Shown here in pieces: positions 1 to 64,000 of a stretch of 64,000 nt of DNA. Source of the stretch: an uncultured Gemmatimonadaceae bacterium (GTDB lineage Bacteria > Gemmatimonadota > Gemmatimonadetes > Gemmatimonadales > Gemmatimonadaceae); contig CAWAGQ010000003.1 of the NCBI GenBank assembly GCA_963781585.1, positions 256,001 through 320,000 on the forward strand. Reading direction: 5' to 3'. The position numbers and the translations under genes are program-made. The first letter of the stretch is position 1; each line of letters starts with the position of its first letter. The notes under the pieces were generated by a model. That model did no database searches. It saw only the letters and a list, made by a program, of their open reading frames with translations, and was not told the DNA's origin.

Positions 1-294
1 AAACGCGCGGCGGAGCCGTTCGAGTACGCGCCGCGCCGGCACGAACGGAGGCAGCCCCGCAATCGCCACGGGCGCGCGCAGGACCGTATGCCGTACGGCG
101 TCTGTCAGTAGGCCTACGGAGGTCCGCACATCGGCCGGAGTGGTCGTGGAGTGCTCGAACAGCGACCAGGAGGCGGCCACATCCGCGGCGGCGGCGGTGA
201 GCGCGCGCCAACTGGAGGCGTGTACCTCCGCGGGAGCCGGCGTCGCCGTCCCCCGTTCACGCGAACCCGCGGTCTGCGTTACCTCCGCGCTCAC
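1..294 (-). CDS. 5' part of a protein running off the window edge (unknown function; downstream partner of the sigma-54 regulator)
   Basis: Not in the ORF track. GTG at 294 preceded by GGGGAGAGG; frame open to base 1 (MSAEVTQTAGSRERG...PARRVLERLRRAF); begins 58 bp after the regulator stop. Confidence 0.6.
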   Translation of the reverse strand, partial: MSAEVTQTAGSRERGTATPAPAEVHASSWRALTAAAADVAASWSLFEHSTTTPADVRTSVGLLTDAVRHTVLRAPVAIAGLPPFVPARRVLERLRRAF

Positions 295-352
295 GACCTC
301 TCCCCGGCTGGGTGCGGCGGACGGTCGCCCCGCGGACGACGTCCGGAACCCG

Positions 353-1879
353 TCACTCGTCTGTGGACCCGGCCATTTCATCGCGCCGGAATCCGTGCTT
401 CTCCATTAGCCGATACAGCGTCGTTCGATCGATACTGGCCAGTCGCGCGGCCTTTGACATGTTCGAGCCGGCTCGCGCTACGAGCTGGGACAGGTACTCC
501 CGCTCGAAATGGGTGATTAGCCGGTCCTTGGCGAGGTGAAACGGCTCGGTCATCACCCCCAGCGAGAGCCCGTTGGTCGGCGCCTCGACCGCGGCATCCT
601 CGTAGATGGGAACATCCTCTGCCTGTACAAGGTGTCCGGGCTCAGTGAGCACGGCAAGTTGCTCGATCACGTTCTGCAGCTCACGCACATTTCCGCGCCA
701 CGGGCGCGACCGCAGAAAATCGATTGCCGCGTCGGAGAGTTTGGGGGGCGGCTCGTTGCTCCCACGATGCCGCTCCCAGTACTGCGCCAGAAAATGCCCG
801 GTGAGCAACGGAATGTCCTCCTGCCGCCTGCGCAACGGCGGGAGATTGATCGGGACCACCCGCAGACGATACAGCAGGTCCTCGCGCAGCGTGCCTTTCA
901 CCACGCAGTCTTGCGGAAGCCTGTTGGTGGCCGAAATGAACCGCACGTCGACGACCGCATCTTCCTTCTCACTGCCTACCCGGCGGACCACCCCGTCCTG
1001 GATGACGCGAAGCAGCTTCGCCTGCAGGGGCAGCGACATCTCCGTCAGCTCGTCCAGAAAGAGCGTGCCGCCGTTGGCGATCTCCAGCAGGCCGGGCTTG
1101 TCGCGATCCGCCCCCGTGAACGCCCCCTTGCGGTGCCCAAACAGCTCCGACTCGAGGAGCCCTTCGGGTAGAGCGGCACAGTTGATGGGGACCATGGGAC
1201 GCGAGGCGCGGCGGCTATGCGCATGAATGAACTGCGCGATGACTTCCTTGCCGGTTCCGCTCTCCCCCATGATCATTACCGATGCGTCTGTGCTCGCCAC
1301 CTTGCGAGCCAGGTCGACGGCCTTGCGGAATGCCGGGGAAATGCCAAGCAGGGTGATCTTGTCGCTGTTTCCGGTCTGCTTGAGCAGCTGGACTTTCAGA
1401 TCGCGCGTTTCGCGCGCAACCATTACGGCGTGGGAAGCTCTCCCCACCAGGACCTGCAGATGTGTGGCCGAGAACGGCTTGGGCAGGTAGTCCCAGGCGC
1501 CAGCCCGCAGCGCTTCGATGCTCGTCGTCACGCTGGGATTCCCGGTCATCACAACGACGATGGTGTCTTTGTTGGCGGTAAGCGCGGCCTTGAGAATCTC
1601 CATTCCCGAGACCGGGGTCATGTACAAGTCTACCAGCACCACGTCGAAACGCCGGCGCCGCACCAGTTCCACCGCTTCATCGCCCCGACCCAGCGTGGTC
1701 ACGCTGTAGCCGTCCATCTGGAGCACGCTCGCGCACCCTTCGCGCAGCGTGCGGTCGTCATCGACGATGAGCAGACTCAGGCTCGCTTTCACCTCGGCCG
1801 AGATCGACAACGGGTCACGGGCGCCAGCCTCGCCACCTTCGTCCTGCGCTCCGTCACGCACTGCCCTGCCACTGGCCAT
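353..1879 (-). CDS. Sigma-54-dependent NtrC-family response regulator (REC-AAA+-Fis HTH)
   Basis: LLIVDDD receiver, GESGTGKE Walker A, ESELFGHRKGAFTGA, LFLDE, WRGNVRELQN, C-terminal AARLASIDRTTLYRLM; start set at MASGRAV (ATG 1879). Confidence 0.95.
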   Translation of the reverse strand: MASGRAVRDGAQDEGGEAGARDPLSISAEVKASLSLLIVDDDRTLREGCASVLQMDGYSVTTLGRGDEAVELVRRRRFDVVLVDLYMTPVSGMEILKAALTANKDTIVVVMTGNPSVTTSIEALRAGAWDYLPKPFSATHLQVLVGRASHAVMVARETRDLKVQLLKQTGNSDKITLLGISPAFRKAVDLARKVASTDASVMIMGESGTGKEVIAQFIHAHSRRASRPMVPINCAALPEGLLESELFGHRKGAFTGADRDKPGLLEIANGGTLFLDELTEMSLPLQAKLLRVIQDGVVRRVGSEKEDAVVDVRFISATNRLPQDCVVKGTLREDLLYRLRVVPINLPPLRRRQEDIPLLTGHFLAQYWERHRGSNEPPPKLSDAAIDFLRSRPWRGNVRELQNVIEQLAVLTEPGHLVQAEDVPIYEDAAVEAPTNGLSLGVMTEPFHLAKDRLITHFEREYLSQLVARAGSNMSKAARLASIDRTTLYRLMEKHGFRRDEMAGSTDE

Positions 1880-2011
1880 CGAGCACACTCCGTGAGCGAT
1901 GCGCGCTGCCGCGCCATCTTGTCTCCCGCCCGGGACGGCGTGCCACACGCAAGGCATGGCGGATGGCCGAACGGCGCGGCATCTACATGTGTCTGCAAGA
2001 CGATCAAGGGC

Positions 2012-2093
2012 TGCGGTCGTAAAGCTACAACGCGGCGATGCAGCTACATTGGATGTCAGTCCCAGCCAACATATCTGTGGCGTGACTACCACA
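2012..2093. promoter_or_regulatory. Four tandem 18-bp imperfect palindromes (YGY-N12-ACA), likely enhancer-binding-protein sites
   Basis: TGCGGTCGTAAAGCTACA 2012-2029, CGCGGCGATGCAGCTACA 2031-2048, TGTCAGTCCCAGCCAACA 2054-2071, TGTGGCGTGACTACCACA 2076-2093, in the divergent gap between regulator and wzc. Confidence 0.6.
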
Positions 2094-2122
2094 TATTCGC
2101 CGAAGCGATGATTGTGCATGTC

Positions 2123-2138
2123 AGGCATGGAAGTGGCA
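2123..2138 (+). promoter_or_regulatory. Candidate sigma-54 -24/-12 promoter for wzc
   Basis: AGGCATG-GAAG-TGGCA, exact GG-N10-GC spacing; a TATAAT also occurs at 2216-2221. Confidence 0.45.
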
Positions 2139-2262
2139 ACCACGTTCAGGCGGATACCAGCGGAACTTCGCAGACGCCGTGAGTTGTACGACATCCCGCC
2201 GCGCCCTTTACCAGCTATAATCGTCATGGTAGCGGCGCCTACCTGAGAGCTCTCAGCAACAC

Positions 2263-4704
2263 ATGTCCTCCAGTATTGTCCCCTCCGGTCTGCAGGCCGG
2301 CGTGCCCCAGCCATCCATGGCCGGAGGATTGACCGCGCCGTCCGGTGGTCAGCCGGACGACGCTGCCACCAATCTGGCGGAGCAGATCGGGCGCTCCTTC
2401 TCTGCGCTGAGGCGCTACAAGTGGCTGATGCTGGCCATCGTCGCCATTGGCACCAGCGTCGGTTACGCTCTTACCCGGATCGCAAAGCCAACGTACACGG
2501 TGGCGGCCACCATCTGGGTGAACCGATCCAACGGTGCGGCCGGTCCGATCTCCTCGCCCGGTCTCATCACGGACGCGCTCTCGTGGCCCGACCTTGCAAC
2601 GAGCTTCATCGTGCTCGACAACGTGGTCGCCAAACTCGCGCTCCACGTCGAACCCCACAACGTCGCCGACTCGGCGATCGTAAGGCACCTGCTCCCGTCA
2701 CCGTCGTTGCAGCCGGGGACGTACGACCTGACGCTGGGTGGAGACGGTAACGGGTACACTCTCATTCGTCGCGCCGTCGCGCGCGGCGAGACCGACACCG
2801 TCATCGAGCGCGGCGTGGTAGGTGATTCCATCGGCCGCAAGGTGGGATTCCTCTGGCAGCCGTCACGCGAACTGCTCGCCGGCCGTACCTCGGTCGCGTT
2901 CGACGTGATCACTCCGCGTGAAGCTTCGGCGAACCTCGCGCTGTCACTGCGGGTGACCCTGCCGCCTGGCAGCAACCTGATGCGGCTCCGCCTTTCCGGA
3001 AGCCAGTCGCCGGCCCTGCTGGCCAGCATCATGAATACTGAGGTGAACGAGTTCGTCAGCCAGGCGGGGAAGCTCAAGACCGAGAATCTCACGGTCATGG
3101 CCACGACGGTCGATGAGCAGCTCAAGCGTGCGTACGATTCCCTGCGCGCCGCTGAAGTGGCACTGGAGAGCTTCAAGGTCAATACGATCACGCTGCCCAG
3201 CGAGAACACGGTCGTGACGCCCGGCGTAGCGATGGCGACCAATCCGGTGATGACGCAGTTCTTCACAGACAACGTGCAGTACCATCAGCTGACCCGCGAC
3301 CGACAGGCGATGGAGAAGATCGTCGCCGACGCGGATGCCCACGGCGGGCGGCTGTCGATGGACGCCCTGTTGTCCCTTCCGTTGCTGATCCAGAAAGGCT
3401 CGCCGCTGCAGACCGAGGTGTCGAACCTGGAGACTCAGCAGGCACAGTTGCGGAATCTGCAGCGCACGTTCACAGACTCCATGCCGGATGTCCAGCGGAT
3501 GAAGAGCCGCATCAACGCAATGGAGACGCAGACGATCCCGGTGCTCGCCAGGCAGGCGTTGCAACAACTCGCCGACCAGGAAGGCGAAATGAAGCGCCGG
3601 ATCGACGGGCAGGCGTCGGAGTTGCGGGCGATTCCAACGCGCACGGTGGAGGAGGCGCGCCGCCAACGCGAGGTGGACGTGCGCGCCAACATCTATACGG
3701 ACCTGCAGCGGCGCTCGGTGGCGGCGGCGCTCGCAAAGTTGGGAGCGCTTCCCGATATCTCCGTTCTGGACCCGGCCGTCGCGCCCAGCCGGCCGAGCGC
3801 CGACACCAAGGCCAGGCTCTTTCTCGTCGCGATCGCGGCCAGCCTCGGCGTAGCCGTGGCGCTGGCGCTCCTTCTCGACCGTCTCGACAAGCGCTTCCGC
3901 TATCCGCATCAGGCAACGAGCGAGCTGGGCCTCGACATCGTCGGCGCCATTCCAACGCTCACGAACCCGCGAAACTCCGCGGCCCGGTTGCAGGAGGCGA
4001 CGCAGCTGGTCGAGTCGTTCCGGTCGTTGTCCCTCAGCCTGCGGAGTGCGTTTGACGGTACCGGCTCCATGCAGCTCACGGTCTCCAGTCCGGGGCCGGG
4101 AGACGGCAAGTCGTTCATTTCCGCAAACCTGTCGTCGGCGCTGGCCGATGGCGGATTCCGCACGCTGCTGATCGACGGGGACATCCGGCGGGGTGCCCTC
4201 CACAGCGTCTTCGCTCCGATGGTGCAGGTGCCGGGTCTCCTGGATTTTCTGGCTGGTGAGGCGACGCTCAGCGAGGTCATTCGGTCCACATCGCACAGCA
4301 ATCTCTTCGTCGTGCCGTGTGGCAAACGACGCCGGCATGGCCCAGAGCTGCTCGCGGGTCAGGGCATGACCGGGCTGATTCGTGACCTCGGCAACCAGTT
4401 TGACGCCATCATCGTCGATTCGGCGCCGCTGGGGGCCGGCATCGATCCGTTTGCGTTAGGCGTGGCCACCGGCGCGATGCTCATCGTGCTCCGCACCGGC
4501 GAGACCGATCGACGGCTTGCTCATTCCCGCCTGGAGGTGCTGGACCGCCTCCCGGTGCGCGTCCTGGGTACCGTACTGAACGACATCGGCGAGAACCCGC
4601 AATTCAAGTACTACTACTACCTCGAAGGGTACGGGTCGCTGGAGAGCGGTGCGGACCCCACCGAGCAGATCGGCGCCGGCAACGGCTCCTCGGGGCACCA
4701 GTAG
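2263..4704 (+). CDS. wzc: Polysaccharide co-polymerase / BY tyrosine kinase
   Basis: N-terminal TM, coiled periplasmic region, second TM, SPGPGDGKS Walker A, LIDGDIRR, IIVDSAP, C-terminal YYYYLEGY tyrosine cluster. Confidence 0.95.
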   Translation: MSSSIVPSGLQAGVPQPSMAGGLTAPSGGQPDDAATNLAEQIGRSFSALRRYKWLMLAIVAIGTSVGYALTRIAKPTYTVAATIWVNRSNGAAGPISSPGLITDALSWPDLATSFIVLDNVVAKLALHVEPHNVADSAIVRHLLPSPSLQPGTYDLTLGGDGNGYTLIRRAVARGETDTVIERGVVGDSIGRKVGFLWQPSRELLAGRTSVAFDVITPREASANLALSLRVTLPPGSNLMRLRLSGSQSPALLASIMNTEVNEFVSQAGKLKTENLTVMATTVDEQLKRAYDSLRAAEVALESFKVNTITLPSENTVVTPGVAMATNPVMTQFFTDNVQYHQLTRDRQAMEKIVADADAHGGRLSMDALLSLPLLIQKGSPLQTEVSNLETQQAQLRNLQRTFTDSMPDVQRMKSRINAMETQTIPVLARQALQQLADQEGEMKRRIDGQASELRAIPTRTVEEARRQREVDVRANIYTDLQRRSVAAALAKLGALPDISVLDPAVAPSRPSADTKARLFLVAIAASLGVAVALALLLDRLDKRFRYPHQATSELGLDIVGAIPTLTNPRNSAARLQEATQLVESFRSLSLSLRSAFDGTGSMQLTVSSPGPGDGKSFISANLSSALADGGFRTLLIDGDIRRGALHSVFAPMVQVPGLLDFLAGEATLSEVIRSTSHSNLFVVPCGKRRRHGPELLAGQGMTGLIRDLGNQFDAIIVDSAPLGAGIDPFALGVATGAMLIVLRTGETDRRLAHSRLEVLDRLPVRVLGTVLNDIGENPQFKYYYYLEGYGSLESGADPTEQIGAGNGSSGHQ

Positions 4705-4792
4705 CGCGCCAGCAGCCGTTCCGCGATGGTCGATGAAGCCTCCGGTGTCCTTCGGACGTCGGCGCACCCTGCGACCAGACCGTCCGCCGAAC

Positions 4793-5746
4793 CTACTGAA
4801 CAAAGCGGACTGGAACGTCTTCGAACGCGCTCACTCCGCGGACGTTCTCCGAGGCGCGGACGTGTCGCAGCGCAGCCTCCGCGCGAAGGAGCATCTCCAC
4901 CGCATCCACCGGCGAGGTCGCAAAGTCGGCAACGGCACAATACCCGGCGTGCACCTGAACGTGGTGCGACGCGGAGCCGTCGGTGAAACTGGCCGATTCG
5001 ATCGACTCGCGCAGCCGTTCAACGAGTCGAAGTGCTCCCCGGTCGTCGGTTGAGGGCGCGACAACCGCGAACTGCACGCCGTTGAGCCGACCGACCGCGT
5101 CGGACGACCGCGCCGTCCTTCGACACACGGTACTCAATTGCTCAGCCAACCCCCTGCCGAGGAAGTCCCCGTCAGTCCCGGCGGGCACGCTCAGCGTCGC
5201 CGGCGCAATGGCCACGCAGGCCAGGGGATAGTGGCGTCGTGCCGCCTCCGCCCCGATCTCCTTCGCGCGACGCGCCAGGCCCCGCACGTTGTACAGTCCA
5301 GTGGAAGCGTCCAGTAATCCGACCTCGCGCGACCGGTCGATCTCACGCTTTGCTCTCACGAACACCAGCAGCTTGAGGATGAGCGCATCCGCGTCGACGG
5401 GAAGACTGAGGTACTCCCACGCACCTGCCCGGTGGGCCTCGAGGCGACGTGCGCGCGCCGCCGGACCGGCAGTGGTAACGACAATCGGCGTGCTCGGCGA
5501 AAACTCGAGGTCCTGGCGCAGTTGGCGACACACGTCGATTCCGCCGATGTCGGGCAGACCATCATCGACGATAATGACATCCGGTTGGGTGCGCCGCACG
5601 AGCTCGAGGGCTTCACGCCCAGTGTACGCGCGAACTGACGCGAATCCGTGCGGTCCCAGCACGCTTTCGAGCGAGCGCGCGGACCACTCCTGATCATTCG
5701 CCAGGAGCACCAGTGGGGGCGCGGCTTCGCTTCGCGTGTCAGACAT
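4793..5746 (-). CDS. Receiver-domain protein with degenerate GGDEF domain
   Basis: REC (LLANDQEW, IIVDDGLPD), then DASTGLYN and AVGRLNGVQFAVV in place of RxGGDEF; start MSDTRSE. Confidence 0.85.
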   Translation of the reverse strand: MSDTRSEAAPPLVLLANDQEWSARSLESVLGPHGFASVRAYTGREALELVRRTQPDVIIVDDGLPDIGGIDVCRQLRQDLEFSPSTPIVVTTAGPAARARRLEAHRAGAWEYLSLPVDADALILKLLVFVRAKREIDRSREVGLLDASTGLYNVRGLARRAKEIGAEAARRHYPLACVAIAPATLSVPAGTDGDFLGRGLAEQLSTVCRRTARSSDAVGRLNGVQFAVVAPSTDDRGALRLVERLRESIESASFTDGSASHHVQVHAGYCAVADFATSPVDAVEMLLRAEAALRHVRASENVRGVSAFEDVPVRFVQ

Positions 5747-5924
5747 CTCGATCACTGCCTGGGAGCTGGAGTGGGCTGCGGGATACCCGTGGTCGCAGAA
5801 AATGGTGTTTGTGGACAGACCATGGCGTCCCCCATTGCATGAGTCATGCTCTTGGAACACTCTCATCTTTCGGTGTCACGCCCGGACTCGGAATTCGCCC
5901 GTTCTGTCGTCTCCCAACGAAGAG

Positions 5925-5942
5925 TGCGGCATCAACGCCACA
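5925..5942. promoter_or_regulatory. TGCGGC-N6-GCCACA palindromic box
   Basis: TGCGGCATCAACGCCACA, same family as the 2012-2093 boxes, in the divergent gap between REC-GGDEF and wza-like genes. Confidence 0.55.
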
Positions 5943-6311
5943 AGGGAGCCCACGGACGAAATGGGTTCGAACCAACCCCGCGACCCTTTCCTTTGGTACC
6001 GACCTGGACTGTAAGGCGTCATGACGTGAGGCACGCAGCCAGTGACCGCGATTGCCCGGGGCCGGGCCGGGGCCAATCATGCTCGCTGAATAGATGGGAC
6101 GTGTGGCATGGTTCCATCGTCCCTTGCAGAGAGTGCCACACGCCAGCCACAGCCGGGTTGGCGGAATGGCTTTCACTTGCTCGACACTTCCAGAAGCCGA
6201 TATCGCCACCCGCATCTGGCAGAATGATGACCACCATGGGTGTGGGACTTGCACGGCAACCGCAGGCGACGATCAGCGAGTGCGCCTTCCACGTCACAGA
6301 CCACCGATGCG

Positions 6312-7229
6312 ATGAAGCCTAGCCATTCCGTTCACTTCCGGGGCGTGCTTTCCGGCGTTACGCAGAGGGATTCGCGCAGCCACGCTGCATCGAATCCTGC
6401 GCCAGCGAACTCTGGCGGATGGGTGGGTGGGCGCCGAGGCTTCGTGCGTTGGGTTAGTCTGCTGGGCGCGCTGCTGGTGGCGGCCGCGCTCGTGACCGGC
6501 ACGCGGGTGTCGGCGCAGTCGTCGCTCGGAGAGTATCGTCGGCAGACCACGCGCGCCGACCTCGAGAAATCGGCGGAGGCGGAGGAGAACGCCGCAGCCG
6601 TTGCATCCGACCCGCGTCTTCGCGACCGGCTGCTGGCCGACGCCAACGACAAACGGCAGCGTCTGAAGAACGGCGATTTTCTGCCTGGCGACAGAATCTG
6701 GATTCAGATATACGCCGACTCCGTCGTTTCGGACACGTTCACCGTTCGCAACGACCGCATGCTTCGCCTTCCGCCGTTTCCCGACATCCCGTTGCAAGGA
6801 GTGCTCGACTCGGAGCTCAAGAGCCACTTGGTGCAGTCCCTCAAGGTCTACCTGAAAGGTGACGTGCAGGTGGACGCCACCGCGCTGGTGCAGCTGACCG
6901 TCCTGGGATCTGTTGGCCGTCCCGGTTTCCTGACGGTCCCTGTGGATACGCGGCTCACCGACGTCATCATGGGCGCCGGCGGGCCGGGGACGCAGGCCGA
7001 CCTCGATCGCACGATAGTGAAACGTGGCTCCCAGACCGTCGTGGACCAGAAGGGATTCCAGGATGCGATCCGTCTCGGGAAGACGGTAGGAGACGTCTCC
7101 ATTCGCGACGGAGATCAGATTGTGGTGCCAGACCAGGCGTCGCGGTTTTCCGTCAAGCAGGTGGTGGGTTTCATCGGCGGCCTCGGCGGGCTCTTCTGGG
7201 TCTTCCGCTACGGCATCCGGCGGCGCTGA
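6312..7229 (+). CDS. Polysaccharide export protein, SLBB domain (Wza-like)
   Basis: Signal-like hydrophobic stretch, FLPGDRI, VLGSVGRPG, IRDGDQIVVP, C-terminal amphipathic/TM helix; start uncertain. Confidence 0.8.
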   Translation: MKPSHSVHFRGVLSGVTQRDSRSHAASNPAPANSGGWVGGRRGFVRWVSLLGALLVAAALVTGTRVSAQSSLGEYRRQTTRADLEKSAEAEENAAAVASDPRLRDRLLADANDKRQRLKNGDFLPGDRIWIQIYADSVVSDTFTVRNDRMLRLPPFPDIPLQGVLDSELKSHLVQSLKVYLKGDVQVDATALVQLTVLGSVGRPGFLTVPVDTRLTDVIMGAGGPGTQADLDRTIVKRGSQTVVDQKGFQDAIRLGKTVGDVSIRDGDQIVVPDQASRFSVKQVVGFIGGLGGLFWVFRYGIRRR

Positions 7230-7234
7230 CATAA

Positions 7235-8077
7235 ATGGAAGAGCCGACGCGAGACACCCGGGAATCGTCGATACCGATCGTCGATTCGAGAAACGCGCGC
7301 ATTTCCACGCCGCAGCGTCGCTTCGGCCGCATCGACAGTCCCGATTCGCCGATCTCCCGCGACACGGCGCGCGCTCGTGAAGTGGTGCGTGCGGCCGATC
7401 GCAAGCTCTCGATCCGCGAAGTCGTTCCGCGCGACCAGTCTGAGTTGCTGAGCCGGGCGCTGAACTGCGCGGCCGCGTCCATCGGACTCCTGATCGCGCT
7501 GCCGTTTTGCGTCTTGATCGCCATCCTCATCAAGGCGACCTCCCGCGGCCCGATTCTCTACGCACAGACACGGGTCGGGCGCGACCGCCGTTGGCGCGCC
7601 ACGCTGGCCCTTCACGAGCGCCGCGCGGAGGACCTCGGCGGACAGGTCTTCACTATCTACAAGTTCCGCACGATGCGTGTGGACGCGGAGCGGTATTCGG
7701 GCGCCGTGTGGGCACGGGAAAACGATCCACGAGTTTCCAGCCTCGGCCGGTACCTGCGAATCCTCCGGCTCGACGAGCTGCCGCAGTTGTGGAACGTCAT
7801 TCGTGGCGACATGAACATGGTCGGTCCGCGCCCGGAGCGACCCAGCATCGTGGCCAGGCTTCGCGAAATAATCCCCGAGTATCGATTCCGGCACCGCGTG
7901 AAGCCCGGACTTACCGGCCTGGCGCAGATCAACCAGAACTACGACGCCAACCTCGAGGACGTTCGAACGAAGGTGCGGTGGGACCTGAAGTACATCAGCG
8001 AGCGCACGGCGTGGCTGGACCTCAAGATCATGTTCAGGACGGTGCCCGCGATCATTCTCAAGTATCGGGGCTGGTAA
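7235..8077 (+). CDS. Priming sugar transferase (undecaprenyl-phosphate phosphoglycosyl transferase)
   Basis: YKFRTM, DPRV, RLDELPQLWNVIRGDMNMVGPRPE, VKPGLTGLAQI, DLKY. Confidence 0.95.
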   Translation: MEEPTRDTRESSIPIVDSRNARISTPQRRFGRIDSPDSPISRDTARAREVVRAADRKLSIREVVPRDQSELLSRALNCAAASIGLLIALPFCVLIAILIKATSRGPILYAQTRVGRDRRWRATLALHERRAEDLGGQVFTIYKFRTMRVDAERYSGAVWARENDPRVSSLGRYLRILRLDELPQLWNVIRGDMNMVGPRPERPSIVARLREIIPEYRFRHRVKPGLTGLAQINQNYDANLEDVRTKVRWDLKYISERTAWLDLKIMFRTVPAIILKYRGW

Positions 8078-8158
8078 CCTTCCGCCCCGGCGGCTTCTTC
8101 AGCCTCTTCACCCTTTCGGATTTCTCCGTGGAGCCGGGTGCGCGCTGGCAGGGCGTTC

Positions 8159-8452
8159 CTATCGAAAGGCCATCCGGTTGTACACGCCGCCGATCACCCG
8201 TCCCAGCGCGTAGCCCACCACGAACGCGTAGACGAATCCCACGAAGGCGCCGAACCAGGTGACGCGGTACCCCGGGAAGAACGCGGACAACAGGACAAGA
8301 TGTCGTCCCACCGTCGGGCCACCCTTGATCACCAGAAAGACCGTGGCGAGGAAGAGCGCGCCTCCCAGCAGCAGGCCAAACGCAATGCCCCAGGCGCGCG
8401 CATTGAGTCGCAGCACCGCCATCTGGGCAGAAGCTTCAGGCGTCTTGGGCAT
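8159..8452 (-). CDS. Small membrane protein (paralog of 8471-8911)
   Basis: 97 aa, hydrophobic, LLSAFFPGYRVTWFGAFVGFVYAFVVG. Confidence 0.75.
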   Translation of the reverse strand: MPKTPEASAQMAVLRLNARAWGIAFGLLLGGALFLATVFLVIKGGPTVGRHLVLLSAFFPGYRVTWFGAFVGFVYAFVVGYALGRVIGGVYNRMAFR

Positions 8453-8470
8453 GGAACTCGTCCGCTCCCG

Positions 8471-8911
8471 TCAGATGTGGTCGAGGAATTCCTTCGTTTC
8501 GGCAAGCTCGGCGCGCGTGCGCAGGAAGAACGCGGTAACGGCCAGCGCCAGGTTCCGGCAGAATGCGCCGAACCAGCCGCCCACGAAACCCACAACGAAT
8601 CCCCATCCCGTGCCCACCACGACGCCGGTCCACGAGCGGTCGTATCCGGCGAAGTACTCGCGCAGGAGGAAAACCGGGAACGATCTGGCGGACGGTATCG
8701 TGAGCACGCCGACGGTAAGGAGCGCCATGAAGAGCGCGCCGGCCACCCCGGTGGCCAATCCGAACGCACGCTTGTGCAACGGAGCGAACGCGTACAGGAG
8801 CGTCGGCATGAGCGCCTCGGCCGGCTCCTGGGTGGGCGTGCTCCGGACACCAGAGGGCCGCTGCACGCCCGCGGCCGAATAGCTCACTCCATTCCCTCGA
8901 CGCACTGTCAT
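8471..8911 (-). CDS. Small membrane protein (paralog of 8159-8452)
   Basis: LLREYFAGYDRSWTGVVVGTGWGFVVG; start overlaps the upstream GT2 stop. Confidence 0.75.
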   Translation of the reverse strand: MTVRRGNGVSYSAAGVQRPSGVRSTPTQEPAEALMPTLLYAFAPLHKRAFGLATGVAGALFMALLTVGVLTIPSARSFPVFLLREYFAGYDRSWTGVVVGTGWGFVVGFVGGWFGAFCRNLALAVTAFFLRTRAELAETKEFLDHI

Positions 8912-10026
8912 GGCTTGTCTGCCGTCCAGGAACTCGGGCGGTTGCGCTCCGGCACCGGTGGCCAGCGTTTGACTCCCACTTCGGCGAACGCCTCGGTGGT
9001 GGGATCACGGAGAGGTGGACCAACCAGGTGCTGGAGAAACAGACCAACGCCGAAGGAGATGCCGCTCAGCAGATAGTACAGCAGATGCATCGGCATCGCC
9101 CGCACCGCAAACCATGGTCCACGCACCCGGATGAAGAATCGCCAGAGTGGGGCGTTGGTGGCGATCACCACCGCGAGGGCGAGCAGCGCCAGCACAGCGA
9201 ACGCCCTCTGGTGAAACGCTACTCCGAGAACGACGAGAAGCGGCGCCAGCCACACGAGCATCGTGTTCAACTTCTCGGTCCAGTGCAGATTGAGCGTACT
9301 CGTGGACAGGACAACGCCGCGATGCGCCAGCAACCGCGCCCACGGGATTCCTCTATCGACGATGTCGGTGCGCACGATGTCGCGGAGTCGCCACCGTTTC
9401 AGGTGCGTGACCTGGATGTCGGGAGAAAGGAGGATGCGGCCGCCGCCGGCGCGAAGTCGCGCGCCGAGTTCGATGTCCTCGATTTGCGGGCGGGCGTAGT
9501 GCCATTCGTCGAACATCCCGGCTTTGACGAACGCATCGCGGCGCACCGCGCCGGCGCCGGCCCAGAAGGTCTCCACCTCGCCAGCGTTTCTGACGTGGAC
9601 ATAGTGATGAATCAGGTTCTGGTATTGCGACGCGAGCCCGGGAGCCGGTGGATCGTCATCATACGCGCCGAACGCCGCCACGATGGCCGGATCCGCCTCC
9701 AGAATCTCCGCCATGCGTCGCAGCGACTCGGGATGCGCCACCACGTCACTGTCGAAGAACGCGATCACGTTCCCGCGCGTCACCTCCACACCGCGATTGC
9801 GGGCATAGGCTGGTCCGTGCGGTCGGCCCGGGAGTCGCACGATGTTGTCGGCGTATCGCGACGCCGCCTCCGCCGTCTCATCGGAACTGCCATCATCCAC
9901 CACGATCAATTCCCAGAGATGCCGAGGGAAGTCGCTCTCGAGCAGTGCTTCGAGCGACTTCGGCAGGGTCAACTCGGCGTTGTGCGCCGGCACCACGACC
10001 GACACGAACAGGCGCGACTCCGTCAT
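8908..10026 (-). CDS. Glycosyltransferase family 2 with C-terminal TM helices
   Basis: VSVVVPAHN, VVDDGSSD, ARNRG, FFDSD, IEDIELG. Confidence 0.92.
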   Translation of the reverse strand: MTESRLFVSVVVPAHNAELTLPKSLEALLESDFPRHLWELIVVDDGSSDETAEAASRYADNIVRLPGRPHGPAYARNRGVEVTRGNVIAFFDSDVVAHPESLRRMAEILEADPAIVAAFGAYDDDPPAPGLASQYQNLIHHYVHVRNAGEVETFWAGAGAVRRDAFVKAGMFDEWHYARPQIEDIELGARLRAGGGRILLSPDIQVTHLKRWRLRDIVRTDIVDRGIPWARLLAHRGVVLSTSTLNLHWTEKLNTMLVWLAPLLVVLGVAFHQRAFAVLALLALAVVIATNAPLWRFFIRVRGPWFAVRAMPMHLLYYLLSGISFGVGLFLQHLVGPPLRDPTTEAFAEVGVKRWPPVPERNRPSSWTADKP

Positions 10027-10772
10027 GGACGCACTCCTACTCTGGCCGCGAGGTGTCGTACGCGACGACCCTGCGCCCGCAACCAGACGCGGCGCCGGAA
10101 GATCGTGGAGCCCCATGCCTCAAGCTGACCAGCGCCCCGGAAATAGTACACGTCCAATCGTGGGAGGACGGCCGCGTCATCGGCGGTGCGCAGGAAGCGC
10201 AATTCGGTCGTACAGCCCGCCGAATAGTTGGATCGCACCGCCTGCACGGCGTCGGCGCTGACCGCTCCGAATGGATAGGCGAAGATGTCGGGACGCATGC
10301 CCAGGGCCGACGAGAGTCGATCAGCGCTTCCGGCGATTTCGTCCTGCAATTCCTGACCGGCGATCCGCGTCAGGTCGCAATGGCTGCGGGTGTGGGAGCC
10401 AATCGCGATCCCCGCTTCACGAACGCTTCCGATGGCATCCCACCCCATGAGCGGGAGTTCGGGCACGCCATTCTCGCCCGGACGACCCCACGAGTTGGTC
10501 CCGCCGACACGATCGGTCACAACGAAAACTGTGGCAGGGAGGTCATGATCGCGCAGCAGCGGCGCGGCAACCGTCGCGACATTCAGGTAACCGTCGTCGA
10601 AAGTGAGGGCGACCGCATCTTCAGAGTCCTCTGCCAGCAGGAGTTCGTCGAGCGACAAGACCCGGACCCGGCCCGATCCCAGAAAGCGCACATGCGCGCG
10701 AAACGTCGTCGGATCTACGGAGATCGGAGATCCGCTGGAGTCGATCGAGTGGTACGTCAGAATCGCGCGCAA
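10023..10772 (-). CDS. Polysaccharide deacetylase (NodB/CE4)
   Basis: ILTYH, LTFDDGY, GSHTRSH, FAYPFG. Confidence 0.92.
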   Translation of the reverse strand: MRAILTYHSIDSSGSPISVDPTTFRAHVRFLGSGRVRVLSLDELLLAEDSEDAVALTFDDGYLNVATVAAPLLRDHDLPATVFVVTDRVGGTNSWGRPGENGVPELPLMGWDAIGSVREAGIAIGSHTRSHCDLTRIAGQELQDEIAGSADRLSSALGMRPDIFAYPFGAVSADAVQAVRSNYSAGCTTELRFLRTADDAAVLPRLDVYYFRGAGQLEAWGSTIFRRRVWLRAQGRRVRHLAARVGVRP

Positions 10773-10784
10773 TCGGCCACCCCC

Positions 10785-11954
10785 CTATGCCGCTTCGTGG
10801 ATGGCCGCCAGCGCCTCGCGCGCCGCGGCTTGCCAGGTGAGCAGCGACGCGCGTTCACGGGCGGCCTCACCGAGCTCCCGTCGGCGTTCTTCGTCACAGA
10901 GCAGCGACCGCATGGCGGACGCCACGGGCTCCACCCGACCAGGCGGTACGAACACGCCACCGCCCTCCAGCAACTCCGGCAAGGGACTCTCCGTGGTGGC
11001 AATGACCGGCGTTCCACAGGCTGCGGCCTCGACCGCCGGCAAGCCAAACCCCTCCCGCTCGGAAGGTAGCAGCAACGCCACGGCGCCGCTCAACAGGTGC
11101 CGTAGTTCGTCATCGGGCACGAAACCCGTCCAGTGCACCAGAGCGTCGGTGCCGGCAGTCGCAATCAGCTTCACGAGGCGCGCGCGTTCGGCGAAGAACG
11201 GATCGTCGTCCATCGCACCCACCAGGAGGAGATGCGGAGCGGGGCGCAGGTCGCGCGCCAGCGCGGCGTGGGCCTCGAGAATTACATCGACGCGCTTGTG
11301 CGGATTGAATCCGCCAACATAGGCGAACCACCGGGCGCCCGGCGGGAGATCGGCGCGCAACGCAGCGGCGGCCACGTCAGCCGGTTGGCTCGGATAGTAG
11401 GCAGCGGCTGGCGCCTCGAGCGCGACACGAATCCGGTCGCGCGACACGCCCAGCACCCGCACGATCTGACGCGCCGAGTACTCCGAGACCGTCAGCACAC
11501 TGCGCGCCTGGCGAAGCGCGGTCCACACCTTGAGCCGCCAGAAGATCCGCGCGCGTCTGGTCGGAAGGGTGAGCTCCGGGTACTCATCGGCGATCGTGTC
11601 GTGGACCGTCACCACACTGGGCAATCCGGGGGGCAGAGGAAAGTACGAGTACACCGACGGCCAGAAGAACACGTCGGGCGCGACCGCGGCGACGGACCGG
11701 GAGAGCCTCAACATGTCCCGGATCGAGCGTCGGCCGTCCGCCCGGGCCGCGAGGGTAGGTGATTGTCCCAGTGCCACCTCCACCAGACGCATGTTGTCGG
11801 CCCGATACGTCGAGGCCTCGAAGGCGCGGCGGTCGCCAACGCACACGAACTCGTCGTCCGGCGCAAGCGGCGCCATCGCGCGCATCAGCTGGCGCGCGAA
11901 CCGTCCATAGCCGCGCGCGTTCGCCCAGCACGTCGCGTCGACGCCAATGCGCAA
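10785..11954 (-). CDS. Glycosyltransferase family 4
   Basis: MRIGVDA, TVHD, PSEREGFGLPAVEAAACGTPVI. Confidence 0.92.
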   Translation of the reverse strand: MRIGVDATCWANARGYGRFARQLMRAMAPLAPDDEFVCVGDRRAFEASTYRADNMRLVEVALGQSPTLAARADGRRSIRDMLRLSRSVAAVAPDVFFWPSVYSYFPLPPGLPSVVTVHDTIADEYPELTLPTRRARIFWRLKVWTALRQARSVLTVSEYSARQIVRVLGVSRDRIRVALEAPAAAYYPSQPADVAAAALRADLPPGARWFAYVGGFNPHKRVDVILEAHAALARDLRPAPHLLLVGAMDDDPFFAERARLVKLIATAGTDALVHWTGFVPDDELRHLLSGAVALLLPSEREGFGLPAVEAAACGTPVIATTESPLPELLEGGGVFVPPGRVEPVASAMRSLLCDEERRRELGEAARERASLLTWQAAAREALAAIHEAA

Positions 11955-11961
11955 CCGGCCC

Positions 11962-13473
11962 TCACGCGCCTACGGAAGCACGCACCCGGTCGGTCTTCTC
12001 GGCGTTCTCGACCTCGGTGCCTTTCTCTTCCAGCCGCTGTTCCTCATGGTACTCGAAGTCCGTGTTGACGGCCCACACGTCGTGCGACGCCCCCAACATG
12101 TTGGCTACCGTCATCATCGCCGTGAACATCGAGTGGTCCTGGTTGTTGTACTTGTGCATGCCGTTTCGACCCACCGTGTGCAGGTTCGCAATTGGGTCGA
12201 TGTGCGACCGCACCGTCGCGAGGTGGGCACCGTATGCCGAGTCGTAGACGGGATAGGCTTTCGGCATGCGTACCACGCATCCGTCGAACACCCGTGTAGC
12301 GTCGGCAAGCCCCAATTCCGCCAGTTCCCTGCCGGCCAGCGCCACGAGGTCCTCGTCCCGGCTGGTCCACAGCCCGTCGCCCTCGAAGCAGAAGTACTCG
12401 AGGCCCAGACACGTCTTTCCGGGGTCGGGGACCATCGCCCGGCTCCAGTTGTTGAAGTTCTGAATCCGGCCGACCTTCACTCCCGGCGTGTGGATGTAGA
12501 TCCAGTTGTCTGGAAAGACGGTTTCCTGATCGAGCATCAGGGCCACGGTGAGAAAATCACGATAGTTGAGTCCCGCTCCAGCGTCGATGATGTGTTGCGG
12601 CGCGGCCGGCTCGAGCGACCGCACGAGGTGTCGCAGCGGCATGGTGGAGATGACATGCGCCGCGGCAATTCGTCGTTCGCCCTTGGGCGAGCGGGTCCAC
12701 GCCGCGACCGCGCGACCATCCCGAATCTCCAGCCGGGTGACCTCGTGGCCGAGCAAGACCTCGCCTCCCATCTCCACGATGCGCTTCGTTGCCATCTCCC
12801 ACATCTGACCGGGTCCCAGTCGCGGATACTGGAATTCGTTGATGAGCGTCTTGATCCCGGCGGAACGCTTCTGCAGCGATGCGGCGTTGAGAATCGCTTT
12901 CGCCAGCGAGAGGCCCTGAATCCGCTGCGCCGCCCACTCGGCGCGGATCTCCGTGCAGGGTATCCCCCAGACTTTTTCCGTATAGGTCTTGAAGAAGATG
13001 CGATAGAGGCGCTTGCCGAAGCGGTTGGAGACCCACTGCTCGAGGTTGTCCTCGACCGGGTACGGCCTGACATGCGACCAGGCATAGCTCAGCACGATCA
13101 TCATCGCATTCCAGAGTCCCAATCCCCGTAACGCATTCCCCGCCTTCAGCGGATAGTCGAAGAACTTTCCACCGTAGTGAATGCGCGACAGCCGCGGCAC
13201 ACTGATGAACTGATCGCCGAGTATCTCTCTCCACAGCGCGTCGACCGGCTCGATCTTCGTGAAGAACCGGTGTCCACCGATGTCGAAGCGATACCCCCGG
13301 TACTGTGCCGTACGGGAGATTCCGCCGACCACGCTGTCGGCCTCCAGGACTGTGACGCGGGTCCCGCGCTTGGCGAGCAGGTACGCCGCGGTCAGGCCCG
13401 CCGGGCCCGCGCCCACAACCACAACGTGCTCTCCGGGTCGAAGCGGAGCGGCCTGCCTGTGGGCCTCAGACAT
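11962..13473 (-). CDS. FAD-dependent oxidoreductase (UDP-galactopyranose-mutase / protoporphyrinogen-oxidase-like family found in glycan loci)
   Basis: GAGPAGLTAA, FDIGGHRFF, WIYIH, GRNGMHKYNNQDHSM. Confidence 0.85.
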   Translation of the reverse strand: MSEAHRQAAPLRPGEHVVVVGAGPAGLTAAYLLAKRGTRVTVLEADSVVGGISRTAQYRGYRFDIGGHRFFTKIEPVDALWREILGDQFISVPRLSRIHYGGKFFDYPLKAGNALRGLGLWNAMMIVLSYAWSHVRPYPVEDNLEQWVSNRFGKRLYRIFFKTYTEKVWGIPCTEIRAEWAAQRIQGLSLAKAILNAASLQKRSAGIKTLINEFQYPRLGPGQMWEMATKRIVEMGGEVLLGHEVTRLEIRDGRAVAAWTRSPKGERRIAAAHVISTMPLRHLVRSLEPAAPQHIIDAGAGLNYRDFLTVALMLDQETVFPDNWIYIHTPGVKVGRIQNFNNWSRAMVPDPGKTCLGLEYFCFEGDGLWTSRDEDLVALAGRELAELGLADATRVFDGCVVRMPKAYPVYDSAYGAHLATVRSHIDPIANLHTVGRNGMHKYNNQDHSMFTAMMTVANMLGASHDVWAVNTDFEYHEEQRLEEKGTEVENAEKTDRVRASVGA

Positions 13474-13877
13474 ATTCACGCTCTCGCTGGCGCATCGTCT
13501 CGAGTGAATTCTCGGCAGTCACGTGTTGGCACCGGCCGCCGCTCAAGCGACGACTAACCCGCCGTGTCGCAACGAGATCGGTCGCGCTCTGGCCGGTCAA
13601 CTTGTCCATCAAATCCAGATTGCGCCGTCCCGCTCCGGAACCCGGGTCCCCGGCGGAATCCTGACAAAGGGATGATAAGGGCGGATCGGGACTTTCGCTC
13701 GGCGGCGACGCAGCGGCAACTCGCCAGCCGGCGGGCGGTGTCGCGCCAGGCTCGAGTCGACGAGATGTCGTTCCGGGCGGCGCCCTCTTCACGTGAGCGA
13801 GCAAGGGCGATGCAAGTGCGGCACGGAACGGAGAGGCCGCCCAGCGGGTGAACGCGCGGGTCAGCTCGCTGCTGCTG

Positions 13878-14438
13878 TCAAGCCGACGAATCGCGCGCGG
13901 AATCGCTACGCGCGAGCGAAACGTCATCTCCAAGGCCACGGAGTGCCAGCGGCGAAAACGAGACGGACCCAGTCCTCTCTCTGAAAGGCCCATCGGTGGC
14001 ACCCTCCCGCGCCGGAATCACGGTGATCGGCTCTTCCGGAGGGCTCTCTCGAACGAGCAATCGTCGATATGCAGAAAGCCACTCGACGTCACACACCGCC
14101 GTGTCATCGCGAAGGGCGATCAGATCACCCTCGGCCAGCCGCATCGCCATCGCCAGCATGTCTCGGCGCGTTGAGTCGTCACTGGCGCGGACGATGTCCA
14201 CGCGCCCGGCCTCAGAAAGGGCAAACTCCAGCGTGGACTCGGGATTGCGCCTGACGACAATTAGCTGCGCCTTCATGGCGCGCAACGTCGGTGACATGAC
14301 CCGTACTGCCCGCTCCAGCTCGTGCCGCGCGCCCTGCGAGACGAGAATCACCGAGAGCGCGGGACTGGTGCCCCTGGCTCGAGCGAAACTTGTCTCGCGG
14401 GGGTGTGCCGTTCGTTGCGCCGCGTTGGCAAGTGCCAT
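13878..14438 (-). CDS. Degenerate GT2-like protein
   Basis: LSVILVS...LIVV...AEGDLIALRDDTAVCDVEWL resembles a GT-A N-terminal half; start moved to MALANAA because the sigma-54 box overlaps the upstream ATG. Confidence 0.5.
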   Translation of the reverse strand: MALANAAQRTAHPRETSFARARGTSPALSVILVSQGARHELERAVRVMSPTLRAMKAQLIVVRRNPESTLEFALSEAGRVDIVRASDDSTRRDMLAMAMRLAEGDLIALRDDTAVCDVEWLSAYRRLLVRESPPEEPITVIPAREGATDGPFRERTGSVSFSPLALRGLGDDVSLARSDSARDSSA

Positions 14439-14560
14439 ATCGGGTCCGGGGCCGGAGAACGAATGGGAGACGATAGCCTCTGAAGCGGCTCGTGGCGACT
14501 CGCTTCGGTCCTGCCGCCAGGAGTCGACGCGCTTGACGCGCCTGAATCGCAGATCTGTCA

Positions 14561-14576
14561 TGCAAGGATGTTGCCT
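14561..14576 (-). promoter_or_regulatory. Sigma-54 -24/-12 promoter
   Basis: Minus strand AGGCAAC-ATCC-TTGCA, GG-N10-GC. Confidence 0.6.
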
Positions 14577-14965
14577 TGGTCTCTTCAGGAAGGACGAGCC
14601 CGCCTTACTTCGCCCAACTGCAGATGCCTCAACAGTTAAAGCCGCCGTCCCGCGCGCCGCCCCGGCTCGCTTAGCCGTCTGGTGGGGCGACCTGAGGCGA
14701 GCTTCCCATAAGGTGAGACCCCTCGTGTTGGGTGGATGCGACGCCTCATCCGGTCGGTTACGTTGGAGACCGGTTTCCTGAAGACCATCCGGGCTCTCAG
14801 TCGTCTAACCTGCGTGTCTTGCGCCGGTTGGAGGCCACCTCAACCTGTTGCGGGCGGTCGCGATGCGCTGTGGGAGGAGCGGCGCGCAGGGTCTGTGCGC
14901 GCTAACCCGGGCGGTCGTTCCACGTCTGCGCGACCGCGGCGCGGTCGCATCGAGCGAAGACAACT

Positions 14966-15982
14966 GTGACCGAAATTCTCCTGACCGGCGCTGCTGGATT
15001 CATCGGCTTCCACGTTGCGAGACGCCTTCTGGGAGTGGGCCATGTGGTCCACGGCGTGGACAACCTGAATGCCTACTACGACGTGGCGCTCAAAGAGGCC
15101 CGGCTGCAGCAGTTGGCGTCGGCCGAACGCTTCAGCTTCCACAAACTCGATCTGGCGGACCGGAGCGTGACGGCGGAGCTGTTCGCCGACCTGCGTCCTT
15201 CGATCGTCATTCATCTCGCGGCGCAGGCGGGAGTGCGTCATTCGCTCACGCATCCCGAGGAGTACGTCGACAGCAATCTGGTGGGGTTCGGCAACGTGCT
15301 CGAGGGTGCCCGCCAGGCGCAGGTGCAGCACCTGGCATACGCTTCTTCGAGCTCCGTGTATGGTGCCAATACGGTGGTTCCCTTCTCCGAGCATCAGGGC
15401 GTGGACCACCCGGTGAGCTTGTACGCGGCGACCAAGCGCGCGAACGAACTCATGGCGCACTCGTACAGCCACCTGTTTGCATTGCCGGTGACCGGACTGC
15501 GTTTCTTCACGGCATACGGGCCATGGGGGCGGCCGGACATGGCGGCGTTCATGTTCACCCGCGCGCTGTTCGAAGGCCGCACGATCGACGTCTATAACGA
15601 CGGGGCGATGTGGCGCGATTTCACGTACGTGGAGGATGTCGCGGAAGCGGTTGTTCGGGTGGCGCTCCGGCCACCGCAGGCCGACCACCAGTACGATGCG
15701 CAGCAGGCTGATCCCGCACACAGCAGTGCCCCCTTCCGGATCTACAACATTGGCAACTCTCAGCCGGTGCGGCTCTCGGATTTCGTGGCGATGCTCGAGC
15801 GCCTAACGGGACGCACTGCGCGGAAGCGCTCGCTTCCCATGCAGCCGGGTGACGTGCCGTACACATGCGCTGACACCGCCGATCTGGCTCGAGACGTGGG
15901 TTTCACGCCGACGACCTCGCTTGAGGAGGGACTGTCGCGCTTCGTGGCCTGGTACCGCGAGTACCATGGCCTGACAGACTGA
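14966..15982 (+). CDS. UDP-glucuronate 4-epimerase (CapI/WbnF-like SDR)
   Basis: TGAAGFIG, LAAQAGVR, YASSSSVYG, PVSLYAATK, YGPWGRPDMA, MQPGDV. Confidence 0.92.
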   Translation: MTEILLTGAAGFIGFHVARRLLGVGHVVHGVDNLNAYYDVALKEARLQQLASAERFSFHKLDLADRSVTAELFADLRPSIVIHLAAQAGVRHSLTHPEEYVDSNLVGFGNVLEGARQAQVQHLAYASSSSVYGANTVVPFSEHQGVDHPVSLYAATKRANELMAHSYSHLFALPVTGLRFFTAYGPWGRPDMAAFMFTRALFEGRTIDVYNDGAMWRDFTYVEDVAEAVVRVALRPPQADHQYDAQQADPAHSSAPFRIYNIGNSQPVRLSDFVAMLERLTGRTARKRSLPMQPGDVPYTCADTADLARDVGFTPTTSLEEGLSRFVAWYREYHGLTD

Positions 15983-16024
15983 TTCCGGGGATCTGGCGAT
16001 GAATCGCGCGGGCGGGCGGGCCAG

Positions 16025-17035
16025 ATGACGGGAACACCGGCACATGCGAACCGCGACCTCGCCTCGTATGCCGGCGTTCGAGTGCTCGTCACCGGCGCCT
16101 CGGGATTCATCGGCCGATGGATCGCGCGGGTGCTGACGCAGGCGGGGGCGGATCTCGTGCTCGGGGTTCGCGACGCCACTGCCATGCGCGGCATCGCCGA
16201 GCGCTATTCCATGAGCGGTACCGTCGCCGTCTGTGATTTCCGCAAAGCCACCGACATCATGGCGCTGGTGCGGTCCACTCGACCGCACCTCACCTTCAAC
16301 GCGGTGGGCTACGGGGTGGATTCAACCGAGCGTGACCTGGCGGAGATGGTGGCGATCAACGCCGAGGCGGTGGTGCACCTTGCGGATGCCATCGAGCAGT
16401 ACGCCGATACCGGCTGGAGCGGCGTCCGTCTCGTCCAGCTGGGGTCGGCGCTCGAATACGGGACCGCGTCGGGGAGGCTGTCCGAAGCGGAGGAAGCCGC
16501 GCCAACCACGTCCTACGGCAGGACCAAGCTGCGCGCCACGCTCGGGTTGGCAGGCCGGCGAGACCTGCGCTCGCTCACGGCGCGGCTCTTTACCGTGTAC
16601 GGGCCCGGTGAACACGCGGGAAGGCTTCTGCCGACCCTTCTCGAAATCCGGCCGCGGGGAACGCGTATTCCACTCACCGAAGGGACCCAGCTTCGGGACT
16701 TCACGTACGTGGGAGATGTGGCCGAAGGTCTTGTGCGCCTTGGGCTTTCCCACTCACCCGCTGGGATGGTGGTCAACCTGGCAACCGGACATCTGGAGAC
16801 CGTGCGCGCGTTCGCCGAGACCGCCGCCCGGGTCCTGGGCATGCCCCTTGAAGCACTCGACTTCGGCGCGATCCAGCGCCAACGCGTGGAGATGGCGCAC
16901 GACGACGTCACCATCGACCGGCTGCTTGCGTTCACTGGCTGGCGGCCTGGGACGAGCATCGAGGCCGGCATCAGCGCCACGCGCGACTTCTATCTCGAGG
17001 GAACCGCGTTGAGCCATGGCCCGGTTCGAGTCTAG
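16025..17035 (+). CDS. NAD-dependent sugar epimerase / 4-ketoreductase
   Basis: VTGASGFIG, GSALEYG, YGRTK, RDFTYV. Confidence 0.85.
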   Translation: MTGTPAHANRDLASYAGVRVLVTGASGFIGRWIARVLTQAGADLVLGVRDATAMRGIAERYSMSGTVAVCDFRKATDIMALVRSTRPHLTFNAVGYGVDSTERDLAEMVAINAEAVVHLADAIEQYADTGWSGVRLVQLGSALEYGTASGRLSEAEEAAPTTSYGRTKLRATLGLAGRRDLRSLTARLFTVYGPGEHAGRLLPTLLEIRPRGTRIPLTEGTQLRDFTYVGDVAEGLVRLGLSHSPAGMVVNLATGHLETVRAFAETAARVLGMPLEALDFGAIQRQRVEMAHDDVTIDRLLAFTGWRPGTSIEAGISATRDFYLEGTALSHGPVRV

Positions 17036-17164
17036 GATTGCGATGACACACCGACACTTCGCTCGCGGCCCGAGCGACGGTCGCGTCGCACCACTGGAAT
17101 CCGGACCATCCGCGCCACCGGCGGGAAGCGCTGGCCGCGTCGCGCACCCGAGCGGGTACCGCGC

Positions 17165-17971
17165 ATGACCGAGATCGCTGCCACGGCCCGATCCCGCGCT
17201 CCAGACCTGTCCCTCATCATGCCGTGCTATGACGAGGAGGACAACGTCGAGTACACGATTCCGAAACTCCTCGCGGCGTTCGAGCAGGCAGGACACACGC
17301 TTCAGCTGGTGACGGTCGACAATGGATCGCGCGACCGAACCGGTGCGCTGCTGCGCGAGATGGCCTCCCGCTACCCGCGGGTTCGCGTCGTGACCGTGGC
17401 GCACAACATCGGTTTCGGGCACGGCATTCTGTCGGGAATCGCGGGGTGCGAGGCCGCGTGGATCGGCATTGTCGCCGCCGACGGACAGGTGGATGCCGAA
17501 GATGTGGTGCGCCTCTTCGATGCCGCAGCGAGTTGTCGTGGACGGGTCGTTGCCAAGGCGAGGCGGCGCTTCCGCATGGATGGTCTGACGCGCAAGATCG
17601 TCTCGGTGGCGTACAACGGGTTCGTGCACCTCCTCTGGCCGCGTCTCGGATCGTGGGACGTGAACGGGACGCCGGTTCTCCTGCCGCGCGACGTGCTGCT
17701 CGCCATGCGGCTCGAATCCACGAACTGGTTCATCAACCCCGAGTTGCTGGTCAAGGCGCACTACCTGGGCGTCCGGGTGCTCGAGCTCAACGTCTTCGCG
17801 CGAATGCGCGGAAACGGGCTGTCGCACGTCCGCGCGTCCACGTGCTGGGAGTTCGTTCGCTACCTGCTCGAGTATCGTCTGCGACCGAAGCCGGCGTGGC
17901 TCAAGCTGCCCGACGAGGACGGTCGGGATGCGGATCGCGGCGACGCCAAGGTCGCGGGGATGTCGGCGTGA
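17165..17971 (+). CDS. GT2, polyprenol-phosphate-sugar synthase-like
   Basis: LIMPCYDEE, VDNGSRD, GFGHG, AADGQ. Confidence 0.85.
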   Translation: MTEIAATARSRAPDLSLIMPCYDEEDNVEYTIPKLLAAFEQAGHTLQLVTVDNGSRDRTGALLREMASRYPRVRVVTVAHNIGFGHGILSGIAGCEAAWIGIVAADGQVDAEDVVRLFDAAASCRGRVVAKARRRFRMDGLTRKIVSVAYNGFVHLLWPRLGSWDVNGTPVLLPRDVLLAMRLESTNWFINPELLVKAHYLGVRVLELNVFARMRGNGLSHVRASTCWEFVRYLLEYRLRPKPAWLKLPDEDGRDADRGDAKVAGMSA

Positions 17972-19269
17972 ACCCGGGCCCGTCTCGCCCCGAGACACTC
18001 CGATCCGGACCGGGCGCGGCGGACGCGGCCGGTCCGCTGCACACGCGCGCGTCGTGTCGTGGCTGCGGAGGTACGGTGCTAGAACGGGTTCTGGATCTGG
18101 GCCGCCAGCCGCTGGCGAACGCGTTTCTGCATTCCCCCGCCGAATTCCGCGCCGAGCCCACCTTTCCCCTCGAGCTGTTTCGATGTGACGACTGTGCGCT
18201 GGTGCAGTTGGTCCACGTGGTGGATCCCGCGATTCTCTTTCGCGACTACATCTACGTCACCGGGACGTCGGACACGATCGCGCTGCATAACGAGCGATAC
18301 GCCGCCGACGTGACCGGGCAGCTCGGGCTGACGGGCGAGGACCTGGTGGTCGAAGTGGCCAGCAACGACGGCAGCCTGCTCTCCCGGTTCGCCGCCCGCG
18401 GCATTCGCACATTGGGGGTCGAGCCGGCGCGCAACATCGCGACCGAGGCCCGGAAGCGTGGCATCGACACGGTCGAGGAGTTCTTCGACACAACGCTGGC
18501 GCTGGAGGTTCGCGACCGCTTCGGTCGCGCGCGCGCGGTCATCGGGAACAATGTGCTGGCCCATGTGGACGACACGGCCGGCTTTCTCGGCGGGATGGCC
18601 TCGCTCCTCGCGCCAGGCGGCCTGGCGATCGTCGAGGTGCCGTATCTCGGCGACATGCTCGAGCGATTGGAGTACGACACCATCTATCACGAGCACCTCT
18701 GCTATTTCTCCATCGGCGCGCTGATGCGACTTTGCGATCGCGCCGGCCTGTCGGTGCGCCGGATCGATCACCTGCCGGTGCATGGCGGTTCGATCCGGCT
18801 GTACGGAGGGCTGTCGGCCAGAGGCCAGGAGCATGACCCGGCTGTGCTCGCGATGGTCGAGGGCGAACGACGCGCCGGGCTCCTGTCGGGCGAGCGCTTC
18901 CGGCAGTTCGCGCACGACGTCGACGCCAGTCGGGACGCCCTGCTGGCCCTGCTGCACCGGCTCCGCGCAGAGGGGAAACGGGTTGCCGCATACGGAGCGC
19001 CCGCCAAGGGAAACACCCTGCTCAACTACTGCGGCATCGGGACCGATCTTGTGGCGTGCACGTTCGACAAGAGTCCTCACAAGGCGGGACGATACACACC
19101 TGGCATGCACCTGCCGGTCCTTCCCGCAGATGCGATCGCGGAGCGGTCCCCCGACTATCTCCTGCTCCTGGCCTGGAATTTCGCCGACGAGATCATGGCG
19201 CAGCAGGCAAACTTCCGAAGCCGCGGCGGCAGATTCATCATCCCGATTCCCACACCGGTGATCGTCTGA
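17968..19269 (+). CDS. NDP-hexose C-methyltransferase (Zn-binding, SAM-dependent)
   Basis: CRGCG...CDDC zinc motif, EVASNDG, NNVLAH, YDTIYHEH, YGAPAKGNTLLN, LAWNF. Confidence 0.9.
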   Translation: MNPGPSRPETLRSGPGAADAAGPLHTRASCRGCGGTVLERVLDLGRQPLANAFLHSPAEFRAEPTFPLELFRCDDCALVQLVHVVDPAILFRDYIYVTGTSDTIALHNERYAADVTGQLGLTGEDLVVEVASNDGSLLSRFAARGIRTLGVEPARNIATEARKRGIDTVEEFFDTTLALEVRDRFGRARAVIGNNVLAHVDDTAGFLGGMASLLAPGGLAIVEVPYLGDMLERLEYDTIYHEHLCYFSIGALMRLCDRAGLSVRRIDHLPVHGGSIRLYGGLSARGQEHDPAVLAMVEGERRAGLLSGERFRQFAHDVDASRDALLALLHRLRAEGKRVAAYGAPAKGNTLLNYCGIGTDLVACTFDKSPHKAGRYTPGMHLPVLPADAIAERSPDYLLLLAWNFADEIMAQQANFRSRGGRFIIPIPTPVIV

Positions 19270-20039
19270 TGGACGTTGTGATTCTCGCGGGCGGACGAGG
19301 GACCCGGCTCGCCGAAGAGACCGTGCTGCGCCCGAAGCCGATGGTGGAAATTGGTGGCCACCCCATCCTTTGGCACGTGATGCGCATCTACGCGACGCAT
19401 GGCTTCACCCGCTTCTGCGTCGCCTGCGGTTACAAGGGGGAGATGATCAAGGCGTACTTCCAGGACTTCGTGGTCCACAACAGCGATTTCCGGGTCGATC
19501 TGGGGTCGGGACACATCCAGCGCCTGAACGAGAGTCCCGTCGACTGGCAGGTCACACTACTGGACACGGGCCTCGACACCATGACCGCCGGGCGCATTCG
19601 CCGCACGCTCCCGCAGCTGGAGCCGGGGTCGTTCATGGTCACCTACGGCGACGGACTGTCGAACATCGACGTGCGAGCTCTCGCCCGATTCCATCGGGAG
19701 CACGGCAAGCTTGCCACGGTGACCGCGGTACACCCGCCAGCGCGATTCGGAGACCTGAAGCTCGACGGCGACCGCGTGTCCGCCTTTTCCGAGAAGCCAC
19801 AGTCGCACGAGGGCTGGATCAATGGCGGCTTCTTCGTCTTCGAGCCGGGAGTCGCGCAATACCTGGATGGCGACGAACAGGTTCTCGAACGCGAACCGCT
19901 CACCCGGATGGCCGCCGACGGGCAGTTGATGGCGTACCGGCACTCGGGGTTCTGGCAACCCATGGACACCGTGCGCGAGCGGGAACTCCTCGAAACGATG
20001 TGGGCGAGCGGCCGCGCCCCATGGAAGACCTGGCAATGA
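19269..20039 (+). CDS. rfbF: Glucose-1-phosphate cytidylyltransferase
   Basis: LAGGRGTRLAEET, PKPMVEIG, DTGLDTMT, TYGDG, GFWQPMDT. Confidence 0.95.
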   Translation: MDVVILAGGRGTRLAEETVLRPKPMVEIGGHPILWHVMRIYATHGFTRFCVACGYKGEMIKAYFQDFVVHNSDFRVDLGSGHIQRLNESPVDWQVTLLDTGLDTMTAGRIRRTLPQLEPGSFMVTYGDGLSNIDVRALARFHREHGKLATVTAVHPPARFGDLKLDGDRVSAFSEKPQSHEGWINGGFFVFEPGVAQYLDGDEQVLEREPLTRMAADGQLMAYRHSGFWQPMDTVRERELLETMWASGRAPWKTWQ

Positions 20040-21049
20040 CCTTCTGGAATCTGCGCAACGTCTTCGTCACCGGAGCCACCGGCTTGTTGGGCTCGTGGCT
20101 CACGACGGAACTGCTTCGCCGCGGCGCCAACGTGGTGTGCCTGGTGCGCGACTGGGCCCCCGACAGCGAAAGCGTGCTGGCCGGAACGCTGCAGCAGTGC
20201 CGACTGGTCCGCGGTGAGCTGGAGGACTACCCGCTGATCCTGCGCGCCCTCAACGAGTACGAGATCGATTCCGTCTTTCACCTCGGGGCGCAGACGATCG
20301 TGGGCACAGCGTCCAGATCGACCCTCTCCACATTTGAATCGAACATCCGGGGAACGTGGACCCTGCTCGAAGCCGCGAGGCTGTGCGGCCCGCGCATCGA
20401 GCGCGTCATCGTCGCCTCCAGCGACAAGGCGTATGGCGCGCACGACACGTTGCCATATACCGAGGCCACCCCGTTGGCAGGTCGGTTTCCCTACGACGTC
20501 TCGAAGTCCTGCGCCGACCTCATCGCGCAGGCTTACTATCACAGCTTCCGCCTGCCCGTGACCGTAACGCGCTGCGGTAACCTCTATGGCGGAGGCGACC
20601 TGAATTTCAATCGGCTCATTCCGGGCACGATCCGCTCTGCGCTCCGTGGTGAGTCGCCCGTCATCCGCAGCGACGGGACCTACGTCCGCGACTACTTCTA
20701 TGTCGGCGATGCGGTCAACGCCTATCTCCAACTCGCCGAAGCGGTGCCGGGCGATGGCTTCGTGGGCGAGGCCTTCAACTTCGGGACCGAGACCCCCATG
20801 TCGGTCCTCGACACGGCGAAAAAGGTGCTGGCGGTGATGGGGCAGTCGCACCTGCAACTGACGGTCCTGAATCAGGCCGTGAACGAGATCCCGCGACAAT
20901 TTCTGGACTGCTCAAAGGCACGAGCGCGGCTTGCGTGGCACCCGGCGAGCACTCTGGACGCCTCGCTTTCCGTCACCGCGGACTGGTACCGGTCGTGGTT
21001 TCGCGACCGTGAGAGGCGACCGGGCCGTCTCCCCTCCCAATCGCCCTGA
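20036..21049 (+). CDS. rfbG: CDP-glucose 4,6-dehydratase-like
   Basis: FW start, TGATGLLGSW, FHLGAQTIV, SSDKAYG, PYDVSK, RCGNLYGGGD; follows rfbF. Confidence 0.85.
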   Translation: MTFWNLRNVFVTGATGLLGSWLTTELLRRGANVVCLVRDWAPDSESVLAGTLQQCRLVRGELEDYPLILRALNEYEIDSVFHLGAQTIVGTASRSTLSTFESNIRGTWTLLEAARLCGPRIERVIVASSDKAYGAHDTLPYTEATPLAGRFPYDVSKSCADLIAQAYYHSFRLPVTVTRCGNLYGGGDLNFNRLIPGTIRSALRGESPVIRSDGTYVRDYFYVGDAVNAYLQLAEAVPGDGFVGEAFNFGTETPMSVLDTAKKVLAVMGQSHLQLTVLNQAVNEIPRQFLDCSKARARLAWHPASTLDASLSVTADWYRSWFRDRERRPGRLPSQSP

Positions 21050-21112
21050 GGCAGCCTCCCGCCAGGTTCCTACCTCGCATTCAAGGACCGACGGAGGAAA
21101 TGGCGTGCCGGG

Positions 21113-21241
21113 CGTAGCACAGGCGCCACACAGCCCGCAGGTCAGTGACGTCCAGTCGCGTCCATCCATCGAGCAGTGAGACCAGCCCGTACGAGTTCAT
21201 CACGCCATAAGTTCATCCTTGCCAATGGCTTGCCGTTCGCT
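21113..21241 (+). promoter_or_regulatory. Enhancer box plus candidate sigma-54 promoter
   Basis: CGTAGCACAGGCGCCACA 21113-21130 (reverse TGTGGC-N6-GCTACG) and TGGCTTG-CCGT-TCGCT 21226-21241. Confidence 0.45.
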
Positions 21242-21310
21242 CCGTCATTGGTGTTATGGGTTCACGATTTCTCAGGGAACGCGGATCCACCACCCCGAAG
21301 GAGACATTCC

Positions 21311-21457
21311 GTGGGCACCGTCGTTGCCCCTCTCCAACGCGAATCGTACATCGCCAGGCAGGTCTGGCGCGAAGGGACCCTGCGGCTGCAGGAGGTACGA
21401 GAAGGAGGCGGCGGGCTGGGTCAGGAGCCGGGGTTATTCATGGAGGCGCGGTCGTGA
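21311..21457 (+). CDS. Putative 48-aa leader/small protein
   Basis: AAGGAG 21298-21303, GTG start, stop overlaps next start (GTGA). Confidence 0.35.
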   Translation: MGTVVAPLQRESYIARQVWREGTLRLQEVREGGGGLGQEPGLFMEARS

Positions 21458-23034
21458 CGTTTCGCGGGCTGCAGATCCGGGTGTTTCTCACGTGCTGGCT
21501 CGTTTACGGCCTCCACTTCGACACCGAGTTCGTCCGCGAGCACTATCTGGTGGTCAGTATGGCCGAGGACCACTCGTTCGATCTGTCGAAGTACATGGCC
21601 CTGCATCCCGACATCTTCCGTAACCCTCCCAGCGCGCCACACGCGGGCGTTCATCATGGAGCGAATCCGGGCGTCTCGATGCTGGGCGCCCTGGTCTACG
21701 CGCCGTTCAAGCCGGTTGTAGACGTGATCGTGCGTCGGGAACTCGCATCGCGCGGTCCGCTGGATACGAGCGCGGTGTTCCGCGACGAAACCCGCCCGGG
21801 TCGGCTGCAGTTCTATGCCGAGACCCGTCGAATGGGTTTGGACGTTCGCTTCGGACTTGTGGTGATGATCACCGCAGTCCTTTGCATGGCGCCGATCGCC
21901 GCCGCCAGCGTCGTCGTAATGCTGCGCCTGTTCGAGGGGGCAGGACTCAGTCGCCGCCTGTCGCTCATGCTCGCGTTCGTCTACGCATTTGGGACACCGA
22001 TCTTCCTGCGCGCATCGTATCTCAATCAGAACCTGGCCATCGCCGTCTACTCGATTTTTGCCTTTCTCCTGCTGTGGAATCCGGGTGATCGAATCCGGAT
22101 GTCCGCTCGGCAACGGGAGATTCTCGCGGGAGCCATGGGCGGGCTGTGCGTGTTGCACGACTACAGTGGTGGCCTGTCGCTCGCCGTCATGGGCGTGTAC
22201 CTGCTATGGCGTGTGCGAAGCGAGCGCGGAGTCAACGAGGCACTTCGCTCCGGCCTTCGGTACGCAGTCGGCGCGGCTCCGGGCATCCTCCTGCTCTGGT
22301 TCTATCAGTGGCAGAGCTTCGGCAACCCGTTTCTTCCTCCGCAGCACTGGATGCCTCCCGTGGAGTGGAGCGACGTGGGCTACCAGGGCGTGGGGGGATT
22401 CACGTTCGAGCTGTTCCGGATGCTGCTCGTCGATCCGCGATTCGGACTGCTCGTCTGCTCGCCTGTGCTGATACTGGCGTTGGCGACGCCATTCCTCATG
22501 CGCCGGCGCGCGTCGTTCGTTCCCAGGCGGGAACTGCTGTTCTGCTATCTCTTCGTGGGTGCGTTCATCGCGTTCTTCAGCACGGTGCAATACACCCGCC
22601 TGCAATGGGTGAACGTCGGGCCGCGGTATCTCGCGCCGGCGATCCCTTTCCTGTTTCTAGCGGCCGCGCTGACGCTGGTGCGCCTGCCCCGGGTGGTGGC
22701 GTACGCGGTTGCCATCGTATCGTTCGTGGTCACATGGTCCATGACGATGGTGCGCAGCCAGGGCAGCGTGCTGGACTCGCTGGAAAAAGCGTTCATAGGC
22801 GGTATCCGTCTCCCCGCTCTGACTACCTTCTCCCGCATGTCCACACAGTACGCGTCCTGGCTCCACGGCGACGCGTCGCCGTTTCCAGTCCTTCTTCTCG
22901 CGGGAGCGGTGCTCTTCGCCATCTGGTGGATTCCCCGTCCGTGGGCCCCGGTCGTTCCGGCTGTTCAGGTGTCCGCGGCCGACGGCACGCACGCGGCTGA
23001 TCCGGACGCATTACCGCCGAGTCCTGCATCGTGA
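21454..23034 (+). CDS. Polytopic membrane protein, probable GT-C glycosyltransferase
   Basis: About 10 or more TM segments, acidic first loop (DTEFVREHY), FGNPF and GPRYLAPAIPFL motifs; next to a DPM-like GT2. Confidence 0.65.
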   Translation: MTFRGLQIRVFLTCWLVYGLHFDTEFVREHYLVVSMAEDHSFDLSKYMALHPDIFRNPPSAPHAGVHHGANPGVSMLGALVYAPFKPVVDVIVRRELASRGPLDTSAVFRDETRPGRLQFYAETRRMGLDVRFGLVVMITAVLCMAPIAAASVVVMLRLFEGAGLSRRLSLMLAFVYAFGTPIFLRASYLNQNLAIAVYSIFAFLLLWNPGDRIRMSARQREILAGAMGGLCVLHDYSGGLSLAVMGVYLLWRVRSERGVNEALRSGLRYAVGAAPGILLLWFYQWQSFGNPFLPPQHWMPPVEWSDVGYQGVGGFTFELFRMLLVDPRFGLLVCSPVLILALATPFLMRRRASFVPRRELLFCYLFVGAFIAFFSTVQYTRLQWVNVGPRYLAPAIPFLFLAAALTLVRLPRVVAYAVAIVSFVVTWSMTMVRSQGSVLDSLEKAFIGGIRLPALTTFSRMSTQYASWLHGDASPFPVLLLAGAVLFAIWWIPRPWAPVVPAVQVSAADGTHAADPDALPPSPAS

Positions 23035-23855
23035 TGGCCGTCCCCCACGCATCCATGGATTCGCCTTCGCCGGCGGAACGCCGGAACGAGCCGTCGGTAG
23101 ACGTCGTGATTCCGGTGCTCAACGAAGCCCACGTGCTGGCCCGGAGCGTCGACACCCTGCGGAGCTTTCTGGCGACCCATCCCGGCATCAGGTGGCGGGT
23201 CGTGATCGTGGACAATGGGTCCACCGACGGCACCGACGAGGTTGCGCGGCGCATTGTCGCCACGTATCACCGCGACGTGCAGTTCGTGCAGCTGCCGCAG
23301 CGGGGTCGAGGGCGGGCGCTCCGGCACGCCTGGACGCAGAGCGACGCAGACATTCTGTGCTACACGGATGTGGACCTGTCAACGGAGCTGGCGGCGCTGC
23401 CCAAGATGGTGCAGGCGATTCTCGAGGAAGGCTACCACGTCGCGACGGGTTCGCGGCTGATGCGGGAATCGCGCACTACCCGCAGCTTCAAGCGTGAGCT
23501 CATCTCCCGGTGCTACAATCTCCTGGTCAAGGCGGTATTGTGGACGTCATTCAGTGACGCACAGTGCGGCTTCAAGGCGGTATGCCGGCAGGTCGTCTCC
23601 GAGGTCATTCCCGACGTCAAGGACCAGTCGTGGTTTTTCGACACCGAGTTGATGGTGCTCGCCGAGAAGCGAGGCTACCGCATCAAGGACGTCCCGGTGC
23701 ACTGGGTGGAAGACGACGACAGCAGGGTGAGAATCGTGCGCACCGCCTGGGACGACATCACGGGCGTCGTGCGGGTGCGGTGGACGTTGTGGCGCGAGGC
23801 GCTCTCACCGCAGCGCCGACGCCCGGTTCCGGTGTCGAAGCACACGCCTGCATAA
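23031..23855 (+). CDS. GT2, dolichyl/undecaprenyl-phosphate glycosyltransferase-like
   Basis: VVIPVLNE, VDNGSTD, GRGRA, YTDVDLS, DAQCGFK, WFFDTEL. Confidence 0.9.
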   Translation: MMAVPHASMDSPSPAERRNEPSVDVVIPVLNEAHVLARSVDTLRSFLATHPGIRWRVVIVDNGSTDGTDEVARRIVATYHRDVQFVQLPQRGRGRALRHAWTQSDADILCYTDVDLSTELAALPKMVQAILEEGYHVATGSRLMRESRTTRSFKRELISRCYNLLVKAVLWTSFSDAQCGFKAVCRQVVSEVIPDVKDQSWFFDTELMVLAEKRGYRIKDVPVHWVEDDDSRVRIVRTAWDDITGVVRVRWTLWREALSPQRRRPVPVSKHTPA

Positions 23856-23925
23856 CGACACGGCACGGACGTCCGATCCGCCGCACCGACCTCTCGGCCG
23901 AGGACGCTCTTCCGGTCCGTCCGGC

Positions 23926-24879
23926 GTGACGGGGATCTTCGTGACCGGGGCGAGCGGGTTCGTGGGCCGGCATCTTCTCCGGGCGCTCGACGCCGCCGGT
24001 GCATCGCAGGTGCTCTGCCTCACGAGAAACGCTGGCGGGCTGGCCGCGCTCGAGGCGTGGAATGACGGCTGGGAATGCATCTCCGGCGATCTCCTTGACC
24101 CCGCGTCGTACGCCGCACGCATCCCGGCCGGCGGCTGCGTGGTGCACCTGGCCGCCGCGGTCGGCAAGCGGCCCGGGCGTGACTACGAGCGCGTGAACGT
24201 GGATGGAACCAGAGTGCTCCTGGAGACGGCCGCGGCTGCCGGGGCGGCGCACTTCGTGTTCGCCAGCACAATCGCGACGACCTACCCCGACCTGGCCCGG
24301 TATCCCTATGCCCGCTCGAAGCGCGACGCCGAAGACCTGGTCCGTGCGGGTAGCCTTCCCTTTACCGTCCTCCGCCCCACCATCGTGCTCAGCGAGGGGA
24401 GCTACGCGCTGGCCGCGTTGCGGCGGATGGCGCTCCGGCGTCGCCCGATCGTGCCCGGCTCCGGACGTGTGGAAGTGCAGCCGGTGAGCGTGAACGATGT
24501 CGCGCGCGTGTTCTTCCGGGCGGCGGTCGATCGCTGGCCGGGCGAGACCGTCGACGTGGGGGGACCAGAGGTCGTGTCAATGGAGCGACTGCTGGCACTC
24601 ATTCGTGAGGCGCACGAATTGCCCCCTCGCGCGCCGATTCACGTTCCCATTCGGGCGATCCGACAGTTCCTCGCGCTGATCGAACCCCTGCTGGGGTTCA
24701 TGCTTCCGGTTACCGCCGGTCAACTCGCGGCCTTCGCGTTTCCGTCTCGTGCGGCGGAGAGCCCGAGAATGTCGGCTTTGCTGCCGGGACTGACGCCCCT
24801 GCGCGGCATGCTCGGTGGCGCGGCCGCAGACACGCGTCGTGACGACGCGCAGCCGCGCGCGCCTGCGGAATCGCGGTGA
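23926..24879 (+). CDS. NAD-dependent epimerase/dehydratase family protein
   Basis: VTGASGFVG, VHLAA, YARSK. Confidence 0.85.
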   Translation: MTGIFVTGASGFVGRHLLRALDAAGASQVLCLTRNAGGLAALEAWNDGWECISGDLLDPASYAARIPAGGCVVHLAAAVGKRPGRDYERVNVDGTRVLLETAAAAGAAHFVFASTIATTYPDLARYPYARSKRDAEDLVRAGSLPFTVLRPTIVLSEGSYALAALRRMALRRRPIVPGSGRVEVQPVSVNDVARVFFRAAVDRWPGETVDVGGPEVVSMERLLALIREAHELPPRAPIHVPIRAIRQFLALIEPLLGFMLPVTAGQLAAFAFPSRAAESPRMSALLPGLTPLRGMLGGAAADTRRDDAQPRAPAESR

Positions 24880-25322
24880 GCCAGATGGCTGATCTCGCCC
24901 GCGAATGCGACGTCTTCACGCGGTATCTCGGACATCGCTCGACGCCGTATGTGACCGGCAAGTATCAGGACGGTCACGGCGCCATTCCGACGACTTCGCG
25001 CTCCGACCTGCTGGATCGGGCGTTGCTCGCGTTCGCGCGGGTGGCGCCGTGGGCGACCGGCCTCGCCGACACCTACGCCGCGCTCTTCCGACGCGATGCG
25101 CGGCTGCGCCTCAAACTCGTGCTGCTGGTGGCGATCCTCGAGAACGCGCCCGGCACCCATCGCTGGTTTGACGAGGCCATCGAGTCGACGCGCGCGACGG
25201 TGGCCGGCGTGATGCTGCTGACAGGGATCTCCTGGGCGCTCCGCACGGCGGTGGCCGTCGCCGTGTTCGCGCTTCCGCACCTGGCGTCGGGACTCAGCCG
25301 GAGCAGCGGCCGCGGTGGCTAG
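24876..25322 (+). CDS. Hypothetical protein with C-terminal TM segments
   Basis: Overlaps both neighbours; LRLKLVLLVAILE plus hydrophobic C-terminus. Confidence 0.6.
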   Translation: MSQMADLARECDVFTRYLGHRSTPYVTGKYQDGHGAIPTTSRSDLLDRALLAFARVAPWATGLADTYAALFRRDARLRLKLVLLVAILENAPGTHRWFDEAIESTRATVAGVMLLTGISWALRTAVAVAVFALPHLASGLSRSSGRGG

Positions 25323-26943
25323 GGTGCTGGTGGTCGGCTCGGGCGCGTCGGGCGTCCACTTCGCCCTCTCGGCGCTCCAGCGCGGGCATCAGGTGGTGAT
25401 GCTCGACGTGGGTTACGCTCCGGCACGCGAGCAACCGGCGCCGCAAGCGGCGTATCGGGGGCTCAAGGAGACGCTCGACGACCCGGTGGCGTATTTCGTG
25501 GGAGAGCGCGTGGACGGCGTGGTGTACCCCGGACCGGTCACGAAGCATTTCGGCATCCCGCCGTCGAAGGACTACGTCTTCGCGCGTCCTCCCGCGTTCG
25601 CGCTCTCCACGACCGGGTTCGATCCGATGATCTCGTTCGCCCGCGGGGGCCTCGCGGAAACCTGGACTGCGGGGTGTTACGAGCTGAGCGACCACGACCT
25701 GGCCGACTTCCCGATTTCCTTCGCCGACCTCGCGCCCTACTACGCCGAGGTGGCCGGCCGCATCGGCGTGTCGGGCGAGCGGGACGACATCGCGCGCTTT
25801 TCGCCCTTCACCGCGAGCTATCTCGACGCCCTGCCCCTCGACGCGCACTCGCGGCGCCTGCTCGACCGCTATGCGGGAGCGCGCGATCGACTCCAGCGCG
25901 AGCTCGGATTCCACATGGGACGCTCGCGCGTCGCCACCCTCTCGCGCGATCACGCCGGCAGGAGAGCATGCAGCGGTCTGGGGCGATGCCTCTGGGGTTG
26001 CCCGACCGGATCGTTGTATGCCCCGTCGATGACGCTGGGCGAATGTCTCACCTGGACGCAGTTCGAGTACCTCTCCGGGTGCGAGGTCCGGTACTTCGAC
26101 TACGACACCGCCGGACGGGTGACACGCGTGGTGGCCCAGGCCGCGACCGGCGCCGGAGCCCGCGAGTTCTCCGCCGACGTGATCGTGCTGGCGGCCGGGA
26201 CGCTGGGCACGTCACGCATCTACCTGGCCTCGGTTTCGCGGCGGGAGCGGCGCCAGGTCTCGTTAGGTGGCCTGATGGACAACCCGCACGCGGTCATGCC
26301 GTTCATCACCCCTGCCCACCTCGGCTCCGCCATGGAGCCGGACTCGTACCAGTTCCACCTGTTGGCCCTGGCATTGGAACGCGACGACGGCACGCAGGCA
26401 GCGCACGGGCAGATCACCACGTTGCGAGCGGCCGCTGTCCACCCGATCGTACAGAGCCTCCCGCTCGACCTGCGGCGCAGTCTGACGACCTTTCGCCGCC
26501 TGCGCGCGGCCCTCGGGGTCGCCAACCTGTGGAGTCCGGGCGTCCGTCACGCTGACGATGCGGTCACCATCCGCCCCGCCGACGCGGGGCGTGAGGTGCT
26601 GGAGATTCACTGCCGAAGCGATGCCGAGTCGGACCGTGCCGTGCGCGCCGCGATCGCGCGCGTCCGGCGCGCGCTCTCACTTCTGGGGTGCGTGGCGCCG
26701 CGTGCGCTGACGCAGGTACTCCCTCTGGGATCGAGCGCGCATTATGCAGGAACGCTTCCCATGTCGGTTGACGAGCACGAGCACACGTGCTCCGCCGACG
26801 GGCGGGTGCGCGGATTCGAGAACCTCATCGTCGCGGACGGAGCGGCGTTTCCCGGACTTCCAGCCAAGAACCTGACGTTCACGCTGATGGCGAACGCAGC
26901 CAGACTTGCCGACCGCCTGGGGCGCGTCGGCGGCGGGGCGTGA
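25315..26943 (+). CDS. GMC-family flavoprotein oxidoreductase
   Basis: VVGSGASG, CSGLGRCLWGC, VLAAGTLG, HYAGTLPM, NLTFTLMANA. Confidence 0.85.
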   Translation: MARVLVVGSGASGVHFALSALQRGHQVVMLDVGYAPAREQPAPQAAYRGLKETLDDPVAYFVGERVDGVVYPGPVTKHFGIPPSKDYVFARPPAFALSTTGFDPMISFARGGLAETWTAGCYELSDHDLADFPISFADLAPYYAEVAGRIGVSGERDDIARFSPFTASYLDALPLDAHSRRLLDRYAGARDRLQRELGFHMGRSRVATLSRDHAGRRACSGLGRCLWGCPTGSLYAPSMTLGECLTWTQFEYLSGCEVRYFDYDTAGRVTRVVAQAATGAGAREFSADVIVLAAGTLGTSRIYLASVSRRERRQVSLGGLMDNPHAVMPFITPAHLGSAMEPDSYQFHLLALALERDDGTQAAHGQITTLRAAAVHPIVQSLPLDLRRSLTTFRRLRAALGVANLWSPGVRHADDAVTIRPADAGREVLEIHCRSDAESDRAVRAAIARVRRALSLLGCVAPRALTQVLPLGSSAHYAGTLPMSVDEHEHTCSADGRVRGFENLIVADGAAFPGLPAKNLTFTLMANAARLADRLGRVGGGA

Positions 26944-27055
26944 TCCGGGACCAATGTGCTGCGCCCGGCTGTCGGCCGCAGACCCGCGCAGCGTCAGTGG
27001 GATCCCGAGGTGCAGAGCACCTGAAGCCCGACATGGCCGGACGCGTCCGATCGGC

Positions 27056-28915
27056 TCAGGCGACGAGAAGGGAACGGCCCTCCAGCGTCGCGGTCAGGGG
27101 CACCGACAGCGCGTCGAGTATCGTCGGCGCGAGATCCAGCAGTGATGCGGACCCTTCCCGGAAGGAACGCGACATGAAAAGCACGCCCGGTACGAGGGTG
27201 GGATCAATGATGTGGTCGCCGCCCCATTTCCGCAGGTTGTCCTCGAACACCACCGCGGGCACGCTGCCTAACGCCGTATCCCAGGACACCCGGTAGCCTT
27301 CGGCAAAATCGACCACCACATCCGGCGACTCGTCGGCGAACGGTCCGGAATACAGCTGCCCGCGGGTGTGGGCCCCGCGCACTGCCACGACGCCGCGCTC
27401 CGGATCCACCAGTCCGGTGATGCGCCGAGCCACCTCGTCGCCTACGCGGTCCGCCTCGTCCCGGGCGACGATCCCCTCGGCATCTCGCCCGCGCACATTG
27501 ACGTAGACGCTTCCCAGTCCGAGTGCATAGGCGCGGGTGCGCCCCCAATCCACCTGTCGCAGAAAATCACCCGCCTCCGGGCCGGGCTGCACTCCAGCCT
27601 TCAACGCCAGGTATCCGTTGGCGTGCAACCAGGCATTGAGGTGGACGCCACGCTGAAACGACCTGAACCCGTGGTCGCTCAGGACCATGACCAGCGTGTC
27701 GTCGCCGCAGGCGTCGAGCACCCTGCCGACGACGCCGTCGCAGCGCTCGTAGTGTTCTTCGATGACGTGCCCGTACCGTGCGCGCTCGTCGGGCCGACGG
27801 CGATTGGCCGGGTGCTCCGGCTCGCCGAACCGCCAGAACATGTGCTGCACCCGATCCGGCGTGTCGAACAGGCAGAAGACAAGCCCGTTGCGCACTCGTT
27901 GCAGCTCAAGCATCAGCATGCGCTCGCGCTCGCGCATGACGTGCTCGCACTGCGCGAGAAATGCATCTTCCCCAAACCGTTCGTTCGTCAGTCCTGCATG
28001 ATCCTCCACCATGCCGGTCGTGTAGAACGGCCCCAGCTGTGCTGCCAGCTCGGCGGCGTACTCCCACGGGTGACTGATGGGAAAAGCCGGCGCCACCGGA
28101 TCGAAGTTCACGGGCGACGCGTGGAGCTCCACCGGCGACCCGGAGCCGACGAGCAGGAATCGCACCATTCCCGATGTGGATTGCAGAGGACCGGAGCGGA
28201 ACCTGAGGCGCAGCCAATCGCTCCACAGGCCCTCCCGAAGCTCCAGCGTGCGCGGCCGCCCGCGACTGAGGATCCGGGCGCAATGCGCTGAAGCATCGAT
28301 GCGCAGGGTAATCGCTTCGGTCACGTCGCCCCGCGTTCGCGGGTCGCGCGGTCCCACCAGGTGAGTCCGAAACTCGCCGCCCTCACCGGCCAGGCGCACC
28401 ACCTGTTCGCTGTCTCCGCGCGCCACATGGTCCGCGGTCGTGTAGAACGTCGAGGTGCCGATTCCGAGGCGCAGGTCGGGAACACCCATGCCCGAAAGCA
28501 ATCGTCCACGGAAGGCGGCCGGCGGATAGGTGCAGGGACACCGGATGATCGCCGATTCGACGCCGGCGTCAGAGAGGATCTCCCACACCGGCGTCCCGCG
28601 CCGGAGGTTCACGGCCTGTGGGGGGAGAAAGGCCCGGGTCTGTTCGTAGCGATTGAGACCGAGATCGGGAAGGTAGGTCGAGGGATCGCGTCGCAGAAAA
28701 TCGAAGATCCCATGACCCCCGGGATTCACCCCGGTCGCGAAGGTGGACCATGCCACCGGCGTCTGGGCCGGCGTCGTCGTCGCAACCCGCGAATACCCGC
28801 CGCGATCACGCAAGCGGGCCAGGTTGGGGAGTCGGCCGCGGGACAGCATCGCGTCCACAAGAGTGGGCTCGAAACCATCGAGCCCGAGAACGATCACCCT
28901 GGGTATCGCTCGCAC
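27056..28915 (-). CDS. Alkaline-phosphatase superfamily protein (type I phosphodiesterase/NPP-like), no signal peptide
   Basis: VLGLDG, PAQTPVAWSTFATG, HGIFDF, DRVQHMFW, SDHGF, GDH. Confidence 0.88.
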   Translation of the reverse strand: MRAIPRVIVLGLDGFEPTLVDAMLSRGRLPNLARLRDRGGYSRVATTTPAQTPVAWSTFATGVNPGGHGIFDFLRRDPSTYLPDLGLNRYEQTRAFLPPQAVNLRRGTPVWEILSDAGVESAIIRCPCTYPPAAFRGRLLSGMGVPDLRLGIGTSTFYTTADHVARGDSEQVVRLAGEGGEFRTHLVGPRDPRTRGDVTEAITLRIDASAHCARILSRGRPRTLELREGLWSDWLRLRFRSGPLQSTSGMVRFLLVGSGSPVELHASPVNFDPVAPAFPISHPWEYAAELAAQLGPFYTTGMVEDHAGLTNERFGEDAFLAQCEHVMRERERMLMLELQRVRNGLVFCLFDTPDRVQHMFWRFGEPEHPANRRRPDERARYGHVIEEHYERCDGVVGRVLDACGDDTLVMVLSDHGFRSFQRGVHLNAWLHANGYLALKAGVQPGPEAGDFLRQVDWGRTRAYALGLGSVYVNVRGRDAEGIVARDEADRVGDEVARRITGLVDPERGVVAVRGAHTRGQLYSGPFADESPDVVVDFAEGYRVSWDTALGSVPAVVFEDNLRKWGGDHIIDPTLVPGVLFMSRSFREGSASLLDLAPTILDALSVPLTATLEGRSLLVA

Positions 28916-29110
28916 CGGATGGCGTTATGCGGCGACGCTGCCAGAACCGTCAGGAGGAACGATTTCAGGCCCTTCGCCCATCGCGCGCATGACGCAACGG
29001 TGATGGCGACGCACACCACTGGATCGAAGCGCGGGAGGATGCGATCGAGTACAGGGATCGCGCGCCGGCCCGCAATTTCGGTGTCACCACAGCAACGTGT
29101 CCGGGCTCAA

Positions 29111-29245
29111 CTAGCGCCGACCGGTAATACGACTCACCAGGAGTCGCACCGCGCCTACCACTCGCCTCCAGAACATGAGCAGAAAGCCCGCAATCGCCGC
29201 GAATGCCGAGGCGACGGGCATGAGGGAATCGGGACCGAGATACAC
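29111..29245 (-). CDS. Unannotated 44-aa single-TM peptide (YLGP type)
   Basis: AGGAG RBS at 29256-29260; MYLGPDSLMPVASAFAAIAGFLLMFWRRVVGAVRLLVSRITGRR. Confidence 0.75.
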   Translation of the reverse strand: MYLGPDSLMPVASAFAAIAGFLLMFWRRVVGAVRLLVSRITGRR

Positions 29246-29344
29246 GTGTCAGCGTCTCCTCTATGTTGCCGGTCGTCGGGAGGACCGTCGATCAAGACCA
29301 CGACGAACCATCGCTTCCGACGTTTCCGGAGACAGGAACCCACA

Positions 29345-29360
29345 AGGCAACGCTATTGCA
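29345..29360 (+). promoter_or_regulatory. Sigma-54 -24/-12 promoter upstream of the sulfate-activation operon
   Basis: AGGCAAC-GCTA-TTGCA; same conserved halves as the 14561-14576 promoter. Confidence 0.6.
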
Positions 29361-29530
29361 AGATCGGCGCGCCAACAAGGCGTGCGCGCCCGCAACGGTG
29401 CCCGCCAGCCCTCGACGCGCGTCGTTAGCGGTATCCATCCGCTATCTTAGCGCATGCGCGGCGAATGCGCTGTGTGGAAACGAGATACGATTCCGCCAAT
29501 GCCGATCCCCGAACTCTCTCAGGCAAGCCC

Positions 29531-31303
29531 ATGAGCAAAGGTGTCACAATCTGGTTTACTGGCCTATCCGGCGCGGGCAAGACGACTGTTGCCTCGCGCG
29601 TACACGAGGTATTGCAGGCCCGCCACATCCTCTCGGAGCGCCTCGATGGCGACGTGGTGCGTCAGAGCCTGACGCGTGACCTGGGCTTCTCCAAGGAGGA
29701 TCGGGACAAGAACATCGAGCGCGTGACATTCGTGGCCAAGCTCCTCACGCGGAACGGGGTGGTGGTCCTGACGGCATTCATCTCCCCCTATCGCCGCATG
29801 CGGGACAAGGCACGCGCGGAGATTGGCGACTTCCTCGAGGTCTTCGTGCAGACGCCGATGGAAGTTCTGCTCGAGCGCGACGTGAAGGGCATGTACCGAA
29901 AGGCCATGGCCGGCGAGATCGAGAACTTCACCGGCGTGAATGACCCGTACGAGGAGCCGCTCAAGCCGGATCTCGTGCTCGAGACAGCGCGCGAGACGAT
30001 CGACCAGAGCGTGGCGCGGGTGGTCCGGGTGCTGGAGGAGCGGGGTTACGTCCCGACTGCCGGCGAATCGGCTCAGGCCGTCACCACGGCCGACCGCGCG
30101 CGGAGCGTCGCAGAGAGCCGCCGGATTCCAGGCCCCAACGCACCGCACGGCGGCGTGCTGGTGGACCGCGAGCTCTCGGGCGATGCGCGCGCCGCCGCGC
30201 TCGCGCATGCGAAGGAGCTGCCCAAGCTGCTCCTGGACGAGCGCGAAACCTCGGATCTCGAGATGATCGGCGTTGGCGCACTGTCTCCGCTCACCGGCTT
30301 CATGCGCAAACTCGACTACGAAACGGTCGTCGAGACGATGCGGCTGTCGGACGGCACGGTCTGGTCGCTCCCCGTCACCAAAGCCGTGACCGCGAAGGAG
30401 GCGGCGTCGATCCGTGCCGGCGGCGAAGTGGCGCTGGTGGACGAGGAGGGATCGCCGCTGGCGGTCATGCAGGTCACCGACGTGTTCCCGTACGACAAGG
30501 AGCGCGAGGCTTCGTTGTGCTTCGGGACGACGGAGACGGCGCACCCGGGGGTGGAGCGGCTGTACCGACAGGGCGAGATGCTCATCGGGGGGCCCGTGCA
30601 GGTCCTTCGCCGGCCGCCGCATGACACGTTCGGACAGTATCGTCTCACGCCGTTGGAGACGCGCCGGCGCATGGACGAAGCGGGGTGGAAGACGGTCGTT
30701 GCGTTCCAGACGCGCAACCCCGTGCATCGCGCGCATGAGTATCTCCAGAAGGTTGCGCTGGAGACTGTCGATGGTCTGCTCCTGCATCCCCTGGTGGGGG
30801 CGACGAAGTCGGACGACGTGCCCGCCGAGGTGCGCATGCGGACGTACGAGGAAATCCTGTCCCGTTACTATCCGGCGCATCGGGTGTTGCTCTCGGTTTT
30901 CCCGGCGGCGATGCGGTACGCCGGTCCGCGCGAGGCGGTGTTCCACGCCATCTGTCGCAAGAACTACGGCTGCACGCATTTCATCGTGGGGCGCGATCAT
31001 GCGGGCGTGGGGAACTACTACGGGTCGTACGACGCCCAGGAGCTCATCGATCGGTTCCCCGCGCACGAGCTGGGAATCACGGCGATGAAGTTCGAGCACG
31101 CGTTCTTCTGCCGCATCTGTGGTAACATGGCTTCGGCCCGAACCTGTCCCCACGGACGCGAGCACCATGTGGTGCTGAGCGGGACCAGGGTGCGCGAGAT
31201 GCTGACCAACGGCGAGCTGCCGCCACCCGAGTTTTCGCGGCCGGAGGTGGCCCGCATTCTCATGGAGTCGTACCAGGAGCAGGCGTCCGCGGCGGAGCGA
31301 TGA
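29531..31303 (+). CDS. cysC-sat: Bifunctional PAPS synthetase: N-terminal APS kinase fused to ATP sulfurylase
   Basis: WFTGLSGAGKTT, LDGDVVR, RDVKGMY, FTGVNDPYE; then PHGG, FQTRNPVHRAHE, GRDHAG, CxxC..CPH. Confidence 0.95.
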   Translation: MSKGVTIWFTGLSGAGKTTVASRVHEVLQARHILSERLDGDVVRQSLTRDLGFSKEDRDKNIERVTFVAKLLTRNGVVVLTAFISPYRRMRDKARAEIGDFLEVFVQTPMEVLLERDVKGMYRKAMAGEIENFTGVNDPYEEPLKPDLVLETARETIDQSVARVVRVLEERGYVPTAGESAQAVTTADRARSVAESRRIPGPNAPHGGVLVDRELSGDARAAALAHAKELPKLLLDERETSDLEMIGVGALSPLTGFMRKLDYETVVETMRLSDGTVWSLPVTKAVTAKEAASIRAGGEVALVDEEGSPLAVMQVTDVFPYDKEREASLCFGTTETAHPGVERLYRQGEMLIGGPVQVLRRPPHDTFGQYRLTPLETRRRMDEAGWKTVVAFQTRNPVHRAHEYLQKVALETVDGLLLHPLVGATKSDDVPAEVRMRTYEEILSRYYPAHRVLLSVFPAAMRYAGPREAVFHAICRKNYGCTHFIVGRDHAGVGNYYGSYDAQELIDRFPAHELGITAMKFEHAFFCRICGNMASARTCPHGREHHVVLSGTRVREMLTNGELPPPEFSRPEVARILMESYQEQASAAER

Positions 31304-32181
31304 CGGCACCGGGTTCGCACGAGCGGTTTGCCGACCTGCAGCTGCACTCGTCCGCGTCGGACGGATCGGATCAGCCGTCCGAGGTGGTGCGGCGGGCCGC
31401 CGGGCTGGGATTCGCGGCCATTGCGATCACCGATCACGACACGATGGCCGGCGTGCCGGAGGCCCGGGCCGCGGCCTCCTCGTTAGGCATCGAACTGCTG
31501 CCGGCCTGCGAGCTGTCCACGCTCGACGGCGACCGACAGGTGGATCTGCTCGCCTACGGCATTTCGCCCGACGACGCCGAGTTCGGCGCCGTGCTGGCCC
31601 AGCTGCGAGGCGGCCGCCTGGGACGGGCGCTCGGCATGGTACAATGCCTCAACGACCTTGGATACAAGGTCTCGTGGGACCGGGTGCAAGCCCTCGCCGG
31701 GAGCGAAAACGTGGGCCGCCCCCACGTGGCCCGGGCGATGGTGGAGGCGGGCGTGGTGCCCGACGTGAAATCCGCGTTCACCGACAAGTTCATCGGCGAT
31801 GGCGGTCGGTGCTACGTGCAGCGCGTGAAGATCGCGCCGCCGGAAGCCATCGCCCGGATTCACGCGGCGCAGGGCGTCGCCGTGGCTGCCCACCCCGGCC
31901 GCACCGGCCTCTCTGACCAGGACCTGTCCGTCCTGGCCGAGGCGGGGCTCGACGGGCTCGAGGTGTTCTATCCACGTCACTCCGCTGGCGAGACGGCGCG
32001 GCTCGAACGTCTGGCGAGGGACCGCGGCCTGCTGATGACGGGAGGCTCTGACGACCACGGTGCAATCAACGAAGGCCGTCTGATGGGAACCGTGCGCCTT
32101 CCCTGGATCCACGTCGAGCGCCTGAATGCCGCCATCCGCGCGCGGGGCGGCATGGTTCCCGCCACCGCGGGAGCGCGGTAG
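31300..32181 (+). CDS. PHP-domain phosphoesterase (TrpH/YciV-like; probable 3',5'-bisphosphate nucleotidase)
   Basis: DLQLHSSASDG, AITDHDT, GRPHVA, AHPGR, TGGSDDHG. Confidence 0.85.
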   Translation: MTAPGSHERFADLQLHSSASDGSDQPSEVVRRAAGLGFAAIAITDHDTMAGVPEARAAASSLGIELLPACELSTLDGDRQVDLLAYGISPDDAEFGAVLAQLRGGRLGRALGMVQCLNDLGYKVSWDRVQALAGSENVGRPHVARAMVEAGVVPDVKSAFTDKFIGDGGRCYVQRVKIAPPEAIARIHAAQGVAVAAHPGRTGLSDQDLSVLAEAGLDGLEVFYPRHSAGETARLERLARDRGLLMTGGSDDHGAINEGRLMGTVRLPWIHVERLNAAIRARGGMVPATAGAR

Positions 32182-32217
32182 GCGCGTGCCGGACCGGACA
32201 CCCGTACGTCGCCACCG

Positions 32218-33756
32218 ATGACCGGGCCAGACGCCCCGGTTCCCGGCCTGCTCACGGTCGCCCCTGACCCGGCGCACGAGAGCGGGCCGTTCCGCTGGCC
32301 CTCCGAGCGGCCGCCGGTTACGCCGACGGGCGGCGCAGCCCAGCTGCCGCCCCTTCCTCCGCCGGCCCGCTGGGAGCGCTGGGGGCAGCGCGCGATCGCA
32401 ACCGGCGGAATCGCGCTCGCTGGCTGGATCTACTTCATGCCGCTTCCCGATGGCCTGGGAACGGACGCGCGAGGCGCTCTGGCGGTGTTCGTCCTGAGCA
32501 CGGCGCTCTGGATCTCGAACTCGCTCCCCTACGGCGTGACCGGGTTGCTGGCGTTGGCGCTGCTCGGACTCAGCGGGGCCATGAAGCCGTTGGAGGCGTA
32601 CTCGGCGTTCGGCAGTCCGGCGATCTTCTTCCTGATCGGCATTTTCGTCATCGGTGGCGCGCTGGTGGAAACGGGGTTGAGCAGGCGCTGCGCGCTGCTC
32701 TTCCTGCGGCGCTTCGAGTCGTCGCCGTACGGCTTCGTCAACGGCATGATGCTGGCCGCTGCTTTCGGCACGCTGTGGATGCCGAATCAGGCCACCACCG
32801 CGATGCTCTTTCCGATCGCGCTGGAAGTGGCACTGGCGCTGCAGCTCCGTCCGAAGGAGAGCCCGTACGCGCGCCACCTGTTCTTCTCAATGGCGTGGGG
32901 GGCGATGATCGGGTCCAACGCCTCGTTCCTGGGATCAAGCCGCGCCGCGCTCGCGCTGGGTGTGCTGCAGCGGAATTTCACCACCGGCATCAGCTTCACG
33001 CAGTGGGTGATCGCCGCGGCACCGGTCGTGGTGTTGGGCCTGCTCACGACGCCGCTCGTGCTCCGGCTCACGATCCCCCGCGAGACGGTGCAGTTTGCCG
33101 AGGCGCGACGGGTCCTGGAGCGCAGCGTGGCAGCGCTGGGGCCGGTGCAGCGCCGCCACTACCTGACGCTCGCCATTCTCATCGCGACCGTGGCCGCGTG
33201 GGTGTTCGTGGGCGGACGCCGGGTTGACCTGGCGGTGATCGCGCTGCTCGGTGCGGCGGCTCTGTTCGCGGTGCGTGTGGTGCGCTGGGAGCAGGTCGAG
33301 CGTCACGTGTTCTGGAACATCATCCTGATGTACGGCGGCGCCATCGCGTTAGGCGCGGCGCTCGAGCGCAGCGGCGCGACCGCCTGGATCGTGACGCGCG
33401 CCCTCGGCAACGTACAACCCTCCCCGTTCATGGCGGTGGCGGGGAGCGCGCTGGTGGCCCTGGTGCTTTCCGAGTTCATGAGCAACGCGGCCGCTCTGGC
33501 GGTTATCCTTCCTCTGGCGTTCACCATCGGTACGCACGTCGGTGCGCCGCCGGTCGCACTGACGCTCGCCACGTCGCTGGGCGCCGGACTCGACTTCATC
33601 TTCCCCATGAGCACGGCGCCCAACACGATCATCTTCTCCAGCGGCTACCTGCGCACCACCGATTTCGTGAAGGCCGGCCTGCTGATGACGCTGGCGTCGG
33701 CGTGCATCCTCCTCGTCGTCATGCGGTTCTGGTGGCCGATGCTGGGGCTCCTGTGA
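32218..33756 (+). CDS. SLC13/DASS anion (probably sulfate) transporter
   Basis: Many TMs, MPNQATTAMLFPI, SEFMSNAA, PMSTAPNTI. Confidence 0.88.
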   Translation: MTGPDAPVPGLLTVAPDPAHESGPFRWPSERPPVTPTGGAAQLPPLPPPARWERWGQRAIATGGIALAGWIYFMPLPDGLGTDARGALAVFVLSTALWISNSLPYGVTGLLALALLGLSGAMKPLEAYSAFGSPAIFFLIGIFVIGGALVETGLSRRCALLFLRRFESSPYGFVNGMMLAAAFGTLWMPNQATTAMLFPIALEVALALQLRPKESPYARHLFFSMAWGAMIGSNASFLGSSRAALALGVLQRNFTTGISFTQWVIAAAPVVVLGLLTTPLVLRLTIPRETVQFAEARRVLERSVAALGPVQRRHYLTLAILIATVAAWVFVGGRRVDLAVIALLGAAALFAVRVVRWEQVERHVFWNIILMYGGAIALGAALERSGATAWIVTRALGNVQPSPFMAVAGSALVALVLSEFMSNAAALAVILPLAFTIGTHVGAPPVALTLATSLGAGLDFIFPMSTAPNTIIFSSGYLRTTDFVKAGLLMTLASACILLVVMRFWWPMLGLL

Positions 33757-34355
33757 CGGCGGCCGGCGCAACCCTCTGGTTCACCGGCCTCCCGGCGTCA
33801 GGCAAGTCGACGATTGCCCGCGAGGTGCACCGGCGGTTGCTGGAACAAGGCGTCCCCAGCGAACTGCTCGACGGCACCGAGGTCCGCGAGAGCCTGTCGC
33901 GCGGACTCGGGTTCTCGCACGACGACCGCGAAGAGCATCTCCGGCGAATCGGATACGTAGCGAAGCTGCTCTCGCGCAACGGCGTCATCGCCATCTGCGC
34001 CGCCGTCTCGCCCTATCGCGCCACCCGCGACGAGATCCGGCGGAACACCACGACCTTCGTCGAGATCTACGTGGAATGTCCGATCGACGTCGCCGAGCGT
34101 CGCGATCAGGAAGGGATCTACGCCAGGGCGCGACGCGGCGAGATCCCCGAGTTCACCGGGATCAGCGCGCCCTATGAGCCGCCAACCGCTGCCGAAGTGC
34201 ACATTCGCTCCGACCAGGAGACCGTGGACGCCGCCGCTCTGAAGGTGATGCACACGCTGGAGCTGCTCCGAATCATCTCCGCGTCACCCGAGTCGGAGCG
34301 CGCGGCGCAGGAAGACGAAATCCGCCGGCGCCTGGCAGCGCTCGGCTACCTGTGA
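33753..34355 (+). CDS. cysC: Second, degenerate adenylyl-sulfate kinase
   Basis: WFTGLPASGKST, LDGTEVR, RDQEGIY, FTGISAPYEPP, tail EIRRRLAALGYL. Confidence 0.85.
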   Translation: MTAAGATLWFTGLPASGKSTIAREVHRRLLEQGVPSELLDGTEVRESLSRGLGFSHDDREEHLRRIGYVAKLLSRNGVIAICAAVSPYRATRDEIRRNTTTFVEIYVECPIDVAERRDQEGIYARARRGEIPEFTGISAPYEPPTAAEVHIRSDQETVDAAALKVMHTLELLRIISASPESERAAQEDEIRRRLAALGYL

Positions 34356-35851
34356 GCGGCAGCCACGACACAGCGCGGCGGACATCGGAGCGCCTCGTTC
34401 TCGACCGCGCGCTGGCGCATGGCGTGGCCTGGATGGGGCTGTCCAAGTGGACCGCGCAGCTGCTGTCCTGGGCGGCGACGGTCATCGTGGCGCGGATCCT
34501 CTCCCCCGCCGACTATGGGATCGTCGGCATGGCGTCGATCTACCTTGGGTTCATTACGCTGGTCAGCGAGTTCGGGATCGATGCCGCAGTCGTGACATTG
34601 CGTGAGCTGCCCGACAGCGTGTTGCGGCAACTCAACAGCCTCGCGGTCTCTTTCGGAGCGGTCAGCTTTCTGATCTCCTGCGCGGTGGCGCCGCTGCTGG
34701 CGAAATTTTTCAACACGCCAGAGCTCACGCTGGTCGTCATCGCCATGAGTGGCACGTTCGTCGTTACCGGATTCCGCGTCGTCCCACAGGCTATTTTGCT
34801 GCGACACTTGCGTTTCCGCGGGATTGCCCTGGCCGACGCGGGACAGGCCATTCTGCTCTCGGTCGCCTCGGTGCTCTTCGCCTGGCTCGGGTTTCGCTAC
34901 TGGACGCTGGTGTTCGGGGCCGTCATTGGTGGCGTGGTATCCACGCTGCTGATTCTGGTCCAGGCGCGGAGCGGATTCGCCTTCCCCCGGTGGCGCGAGC
35001 TGGGAGCGGCGCTGTCGTTCAGTCGGAATACAATCGTGGGTCGCATGGCCTGGTATGGATACGACAACGCGGACTTCTTCGTCGCCGGCAAGATCCTGGG
35101 AAAGGAATCGCTCGGCGCGTACAACCTGGCATGGCAGCTCGCGACGACGATCATCCAGAAGGTCACGTCGCTCATCGGGCGAGTTACTCCGTCGGTGCTG
35201 TCGGCCGCGCAGACGGATCCGGCGGCACTGCGGCGCTATCTCCTCGCGGTCACCGAGACGATTTCGCTGGTCACCGTGCCGGCGACAGTGGGACTCGCGC
35301 TCGTGGCTCACGACGTCGTCCTTGTCGCGTTCGGCGAAAAGTGGCTGGCCGTGGTTGGTCCGTTGCGTCTCCTGGCGCTCTATGCCGCGATTCGCTCCAT
35401 CACCCCGTTCTTCGCGCAGGTGCTGATGGTCACGGGTGAAACCGCGCGCGCGATGCGGATCAATCTGGTCGGCCTGGTGGTGTTCCCGATCGCCTTCATG
35501 TTCGGCAGCCGGTGGGGCATTACGGGGATCGCCGCGATGTGGATCGTGACGCATCCGCTGGTGATTGCGTGGCCGGCGGGCCGGGCGGTGTTTCGACGTA
35601 TCGGGTTGCGGTGGGCGGCCTACCTTGGCGCACTCCTTCCCGCGGCGACATCGGCGACGGTGATGTGTGCCGTGGTCATTTTGGGTCGTTCGCTGCGCCC
35701 GGCCGGTCTGGCACCGATCGCTTCGCTCGCCATCGACGTGCCCACCGGGGCGGTCGCATTTGTCGCCGCGCTCCTGGTGCTGCACCGGAATCGGGTAACG
35801 CGACTGTGGAGTTTCGCGCGAACGAACCTGATGCCGAACCGCACGTCATGA
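34352..35851 (+). CDS. wzx: Polysaccharide flippase
   Basis: ARILSPADYG, GKILGKESLGAYNLA, about 12-14 TMs. Confidence 0.92.
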   Translation: MSGSHDTARRTSERLVLDRALAHGVAWMGLSKWTAQLLSWAATVIVARILSPADYGIVGMASIYLGFITLVSEFGIDAAVVTLRELPDSVLRQLNSLAVSFGAVSFLISCAVAPLLAKFFNTPELTLVVIAMSGTFVVTGFRVVPQAILLRHLRFRGIALADAGQAILLSVASVLFAWLGFRYWTLVFGAVIGGVVSTLLILVQARSGFAFPRWRELGAALSFSRNTIVGRMAWYGYDNADFFVAGKILGKESLGAYNLAWQLATTIIQKVTSLIGRVTPSVLSAAQTDPAALRRYLLAVTETISLVTVPATVGLALVAHDVVLVAFGEKWLAVVGPLRLLALYAAIRSITPFFAQVLMVTGETARAMRINLVGLVVFPIAFMFGSRWGITGIAAMWIVTHPLVIAWPAGRAVFRRIGLRWAAYLGALLPAATSATVMCAVVILGRSLRPAGLAPIASLAIDVPTGAVAFVAALLVLHRNRVTRLWSFARTNLMPNRTS

Positions 35852-37461
35852 GTGTCGCGAGCCTGACGACGAATCGGGGACGCGGCGGCGCGCTGGCCGC
35901 GGTTTTCGCACTGGTGATTCTGCATGGTGCGTTGGCCTGGACGATTCGGAGTCCCGGGGTCGCGTGGGGCGAGGACGACGCGAGGTACAGCCTGCTGGCA
36001 CGCGAGCTGGCGCACGCAAGCTATCGCGATGTCTGGGACGTCGCGGCGCCGGTGGATGCGCGCTTCCCGCCGGGCTTCCCGGTACTCGTCGCCGCCTCGA
36101 ACGCCGTATTCGGCGAGCGTCTCGACGCGCAAATCGCTGTCCTGATCGTGATGTCGGCCGCGAGCCTCATCCTGCTGTTCGACGCCGTGCGGGGACGCCT
36201 CGGCGAACCCACCGCGCTCCTGGTAACGGGTCTGGCCGCCATCAATCCGGTGTGGTTGACCAGCAGCGGCAGTCTCATGTCGGAAACGCCGTTCCGCTTC
36301 CTGGCCATTCTCACCCTGTGGGCGGCGTCGGTGCCTGACGAGCGGCCGCGCCACGCGCTGATCGCGGGTACCGCGGCCGTCCTGTCGGCGCTGGTGCGGG
36401 CGGCGGGGGTGGCGGTGATCGCAGCCCTGTTCGCCTACTGGTTGAGCGAGCGACGCTGGAAGGCAGCCGCTCTGCTGGCGCTTGGATCGCTCCCGGTGGC
36501 CGGATGGCTGGCGTGGACCACTATCGCACCGGATCCGGACGCCCGGGCGCTGTACCTGCATGCCATCCTGCCGAACCGGCAGCTTTCCCTCCTGACTCGC
36601 GCACTGCGCGTACTGCGGCGCCCTCTCATGAACGGGCTGACCTACGGACGGCGGGGCGTTCCCGAGGCGCTGTCGTTCTTTGCGATCAAGCACAACGTAT
36701 TGGACAACGCCGCGTGGCTCCTCATCTGCGGTGTCGCGATGCCGGCTGGGTTGGTCACCCTCTGGCGTCGATGGCGCTTGCTGATCGCATTGCTGCTCTG
36801 CTATGCCATCGTGCTGCTCGCATGGCCGTTCGCGGATGTGCGCTTCGTCAATCCGTGCATTGGCTTCCTGTTCGCGCTGATTGTTGCCGGTGTGCTGCCC
36901 GCGACGCGTCGGTGGGGCCGTCGTGCATCGCAGCTGTCACTCGTGGCGGTGACAGGGCTCTTCGTGGTTGGCGCGGCACAGGGCGGGCTCCCTGTGTTGC
37001 GGAACCGGCTGGCGTGCAACCGGGCCGACGCGCCCCGCTCGGCGCCATGCTATTCCGAAGACCAGCGAGGCTACCTGCAATTGGCGGAGTTCGCGCGAGA
37101 CAGCACCCCGCCTGATGCGCTCTTCTTCGCACCCAAGGAAGGCGCGTTCTTCTACCACACCCAGCGACGGACAGTCTCGGACCTCAAGACGGTGACCGTC
37201 CCGCCGGATTCGCTGCGTTCCTACCTGGTCGCCAACGGCGTCCAGTACGCGGTGCTGTCGCCCATCGGCATTCCGCGTACGCGGCATAACAACCTGCTGG
37301 CACACACGTGTCGTGAGTTCGACCTGGTCCAGGCGTACGAGGGCGACGCCGTGCTGCTCAAGCTCCGCTCGGATGGGCCCACCAATGCCGATAGTGCCGC
37401 CTGCCTGGCAGCGGCGCCGTGGAAGGACGGCGTGCCACCTCGTTGGGCCGAGAAGCCCTGA
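35848..37461 (+). CDS. GT-C-type membrane glycosyltransferase (PMT/ArnT-like)
   Basis: EDDARYSLLA first loop, FPPGFP, MSETPF, multiple TMs, periplasmic C-terminal domain. Confidence 0.75.
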   Translation: MSVASLTTNRGRGGALAAVFALVILHGALAWTIRSPGVAWGEDDARYSLLARELAHASYRDVWDVAAPVDARFPPGFPVLVAASNAVFGERLDAQIAVLIVMSAASLILLFDAVRGRLGEPTALLVTGLAAINPVWLTSSGSLMSETPFRFLAILTLWAASVPDERPRHALIAGTAAVLSALVRAAGVAVIAALFAYWLSERRWKAAALLALGSLPVAGWLAWTTIAPDPDARALYLHAILPNRQLSLLTRALRVLRRPLMNGLTYGRRGVPEALSFFAIKHNVLDNAAWLLICGVAMPAGLVTLWRRWRLLIALLLCYAIVLLAWPFADVRFVNPCIGFLFALIVAGVLPATRRWGRRASQLSLVAVTGLFVVGAAQGGLPVLRNRLACNRADAPRSAPCYSEDQRGYLQLAEFARDSTPPDALFFAPKEGAFFYHTQRRTVSDLKTVTVPPDSLRSYLVANGVQYAVLSPIGIPRTRHNNLLAHTCREFDLVQAYEGDAVLLKLRSDGPTNADSAACLAAAPWKDGVPPRWAEKP

Positions 37462-37860
37462 GCCCCTCGGTGATCCGTCGCGCACGATGATCCGCGAGAG
37501 AAAGTCCGGCATCGCGCGCCACGGTCATCGCCCGTTCATCCGCCCTTCGCCCATCGCGCGCATCCGGACCTGCGGACGAAGCGCGCAGCCGGCCGCGGTA
37601 CCCGTGCGCTCCCGGAACAGCGCCCCGGCGAGAGGGCTCCGAATGATGTTCCCGTGGCACACAAAGAGCACCGAGTGCACGCCGCTCAGGTTCCTGGGTG
37701 GGCGCGCAACTCCCAAGGTGCGTAGTATCGCGCGTCTGGCCTACACGACTCGATCGCCGGCAGGAAGCAGCAACCACTGCTGCCCCATCGCGCGAGCCCA
37801 CTGCGGGAGGACCGCCTTCACCACACCACGAAGCCGCCCAGCCCGGACGCAGCCAGCGTG
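37462..37860 (-). pseudogene. wzb: Disrupted low-molecular-weight protein tyrosine phosphatase
   Basis: VLFVCHGNIIRSP P-loop; in-frame TAG 37741-37743; frameshift near 37595 into SSAG...ADERA...GLSLADHRARRITE; C-terminal DPY part missing. Confidence 0.75.
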
Positions 37861-37926
37861 CTCCACACCCCCTCGCGGCCGCTGGCGGGCTGATTGGCGC
37901 GCGACACACCGCTCCGGGGCTCGCGG

Positions 37927-39318
37927 TCACCGATCGGACACGAGCGCCGCTTCCAGCCGGTCGTAGAAGCGCGCTGCCTGGACCGACCGGTCGAACCGAC
38001 CATCCGCGTTGATCGCGCGAGGGCGCACCCCCGCGCAGAATTCCTGGTAGTGCCGACCAATGACCTCGGCGATGCCACCGACGTCGTCAGGCGTCACGAC
38101 GTCGGCGGTCGAGCCCGCGAGTGCGCACGCGCTCGCCGTTCCCCGTACGGTCAGCATGAGAAGCCACGCGTCGTACCGTACATACTCGAAGGTCTTCGCC
38201 GGGAGCGCCACCGCGACGTGTTGCTGGAAGTTGACCAGAACAGAAGCGCGCGCCAGGAACTCCTGCACACGGGCTCGTGGCTGCAACCCATGGGCAGCGA
38301 AGTAAGCGCCGATCCCGGCCTCCGCCGCGATCTGGGTGACCGGTCGGCCGCCGTACGTGCCATCGCCCATGAATTCGACGCCCAGATCCCGCGGAGTCAG
38401 CCCCAGGTTCCGCACCACGCGTGCGACCGCGAGAAAGAGATTGCGCGGGTCGCGACCGCCATAGAGGAGGGAGCCGGCGAACGCAATGACGAAGCGGTCG
38501 CGTGGACCGGGCGTTGGCAGAGGATCGTCGTCCGCGCCATTGCGAACCGTAACCAAGCAGTCTCCCAGATCCGTGTAGCGCGCCCGCATGGATTCCTCCG
38601 CCAGCTCCGTGTTTACGACGACGAGTGCCGCGTCCCGCACGCAGTCCAGTTCCAGCTGGCTCACGATCCGAAGCCACATCTCCGCGTCCAGTCCCTCGGG
38701 CACCGCCTCCTTGGCAAACCACGGATCGCGGAGATCCATGACGAATGGAAGCCCTCCTTCACGGGCAATCCGGCGCGCTGCCTCGTGCGCCATATGCGGC
38801 GGCCCCGAGCTGACGACACACGCGTACCGTTGCTGACTGACAAGCGCCCGTCCCAAGGCAGTAGCGCGTCGTACCCACTGCGCGGAGAGCCTGAATTCAA
38901 GGCTCGTGAGTCGGCTCCGCCACAACTTCCGGACGACGCCCCAAAGGGAGGCCCCTCTCTTCTCCGCCGCGGCCGGTGCGCCCGGCGTCGTCGCCCCGCC
39001 CACCCGCCGTCGCACCCAACGAAGCGGTACCAGGACAACATCAATCGGCCGCCAGGACCGCGGGATCCGGACGCCGAACGCACGCGTCCCCGGTGGCAGA
39101 TCCGCGAGACGACGGGAGTCCGGGGCGGCAAAATCGCGCGGGTCGAGCATGATGACATCGAACGAATAGCCGCGTCGGGCCCCATGCCCGGTCATCTTCT
39201 GCCACCGCAAAGAACCCACCGACGGATCGGGCGGGAAAGCGCAGCTCACCAGGAGCATCTTCCGGGTGTTCGCCTCAGGAGCGCCGGGAACGACGTAGGT
39301 CGGCTCGAGACGATTCAT
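37927..39318 (-). CDS. Glycosyltransferase (GT4-like)
   Basis: LLVSCAFPP, SSGPPH, MDLRDPW, PAKTFEY. Confidence 0.85.
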   Translation of the reverse strand: MNRLEPTYVVPGAPEANTRKMLLVSCAFPPDPSVGSLRWQKMTGHGARRGYSFDVIMLDPRDFAAPDSRRLADLPPGTRAFGVRIPRSWRPIDVVLVPLRWVRRRVGGATTPGAPAAAEKRGASLWGVVRKLWRSRLTSLEFRLSAQWVRRATALGRALVSQQRYACVVSSGPPHMAHEAARRIAREGGLPFVMDLRDPWFAKEAVPEGLDAEMWLRIVSQLELDCVRDAALVVVNTELAEESMRARYTDLGDCLVTVRNGADDDPLPTPGPRDRFVIAFAGSLLYGGRDPRNLFLAVARVVRNLGLTPRDLGVEFMGDGTYGGRPVTQIAAEAGIGAYFAAHGLQPRARVQEFLARASVLVNFQQHVAVALPAKTFEYVRYDAWLLMLTVRGTASACALAGSTADVVTPDDVGGIAEVIGRHYQEFCAGVRPRAINADGRFDRSVQAARFYDRLEAALVSDR

Positions 39319-40388
39319 CGGGCGGTGCGGCGCGCTGCGAGCGCTGCCACGATGCGCTCTGCGGCGTGCCCGTCCCATCCTTCCGGAATCCGCCCCCGCG
39401 GCCTCTCCAGCGCGAGTCGGCGAAGACGCTCCATCAGTTCCTCCGGATCCGGGGTCAGCAGGTTTGTCCCTTCGGTGATTGTCACCGGTCGCTCGGTGTT
39501 CTGTCGCAAGGTCAGGCACGGAACGCCGAGCGCGGTGGTCTCCTCCTGCAGTCCGCCGGAATCGGTCACCACCGCGAACGCGCCCTGCACCGCGTCGAGC
39601 ATCTCCAGGTAACCCACCGGTTCCACCAGACGCACCGCGCCGAGGCTGGCGTTCAGCGCCTTCAACCGCTCGCGCGTGCGAGGATGCGCGGGGAAGAACA
39701 CGGGGCGCTCCTCGGCGATCTGTCGCAACGCCCCGGCGATCCGATCGAGTCGGGCGGGGTCGTCCACGTTCGACGGCCGGTGGAGGGTGACCACGACCGT
39801 CTCGCCGTTCAGTCCCTGGGCGGAACGGAAGCCGCTCGCGCGCGCCCGGTCGAGGGCGTGGCGGAGCGTGTCGATCATGACGTTGCCCACGAACACGATT
39901 TCCTCGTCGGGTTCTCCTTCGCGCTGCAGCGTCGCGGACGCATCCCGCGACGGTGTGAGCAGCAGATCGGCCAGCCGATCCGTCAGGATTCGATTGATCT
40001 CCTCGGGCATGGTGCGATCGCTGCTTCGGAGTCCGGCTTCGACGTGCGCCACCCTGATGCCGAGCTTCGAGGCGACCAGCGCGGCGGCGACCGTGCTGTT
40101 CACGTCGCCGTAGACGAGTAGCCAGTCCGGGCGATCCTCGAGCAGTACGGGCTCGAGCCGCTCCATGATGCGCCCGGTCTGCACGGCGTGAGACGCCGAG
40201 CCCACATCGAGATTCACGTCCGGCTCCGGCAGTTCCAGTTGCTCGAAGAACTGCCCCGACAGCGATGCGTCGTAGTGCTGGCCGGTGTGGACGATCCGCT
40301 GATCCCACCCCTCCGAGCGCACCGCCCGCCTGACCGGCGCAAGCTTGGGGAAATTCGGACGGGCTCCCGCGACATGTGTGATTTTCAC
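39315..40388 (-). CDS. wecB: UDP-GlcNAc 2-epimerase (non-hydrolysing)
   Basis: GARPNF, HTGQHYD, HVEAGLRS, MPEEINR, TDSGGLQEE, NTERP. Confidence 0.95.
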   Translation of the reverse strand: MKITHVAGARPNFPKLAPVRRAVRSEGWDQRIVHTGQHYDASLSGQFFEQLELPEPDVNLDVGSASHAVQTGRIMERLEPVLLEDRPDWLLVYGDVNSTVAAALVASKLGIRVAHVEAGLRSSDRTMPEEINRILTDRLADLLLTPSRDASATLQREGEPDEEIVFVGNVMIDTLRHALDRARASGFRSAQGLNGETVVVTLHRPSNVDDPARLDRIAGALRQIAEERPVFFPAHPRTRERLKALNASLGAVRLVEPVGYLEMLDAVQGAFAVVTDSGGLQEETTALGVPCLTLRQNTERPVTITEGTNLLTPDPEELMERLRRLALERPRGRIPEGWDGHAAERIVAALAARRTAR

Positions 40389-41611
40389 TGCCAGGCCGCC
40401 TCGCCGACCGGCCCAGCGACAACGCGGGCCTCCTCGCCACGCGCGGTTCCGTTCACCAGACCCGAGATGATTCTGCACCGTTCAGACCAGTCGTCGTTCC
40501 GCACGTGCGCCGACTGCGCGATGCGCCACGCCTGGTCTCGTCCGTGGCCGACCGCGTCGCGCACGGCTTCCACCCAGATATCAAACGAGTCAGCGCAAAC
40601 AGCAATGTCGCTGCATTTCAGAACCTCGGGCAGCGCCGAGGAGACGATGGGAAGTCCCGCAGCGGCGTATTCGCGGAGCTTGATGGGGTTTACCGAATTG
40701 GTGAGGTCGGTCATTCGAAACGGCACCAGCGCCGCCTGGAACCCTCGACAGTAGTCCGGGAGCGTGTTGTACGGCCGCCGGCCAAGCAGATGGATATTGG
40801 GCCGGCCGGTCAAGGCCTCGATTGGACCCCTGGCACTGCCAATGAGAACGAACGAATACGGAAGAGTGTCGGCGAGCCGCGCGATGAGGTCGGTGTCCAC
40901 CCACTCATGAATGAGTCCGAAGAAGCCGACGCGAGGCTCGGGGATGGATATCAGGTCCTCAGGCAGGGCGCCGGGCGCGAGGGCCTTCGCGAAGTGGGCA
41001 TGGTCCACACCATGCGGGACGTAGTGCACGTTCGACGAAAACCGGCGACACCGCGCGGCGAGATCCTCCGCGCTGGCGATGACGAGGTCGGCCTCGCGAC
41101 ACAGCTCCTCCTCGGAGCGCTCCATGGTGGCCGCATCGTAGTCGTCGAACGCAGACCACCGGTCGACGCAGTAGTAGAGCAGAAACCGGCGCCGGAAGCC
41201 TCGCAGGTACGGCGCGCACTGGGGAGCGAACGCGCACACGAGCGGCTCCGTGTCCAGCGACAGGCGGCGCAGCTCCCGTCGGATGGAGAATCGGTACAGC
41301 GCACCGTTCAGCGCTTGCGCGACCGGAGATCGCGGGAACGGAAGGGCCGGCGGGGCGAGCACGTGCACGCGCGGCAGGACCTGGCGGGCGCGCCGCACGA
41401 TCGCCCGCGCCTTCGACAGGAGCCGGGCGCGATCGGCGGCGCTCCCGAGGTTGGGCGTGCGCATGCCGGCTGCCTCGACCCAAAGCACCGGGTTGGTCTC
41501 GGACAATCGCCGCATCACCTGATGCTTGCTGGTCGGATCGGCGGTCCAGTCATTGGCCAGGGCGACGATGCCGGTGCCGCCCAGAAGGGGATCGAACGCG
41601 GGCGTGGTCAT
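40385..41611 (-). CDS. Glycosyltransferase (GT4/TuaH-like)
   Basis: YYCVDRW, HGVD, NPIKLREYAAAGLPIVS. Confidence 0.88.
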   Translation of the reverse strand: MTTPAFDPLLGGTGIVALANDWTADPTSKHQVMRRLSETNPVLWVEAAGMRTPNLGSAADRARLLSKARAIVRRARQVLPRVHVLAPPALPFPRSPVAQALNGALYRFSIRRELRRLSLDTEPLVCAFAPQCAPYLRGFRRRFLLYYCVDRWSAFDDYDAATMERSEEELCREADLVIASAEDLAARCRRFSSNVHYVPHGVDHAHFAKALAPGALPEDLISIPEPRVGFFGLIHEWVDTDLIARLADTLPYSFVLIGSARGPIEALTGRPNIHLLGRRPYNTLPDYCRGFQAALVPFRMTDLTNSVNPIKLREYAAAGLPIVSSALPEVLKCSDIAVCADSFDIWVEAVRDAVGHGRDQAWRIAQSAHVRNDDWSERCRIISGLVNGTARGEEARVVAGPVGEAAWQ

Positions 41612-41615
41612 CGTC

Positions 41616-43526
41616 TCATCGCGTCGCGAGCGCCTGATCCACTCGCGTCCCCGCGAGAACGTGGACGCGCCAGACCTGAAACGCCAGAAGTCGCCAGAGC
41701 CGCCCGGTGTGATCGATTCCCTGCATGTGCTCATCGAGCCACTGCCGCGCGGTTCCGGCGTGGAGCAGGCCGTCGTCAGATGCGGGCAGATAGGCGTGCA
41801 GCATGTCGCGGCCGGCGGTGCGCAACCACTGTCCCAGGGGAACCGAGAATCCACGCTTTCGTGCGTGCGTGATGTCGCGCGGCAGCATGCGCTCGGCAGC
41901 CCGCCGCACCAGCGCCTTGCCGGTGAAGCCGCGCAGTTTCACACGCGGAGGCAGCCCCGCCGCCCACTCGACCAGATGGTGATCCAGAAAAGGCACGCGA
42001 CTCTCGATCGACGTCGCCATGCTCATCTGATCCTGCTTGGCAAGCAACTCATCGAGATAGGTGGCCTGGTCGAAGCGGAGCATCGCTTCCAGAGGGTTGC
42101 GTTGCAGCAGATCGCGGTCGATCAGGCCGCCGAGCCGGGCGTATGGTGTCCCTCCGCCGTCTCCGAGCAGGACATCACGCTGGGCTCGGCGGAATTCCGT
42201 GAAGCTCTCGAGGTACCAGTCCTCGAAGGATGGGCCGTGGGCGAAGGAGGATCGCTTGAGGCGGCTGCTCAGATAGCCCTCGCCGAGTCCGGCCACGCCG
42301 CGTGCCAGCGAGGTCCGCAGTCGTGGGGCGAGCGAGGCATCGAGCGCCCGCGCCAGCCGCCTGTTCCAGAGCGCGCGGGGGTACCGCCCATAGCCGGCAA
42401 ACAATTCGTCGCTGCCTTCGCCGGTCAGCACCACCTTGACCGACTGCACGGCAAGGCGCGAGACGACGTACAGCGGGATGCTCGCCGAGAACGTGAGCGG
42501 GTGGTCGCGATGCGCCGTGAGCCGCGGCAGCAGCTCGAAGAACTCTTCGGGGCGGCAGGTGACTTCATGGTGGTCGGTGGCGAATGCGCTCGCCACGACC
42601 CGGGCGTACGGCAGCTCGCTGGCGTCCTGCTCGGCGTAGCCCACCGAAAACGTGCGCAATTGCTCGATGCCCAGCTCCCGCATCGCGGCCACGATCAGGC
42701 TCGAGTCGAGGCCGCCGCTCAGGAAGACGCCTAACGGCACATCCGCCATCAGCGTGATGTCCACGGCCTCACGAAAGCGCGTCCAGAACTCCCGCGACGC
42801 CGGCTCGACCGACAGCTCACTCGCCCCATCACGCGTCACAACGGCCTCGGGCAGTGTCCAGTAGCGCTCGAACCGCACGCGCCCATCCTCCCACTCAAGC
42901 ACGCAACCAGGCTCCAGCGATCGGACGTCACGAAACAGCGTCCGCCCTCCGGTCACGCTCCCCAGCGCGAAGTATTCGGCGACGGCGTCGGCATTGAGGG
43001 CGGGCTCGATGAGCCCGGACGCGAACACCCCTTTGATCTCCGAGCTGAACACGAGGTCGCCTTCACCGGTTACCGCATAGAACAACGGCTTGATGCCGGA
43101 CCGGTCACGCACCAGGCTCAGCGTCTGACGCTTGGCGTCCCACAGGGCGTAGGCAAACATGCCGCGCAAGGCGCTCGCACCTTTCACAACGCCGTACTCC
43201 TCGGCCAGATGAATCACCGCCTCGGTATCACAGTTGGTTCGGTACACGTGGCCACGCGCGATGAGCGACGCCCGATGCGTTGCGTGGTTGTAGACCTCGC
43301 CATTGTAGGTGATCCAGACCGTCCCATCCTCGTTGCACATCGGCTGCTGGCCGCGCGCCAGATCGACGATGCTCAGACGCTCGTGTCCGAGACCGACCCG
43401 ACCCGACAGATGCTGCCCGCAGGCATCCGGCCCTCGGTGATGGATCGACTCGCGCATCCGCGTGATCATCTCCGCCGGAACACGGCGTTCGGGTTGCGCG
43501 AGGACCACACCGCAGATGCCGCACAT
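41616..43526 (-). CDS. asnB: Asparagine-synthase-like glutamine amidotransferase
   Basis: MCGICG, HRGPD, NGEVYN, LSGGLDSS, TGEGSDELFAGY, ESRVPFLD. Confidence 0.95.
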   Translation of the reverse strand: MCGICGVVLAQPERRVPAEMITRMRESIHHRGPDACGQHLSGRVGLGHERLSIVDLARGQQPMCNEDGTVWITYNGEVYNHATHRASLIARGHVYRTNCDTEAVIHLAEEYGVVKGASALRGMFAYALWDAKRQTLSLVRDRSGIKPLFYAVTGEGDLVFSSEIKGVFASGLIEPALNADAVAEYFALGSVTGGRTLFRDVRSLEPGCVLEWEDGRVRFERYWTLPEAVVTRDGASELSVEPASREFWTRFREAVDITLMADVPLGVFLSGGLDSSLIVAAMRELGIEQLRTFSVGYAEQDASELPYARVVASAFATDHHEVTCRPEEFFELLPRLTAHRDHPLTFSASIPLYVVSRLAVQSVKVVLTGEGSDELFAGYGRYPRALWNRRLARALDASLAPRLRTSLARGVAGLGEGYLSSRLKRSSFAHGPSFEDWYLESFTEFRRAQRDVLLGDGGGTPYARLGGLIDRDLLQRNPLEAMLRFDQATYLDELLAKQDQMSMATSIESRVPFLDHHLVEWAAGLPPRVKLRGFTGKALVRRAAERMLPRDITHARKRGFSVPLGQWLRTAGRDMLHAYLPASDDGLLHAGTARQWLDEHMQGIDHTGRLWRLLAFQVWRVHVLAGTRVDQALATR

Positions 43527-45673
43527 CAGACCCACCCTCCGACGGCGGTGCCCGCAACGTTAGGCGCGATGACCTCCGGCGGCGTCCGTCGTGGGCACGC
43601 CAGCGAGAAGATCCCGCGCGGCGAGTGCGACGCGACGGTCCAGCCGCCCGCGGCCGCCGGAGCGACGTCGATGCGGGCGTCGGCCGCCGCGATGGCCGTG
43701 ACCAAGGCCGCAGTCTGCACGCCGGGCCAGCGCAGCCGGAGCATGCCGGCGTCGACCTCCTCCCCGTAGCGCGGAGACCGGCGCACCCGCTCATGGATCG
43801 CCGAGAGGTGGGGGATTCCCGCTGAAGCCCACCAGCGCATGACCGCCGCATCCAGGCGCAACTCGCACCGGGCATCGTCCAGAGCGCCCCGTGCCGACGC
43901 CAGCGGCCAATGCAAGGCGCAGTCGCGCCCCTCGGCGCCGTCGATCCAGTCACACACCACCACCCCGCTGCCGGGGATGAGCAGGACGAGACGCTCGACG
44001 TCGAACGCGCCTCCGCGTGAAGAGCGGCGGTAGGCGAGGCGGCACCACCAGACGCCCCCGGTTACCCCCTGCGCCACCGACGGGGTGGGCGCGGTCACGC
44101 GCCAACCGAAGTCATTCCGCGGGACGGCGAGCGGTTCTCCCGACACCACGAAGCAGGCGTGGGCCTGCTCGGAGCGATACCAGGCACGGCCAGCCGGATC
44201 CCCCGTGTACCGTGGCGACCCGAAATCCGTGACAATCGACTCGCCCCCATGCGACACTTCCACATGGCCGAGGTCCGTGTGCGCGTGACCAGTGAGATCG
44301 CCGCCGTGGGGGCCGGCGTCGACGAGGCAGAACCACGACGTCGCGCCCTCACCGTCACGTCCGACGTAGTATCCCGCTGCCGGCAGCGCGTCGTGGCGGG
44401 GACGGAGCGGCTGCGACGGCTGATCTGCCAGCCACCGGCACGCGTCGTCATCAACCAGCCAGAAAGCAAGGGCGCGCTGCTCGGCATCGGCCCCCTCGAG
44501 CCATCGCGGTTCGCGACTGAGTGCCGCACCGGCCACCAGGAGCGAACGCTGGTCGTGGCTGTCGCCCACCGCGAGCGGCAGCATCGACCCGCTGTCCTCA
44601 TCGCCGATCACAGGCCACTCGCTCTCCGAGCGTCGAAGAGCGGCGGAGGCACCAAGCAGGTTTGTCAGCGCCGGGCTTACCGCAGGAGGAAGTGGAATTC
44701 GCGAACCGCGTCCGAGCGCGACAAGGTGGAGATAGAACTCGAGCGTGTACCGATGATAGCCGGTCGCCCGTTCGAAGTGTGTACCGTCCGTCAGGATCTG
44801 GTGTGCGATCTCGGCACCCAGGATGCGAATGCCCCGGTGCTTCCAGCGCTCCGCTCGCGCAAACTCCGGAAACATCACGCCGACATAGACGAGTCCCAGC
44901 GCTTCACCAGTGAGATGGGTGTTCGGGCTGTGGTGCGTTGAGTCAAATCGCTCGACGTGCTTCGCGTGATGCCAGAGCTGCCAGAGGAACTTCCGGCACG
45001 ACGATTCGGTCCATTCGGTCGAGTCACAGGTCAACGCGAACAGCCAGCACCAGACAACGGCCCGGAACGACACCTCCAGACTGGCCGTCCAGTTGATTCC
45101 GCGCCCGGGCGGGTTGCCGCGCATCCAGTCCTCGAGCAAAGCGACCATCCGACGCGCGAAACGGGCGTCACGCGTCAGCCAGTACGCCTGGGCAAGTCGC
45201 AGCAGGTGGTGATGCCGATTCAGCTCCCAGATGTGCTTTACGTCACCACCACCGATGCCTTCAAGAAAGCGCACGCGCGGCCACGGCGTGTTGTCCGCCT
45301 CGACGCCGGAGATCGGGTGGGTATTCCAATCCGGGATGCCACCCTTCATGCGGGCTACCACCCCGAAGACATCCCACTGGCCGGCGAGGACCCGTTCGGC
45401 TGCGGCGAGTAGTGGCTGGCGGCCGGGAAGGTGCGTCAGATCCCGGGCGCGGAGGTGAGCGAGCGGAAAGCGGGCGCGCATCGCCTCGCGCAGATGCGAC
45501 AGGACCGGTGTCGCTGACGGGACCAGAGGGCCCGAGCTCCCGTTCCAGACGCGCAACCAGCCGGCAGGCGTGAGCACACGCTGCGGCGGGCGCGCGGACG
45601 CAACGACCTTCTCGCACTCCTGCCGCACGCGGACGGCGAGCGCAATGGCGCGACGATTCACGGACACGGGCAC
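43526..45673 (-). CDS. Heparinase II/III-family protein
   Basis: DVKHIWELNR, NWTASLEV, GHAHTD, YRSEQAH. Confidence 0.85.
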   Translation of the reverse strand: MPVSVNRRAIALAVRVRQECEKVVASARPPQRVLTPAGWLRVWNGSSGPLVPSATPVLSHLREAMRARFPLAHLRARDLTHLPGRQPLLAAAERVLAGQWDVFGVVARMKGGIPDWNTHPISGVEADNTPWPRVRFLEGIGGGDVKHIWELNRHHHLLRLAQAYWLTRDARFARRMVALLEDWMRGNPPGRGINWTASLEVSFRAVVWCWLFALTCDSTEWTESSCRKFLWQLWHHAKHVERFDSTHHSPNTHLTGEALGLVYVGVMFPEFARAERWKHRGIRILGAEIAHQILTDGTHFERATGYHRYTLEFYLHLVALGRGSRIPLPPAVSPALTNLLGASAALRRSESEWPVIGDEDSGSMLPLAVGDSHDQRSLLVAGAALSREPRWLEGADAEQRALAFWLVDDDACRWLADQPSQPLRPRHDALPAAGYYVGRDGEGATSWFCLVDAGPHGGDLTGHAHTDLGHVEVSHGGESIVTDFGSPRYTGDPAGRAWYRSEQAHACFVVSGEPLAVPRNDFGWRVTAPTPSVAQGVTGGVWWCRLAYRRSSRGGAFDVERLVLLIPGSGVVVCDWIDGAEGRDCALHWPLASARGALDDARCELRLDAAVMRWWASAGIPHLSAIHERVRRSPRYGEEVDAGMLRLRWPGVQTAALVTAIAAADARIDVAPAAAGGWTVASHSPRGIFSLACPRRTPPEVIAPNVAGTAVGGWV

Positions 45674-45691
45674 CGAGAGGTGGAAGCCGTT

Positions 45692-46825
45692 TCAGTCATG
45701 CGGGGCACCGCCGTCGACGGCTCTGGTGGCGCTTAGCGCACCACGACGTCCCCGTTCACGATCGATGTCGGCATACAGTGCGAGCCATTGCGGTGCCACC
45801 GCCTCCCACGTGTAGTGCTCCAGGCACTCCCGTCGCGCCTCGGTCGTCAGTTGCTCGGCAAGCCCGGGCTCGCACACTACCTGAAGGGCGCACGCGGCCA
45901 GGGCCGCGGCGTCTCCGGGAGGCACCAGCAGGGCCGTCCGAAGGTGCTCGGCGATATAGGGAATACCGCCCGCGGCCGTCGACACGACCGGCAGCCCTGC
46001 CGCGAAGGCCTCAATCACCGAACTGGGCATGTTGTCAATACGCGGAGAATTCAGGTACACATCCGCCTCGTCGTACAACCGCGGCATCTCTTCCTGAGTC
46101 ACCCGTCCCAGGAACGAGACATTCTGCAATCCGAGCGAGGTGGCGAGCGCCTCCAGTGCCGCTCGTTCGCCACCGTCCCCTGCCAGCACCAGGCGTGCCT
46201 CAGGGAGCGTGGCCTGCACGAGGCCGAAGGCGCGGATCGTCGTGGCGACGTCGTAGAGTGACTCCAGGTTGCGATTGCTCAGAAACAGCGGCCGCGGCCG
46301 CGGTCGGGACCGGAATGGCAGCCGGGCAGGATCGACAAAGTTGGCGATCGAGATCGCGTGATATCCATGTCGCGCAAAGACGTCCACCAGGTAGCGCGAG
46401 GGCACCACGATCGCGTGAGGCAGGCGCAGAGCCCGGCGCAGCAACCATCGCCATCGCGTCAGGTGATCATCCGCTTCGCCGCTCCGGTAGTTGAGGATGA
46501 CGCCCTTCCCCAACGCGCGCCCCACCAGCATTGCCGGGAGCGGGGCAAGCAGGAATGACGTGTATGACGCGGAGAAGACCTGAACCACGTCCACGCGCGG
46601 TATCTGGCGAAGCAGCGCGACGCCGTAGAAGGCCGAGTTGATCAGGGTTCGCAAATAGCGTATCCGGCGTGTCCACCGCAGCCCCGGCGGGAATGCCGGA
46701 TTGATGGGCAGCAGTGCCACGTTCAACGCGCCATACCTGGACAGTCGCTCGCGCAGGCGAGCCGCCACGACTGCCTGACCGCCAATCATCTCCAGCGACG
46801 GCGCGACCAGAAGGACGTGGATCAT
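45692..46825 (-). CDS. Glycosyltransferase family 4
   Basis: GGQAV, NYRSGEA, DNMPSSVIEAFAAGLPVVST. Confidence 0.92.
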   Translation of the reverse strand: MIHVLLVAPSLEMIGGQAVVAARLRERLSRYGALNVALLPINPAFPPGLRWTRRIRYLRTLINSAFYGVALLRQIPRVDVVQVFSASYTSFLLAPLPAMLVGRALGKGVILNYRSGEADDHLTRWRWLLRRALRLPHAIVVPSRYLVDVFARHGYHAISIANFVDPARLPFRSRPRPRPLFLSNRNLESLYDVATTIRAFGLVQATLPEARLVLAGDGGERAALEALATSLGLQNVSFLGRVTQEEMPRLYDEADVYLNSPRIDNMPSSVIEAFAAGLPVVSTAAGGIPYIAEHLRTALLVPPGDAAALAACALQVVCEPGLAEQLTTEARRECLEHYTWEAVAPQWLALYADIDRERGRRGALSATRAVDGGAPHD

Positions 46826-47167
46826 GTCGGGTGTCCAACACGAACCGGGAGTGGGAGTTCGAGGACCTCGCCCGGCAGTGACAGAATCGACAGGGCTTCG
46901 AACCGTGGAGCCTTCGTTTGACGCGAAGACTGTCTGTTACCGTGAGGTTTACTGCAGGGAGTTCGATCGATGGGCATCGGCGACGGCTGTGGCGCGAAGT
47001 CCACCACGCGCCACCGATCCCCGGTCACGCGGGTCGATCCGGTGACCTCGCCGAGGCATGCGCGGATGAGCGCCATCAGTACGGTATTGTCGTCAAGGAG
47101 GACATGTTTCCACCCCGAGGACTGCAGGGGAGGCGGACAGGAAACCGAGTCGCAACGCGAAGGATCG

Positions 47168-47202
47168 CCGGGGCGAAGTACCGGGGCGAAGTACCGGGGC
47201 GA
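47168..47202. repeat. 13-bp tandem repeat (2.7 units)
   Basis: CCGGGGCGAAGTA CCGGGGCGAAGTA CCGGGGCGA. Confidence 0.85.
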
Positions 47203-47531
47203 GAACGTCGTGCCGTACGCCGCCCACGCGTCGTCATGCTGGAGCGCCATGAAGCCAACGCCTCCGGGCGGCAGCAGCGTCCCGCTTGTCGATTGCGGAC
47301 CCCTGCTCTCGTTGACCGGGCGCGCACACCACGACCGGAGCAAGTGGGCAAGGGCGCAGGCTTTGGATTTTCTTCGGTATTTGACCAGTGCATGCAAGTT
47401 GCGTAACGAGTGTGCGTTGCGTTAGCTTCGCGCCGAAGTATAGACTGCTGCTCCCGGAGCAATCAACGCGCGCAAGAGGGCCGATTGGGGCGCAGTTTTT
47501 CGAGATCGACCTGCCCGGTTTCACGTCGCGG

Positions 47532-48917
47532 ATGAGCACCTGGAGAAAAATCGCCCTTTCCGCCCACTTGGCCACTCGACTCGCGCGGCCATCGCTCCGG
47601 ACAGCGGCGCGGGCGTTCCGGCAGGGAATGGCATTTCGGCGCCGCTCGGAATCCTGGTCGGACGATCAGCGCCGAGCCTGGTCCTTGGCGAGCCTTCGAC
47701 GGCAGGTGCGGCGCGCCGCCAGCGAGGTTCCGTTTTACCGGGACTGGTTCGATCGCGTCGGGTTCGACAGCCGGTCGGACTTCAGCTTCGACGACTTCGC
47801 GAAGCTCCCGGTTCTGGAACGCGAGGATGTCCTCGAAGCGGGCAATTCGATGCGATCCACTTGCGTCCCCGCTCGGGACGTACGCGAGGACAGTACCGGC
47901 GGATCCACTGGGGTGCCCACGCGAATCTGGACCGGGCCCGAGGAACGCGGGTGGAGCCAGAGCGGAACCAACTTCTTCATGTCCCAGCTCGACGTCCCGG
48001 CGGGGAGCCGGACAGCGCTGTTGTGGCTGCATCACCTCGATCCGGTCGCGAACGATAGCCTCGCCGATCGGGCGCGCAACTTCATCTGGAATCGTGAATG
48101 GTTGGACTGCGCGCGGCTTTCCGATGAGCTGTTGCAGAGGTATCACGCGCAGCTGCAGCGCAGCCGACCGGAGTGCGTCATCGCATATGCCGGCGCGCTT
48201 GCGTCGCTTGCCGATGTGGTGGCCCGGCTCGGCGACGCTCCTCACTATCCGACCCGCTGTTCGGTGACCGGCGCGGAGAAGCTCTGGCCGGAGCAGCGGC
48301 GCCTCGTGGAGGAGACTTTTGGAAAGCCGGTGCACGAGCGCTACGGCAGCCGGGACATCGGCCTGATGGGGTTTCAGCTCGCCCCGCATGCGAATCTGGA
48401 CTTTGCGGTCGACTGGGCGGCTATCCTCCTCGAGCCGGAAGTGCGGGCTGAGGATTCCCCCATTCTGGTGACAAAACTGCATGCTGATGCAATGCCCCTG
48501 ATCCGGTACCGGGTCGGCGACAGGGCGCGTTTCCCCGTCGATGCCGCACCGGGCCATCCGGTTTTTCATTTCGCGGAGGTCCTGGGGCGGCAGGTCGACG
48601 TTCTGTGGTTGCCGGACGGCCGCTGGATCCACGGCATCGCTGTCCCGCATCTGATGAAGGACCATGCGATTCGGGAGTTTCAGATGTACCAGCATGAGGA
48701 CTACAGCATCGAATTGCTGGTGGTGCCTCGCAACCATTTGAGCATGGACGACGAGGAGCGCGTGCTGGCCGTGCTTCGGGCGAACGCGCCCGGCCTGCCA
48801 GTCACCATACGGGTGGTGTCACAGATCGAGCGTACCGCGTCGCAAAAGTGGCGGCCTGTTCGTTCCGCGGTCCGTCGCACGGCGCCGGCCGGACGGTTCC
48901 GAGGGCCGAACGCGTGA
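47532..48917 (+). CDS. PaaK/CapK-like adenylate-forming ligase
   Basis: VPFYR, STGGSTGVP, ERYGSRDIG, MPLIRYRVGD, VLGR. Confidence 0.88.
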   Translation: MSTWRKIALSAHLATRLARPSLRTAARAFRQGMAFRRRSESWSDDQRRAWSLASLRRQVRRAASEVPFYRDWFDRVGFDSRSDFSFDDFAKLPVLEREDVLEAGNSMRSTCVPARDVREDSTGGSTGVPTRIWTGPEERGWSQSGTNFFMSQLDVPAGSRTALLWLHHLDPVANDSLADRARNFIWNREWLDCARLSDELLQRYHAQLQRSRPECVIAYAGALASLADVVARLGDAPHYPTRCSVTGAEKLWPEQRRLVEETFGKPVHERYGSRDIGLMGFQLAPHANLDFAVDWAAILLEPEVRAEDSPILVTKLHADAMPLIRYRVGDRARFPVDAAPGHPVFHFAEVLGRQVDVLWLPDGRWIHGIAVPHLMKDHAIREFQMYQHEDYSIELLVVPRNHLSMDDEERVLAVLRANAPGLPVTIRVVSQIERTASQKWRPVRSAVRRTAPAGRFRGPNA

Positions 48918-50299
48918 CCACCGAGCTGTCGCCGGTGGCCGTGGCGCGCCTGGCAGAAGCATCCTACCCGTCTCCGGACGCTGCCCAGTCGCCACTGCGC
49001 GACGCGCTCTTGCGCATCGCCGAGGCACTGCACTGGCGAGACGACGCGTCGGCGTTAGGCGCAATAGTCCCGCAAGGGGCGAGGGTGGTGGTGAAGCCGA
49101 ATCTGGTGCTGCACGAAAACCTCGCGGGCGACGGCATCGAACCGCTGCTCACGCACAGCTCCGTCATCCGCCTGGTGGTTCAGGAACTGCTGCGGAGCGC
49201 CGCCGGTCGGGTGGTCGTCGGCGACGCCCCGCTCCAGGGATGTGACTGGGGCGCATTGCGGCGCGTCACCGGGCTGGGAGGATGGGCCGAGGAACTCGCG
49301 ACCAAGGAGGGCCGGTTCGTCGGCCTGGTCGATTTCCGACGCACGCGGAGCACGGTGCGGGCGGGAGTCCGCGAGGCCGAGGAGGATCTGCTCCCACTGG
49401 ATCAGTTCGTGCTGTTCGACCTCGGTGGCGAGAGTCTGCTCGAGCCCGTGACACTCCCGGGGATCTTCCGTGTGACTCAATACGACCCGGACGCCATGGC
49501 CCGCACGCACGCGCCCGGGCGGCACCAGTACCTGGTGGCGCGCGAGGTCATAGATGCCGAGGTGATCGTGAACCTGCCCAAGCTCAAGACACACAAGAAG
49601 GCGGGGATCACCTGCGCCCTCAAGAACCTCATCGGCATCAACGGGAACAAGGAATTCCTGCCGCACCACCGCGTGGGTGGTAGTGACAACAGCGGCGACT
49701 GCTACCCTGGTGACAATGCGATCAAGCGGGCCCTGGAACGCTCGCTCGACCGGCTCAATCAGTCGCAGTCCTATGTCGAGAAACTCGCATGGTCCACGAG
49801 CGCGCGCGCACTGCACAAGGCCGCGGTGATGGCCGGCGACGTGTACGGCGTGGAAGGCTCATGGTCGGGCAACGACACGATCTGGCGCACCTGCCTGGAT
49901 CTCAATCGCATCCTTCTCTATGGGCGTCCCGACGGCACCCTGGCTGACGCGCCGCAACGGCGGGTGATCAACCTGGTCGACGCCGTCGTGGCCGGCCAGG
50001 GCGATGGACCTCTGTCACCCCGGCGCCTCGATCTCGGGTTGTTGATCGGTGGCACCTCGAGCCCGGCCGTCGACTGGGTTGGGGCCCTGCTGCTCGGGTA
50101 CGATCCCGAACGAATTCCCATCGCGCATGAAGCATTCGGCTCGTTTCGGTGGCCGCTCGTTGATCCGCCGGCACGAGGCTCGGACGTGCGGATCGTAGGC
50201 GACCTGGGCGAGGGACTCGCAGACCAGCTGCTTGCCGGCTCCGCCCCCGCCGGGATCGCGCACCCTGTGGGATGGCGCGACGCCGCGCGCGCGCCGTGA
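48914..50299 (+). CDS. DUF362 domain protein
   Basis: VVVKPNLV, VGDAP, NLPKLKTHKKAGITCALKN, GQGDGP. Confidence 0.85.
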   Translation: MTTELSPVAVARLAEASYPSPDAAQSPLRDALLRIAEALHWRDDASALGAIVPQGARVVVKPNLVLHENLAGDGIEPLLTHSSVIRLVVQELLRSAAGRVVVGDAPLQGCDWGALRRVTGLGGWAEELATKEGRFVGLVDFRRTRSTVRAGVREAEEDLLPLDQFVLFDLGGESLLEPVTLPGIFRVTQYDPDAMARTHAPGRHQYLVAREVIDAEVIVNLPKLKTHKKAGITCALKNLIGINGNKEFLPHHRVGGSDNSGDCYPGDNAIKRALERSLDRLNQSQSYVEKLAWSTSARALHKAAVMAGDVYGVEGSWSGNDTIWRTCLDLNRILLYGRPDGTLADAPQRRVINLVDAVVAGQGDGPLSPRRLDLGLLIGGTSSPAVDWVGALLLGYDPERIPIAHEAFGSFRWPLVDPPARGSDVRIVGDLGEGLADQLLAGSAPAGIAHPVGWRDAARAP

Positions 50300-50339
50300 T
50301 CCGGGATCCCGTGACGACCCCGGTTCCCGCCCGCCCCTG

Positions 50340-51392
50340 ATGCTCAGGTCGCTCAAGCTCACCGCTCTGCGTGCCGCGAGGGGAAGCGGTGCGCTGCGCC
50401 TGATCGACGGCAGCGACTGGCGTCATCGTCGCCTGCTGATTCTCGGCTATCACGGTGTCTCACAGGCTGACGAGGACCAGTGGGACTCGTCGCTGTTCAT
50501 GCCGCAGGAAATGGTGCGGTCGCGGTTCGAGTTGTTGCGGCGCGGTGGGTACGCAGTGCTGCCACTGGGCGAGGCGATTCAACGGCTTCACGACGGCTCG
50601 CTCTCCGATCGCAGCGTTGCGATCACGTTCGACGACGGATCCGCGGACTTCTATTCTCGCGCGTATCCGTTGCTCCAGGAGTTCGGTTACCCGGTGACGC
50701 TGTACCTGACCACCTTCTACAGTCGGGACCAGCGTCCGGTGTTCCCGCCCATGTGCGGTTATCTCCTGTGGCGCGGACGCACGCGCCGGATCAGTGGGCA
50801 GGACCTCGTACCGCATGGCGGCTCGCTCGACCTCGCTGACCCGACACAGCGTCGGTCCGCATTCGAAGCGATTTTGCGCTGGGCAGCGGAACGAAGACTG
50901 GATGCATCGCAAAAGGACGATCTGTTAGGCACGCTTGCCGAGCGGGTGGGGGTGGATTTTGTCGACCTCTGTCAGCGCCGGCTGCTCCAGATCATGTCCA
51001 GGGAGGAGATCGCGCAACTCGATCCGAAGCTGGTGGACGTGCAGCTGCACACCCATCGTCACCGTACTCCGCTCAATCGCGAGCTGTTCCGCCGCGAAGT
51101 CGAAGACAACCGGCGCGAAATAGCCCGGATCACTCACTCCAGCAGGCTCCTGACGCACTTCTGCTATCCCAGCGGCGTGACGCATCCCCACTTCCTGCCG
51201 TGGCTCCGCGAGCTCGGCATCGAGTCGGCGACGACGTGCTACACAGGCATCGCGTCCGCGGCCACCGACCCGCTCATGCTCCCGCGACTCATCGACACCT
51301 GCTCGCTCACGACACTGGAGTTCGAGAGCTGGCTCACGGGCGCGGCGGCATTGCTTCCCACTCGCCGTCTTCGCGTCGCACATGCCGACTGA
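50340..51392 (+). CDS. Polysaccharide deacetylase
   Basis: ILGYHG, ITFDDG, LHTHRH, FCYPSG. Confidence 0.9.
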   Translation: MLRSLKLTALRAARGSGALRLIDGSDWRHRRLLILGYHGVSQADEDQWDSSLFMPQEMVRSRFELLRRGGYAVLPLGEAIQRLHDGSLSDRSVAITFDDGSADFYSRAYPLLQEFGYPVTLYLTTFYSRDQRPVFPPMCGYLLWRGRTRRISGQDLVPHGGSLDLADPTQRRSAFEAILRWAAERRLDASQKDDLLGTLAERVGVDFVDLCQRRLLQIMSREEIAQLDPKLVDVQLHTHRHRTPLNRELFRREVEDNRREIARITHSSRLLTHFCYPSGVTHPHFLPWLRELGIESATTCYTGIASAATDPLMLPRLIDTCSLTTLEFESWLTGAAALLPTRRLRVAHAD

Positions 51393-51510
51393 ACGCCTGA
51401 CTCGCTGACTACCGACTCGGAACTGTCGCTTCTGGCAGATATCGAACGGTTGAGGGATTCTGAGCGCCCGAGGCAGACGCAGCGATTGCGCGCCACCTGA
51501 ACAGAACCAA

Positions 51511-51712
51511 TCAGCGCACGTCGACGCCGTCAGTCCCGGTGCGAAGCGTCACCATGTCGGCGCCGGGACTGGTGCCATGCGCCCACAGGCGGCGATACGG
51601 GCTGGTCGGCGACAGATTATGCTCGCCCACCGCCATGTTCGTGTATCCGATGCTACCGTCTAGCCGCTGGGAAGTGGTTCCCCAGCGGAGAGGCGATCGT
51701 CGCTCCGTTCAT
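51511..51712 (-). pseudogene. Relic C-terminal tail of a beta-helix protein (copy 1)
   Basis: PLGNHFP / frameshift / IGYTNMAVGEHNLSPTSPYRRLWAHGTSPGADMVTLRTGTDGVDVR-stop. Confidence 0.5.
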
Positions 51713-52647
51713 GGCCGTGATGCCCCGTTCGCATCAGTCTTTTCTTGTCGTCGCGTGAGGATCAGGGGATCTCGACGTTCGCGATGGCGCTGTTCACCAT
51801 CGCGGTATTGGCTCCAGCTCCAGTCGCTTGCGCCGCACTCAGCGACGAAACGAAGGTGCTACTGGGAAAGCCGGACTTGTGGCCGCCGATAATCACCGTA
51901 TGCTGGAAGTTCAGCGTTCCTCTGACGACCCGCGGCAACAAAGATTCGTTGCAGGAGAGCCCGGCCCCGCACATACCGTAGGCGCCGAACGCGACGATGT
52001 TGTCGTGATAGTCGAAGCCATTCACTGCCGGCGCGGTACCAAAAGTCAGGAAGGTCTTGAAGGACGCCGGCGATGTCATCGTATTATTGCGGATTATGAC
52101 GTTGCCCGCGCCGTCCAGCAACTGCACCATCTTTGAGTCGCCGATGTAGGGCGCCACGCTTATGTTCTCGACGATGTTCTGCTCGATCAGCACTCGGTTG
52201 AGCAGTTCTCCAACCGGATACGGATTGCTGCCCTCGCGACCGAGGAGGTCGAACGCGCCGGCCGCATTGCGAATCACGTTGTAACGGACGGTGATGTCGC
52301 GCGACGTACACCATGTGCATTGCCCGCTGGAGTTGGCCGACTTGAACATGATCGCGAAACCCACCTGCCCATCTCCCCAAGATCCGTCGAAGACGTTCCC
52401 CTCGATCAGGAAACGCTGCACGTTCTTTGTCTCAAGGAGGTTCTTCTTCGTCCACACGCCGATCCAGCTCGCCGGCGAGTAGACGAAGTTGCGGCGGAAC
52501 TCGATGTCGCTGGGAATCAGATTCGGGATGCTCGGGTCCGCGCCACCGAACATCACGTTCTCACCGACGCCTTCCAGCGTGTTGTTCACGATCTTGTACG
52601 GCCCGGGGCCGTTCCAGCCAACAATCGCCTGCGAATCGAAGCCCTTC
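51553..52647. repeat. ~1.1 kb near-identical direct repeat, copy 1
   Basis: Matches 60984-62078 at a constant offset of 9431 with only scattered substitutions. Confidence 0.92.
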
Positions 52648-53315
52648 CCGTGGCACTCGCTGATGTAGGAATCGATCACCGCCGAGCTCGCGCTCTGGAG
52701 CGAGAGGCATCGCTGCAGTTGTAACCGCGGGTGACCGTGTACGTAGACGCGGTCCAGCACGATGTTCGATGGGATCCTGCTCAACTCGTTCTGTGCCCGT
52801 GACCCGTCGCCAAGACGCACAATCGACTCGGTGGCACGAACCGATTCATCGACCATCATCTCTATTCCCATGATGCGCCAACCACTCGTTCCGGCCGCTG
52901 TGCGGAGTGCCGGCGCATTGGCCTGCACGGCGACCAGCTTCGCCAACCTCGCCTCCGCCGCGTGCGACGGGGTCATGCGCGTCCCCTCGTCGCCCAACGC
53001 CACGTTGGTGCGCACGACGATCGTGCCGTTCCCGGTTTTCCTCGGCAGCACGTACGTCCCGCGGAATGTCGCTCCCGGCGCAAGCTGAACGACATCTCCG
53101 GGCTCCGCGGCATCCAGCGCAGCCTGCAGATCACCGCTTTGCGCCACGTTACGTACCTTGCCGGTTGGCGGCACGTAATCTGTATTGAGATAGGTGAGCG
53201 GAAGGGCGGGCTTCCGGACCGGCCCCTGTGGGGCCACCCCATGCGGTCCTGGTCCCAGTGCCGGCAGCGACAGGGCTGCGGCGGCCGATGCGACAAACGC
53301 GTACCTGAAGGTCAC
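51762..53315 (-). CDS. Secreted right-handed beta-helix (pectin-lyase-fold) protein
   Basis: AGGAGG RBS, GTG start, signal peptide, DLQAALDAAEPGDVVQL, NGPGPYKIVNN, repeated I.N strands. Confidence 0.8.
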   Translation of the reverse strand: MTFRYAFVASAAAALSLPALGPGPHGVAPQGPVRKPALPLTYLNTDYVPPTGKVRNVAQSGDLQAALDAAEPGDVVQLAPGATFRGTYVLPRKTGNGTIVVRTNVALGDEGTRMTPSHAAEARLAKLVAVQANAPALRTAAGTSGWRIMGIEMMVDESVRATESIVRLGDGSRAQNELSRIPSNIVLDRVYVHGHPRLQLQRCLSLQSASSAVIDSYISECHGKGFDSQAIVGWNGPGPYKIVNNTLEGVGENVMFGGADPSIPNLIPSDIEFRRNFVYSPASWIGVWTKKNLLETKNVQRFLIEGNVFDGSWGDGQVGFAIMFKSANSSGQCTWCTSRDITVRYNVIRNAAGAFDLLGREGSNPYPVGELLNRVLIEQNIVENISVAPYIGDSKMVQLLDGAGNVIIRNNTMTSPASFKTFLTFGTAPAVNGFDYHDNIVAFGAYGMCGAGLSCNESLLPRVVRGTLNFQHTVIIGGHKSGFPSSTFVSSLSAAQATGAGANTAMVNSAIANVEIP

Positions 53316-53334
53316 GGTATCCAGCCTCCTTTGG

Positions 53335-54540
53335 TCAAGCCGTCGACGCGGCCGCGCCGATCGCGTCAAGCCGATTGTCCCCCGCTTCTCGCAGCAGCCG
53401 CACATAGAGGCGCTCGAGCGAGTCGATCACCGCAGGTGCCGAGAAGCGGCTCCGTGCAACAGCCGCACCCTGCCCTCCCATCTCCCGCGCCCGAGCCGGC
53501 TCATCCAGAAGTCCGGTAATGGCGGCCGCCAGCGCGTCGACGTCTCCGGGGGGCACCAGTAGACCGGTGAGGTTGTGTTCGACCGCATCATGCACCCCGC
53601 CCACATCGGTTGCCACAACCGGGCGCCCGCTCGCCATCGCCTCCAGGATCGAGTTCGGGAAGCCCTCGGCGCGCGAGCACAGCACGGAGATCTCGAACAG
53701 TCCGTGCATGCTCGGCACTCGCGGTCGAAGGCCGGCGAATCGCACCTGGGGCTCGAGCCCGAGCTCGCGAACCCGGGCCTCCACGCGCGCGCGCTCCGGA
53801 CCATCGCCCACCACAACCAGTCGGATCCGGGGATGAACCTGCCGCACCAGGGCAACTGCGCCAATCAGAGTCTCGTGGTCCTTCACGGGGAGGAGCGACG
53901 CTACGATTCCCACGACGCGGTCGCCATCGGCGAGGTCGAGTTCCCGCCGCCATGACCCGAGTTGCGTCTGCGAAGGTGGTGTGAACAACTCGTCACCGAT
54001 GAAGTTGTGGACCACCGCTACATGATCCGCGTTCAGGCCGTCCCGGTCTACCAGCGAGCGACCCACCGCTTCGCTATTGGCGAGGACCCGGTCCGCCAGG
54101 CGGAACCCCAGTCGGTTCAGCGCGCCATAGGGCCACGGAGCAGACCACCAGCGCTTGCTGGCGATCACCACGGGGACGCGCGCGGCTCGTGCGACGAGTA
54201 CCGAGAACACGTTGGAGTACATATCGTGCGCATGCACGATCGCGACGCCCTCCTCGCGAAAGAACCTGCGGAGGGCCGCTGCCTGACGCAGCGTACGCGG
54301 CCCGTACAGGTTGCGGATAGGGAAACGCACCACCGGTATTCCGATCGCCGCGTACCGCTCGCCTAGAGGTCCCTCTCCACGGAGGGTGATGACGGAAATC
54401 CTGAAGCGGTTGCGATCGAGTCGTTCCGCCGTGGCCAGCGCGTTGAGTTCCGTTCCGCCGACCTGCATGGTGTCGATCGAGAAGGCAACGTGGACCAGAT
54501 GGTCTGGCGAGGTGGACAACGCATCTGGACGCCCCGTCAC
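53335..54540 (-). CDS. Glycosyltransferase family 4
   Basis: GGTE, VHAH, SRAEGFPNSILEAMASGRPVVATDVGG. Confidence 0.93.
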   Translation of the reverse strand: MTGRPDALSTSPDHLVHVAFSIDTMQVGGTELNALATAERLDRNRFRISVITLRGEGPLGERYAAIGIPVVRFPIRNLYGPRTLRQAAALRRFFREEGVAIVHAHDMYSNVFSVLVARAARVPVVIASKRWWSAPWPYGALNRLGFRLADRVLANSEAVGRSLVDRDGLNADHVAVVHNFIGDELFTPPSQTQLGSWRRELDLADGDRVVGIVASLLPVKDHETLIGAVALVRQVHPRIRLVVVGDGPERARVEARVRELGLEPQVRFAGLRPRVPSMHGLFEISVLCSRAEGFPNSILEAMASGRPVVATDVGGVHDAVEHNLTGLLVPPGDVDALAAAITGLLDEPARAREMGGQGAAVARSRFSAPAVIDSLERLYVRLLREAGDNRLDAIGAAASTA

Positions 54541-54947
54541 GGGTGCAGGCTCCCCGCAGCGCGGGCCGGTGGCACGCCCGGGGGGCGACGAGTGGGAAGT
54601 AGATGGTCCATCAGAAAGCTGGACTTCATGGGTACAGTCACCGCATCGAGTTCGTGGCTGTCAGTTGTACCCGAGTGGACCGCAGGTCTCGGGCCTCCCC
54701 CGTTCTGACATCCGTGACCCACCCCTGACCGACCACATTCATGCCGGTGTAAGTCACTGCGACAGCGTGGTTTCGGGCAAGCAGGAGTGCTCCCGTCACG
54801 TGACGCATCTCCATGTGGCCTAGTCCTTTCGCTGAGTAGTATGTTCCTTGCATGGGAGCGGTGCGTGAGGCCAGCAAAGGCAAAGGCGTCCGCGATCGTG
54901 GAATGTCGCGAGAACGCCGCGCTGAGGACAGATAGCGTGCTCGTCGC

Positions 54948-56360
54948 ATGAGACGGCCTGGACCAGGCTGGCGCACGTGGCGCGCGCGACACTCGCCGGA
55001 GTCCGGTGTGGTCGCACCGAGCGGTGTGGCCGCCGTCGGAGCGGATTTCGTCCCGGCTACACCGCCGTTGCCAAGGTCCCCCGCGATTCCGGACGAGCGC
55101 GTTCGCTGGACTCTCGGGTTCATCGCGATACTCGCCTACATCTTCTCGGTCACCACCTATCGCATAAACATCGCCACACCGGCGATGGTGGTTGCGATCG
55201 TCGCACTGCTTTTCGAGGGGAACGCTATTCGCTTCTCTCCCTTCCTGTTGTTCTTCGCCATGTGGGTCGTATGGTGTGTCACTGGTCTTCCGTTCAGTTT
55301 CGCGCCGTCGCTCACCAGCGATGCGCTGCGGGTCATGGGCAAGCTTCTCCTCGTCGCTCTGGCTATCACGTGGCTTGTGCAGACTTACGGCAGGCTGCGC
55401 GTCTTCGTGGGATTCTATGCGGCGTGCTTCCTTCTGTTCCCGGTGCGCGGGGCGCTGGTCAACTACCTCGTTGGGTACACTGTTTTTGGCCGCGCCCTGT
55501 GGAACTACGTTTACTCCAATCCGAACGATCTGGCGGCGTTTCTGTTCTGCCCGCTCGCCCTGTTGGTCTGGCTGGCGCAGGCCGAGCGTGAGCGGCGCCT
55601 GAGGCTGATCGCGATCGGCGGCGCCGGGGTAATGGTGTTGGTGCTGCTGATGACGCAATCGCGCGGTGCGTTCATCGCCCTAGTGGTCAGCGGCGCGTTC
55701 TACCTCGTCCGCAGTTCGACGAGGCGAGCCGTACGCGGCTTGATGGTCGCGCTGGCAGTAATGACGCTTGTGGTGCCCTTCGTGCCAAGCTCGGCATGGA
55801 ATCGGTTTCGAGCGATGTCATACCTCTCCAGCACGCAGACGCTGGCGCAAGCGGACCCGGAGGGATCGGCCGAGGACCGCTACGACATCTGGCGAGTCGC
55901 GGTCCAGATCATCGCCGCGAACCCGATCAGCGGAGTGGGTCTCGGCTGTTACGAATACGCCCACGCCCTGCAGTCGGCCCAGATGGACGTGCTGCCCGGA
56001 GCGAAGGGCATTCGCGACACCCACTCGACATACCTGCACGTGGCAGCCGAGTCGGGGTTTCCGGGACTCGGTCTCTTTCTATTGATGTTGGCCGGGGTCT
56101 TCGCCAGCGCGGAGCGTGCGCGCCGTCGCACAGCGGACCAGCGATTGAGCGCCCTGATTCTCTCTCAGGAGGCCGGCCTGGTGGGCTTCCTTGTTGCGGG
56201 AGTGTTTGGATCGTTCGCGGGGCTCAACGTGCTGTACATTCAACTGGCAATCCTCTCGGCCGCTTCGGCGATCGCGATGAGGTCGGCGGGCGCCCTCCCC
56301 GTTGCGCGCAGAAGCGCGGCCTTCATCAGGACACCCATGCAAACGGGGGAGGCGCACTAG
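54948..56360 (+). CDS. O-antigen ligase/polymerase family protein (Wzy-like)
   Basis: NPNDLA, TQSRGAF, R..IW, PISGVGLG, THSTYLHVAAESG. Confidence 0.88.
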   Translation: MRRPGPGWRTWRARHSPESGVVAPSGVAAVGADFVPATPPLPRSPAIPDERVRWTLGFIAILAYIFSVTTYRINIATPAMVVAIVALLFEGNAIRFSPFLLFFAMWVVWCVTGLPFSFAPSLTSDALRVMGKLLLVALAITWLVQTYGRLRVFVGFYAACFLLFPVRGALVNYLVGYTVFGRALWNYVYSNPNDLAAFLFCPLALLVWLAQAERERRLRLIAIGGAGVMVLVLLMTQSRGAFIALVVSGAFYLVRSSTRRAVRGLMVALAVMTLVVPFVPSSAWNRFRAMSYLSSTQTLAQADPEGSAEDRYDIWRVAVQIIAANPISGVGLGCYEYAHALQSAQMDVLPGAKGIRDTHSTYLHVAAESGFPGLGLFLLMLAGVFASAERARRRTADQRLSALILSQEAGLVGFLVAGVFGSFAGLNVLYIQLAILSAASAIAMRSAGALPVARRSAAFIRTPMQTGEAH

Positions 56361-56406
56361 CCCGGACTCTCGACCTCCGGCCGACTGCACTCGGGGCACA
56401 GCCCGG

Positions 56407-58320
56407 TTATCGCGGCCCGGTGGCCGCGGCGGCCAAGTGCGGTGTCGGGAAAGACGCGGGCGTCGCGGCGGCACTGGCTTCTTCGCGCAACCATTCCTCC
56501 AGCACCCACAGGTACCAGAGGCGCCGCGACGCGACGCCGCGGTGCGCCGCATCGGCAACTTCGGCCTGCAGAGGATCGCTCGCGATCCATCCGTCCCTCG
56601 CCAAATGCGAATCGCGAAGCATCGTCGCGACGCGATCGTGCCACCGGCCTCCCATCCAAGCTTCCACCGGGATGCTGAATCCGCGCTTGCGGCCCGCCGC
56701 GACGCGTGCGCCGATGCGACGCCGCGCGATCTCGCGCAGAATCGCCTTGAGTTGCCCGCCGTGCAGCCGAACGTCGAAGGGGAGTGCCGCGGCGTGTTCC
56801 CATAGCAGGTGATCGAGAAAGGGCGACCGTGCCTCGAGCGAATAGCGCATCGCGGCACCGTCGACCTTGACGAGATACTCCGAGACGAACTGGGTATCGC
56901 GATCGTACGCAAGGTACTCCGACAGCGCATGCCGCGCGGCCACGATCGTCCACTCGGCGTTCGGCCCGGGAAAGTCGGCGTCCGCGAGGCGCGGCCCGAG
57001 CAGACCACGCGACCTGAAATCCTCCAAACCCGGATTCGCTCGCACGAACGCCGCAAGCCCACCAGTGGTGTAGTCAACGGCGTGCACAAGGCGCCTCAAT
57101 ACGCCGCGGCGCGGAACGGCCCGGCGAATCGTCTGCCAACTCGACGCCGCCCACGCCGGCAGGTACCGCGCAACTCGTTGCGTGTGCCACAGCATCCGAT
57201 GACGAGGATAACCGAGAAACACGTCGTCGCCGCCATCACCCGTCAGAACGACTTTGGCCGGCGTCGATGCGATCGCACGCGAGAGCCGAAGCATCCCGAG
57301 CGCCGACGAGCACGCGAAGGGCTCGGCGAACGCGCGCACGAGTTCGGAGACGCTCACGTCGTCATCATCCGAGAGGCGAAGCACCTCGTGCCGCACGTTG
57401 AGCGCGTGTGCGGTCGCCACCGCATCATCCGTCTCGTCGAGTGGGTGTCGCGGCGTGCCGGCCGTGTACGCTGTGACGTCGGCCCCGAGCTTCGCCACGG
57501 CCCAGCAGACCAGGCTGGAGTCCACTCCACCGCTCAACAGCGCGGCGACTGGAACGTCGGCAAAGAGCCGCCGCTCCACCGCGTCGAGCACCAGTCGCTC
57601 GGTCTGCGCGACCGCCTCGTCAAACGTCATCATGACCGACGACTCACTTGGCGGCGACCAGTAGCGTCGGATCGCGACCTTCCCGCCGGCCCATTCGGCA
57701 ATCGACGCCGGGGGCAACTTGGAGACGCCGTGGTAGATTGAGCGACCTTCGGAGATGAATCCGTGCTGGAGGTAGTCGGCCACCGCCTGTGGGTTCAGGC
57801 GCTCGGCAAAGCCGCCCGCCCGCAAGGCGCGGACGGTCGAAGCGAAGGCAATCGTGCCGTTCCCCTCGACGTAGACGAGGGGCTTGACCCCGAGTCGATC
57901 GCGAACAAGAAACAGGCGCCGCGCAGCGTTGTCCCAGAGCGCGAACGCGTACATGCCGTACAGCCGCGCGACGAGCGAGTCGATACCCCAGACGCGGTAG
58001 CCATGGATCAGGACTTCCGTATCCGTCTCGCTCCGGAACCCAACGCCGTCGCGCACTAGCCCACCGCGCAGATCGCGAAAGTTGTAGATGGCGCCGTTGA
58101 AGACCACGCCGATCTGTCCGTCGGGCGAAAGCATGGGCTGGTGGCCGGCGGCGCTGAGATCAAAGATGGCGAGCCGTCGGTGACCGAGCACCGCATCTGG
58201 CCAAGATGCCGTGCCGCCACTATCCGGACCGCGCCGCTCGAGTGAGCGGAGCATGAGCGGCATGGTATCCGCGGCACGGACCACACCGGGGGCGCCTATG
58301 ATCCCAGCCAGACCGCACAT
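56407..58320 (-). CDS. asnB: Second asparagine-synthase-like amidotransferase
   Basis: MCGLAG, RRGPD, NGAIYN, LSGGVDSS, TGDGGDD, EARSPFLD. Confidence 0.93.
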   Translation of the reverse strand: MCGLAGIIGAPGVVRAADTMPLMLRSLERRGPDSGGTASWPDAVLGHRRLAIFDLSAAGHQPMLSPDGQIGVVFNGAIYNFRDLRGGLVRDGVGFRSETDTEVLIHGYRVWGIDSLVARLYGMYAFALWDNAARRLFLVRDRLGVKPLVYVEGNGTIAFASTVRALRAGGFAERLNPQAVADYLQHGFISEGRSIYHGVSKLPPASIAEWAGGKVAIRRYWSPPSESSVMMTFDEAVAQTERLVLDAVERRLFADVPVAALLSGGVDSSLVCWAVAKLGADVTAYTAGTPRHPLDETDDAVATAHALNVRHEVLRLSDDDDVSVSELVRAFAEPFACSSALGMLRLSRAIASTPAKVVLTGDGGDDVFLGYPRHRMLWHTQRVARYLPAWAASSWQTIRRAVPRRGVLRRLVHAVDYTTGGLAAFVRANPGLEDFRSRGLLGPRLADADFPGPNAEWTIVAARHALSEYLAYDRDTQFVSEYLVKVDGAAMRYSLEARSPFLDHLLWEHAAALPFDVRLHGGQLKAILREIARRRIGARVAAGRKRGFSIPVEAWMGGRWHDRVATMLRDSHLARDGWIASDPLQAEVADAAHRGVASRRLWYLWVLEEWLREEASAAATPASFPTPHLAAAATGPR

Positions 58321-58346
58321 TCTGGAAGAATAGCTACAGTCACCGT

Positions 58347-58550
58347 CTCGCGAGCGTCGGGCATTCCGTCGAACCGCTCCGCGACCTTGCGCGCGCCGAT
58401 TTGCTCCCGTTCCAATCGATCGAAGCGCTCCGCGAAGCGGTCGCCGTCAAGGGCGATTATTGCTATGCCTGCTACGCCGGCCATTATCCGACCGAGCCTG
58501 TGCAAATCGCCTCCCTTCGGGCGCCCGCGGTTTCTAGACTGCGCGTTTAA
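58347..58550 (+). pseudogene. purF: 3' remnant of amidophosphoribosyltransferase
   Basis: Startless frame HSVEPLRDLARADLLPFQSIEALREAVAVKGDYCYACYAGHYPTEPVQI...stop; CxACxxGxYP is the PurF C-terminal Fe-S motif. Confidence 0.7.
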
Positions 58551-59356
58551 CGATTCCCGTAGAATACCGCCGTCCCAGCCATGGAACGGATTCCAGGAAG
58601 CGCCAACAACGCCGCGTCGATCAGCGCCAGCATATTGACCATTCCGCGCCGAAACGCGGGAGCTCGCTCGTAGTTGTGGTTCGGAAGCAGGAAGCGATCG
58701 ACCCTCCCCAGCAGCGTGAAACGCTTCACGCGCAGGTTTGGTAAGTGCTTCTGAATGATCCGGACCTCCGGCCCTTCGAGTGGCCGCTCATCCGGCGTCG
58801 TGTCGGTGTGAACCGGGACCATGAAGCGCATCCGCCGCAAAGCGCGGTTGAAGTTGACCGGCTCGGAGAATATCGCCAGACCGCCCGGCTTGAGGCACCG
58901 CGTCAAACTGCCGAGCACATCGTCCAGCTCCGCGATCAGGTGGTGCAGGATCGCGTCGCCCCAAACGATGTCGAAAGACCCCGGTGAGAGATCGGCGATC
59001 TCGAGCGGAACGCAGATCAGCTCGATCCGATCGCTCAGCCCATTGACCTGCGCCCGCTCGCGCGCGATCTCGATCGACTTCGACGAAATGTCGATGCCGG
59101 TGACGTGAGCGCCGAGCTTTGCGAGGGTGACCGCATTCGTGCCGTCCCCGCAGCCCACATCGAGCACCCTTTTGCCGTTCGGGTCGCCTAGGACATGGAA
59201 CCGGAATTCCTTGTTGAACCGCTTACGGTGTGGCGGCGAGTAACGCGCGAGTGCCAGAGGATCGAGCGGACGAACGTCGCCATAGTATTCATCGAAAAAC
59301 GAGGCCTCGCTCTGCCATCGCTTCTCACGATCGCCGGTTGTCCGGGATTCCCCCAT
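58547..59356 (-). CDS. Class I SAM-dependent methyltransferase
   Basis: [31 protein letters not shown]; start MGESRTT. Confidence 0.9.
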
Positions 59357-59412
59357 GGGATTCAGCGCCAGGGTACCGACAGTCGCCTGCCGGTTGGTAA
59401 AATGGAACTTGT

Positions 59413-59875
59413 ATGGCCCTCGACGGAGTCGAACGCGAATAGTCTGCGCTCCGCCAGCAATCGGACGCCGTGCGCAGCTATCTTTGACCCCGCCGGGTAA
59501 AGAGCCCAACTTCAAATAACTGGAACAGCAGGCCTAAGCGCCCGGCTGTTGGCGCAGCCCGAAAAGAGCCGGATGATCAGCCAGGAGCGTAAGCGTCTCC
59601 AAGAGGCACTGGAGAAGGTCGACGATCTCGCGCCCCGAACTTCCGATTTGGACACGCTAGTTGAGTTGCCGCGCGAGGGCGAAAATGTCCTCGCCGATCT
59701 CACCGCCGACACCAAGTCCTTCTCTGAACGGTTGGGAAGGTCGAAACCGCAATGCTGCCCTCCGGTCAGAACGACGCGAAGAGCGCTATCGTCACCATCC
59801 ATCCCGACGCCGCAGAACTCAAATCCAAGATTGGGCGGACAATGATGAGGATAGGAGTTTCTATCGAGCGCCGGC
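59413..59875 (+). pseudogene. prfB: 5' remnant of peptide chain release factor 2
   Basis: [23 protein letters not shown] then CTT-TGA-C at 59482-59488; fragments LEQQA*APGCW, QPEKSRMISQERKRL, SGQNDAKSAIVTIHP, QDWAD spread over several frames. Confidence 0.8.
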
Positions 59876-60067
59876 AAGATCGGCAGCCGGAAGGCCGTCG
59901 CAAGTCCGACCGGGTGGGCGGGCTTGGGGACCCCTCGGCAGGCGATTCAAGCCCTCGCGCCCTGCGGAGTGGCCTCCTAGGCCGGCCAGGACCCTCCCAG
60001 TGACGCGCGCATGCGGCCCGAACGGACCTGATGAGGGGCCCGCATCCGCGCCCAAGGCCAGCATGGA

Positions 60068-60741
60068 GTAAGTATCCCCCGGCAAAGCCGGGGGCTTTAG
60101 GGTGTGAGCCGCTCAAAGCGGCTGAACGGGGGCGCTAACGCGCCCCCGAGGTCGAGGGCCACTTGATAGGTGGCCGGGTCAACGTCGCCACAGGTTCATC
60201 TGGTCCAGCCGGGCATCCGCGTCCTCCTGCTGCCGGATATACTCCCGGATCACGCCTTCGTCGCGCCCTACCGTCGAGACGAAGTACCCGCGCGCCCAGA
60301 AGTGCTGCCCCACAAAATTCCGCTTCCGCTCCCCGTACACCCGTGCCAGATGGATCGCGCTCTTCCCCTTGATGTATCCGATCACCTGCGACACCGCGTA
60401 CTTCGGCGGAATGGAGATGAGCATGTGCACGTGATCCGACATCAAATGCCCTTCTTCGATCCGACTCTCCTTCTGCCCCGCCAGCCGGTGGAAGACTTCC
60501 CCCAGGTGCTTCCGTAGCGTGCTGTACAACGTCTTCCGGCGCCGCTTCGGAATGAACACTACGTGGTGTTTGCACTCCCATTTCGAATGACTTAGGCTTT
60601 CCGTACGGTCCATCGTGTCGCTCCTTGGTCGTGCGCTTGGCGGCTCACGCCCAGAGTTTCACCGATAGACTGTTCCCTTTCCACTCCCGCAGATGTCAAA
60701 CTTCTGCTGCCTCCCCGGCAGAGCCGGGGGGTCTCCCGTTC
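60068..60741 (-). mobile_element. IS200/IS605-family insertion sequence, tnpA only
   Basis: Subterminal hairpins CCCCCGGC-AAA-GCCGGGGG (60076-60094) and CCCCGGC-AGA-GCCGGGG (60713-60729) flank tnpA; ends approximate. Confidence 0.88.
60179..60613 (-). CDS. tnpA: IS200-family Y1 HUH transposase
   Basis: HVVFIPK, DHVHM, IKGKSA, FWARGYFVSTVG, IREYIRQQ. Confidence 0.97.
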   Translation of the reverse strand: MDRTESLSHSKWECKHHVVFIPKRRRKTLYSTLRKHLGEVFHRLAGQKESRIEEGHLMSDHVHMLISIPPKYAVSQVIGYIKGKSAIHLARVYGERKRNFVGQHFWARGYFVSTVGRDEGVIREYIRQQEDADARLDQMNLWRR

Positions 60742-60941
60742 GTAGCTAGCGATAAGTGGCGAGGACTCCGGCCTATTTCACACGTCTCGCGACGCTCGAG
60801 CTTCTGACGGCGGGGAGAACATTTTACAAGCGGCGTCGGAGCCGCAGCCAACCTCGGCTCGTCCGTCTGCAGCAAGCAAAGTTAGATGGCCCCAATGCGG
60901 CCCTGACCCGGCTGCCACCATTCGCTCAGGGGCAGCGCACG

Positions 60942-61143
60942 TCAGCGCACCGTCACTCCTGCGGTCTTCGCATTCAAGGTGGTCATGTCGGCGCCGGGAC
61001 GGGTGCCATCCGCCCACAGGCCGCGATACGGGCTGGCCGGCGACAGATTATGCTCGCCCACCGCCATGTTCGTGTATCCGAAGCTACCGTCTAACCGCTG
61101 GGAAGTGGTTCCCCAGCGGAGAGGCGATCGTCGCTCCGTTCAT
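60942..61143 (-). pseudogene. Relic C-terminal tail of a beta-helix protein (copy 2)
   Basis: MAVGEHNLSPASPYRGLWADGTRPGADMTTLNAKTAGVTVR-stop. Confidence 0.5.
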
Positions 61144-62078
61144 GGCCGTGATGCCCCGTTCGCATCAGTCTTTTCTTGTCGTCGCGTGAGGATCAGGGGA
61201 TCTCGACGTTCGCGATGGCGCTGTTCACCATCGCGGTGTTGGCTCCAGCTCCAGTCGCTTGCGCCGCACTCAGCGACGAAACGAAGGTGCTACTAGGAAA
61301 GCCGGACCGGTAGCCGCCGATAATCACCGTATGCTGGAAGTTCAGCGTTCCTCTGACGACCTGCGGCAACAAAGATTCGTTGCAGGAGAGCCCGGCCCCG
61401 CACATACCGTAGGCGCCGAACGCGACGATGTTGTCGTGATAGTCGAAGCCATTCACTGCCGGCGCGGTACCAAAAGTCAGGAAGGTCTTGAAGGACGCCG
61501 GCGATGTCATCGTATTATTGCGGATTATGACGTTGCCCGCGCCGTCCAGCAACTGCACCATCTTTGAGTCGCCGATGTAGGGCGCCACGCTTATGTTCTC
61601 GACGATGTTCTGCTCGATCAGCACTCGGTTGAGCAGTTCTCCAACCGGATACGGATTGCTGCCCTCGCGACCGAGGAGGTCGAACGCGCCGGCCGCATTG
61701 CGAATCACGTTGTAACGGACGGTGATGTCGCGCGACGTACACCATGTGCATTGCCCGCTGGAGTTGGCCGACTTGAACATGATCGCGAAACCCACCTGCG
61801 CATCTCCCCAAGATCCGTCGAAGACGTTCCCCTCGATCAGGAAACGCTGCACGTTCTTTGTCTCAAGGAGGTTCTTCTTCGTCCACACGCCGATCCAGCT
61901 CGCCGGCGAGTAGACGAAGTTGCGGCGGAACTCGATGTCGCTGGGAATCAGATTCGGGATGCTCGGGTCCGCGCCACCGAACATCACGTTCTCACCGACG
62001 CCTTCCAGCGTGTTGTTCACGATCTTGTACGGCCCGGGGCCGTTCCAGCCAACAATCGCCTGCGAATCGAAGCCCTTC
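60984..62078. repeat. ~1.1 kb near-identical direct repeat, copy 2
   Basis: Matches 51553-52647. Confidence 0.92.
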
Positions 62079-64000
62079 GCATGGCACTCACTGATGTACG
62101 AATCGATTATCGCCGAGCTCTTGCTCTGCAATGAGATGCACCGCAGGAAACTGAGCGTGCTGAAACCGTGCACGTACGCACGATCGAGAATGAGATTCGA
62201 CGGGATCTTGGCGTCGCTGTTCTGCGCCGATGAACCATCGCCCAGGTCAAGGAGAGAATTGGTGGAGGTGAGGGATGGCGCCGCCGTAATGGTAACCCCC
62301 ATGATCCGCCAGCCGCACGCTCCCGGAGCGACCTTGAGTGCGGCAACGTTGGTGGTCGCGCTCTGGATCTTGGCGTAGCTGGCGGCCGTTGCCGGTGTAA
62401 CGCGGGTGCCCGGCGGCGGCAGCGTCGTATTCGTGGTCAGCACGACCTCGCCGCACCCCGCGTGTTTCGGAAGGACGAACGTCCCCGTATACGTTGCGCC
62501 CGCGGCCAGCTGGATGATGTCGCCCGGCTGAGCCGAATTCAGCGCCGACTGCAGGTTGCCTCCCGAGGGCACGTTCCACACTGTGCCGGTGGGCGGCGAA
62601 TACTGGGTGTTGAGATACACCCGCGGCAGCTCCGGCAGCACGCCAAGCATGCCACCGGGGGTCGTGGGCGCGGACACCGTCACGCTGGCCGATCCGACCA
62701 CGCCCTCGCTCGTTGCCCTGATCTGCGCGTTCCCGGCCGCCACCGCCGTCACCAGCCCCGCGGATGACACGGACGCGACGGAGGCATTCGAGCTGCTGAA
62801 CGAAATCGTCCGGCCGGTGAGCATGTTGCCTGAGGCGTCGCGCAGCACTACGGACGCTTGCGTTGACTGGCCGACGTAGAGCGAAGGTGAAGCCAGCGTC
62901 GTCGTCACCGAGGCGACTGGCGCAGCCGATCCGCTGACCATCACGCTTGCGGAACCGGACTTGCCCCCGGTCGTGGCAACAATTGATGCCGTTCCCGCGC
63001 TCACCGCGCTGACCACACCGGACGACGACACCGTCGCCACCGATGTATTGGCGCTCGACCAGCTGATTGTCTGCCCGGATATGATGTGGCCCGACGCGTC
63101 CCTCGGCACCGCGGTCGCCTGGGTCGTCTGCCCGGCGGTGAGCGTGCTGGAGCCGAGCGTCACCGAGACTGTCGAAACCGCGAGCGGCGAGCCGCTCACC
63201 GCCGCGACCTGGATCACTACGCTCCCGCTCACTCCCTCGCTGGTCGCGGTAATGGTCACCGTGCCGGCACCCGTCGCGGTGACGAGTCCACTCGGCGACA
63301 CGGTTCCAATGCTCGTGCTCGAAGAGGAATACGCGATGGTACGCCCGCTCAGCACGTTCTCCGAATCGTCCCGCAGCGTCACCGTCAGTTGAGACGTGCC
63401 GCCCACCACGATCGCTGTGTAGGCGGCCGTGACGGTCACGGTGCTCACTGCGCCGGCCGGAGGGGCGTCCACCGTCACTGACGCTGCGCCGGATACGCCG
63501 TCTTCGGCCGTGGCAATGATCGAGCTGGTGCCAGCGGACATTGCCGAAACCGTACCGGACGCGGAGACATTGGCGACAGACCTGGGCGAACTGGACCACG
63601 TCACGTAGCGGTTCGTCAGCAGGTTGCCGTTCGCATCTCGCAGGATGTAGTCGGCCTGGGTCGTCTGTCCTACCGCCAGCGACTCGGAGTTGAGCGTCAC
63701 GTCAACCGACGCGACCTGCCCGGACGACGGAGCGGTAACGGTCACGGAAGTAGACGCCACCAGCCCGTCCACGGTGGCAGTGACGGTGGCACTTCCCTCC
63801 CCCACACCAGCTACCAGCCCCGTTGGCGACACCGCGGCCACCGCGTTGTTGCTCGAGGTCCACGACGCGGCGCGATTGACCAGAACGTTGCCGCTCGCGT
63901 CCTTCGCGGTCGCCGTGATCTGCGACGCGCTGCCGGCCAGCAGCGGGAGCGACGTGGGCGACACGGTGAGCGAAGCGGCTGGTGTCGCACTGACCGTGAT
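61193..64000 (-). CDS. Large surface protein: at least five Big_2 Ig-like repeats plus C-terminal beta-helix domain (5' end outside window)
   Basis: Repeats of D.SGN.L..R...[WYF]SSS...VA.VS..G.V.AV.AG...I.AT; frame open to 64000; C-terminus nearly identical to 51762-53315. Confidence 0.9.
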   Translation of the reverse strand: MTVSATPAASLTVSPTSLPLLAGSASQITATAKDASGNVLVNRAASWTSSNNAVAAVSPTGLVAGVGEGSATVTATVDGLVASTSVTVTAPSSGQVASVDVTLNSESLAVGQTTQADYILRDANGNLLTNRYVTWSSSPRSVANVSASGTVSAMSAGTSSIIATAEDGVSGAASVTVDAPPAGAVSTVTVTAAYTAIVVGGTSQLTVTLRDDSENVLSGRTIAYSSSSTSIGTVSPSGLVTATGAGTVTITATSEGVSGSVVIQVAAVSGSPLAVSTVSVTLGSSTLTAGQTTQATAVPRDASGHIISGQTISWSSANTSVATVSSSGVVSAVSAGTASIVATTGGKSGSASVMVSGSAAPVASVTTTLASPSLYVGQSTQASVVLRDASGNMLTGRTISFSSSNASVASVSSAGLVTAVAAGNAQIRATSEGVVGSASVTVSAPTTPGGMLGVLPELPRVYLNTQYSPPTGTVWNVPSGGNLQSALNSAQPGDIIQLAAGATYTGTFVLPKHAGCGEVVLTTNTTLPPPGTRVTPATAASYAKIQSATTNVAALKVAPGACGWRIMGVTITAAPSLTSTNSLLDLGDGSSAQNSDAKIPSNLILDRAYVHGFSTLSFLRCISLQSKSSAIIDSYISECHAKGFDSQAIVGWNGPGPYKIVNNTLEGVGENVMFGGADPSIPNLIPSDIEFRRNFVYSPASWIGVWTKKNLLETKNVQRFLIEGNVFDGSWGDAQVGFAIMFKSANSSGQCTWCTSRDITVRYNVIRNAAGAFDLLGREGSNPYPVGELLNRVLIEQNIVENISVAPYIGDSKMVQLLDGAGNVIIRNNTMTSPASFKTFLTFGTAPAVNGFDYHDNIVAFGAYGMCGAGLSCNESLLPQVVRGTLNFQHTVIIGGYRSGFPSSTFVSSLSAAQATGAGANTAMVNSAIANVEIP

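Follow-up and report, generated by a model that had tools for sequence, protein, structure and literature searches.

The window, a 64,000-nucleotide stretch of the genome of an uncultured Gemmatimonadaceae bacterium, appears to carry, within a Wzx/Wzy-type envelope-glycan locus, an operon for PAPS supply that is driven from a sigma-54 promoter, and divergent from this operon lie the genes of NPP-long, an alkaline-phosphatase (AP)-superfamily enzyme, and pep44, a small membrane protein. We give about an even chance to the reading that NPP-long is a membrane-tethered accessory phosphoesterase of the sulfation pathway, beside an ordinary sulfotransferase encoded elsewhere. An earlier, sequence-only reading of this DNA had proposed NPP-long itself as the enzyme that transfers sulfate from PAPS; as a whole, that reading is partly supported by our analysis. 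The features concerned are as follows.

27056-28915, minus strand: NPP-long, a 619-aa NPP/PhnA-type AP-superfamily enzyme (PF01663 Phosphodiest, E 1.3e-37)
29111-29245, minus strand: pep44, a 44-aa one-helix membrane protein (ORF with one hydrophobic helix and conserved homologues)
29346-29360, plus strand: putative sigma-54-type promoter, GGCA-N6-TTGCA, preceding the PAPS operon (motif match and conservation)
29465-31303, plus strand: APS kinase, PUA_2 and ATP sulfurylase fusion with PAPS synthase architecture (PF01583 at 25-172, PF14306 at 226-382, PF01747 at 391-601)
31300-32181, plus strand: PHP-family phosphoesterase, probable 3',5'-bisphosphate (pAp) nucleotidase (PF02811; NF041577)
32218-33756, plus strand: DASS/SLC13-type anion symporter (Na_sulph_symp), probable sulfate importer (PF00939, E 1.9e-61; TIGR00785, 269 bits, above the cut-off)
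33702-34355, plus strand: stand-alone APS-kinase paralogue, the second CysC (PF01583, E 8.7e-58)
34352-35851, plus strand: Wzx-type flippase of the MOP flippase family (PF13440, E 2.1e-56)

The sequence-only reading had described sulfate import, CysC-Sat, PHP and second CysC genes running into wzx. All of them were found where it had placed them, but their actual order is the Sat fusion, PHP, DASS, CysC and then wzx, and the PAPS operon is coupled to wzx by an overlap of 4 bases with the preceding CysC gene. The promoter was called with the sigma-54 consensus, whose GGCA-N6-TTGCA form occurs twice in the window against 0.38 expected matches. This motif is kept at the same intergenic place in two related loci (L008 and L014) and is present as a variant in two others (L009 and L040), and a window ORF (353-2314, minus strand) encodes a sigma-54 activator. 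Both the P-loop and the LDGD motif are intact in the APS kinase-ATP sulfurylase fusion. The PHP protein has the 3',5'-nucleoside bisphosphate phosphatase family NF041577 as its best NCBIfam match (E 6.4e-50), with a score of 169.8 bits that is below the 400-bit cut-off. The ORF of the second CysC overlaps the DASS gene, which leaves its start codon uncertain; the protein has a P-loop (GLPASGKST), but its LDGD motif is changed to LDGT. Indeed, the second Asp of the motif is missing in all 8 orthologues of the second CysC and kept in 17 of 18 other APS kinases of the loci. In human PAPSS, D87A or D89A, hitting either Asp of the motif, is described as abolishing activity in the part of the source consulted (PMC8528679). 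With LDGT in place of LDGD, the second CysC is probably not an active kinase.

The sole ATP sulfurylase of the genome and both its APS-kinase domains all lie within the window. Consistent with the earlier claim, no reduction genes were found there, and genome-wide searches also gave no match to PAPS-reductase-family (CysH/CysD, PF01507) or sulfite-reductase (PF01077) domains in this 93.5% complete genome, while the positive controls matched in 14/14 and 11/14 genomes, respectively. Since no reductive genes were found in a genome of this completeness, PAPS serves sulfation; the conclusion that it is made here for sulfation rather than for sulfate assimilation, which the sequence-only reading had also drawn, is supported. 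The operon would cover the import of sulfate, the synthesis of PAPS and the removal of pAp, and the PAPS would be used by a canonical Sulfotransfer_3 enzyme to sulfate glycan; the gene of this enzyme has, in this genome, presumably moved to another contig (C11).

The absence of a P-loop sulfotransferase, also claimed earlier, holds for the window and not for the genome. No sulfotransferase family was matched by Pfam among the 51 window ORFs scanned, of which the 11 without an assignment were searched again at E<=5, and C3, the contig of the locus, had no match to PF13469, PF00685 or PF03567 when the entire genome was searched in six frames with these families. However, the same searches revealed one Sulfotransfer_3 gene at C11:144696-145727 (PF13469, E 1.6e-23) with an intact PSB loop (PRSGTT). 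Its orthologues, at 52, 49 and 44% identity, are members of the syntenic glycan locus in three relatives: 13 kb from the PAPS operon in G029, between beta-helix orthologues in G140, and adjoining orthologues of the window genes 47388-56360 in G098. Such an arrangement is canonical for sulfated-polysaccharide loci, in which cysC plus sat or cysDN likewise lie with Sulfotransfer_1/3 genes inside a Wzx/Wzy cluster, synechan of Synechocystis being an example according to the part of the source consulted (PMC8205485). Most Gemmatimonadota sampled, including G029, follow it; APS kinase is present in 50 of the 52 sampled genomes with PF13469, and the genes are often adjacent. In contrast to these canonical loci, the sulfotransferase of the present genome is on another contig, and the window operon has a second, probably kinase-dead APS kinase and an adjoining, apparently split and membrane-tethered NPP-like enzyme. 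The lack of linkage between the C11 gene and the locus in this genome counts against our preferred reading, as do three relatives: G094 has no orthologue of the C11 sulfotransferase, having a SULT-like PF00685 protein instead, and G021 and G103, which carry PAPS genes and the NPP-long module, have no match to PF00685, PF13469, PF03567 or PF17784. In the latter two, sulfate may be transferred by one of the AP-fold proteins.

NPP-long matches PF01663 with 130.6 bits (cut-off 23) and, as the sequence-only reading had noted, lies together with a 44-aa membrane peptide and has no signal peptide. Its start is the GTG at 28915, which is required to take in D13; the database gene call P0001 (597 aa) begins 22 residues too late. 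The metal ligands reported as intact, D13, D354, H358, D414, H415 and H568, are invariant among 47 aligned homologues, and we take their division between the two metal sites from NPP structures. At position 52 the same homologues have Ser (34) or Thr (13), and in the alignment Thr52 (PAQTPVAW) falls on the Thr of phosphonoacetate hydrolase that structure 3t02 carries as an Ala substitution; we take this Thr to be the nucleophile. The AlphaFold2 model (pLDDT 95.5) has the AP-like alpha/beta core fold, and its best Foldseek matches are Xanthomonas NPP, PhnA, SPAP/PafA and ENPP1. With the NPP and PhnA structures (2gsn, 7n1s, 1ei6 and 3t02) NPP-long has in common the fold, the two-metal core and the Thr nucleophile, at Foldseek E values of 7e-13 to 2e-11, a target-normalised TM of about 0.6 and an identity of 12-14%. 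Unlike these enzymes, it has a large, beta-rich insertion domain that spans some 150 residues (approximately 134-285 of the model) and a C-terminal extension, and it is predicted to be cytoplasmic and membrane-tethered whereas they are secreted. The sulfatase family PF00884 was matched with 16.4 bits over 40 residues, below the cut-off of 25, and no sulfatase was among the best 49 Foldseek matches listed. P-loop sulfotransferases (Sulfotransfer_1/2/3, 5'-PSB loop) gave no Pfam match to NPP-long at E<=0.01 and differ in fold. The modelled fold is therefore described as NPP/PhnA-like and not sulfatase-like.

This fold bears on the proposal that NPP-long is itself a non-canonical sulfotransferase, with Thr52 attacking PAPS at its sulfur and the resulting sulfo-enzyme passing the group to the lipid-linked repeat unit. 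Haloarchaeal AP-superfamily glycan sulfotransferases lend it precedent: according to the parts of the sources consulted, Agl7 of Hfx. volcanii and Agl30/Agl31 of Hbt. salinarum are needed to sulfate dolichol-phosphate-linked glycans, one protein being membrane-associated and one soluble (PMC3892788, PMC11980604). Going by these descriptions, however, the archaeal proteins are annotated as sulfatase-like or modelled with a sulfatase fold, which sets them apart from NPP-long. A closer bacterial analogue, including of Agl30, is a family of membrane sulfatase-fold proteins in which Thr replaces the formylglycine Cys; these proteins flank NPP-long in relatives but are absent from the window.

The small protein pep44 has homologues at 46 loci, and its differences by codon position are 605/259/980 over 43 ungapped matches. 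Its Y-[ILV]-G-P-[DEG] motif, helix and basic tail are found fused to the N-terminus of many NPP-long homologues, and in G135 pep44 and NPP form one ORF. By this homology, pep44 appears to be the split-off N-terminal membrane anchor of NPP-long, so that the two would be one enzyme split in two: a one-helix anchor with its conserved N-terminus outward, and a cytoplasmic two-metal NPP/PhnA-type enzyme with a Ser/Thr nucleophile. In addition, two helices separate the sulfotransferase from the NPP domain in the fusion protein P0153, and both domains therefore lie on the same membrane side. Together, pep44, the fused anchors and this layout suggest that NPP-long is cytoplasmic and membrane-tethered.

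The co-occurrence of the NPP clade with PAPS genes, named in the sequence-only reading as a check, is real. Of the 8 Gemmatimonadota genomes in which the close clade occurs, 5 have PAPS genes <=5 kb from NPP-long. Among the 7 other genomes with close orthologues, they are divergently adjacent in three (G098, G140 and G094), and in G021 they lie with NPP-long in a same-strand array of the CysDN/CysQ type instead (pep44, NPP-long, NPP-short, CysN, CysQ, CysC, CysD and a TM sulfatase-fold protein). Over a wider range of several phyla, APS kinase is <=10 kb away in 10 of 45 close NPP-long loci (>=54% identity) versus 0 of 35 more distant loci. The adjacency in these 5 genomes and the G021 array also speak for NPP-long as the sulfotransferase, as does the fact that G021 and G103 make PAPS with no match to the four sulfotransferase families, their sole PF01507 match being beside an APS-kinase gene and, in G021, also next to CysN. 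Fusions point the other way. A canonical sulfotransferase domain is joined through a two-helix hairpin to a full NPP-long in 41 of the 120 cluster representatives listed, and 64 more among the 120 matches listed combine an NPP-short-like domain, TPR repeats and Sulfotransfer_3. The fusions of NPP-long with canonical domains suggest that it accompanies the sulfotransferase rather than replacing it. Given these fusions, the Sulfotransfer_3 gene of this genome with its syntenic orthologues, the NPP/PhnA fold, and a relative (G063, 97% complete) that keeps the NPP-long module with no sulfate-activation genes found, we regard NPP-long as very unlikely to be the sulfotransferase, and the central claim of the sequence-only reading is not supported.

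The case of G063 also favours a role unrelated to sulfate chemistry, in which NPP-long, as a membrane-tethered phosphoesterase, would act in the assembly of lipid-linked glycans or in phospho-decoration, for example removing phosphate from a polyprenyl-phosphate-linked sugar phosphate, and would have PAPS genes nearby only through the shared membership of both in envelope-glycan loci. The core partners over 80 NPP-long loci are NPP-short (51/80) and TM sulfatase-fold proteins (46/80) rather than PAPS genes (10/80). A UbiA-NPP-long fusion (P0168) and a locus with UbiA, FAD_binding_4 and SDR genes beside NPP-long (L060) fit this role, as do the GT-C and GT2 genes that recur near the homologues; in the window, a module of GT-C, GT2, SDR and GMC-oxidoreductase genes faces NPP-long in convergent orientation. 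Moreover, because 35 of the 45 close loci, as well as G063, have no PAPS genes nearby, the module may have a wider, sulfate-unrelated role. Yet such a role would not account for the frequent fusion of NPP-long with canonical sulfotransferase domains or for the presence beside the module of two sulfate-activation systems, Sat-type and CysDN-type, that are not homologous, and APS kinase within 10 kb of 10 of the 45 close loci is far above chance for a single-copy gene in multi-megabase genomes. We thus consider a sulfate-unrelated function unlikely, at perhaps one chance in a few.

As an accessory phosphoesterase beside the sulfotransferase, NPP-long would most likely act at the inner membrane face, hydrolysing either a phosphoester or a pyrophosphate bond. 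The first-ranked candidate substrate is PPi, whose removal would pull the ATP-sulfurylase step, as is reported of the PF01663-type enzyme in the PAPS cluster of Thermococcus, although a membrane anchor is needless for a soluble pyrophosphatase; a phosphate on the lipid-linked acceptor ranks second and an adenine-nucleotide by-product third. Since the operons already have a probable pAp phosphatase (PHP or CysQ), NPP-long would not be needed to remove pAp. The activity of a PF01663 enzyme of the TON_1705 type was reportedly measured in a primary paper (J Bacteriol 2009, 191:3415). NPP-long shares this Pfam family with TON_1705 of T. onnurineus and PYCH_17550 of P. yayanosii, and is likened to them by family and gene neighbourhood. 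In the Thermococcus/Pyrococcus sat-cysC cluster, as described in the parts of the sources consulted, a PF01663-type gene described as a pyrophosphatase lies next to a pAp phosphatase gene (PMC8268124, PMC4463584). The archaeal cluster and the window thus both combine a PF01663 enzyme, ATP sulfurylase and APS kinase with a pAp phosphatase of the DHH type in the archaea and a probable one of the PHP type in the window. Unlike the archaeal type, NPP-long is divergently encoded, is apparently split from its membrane anchor and contains the beta-rich insertion.

The region around the PF01663 protein of the NPP/PhnA type (hereafter NPP-long) contained every part listed for it in the sequence-only reading, whose observation is confirmed and whose account of gene content stood, whereas the gene order differed from its wording. 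The features are:

27056-28915, minus strand: NPP-long, PF01663 protein, 619 aa
29111-29245, minus strand: 44-aa ORF (pep44)
29346-29360, plus strand: sigma-54-type promoter motif GGCAACGCTATTGCA, approximately 100 bases 5' of the PAPS operon
29465-31303, plus strand: APS-kinase/PUA/ATP-sulfurylase fusion
31300-32181, plus strand: PHP protein, best family 3',5'-bisphosphate nucleotidase, below the model cut-off
32218-33756, plus strand: DASS symporter
33702-34355, plus strand: second APS-kinase domain protein (second CysC)
34352-35851, plus strand: Wzx, with a 4-base overlap with the second CysC gene

The sigma-54-type motif is kept at the same position in two relatives and occurs as a variant in two others, and motifs of this type (GGCA-N6-TTGCA) numbered 2 in the window against 0.38 expected, the second lying at 14561-14575 on the minus strand. 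A search for a common operator between pep44 and sat yielded nothing besides this promoter, which faces the PAPS operon. The window corresponds to C3:256001-320000 of the source genome G000 (5.7 Mb, 17 contigs, completeness 93.5%, contamination 7.2%), and the database proteins nearest to it are labelled Gemmatimonadaceae. A six-frame family search of all G000 contigs detected neither PAPS_reduct (CysH/CysD family) nor NIR_SIR domains, for which controls matched in 14/14 and 11/14 reference genomes, respectively. The only ATP sulfurylase of G000 and both its APS-kinase domains all lie within the window. These data strengthen the earlier premise of PAPS synthesis without sulfate reduction, and the PAPS of G000 appears to be made for sulfation only.

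The claim that a sulfotransferase is lacking held for the window but not for the genome. Window genes were chosen by third-position G+C (window G+C ~66%), and no sulfotransferase family matched among the 51 ORFs scanned against Pfam. Genome-wide family searches found no sulfotransferase domain on contig C3, which carries the window, and a single Sulfotransfer_3 (PF13469) gene on contig C11 (C11:144696-145727, E 1.6e-23) with an intact PSB loop, PRSGTT. PF03567 and PF17784 had no match in G000, and neither had PF09037 and PF19798, for which the controls matched nowhere and the blanks say little. A hidden sulfotransferase in the window was rejected, as rescanning 11 unassigned ORFs at E<=5 and 16 proteins against NCBIfam gave none, and a six-frame regular expression for a PSB-like loop matched no plausible coding frame. 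Relaxed tblastn likewise detected no window remnant of the C11 sulfotransferase (best E 0.56). The unassigned ORFs were resolved as a GT-C-like membrane protein (21256-23034), a CapK/PaaK-like ligase (47388-48917), a beta-helix protein (51762-53405) and small membrane proteins.

Orthologues of the C11 sulfotransferase are located inside the homologous glycan locus of three relatives. In G098 (52% identity) the orthologue is flanked by the beta-helix orthologue and by orthologues of the CapK-like, DUF362, Wzy and GT4 genes of window 47388-56360. That of G029 (49%) lies 13 kb from the PAPS operon with PMT_2-like, Wzx, Wzy and GT4 genes between, and is preceded by GT4, heparinase-like, UDP-glucose dehydrogenase, GT4 and beta-helix genes, and that of G140 (44%) is placed between two beta-helix/Big_2 orthologues. 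The corresponding part of the G000 locus, near the position of the relatives' sulfotransferase, carries an IS200-type transposase (60179-60613), possibly a trace of rearrangement. Most simply, the sulfotransferase would be part of this glycan system, with its gene relocated in G000. This fits the phylum-wide pattern, as an APS kinase was present in 50 of the 52 genomes with a PF13469 match, the two often being neighbours, in a hand cross-tabulated sample of 151 Gemmatimonadota genomes that includes G057 and G097, flagged as unpublished.

Residues D13, D354, H358, D414, H415 and H568 of NPP-long are invariant among 47 homologues, and position 52 is Ser or Thr throughout. Thr52 aligned with the phosphonoacetate hydrolase Thr that is Ala-substituted in PDB entry 3t02. 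The structure was predicted with a pLDDT of 95.5, and the best structural matches of the model were Xanthomonas NPP, PhnA, SPAP/PafA and ENPP1, not sulfatases, while a PDB sequence search returned PhnA and ENPP1 alone, across the first 80 residues. Judged from alignment and model, NPP-long is a bona fide AP-superfamily enzyme. Its family is very large, as E<=1e-3 gives 17,395 cluster representatives and E<=1e-30 gives 2,640; a literature search by number under COG3379 found nothing on this clade and one unrelated paper. An identical database protein, P0001, is annotated with 597 aa and a start 22 residues later. Because the P0001 start would remove the invariant metal ligand D13, the GTG at 28915 is more probably the true start.

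Homologues of pep44 with an M-Y-[IV]-G-P-[DE] start were found in 46 loci from several phyla, with 605, 259 and 980 substitutions at codon positions 1, 2 and 3, respectively. Many NPP-long homologues carry the pep44 motif, helix and basic tail as an N-terminal fusion, and in G135 pep44 and NPP-long form a single reading frame. These fusions make the two window proteins a split membrane-tethered enzyme, with pep44, a real protein, as the anchor of NPP-long. Complex prediction for the pair scored 0.00, which says nothing for or against.

Further analysis of long NPP-long homologues revealed one with an N-terminal Sulfotransfer_1/3 domain (P0153), one with a sulfatase (P0151) and one with UbiA (P0168). 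A search with the sulfotransferase part of P0153 retrieved 444 proteins at E<=1e-5. Among the best 120 of these 444, 41 combine a sulfotransferase domain with full-length NPP-long (38-42% identity to the window protein), 1 has the same combination in partial form, 64 combine an NPP-short-like domain with TPR repeats and Sulfotransfer_3, and 14 are without an NPP part (fusion records P0153, P0271-P0311 and P0312-P0389). The sulfotransferase/NPP-long fusions are joined by a two-helix hairpin bearing a YVGPGAG loop; P0153 runs in the order sulfotransferase domain, helix, YVGPGAG loop, helix, basic stretch and NPP domain. Since two helices separate its domains, the NPP domain should lie on the side of the PAPS-using domain, in the cytoplasm. 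The repeated fusion of a canonical sulfotransferase to NPP-long most likely means that the activity of NPP-long differs from and complements that of the sulfotransferase. Together with the C11 sulfotransferase orthologues in the glycan locus, these fusions make the proposal that NPP-long itself transfers sulfate from PAPS unlikely for the window.

Close NPP-long orthologues (54-65% identity) occur in 7 other genomes of the 151. In G098, G140 and G094 a Sat-type PAPS operon is divergent from NPP-long, as in the window. The PAPS system of G021 is non-homologous and keeps the same gene company, as one strand (L010:3679-13481) carries pep44, NPP-long, NPP-short (a 487-aa paralogue), CysN, a CysQ-like phosphatase, CysC, CysD and a TM sulfatase-fold protein, the APS kinase being of the DUF2061-APS kinase form. 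The APS kinase is 21 kb off in G103 and on a separate contig in G135, and G063 (97% complete) has the NPP-long module with no match to APS kinase, ATP sulfurylase or PF01507. We extended the comparison to 80 loci from Gemmatimonadota, Acidobacteriota, Planctomycetota, Chloroflexota and others, using a search built on a 12-sequence alignment. An APS kinase was located within 10 kb in 10/80 loci, all belonging to the subset of 45 whose identity is 54% or more; these 10/45 close loci, with the divergent Sat-type operon in three relatives, bear out the expected linkage of the NPP clade to PAPS genes. NPP-short (51/80 loci, stop and start codons often overlapping) and PF00884 membrane proteins with 4-5 helices (46/80) are steadier partners than APS kinase. 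UbiA/DprE-like context was dropped as a general clue, being found in 1/80 loci only.

In the signature W-T-L-P-S-H of these PF00884 proteins the Thr is present in 12/13, Ser in 1/13 and Cys in 0/13, and His or Gln stands at the sulfatases' Arg position, where we take the sulfatase reference to have Cys (formylglycine) and Arg, respectively. The Thr-type family adjoins NPP-long in 7/7 relatives' loci (L007-L015). In G000 it matches at 9 places, 0 on C3, and one copy (C11:150484-152397, L004:14484-16397) has the C11 sulfotransferase 5 kb away. NPP-short copies occur near contig starts in G000 (C2:3479-4939, minus strand; C6:1594-2306, minus strand, the latter split over two ORFs). In two distant phyla, large radical SAM proteins (L033:8047-9819, also with SPASM; L060:7426-9567) are encoded next to NPP-long and Thr-type sulfatase-fold proteins; these radical SAM proteins recall sulfatase-maturating enzymes, yet their partners are without Cys or Ser to mature.

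For the role of NPP-long, we give an even chance to that of an accessory phosphoesterase, tethered to the membrane, in the sulfation pathway. In this role its substrate would be PPi or an acceptor phosphate, with roughly equal likelihood; PHP or CysQ seem to take care of pAp already. The PAPS cluster of archaea (Thermococcus) has the same four functions as the window, and excerpts of PMC4463584 call its PF01663-type gene a pyrophosphatase, while those of PMC8268124 speculate that it degrades PPi. PMC11210485 concerns a different, HAD-type pyrophosphatase of T. onnurineus. By analogy, this cluster would favour PPi hydrolysis pulling the unfavourable sulfurylase step. The membrane tether, the UbiA fusion and fusion to sulfotransferase rather than sulfurylase favour a phosphoester on a lipid-linked acceptor.

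We consider it improbable that NPP-long/pep44, NPP-short and the Thr-type membrane proteins form an undescribed PAPS-spending envelope module, widespread in bacteria, in which NPP-long or a partner would transfer sulfuryl via a covalent Ser/Thr-sulfate intermediate. Such a module would be the sole PAPS consumer in G021 and G103, and in the window would add a second sulfate, or exchange phosphate for sulfate, beside the canonical enzyme. Consistent with this, PAPS genes are present in G021 and G103 (each 99% complete), where PF00685, PF13469, PF03567 and PF17784 had no match, and their sole PF01507 match adjoins the APS-kinase gene, in G021 also CysN, and is read as CysD. Excerpts of PMC3892788 and PMC11980604 give genetic proof of glycan sulfation by the haloarchaeal AP-superfamily proteins Agl7 and Agl30/31, respectively, the latter two also by heterologous expression (PMC11980604). 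The nearer analogues of these by fold are the Thr-type membrane proteins, which the window is without. If the bolder reading were true, it would extend haloarchaeal AP-fold sulfotransferases to bacteria.

A real, undescribed functional link remains between this AP-superfamily clade and PAPS-dependent sulfation. Gene neighbourhood and repeated fusions with canonical sulfotransferases connect the two. The clade is very large and uncharacterised, and identifying its substrate would fill a gap in the bacterial PAPS cycle. To our knowledge, sulfated envelope glycans are thought rare in bacteria beyond cyanobacteria and a few marine isolates. The locus and its relatives point to such glycans in soil Gemmatimonadota and Acidobacteriota, produced from dedicated PAPS operons in genomes that yielded no sulfate-reduction genes.

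The second CysC has LDGT in place of LDGD. In its orthologues, stand-alone in the same operon type, the second Asp is replaced by Ser, Ala, Pro or Thr in 8/8, and of the other APS-kinase domains in the loci retrieved, 17/18 retain this Asp. Excerpts of PMC8528679 report that Asp-to-Ala substitution at either motif Asp abolishes the kinase activity of human PAPS synthase. Given this motif and these mutants, the second CysC is probably no redundant kinase; it is probably a kinase-dead paralogue, and more likely a conserved protein that binds APS/PAPS, perhaps with a regulatory role.

By its gene content, the entire window is a single large envelope-glycan region. It encodes Wzz/tyrosine-kinase-like and polysaccharide export proteins, an initiating sugar transferase, Wzx, Wzy, GT-C-like membrane proteins, many GT2/GT4, two asparagine-synthase-like proteins and one heparinase II/III-like protein. 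Further features are:

353-2314, minus strand: sigma-54 enhancer-binding response regulator (activator), at the window start
41616-43535, minus strand: asparagine-synthase-like amidotransferase, within the biosynthetic glycan locus
43526-45673, minus strand: heparinase II/III-like protein, within the same locus
56407-58320, minus strand: second asparagine-synthase-like amidotransferase, within the same locus
60179-60613, minus strand: IS200-like (Y1_Tnp) transposase, between a methyltransferase and a Big_2 protein, inside the glycan region

The heparinase-like gene recurs with UDP-glucose dehydrogenase in G029. With the asparagine-synthase-like genes, this suggests a uronic-acid-containing, amidated polymer. 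Convergent with NPP-long, genes at 21256-26943 (plus strand) encode a GT-C-like membrane protein (LA_3751/2 family), a GT2, an SDR, a 148-aa membrane protein and a GMC oxidoreductase, which looks like a set for a lipid-linked sugar donor and its modification. Homologues of this GT-C-like protein lie near NPP-long in 6/80 loci and in G103.
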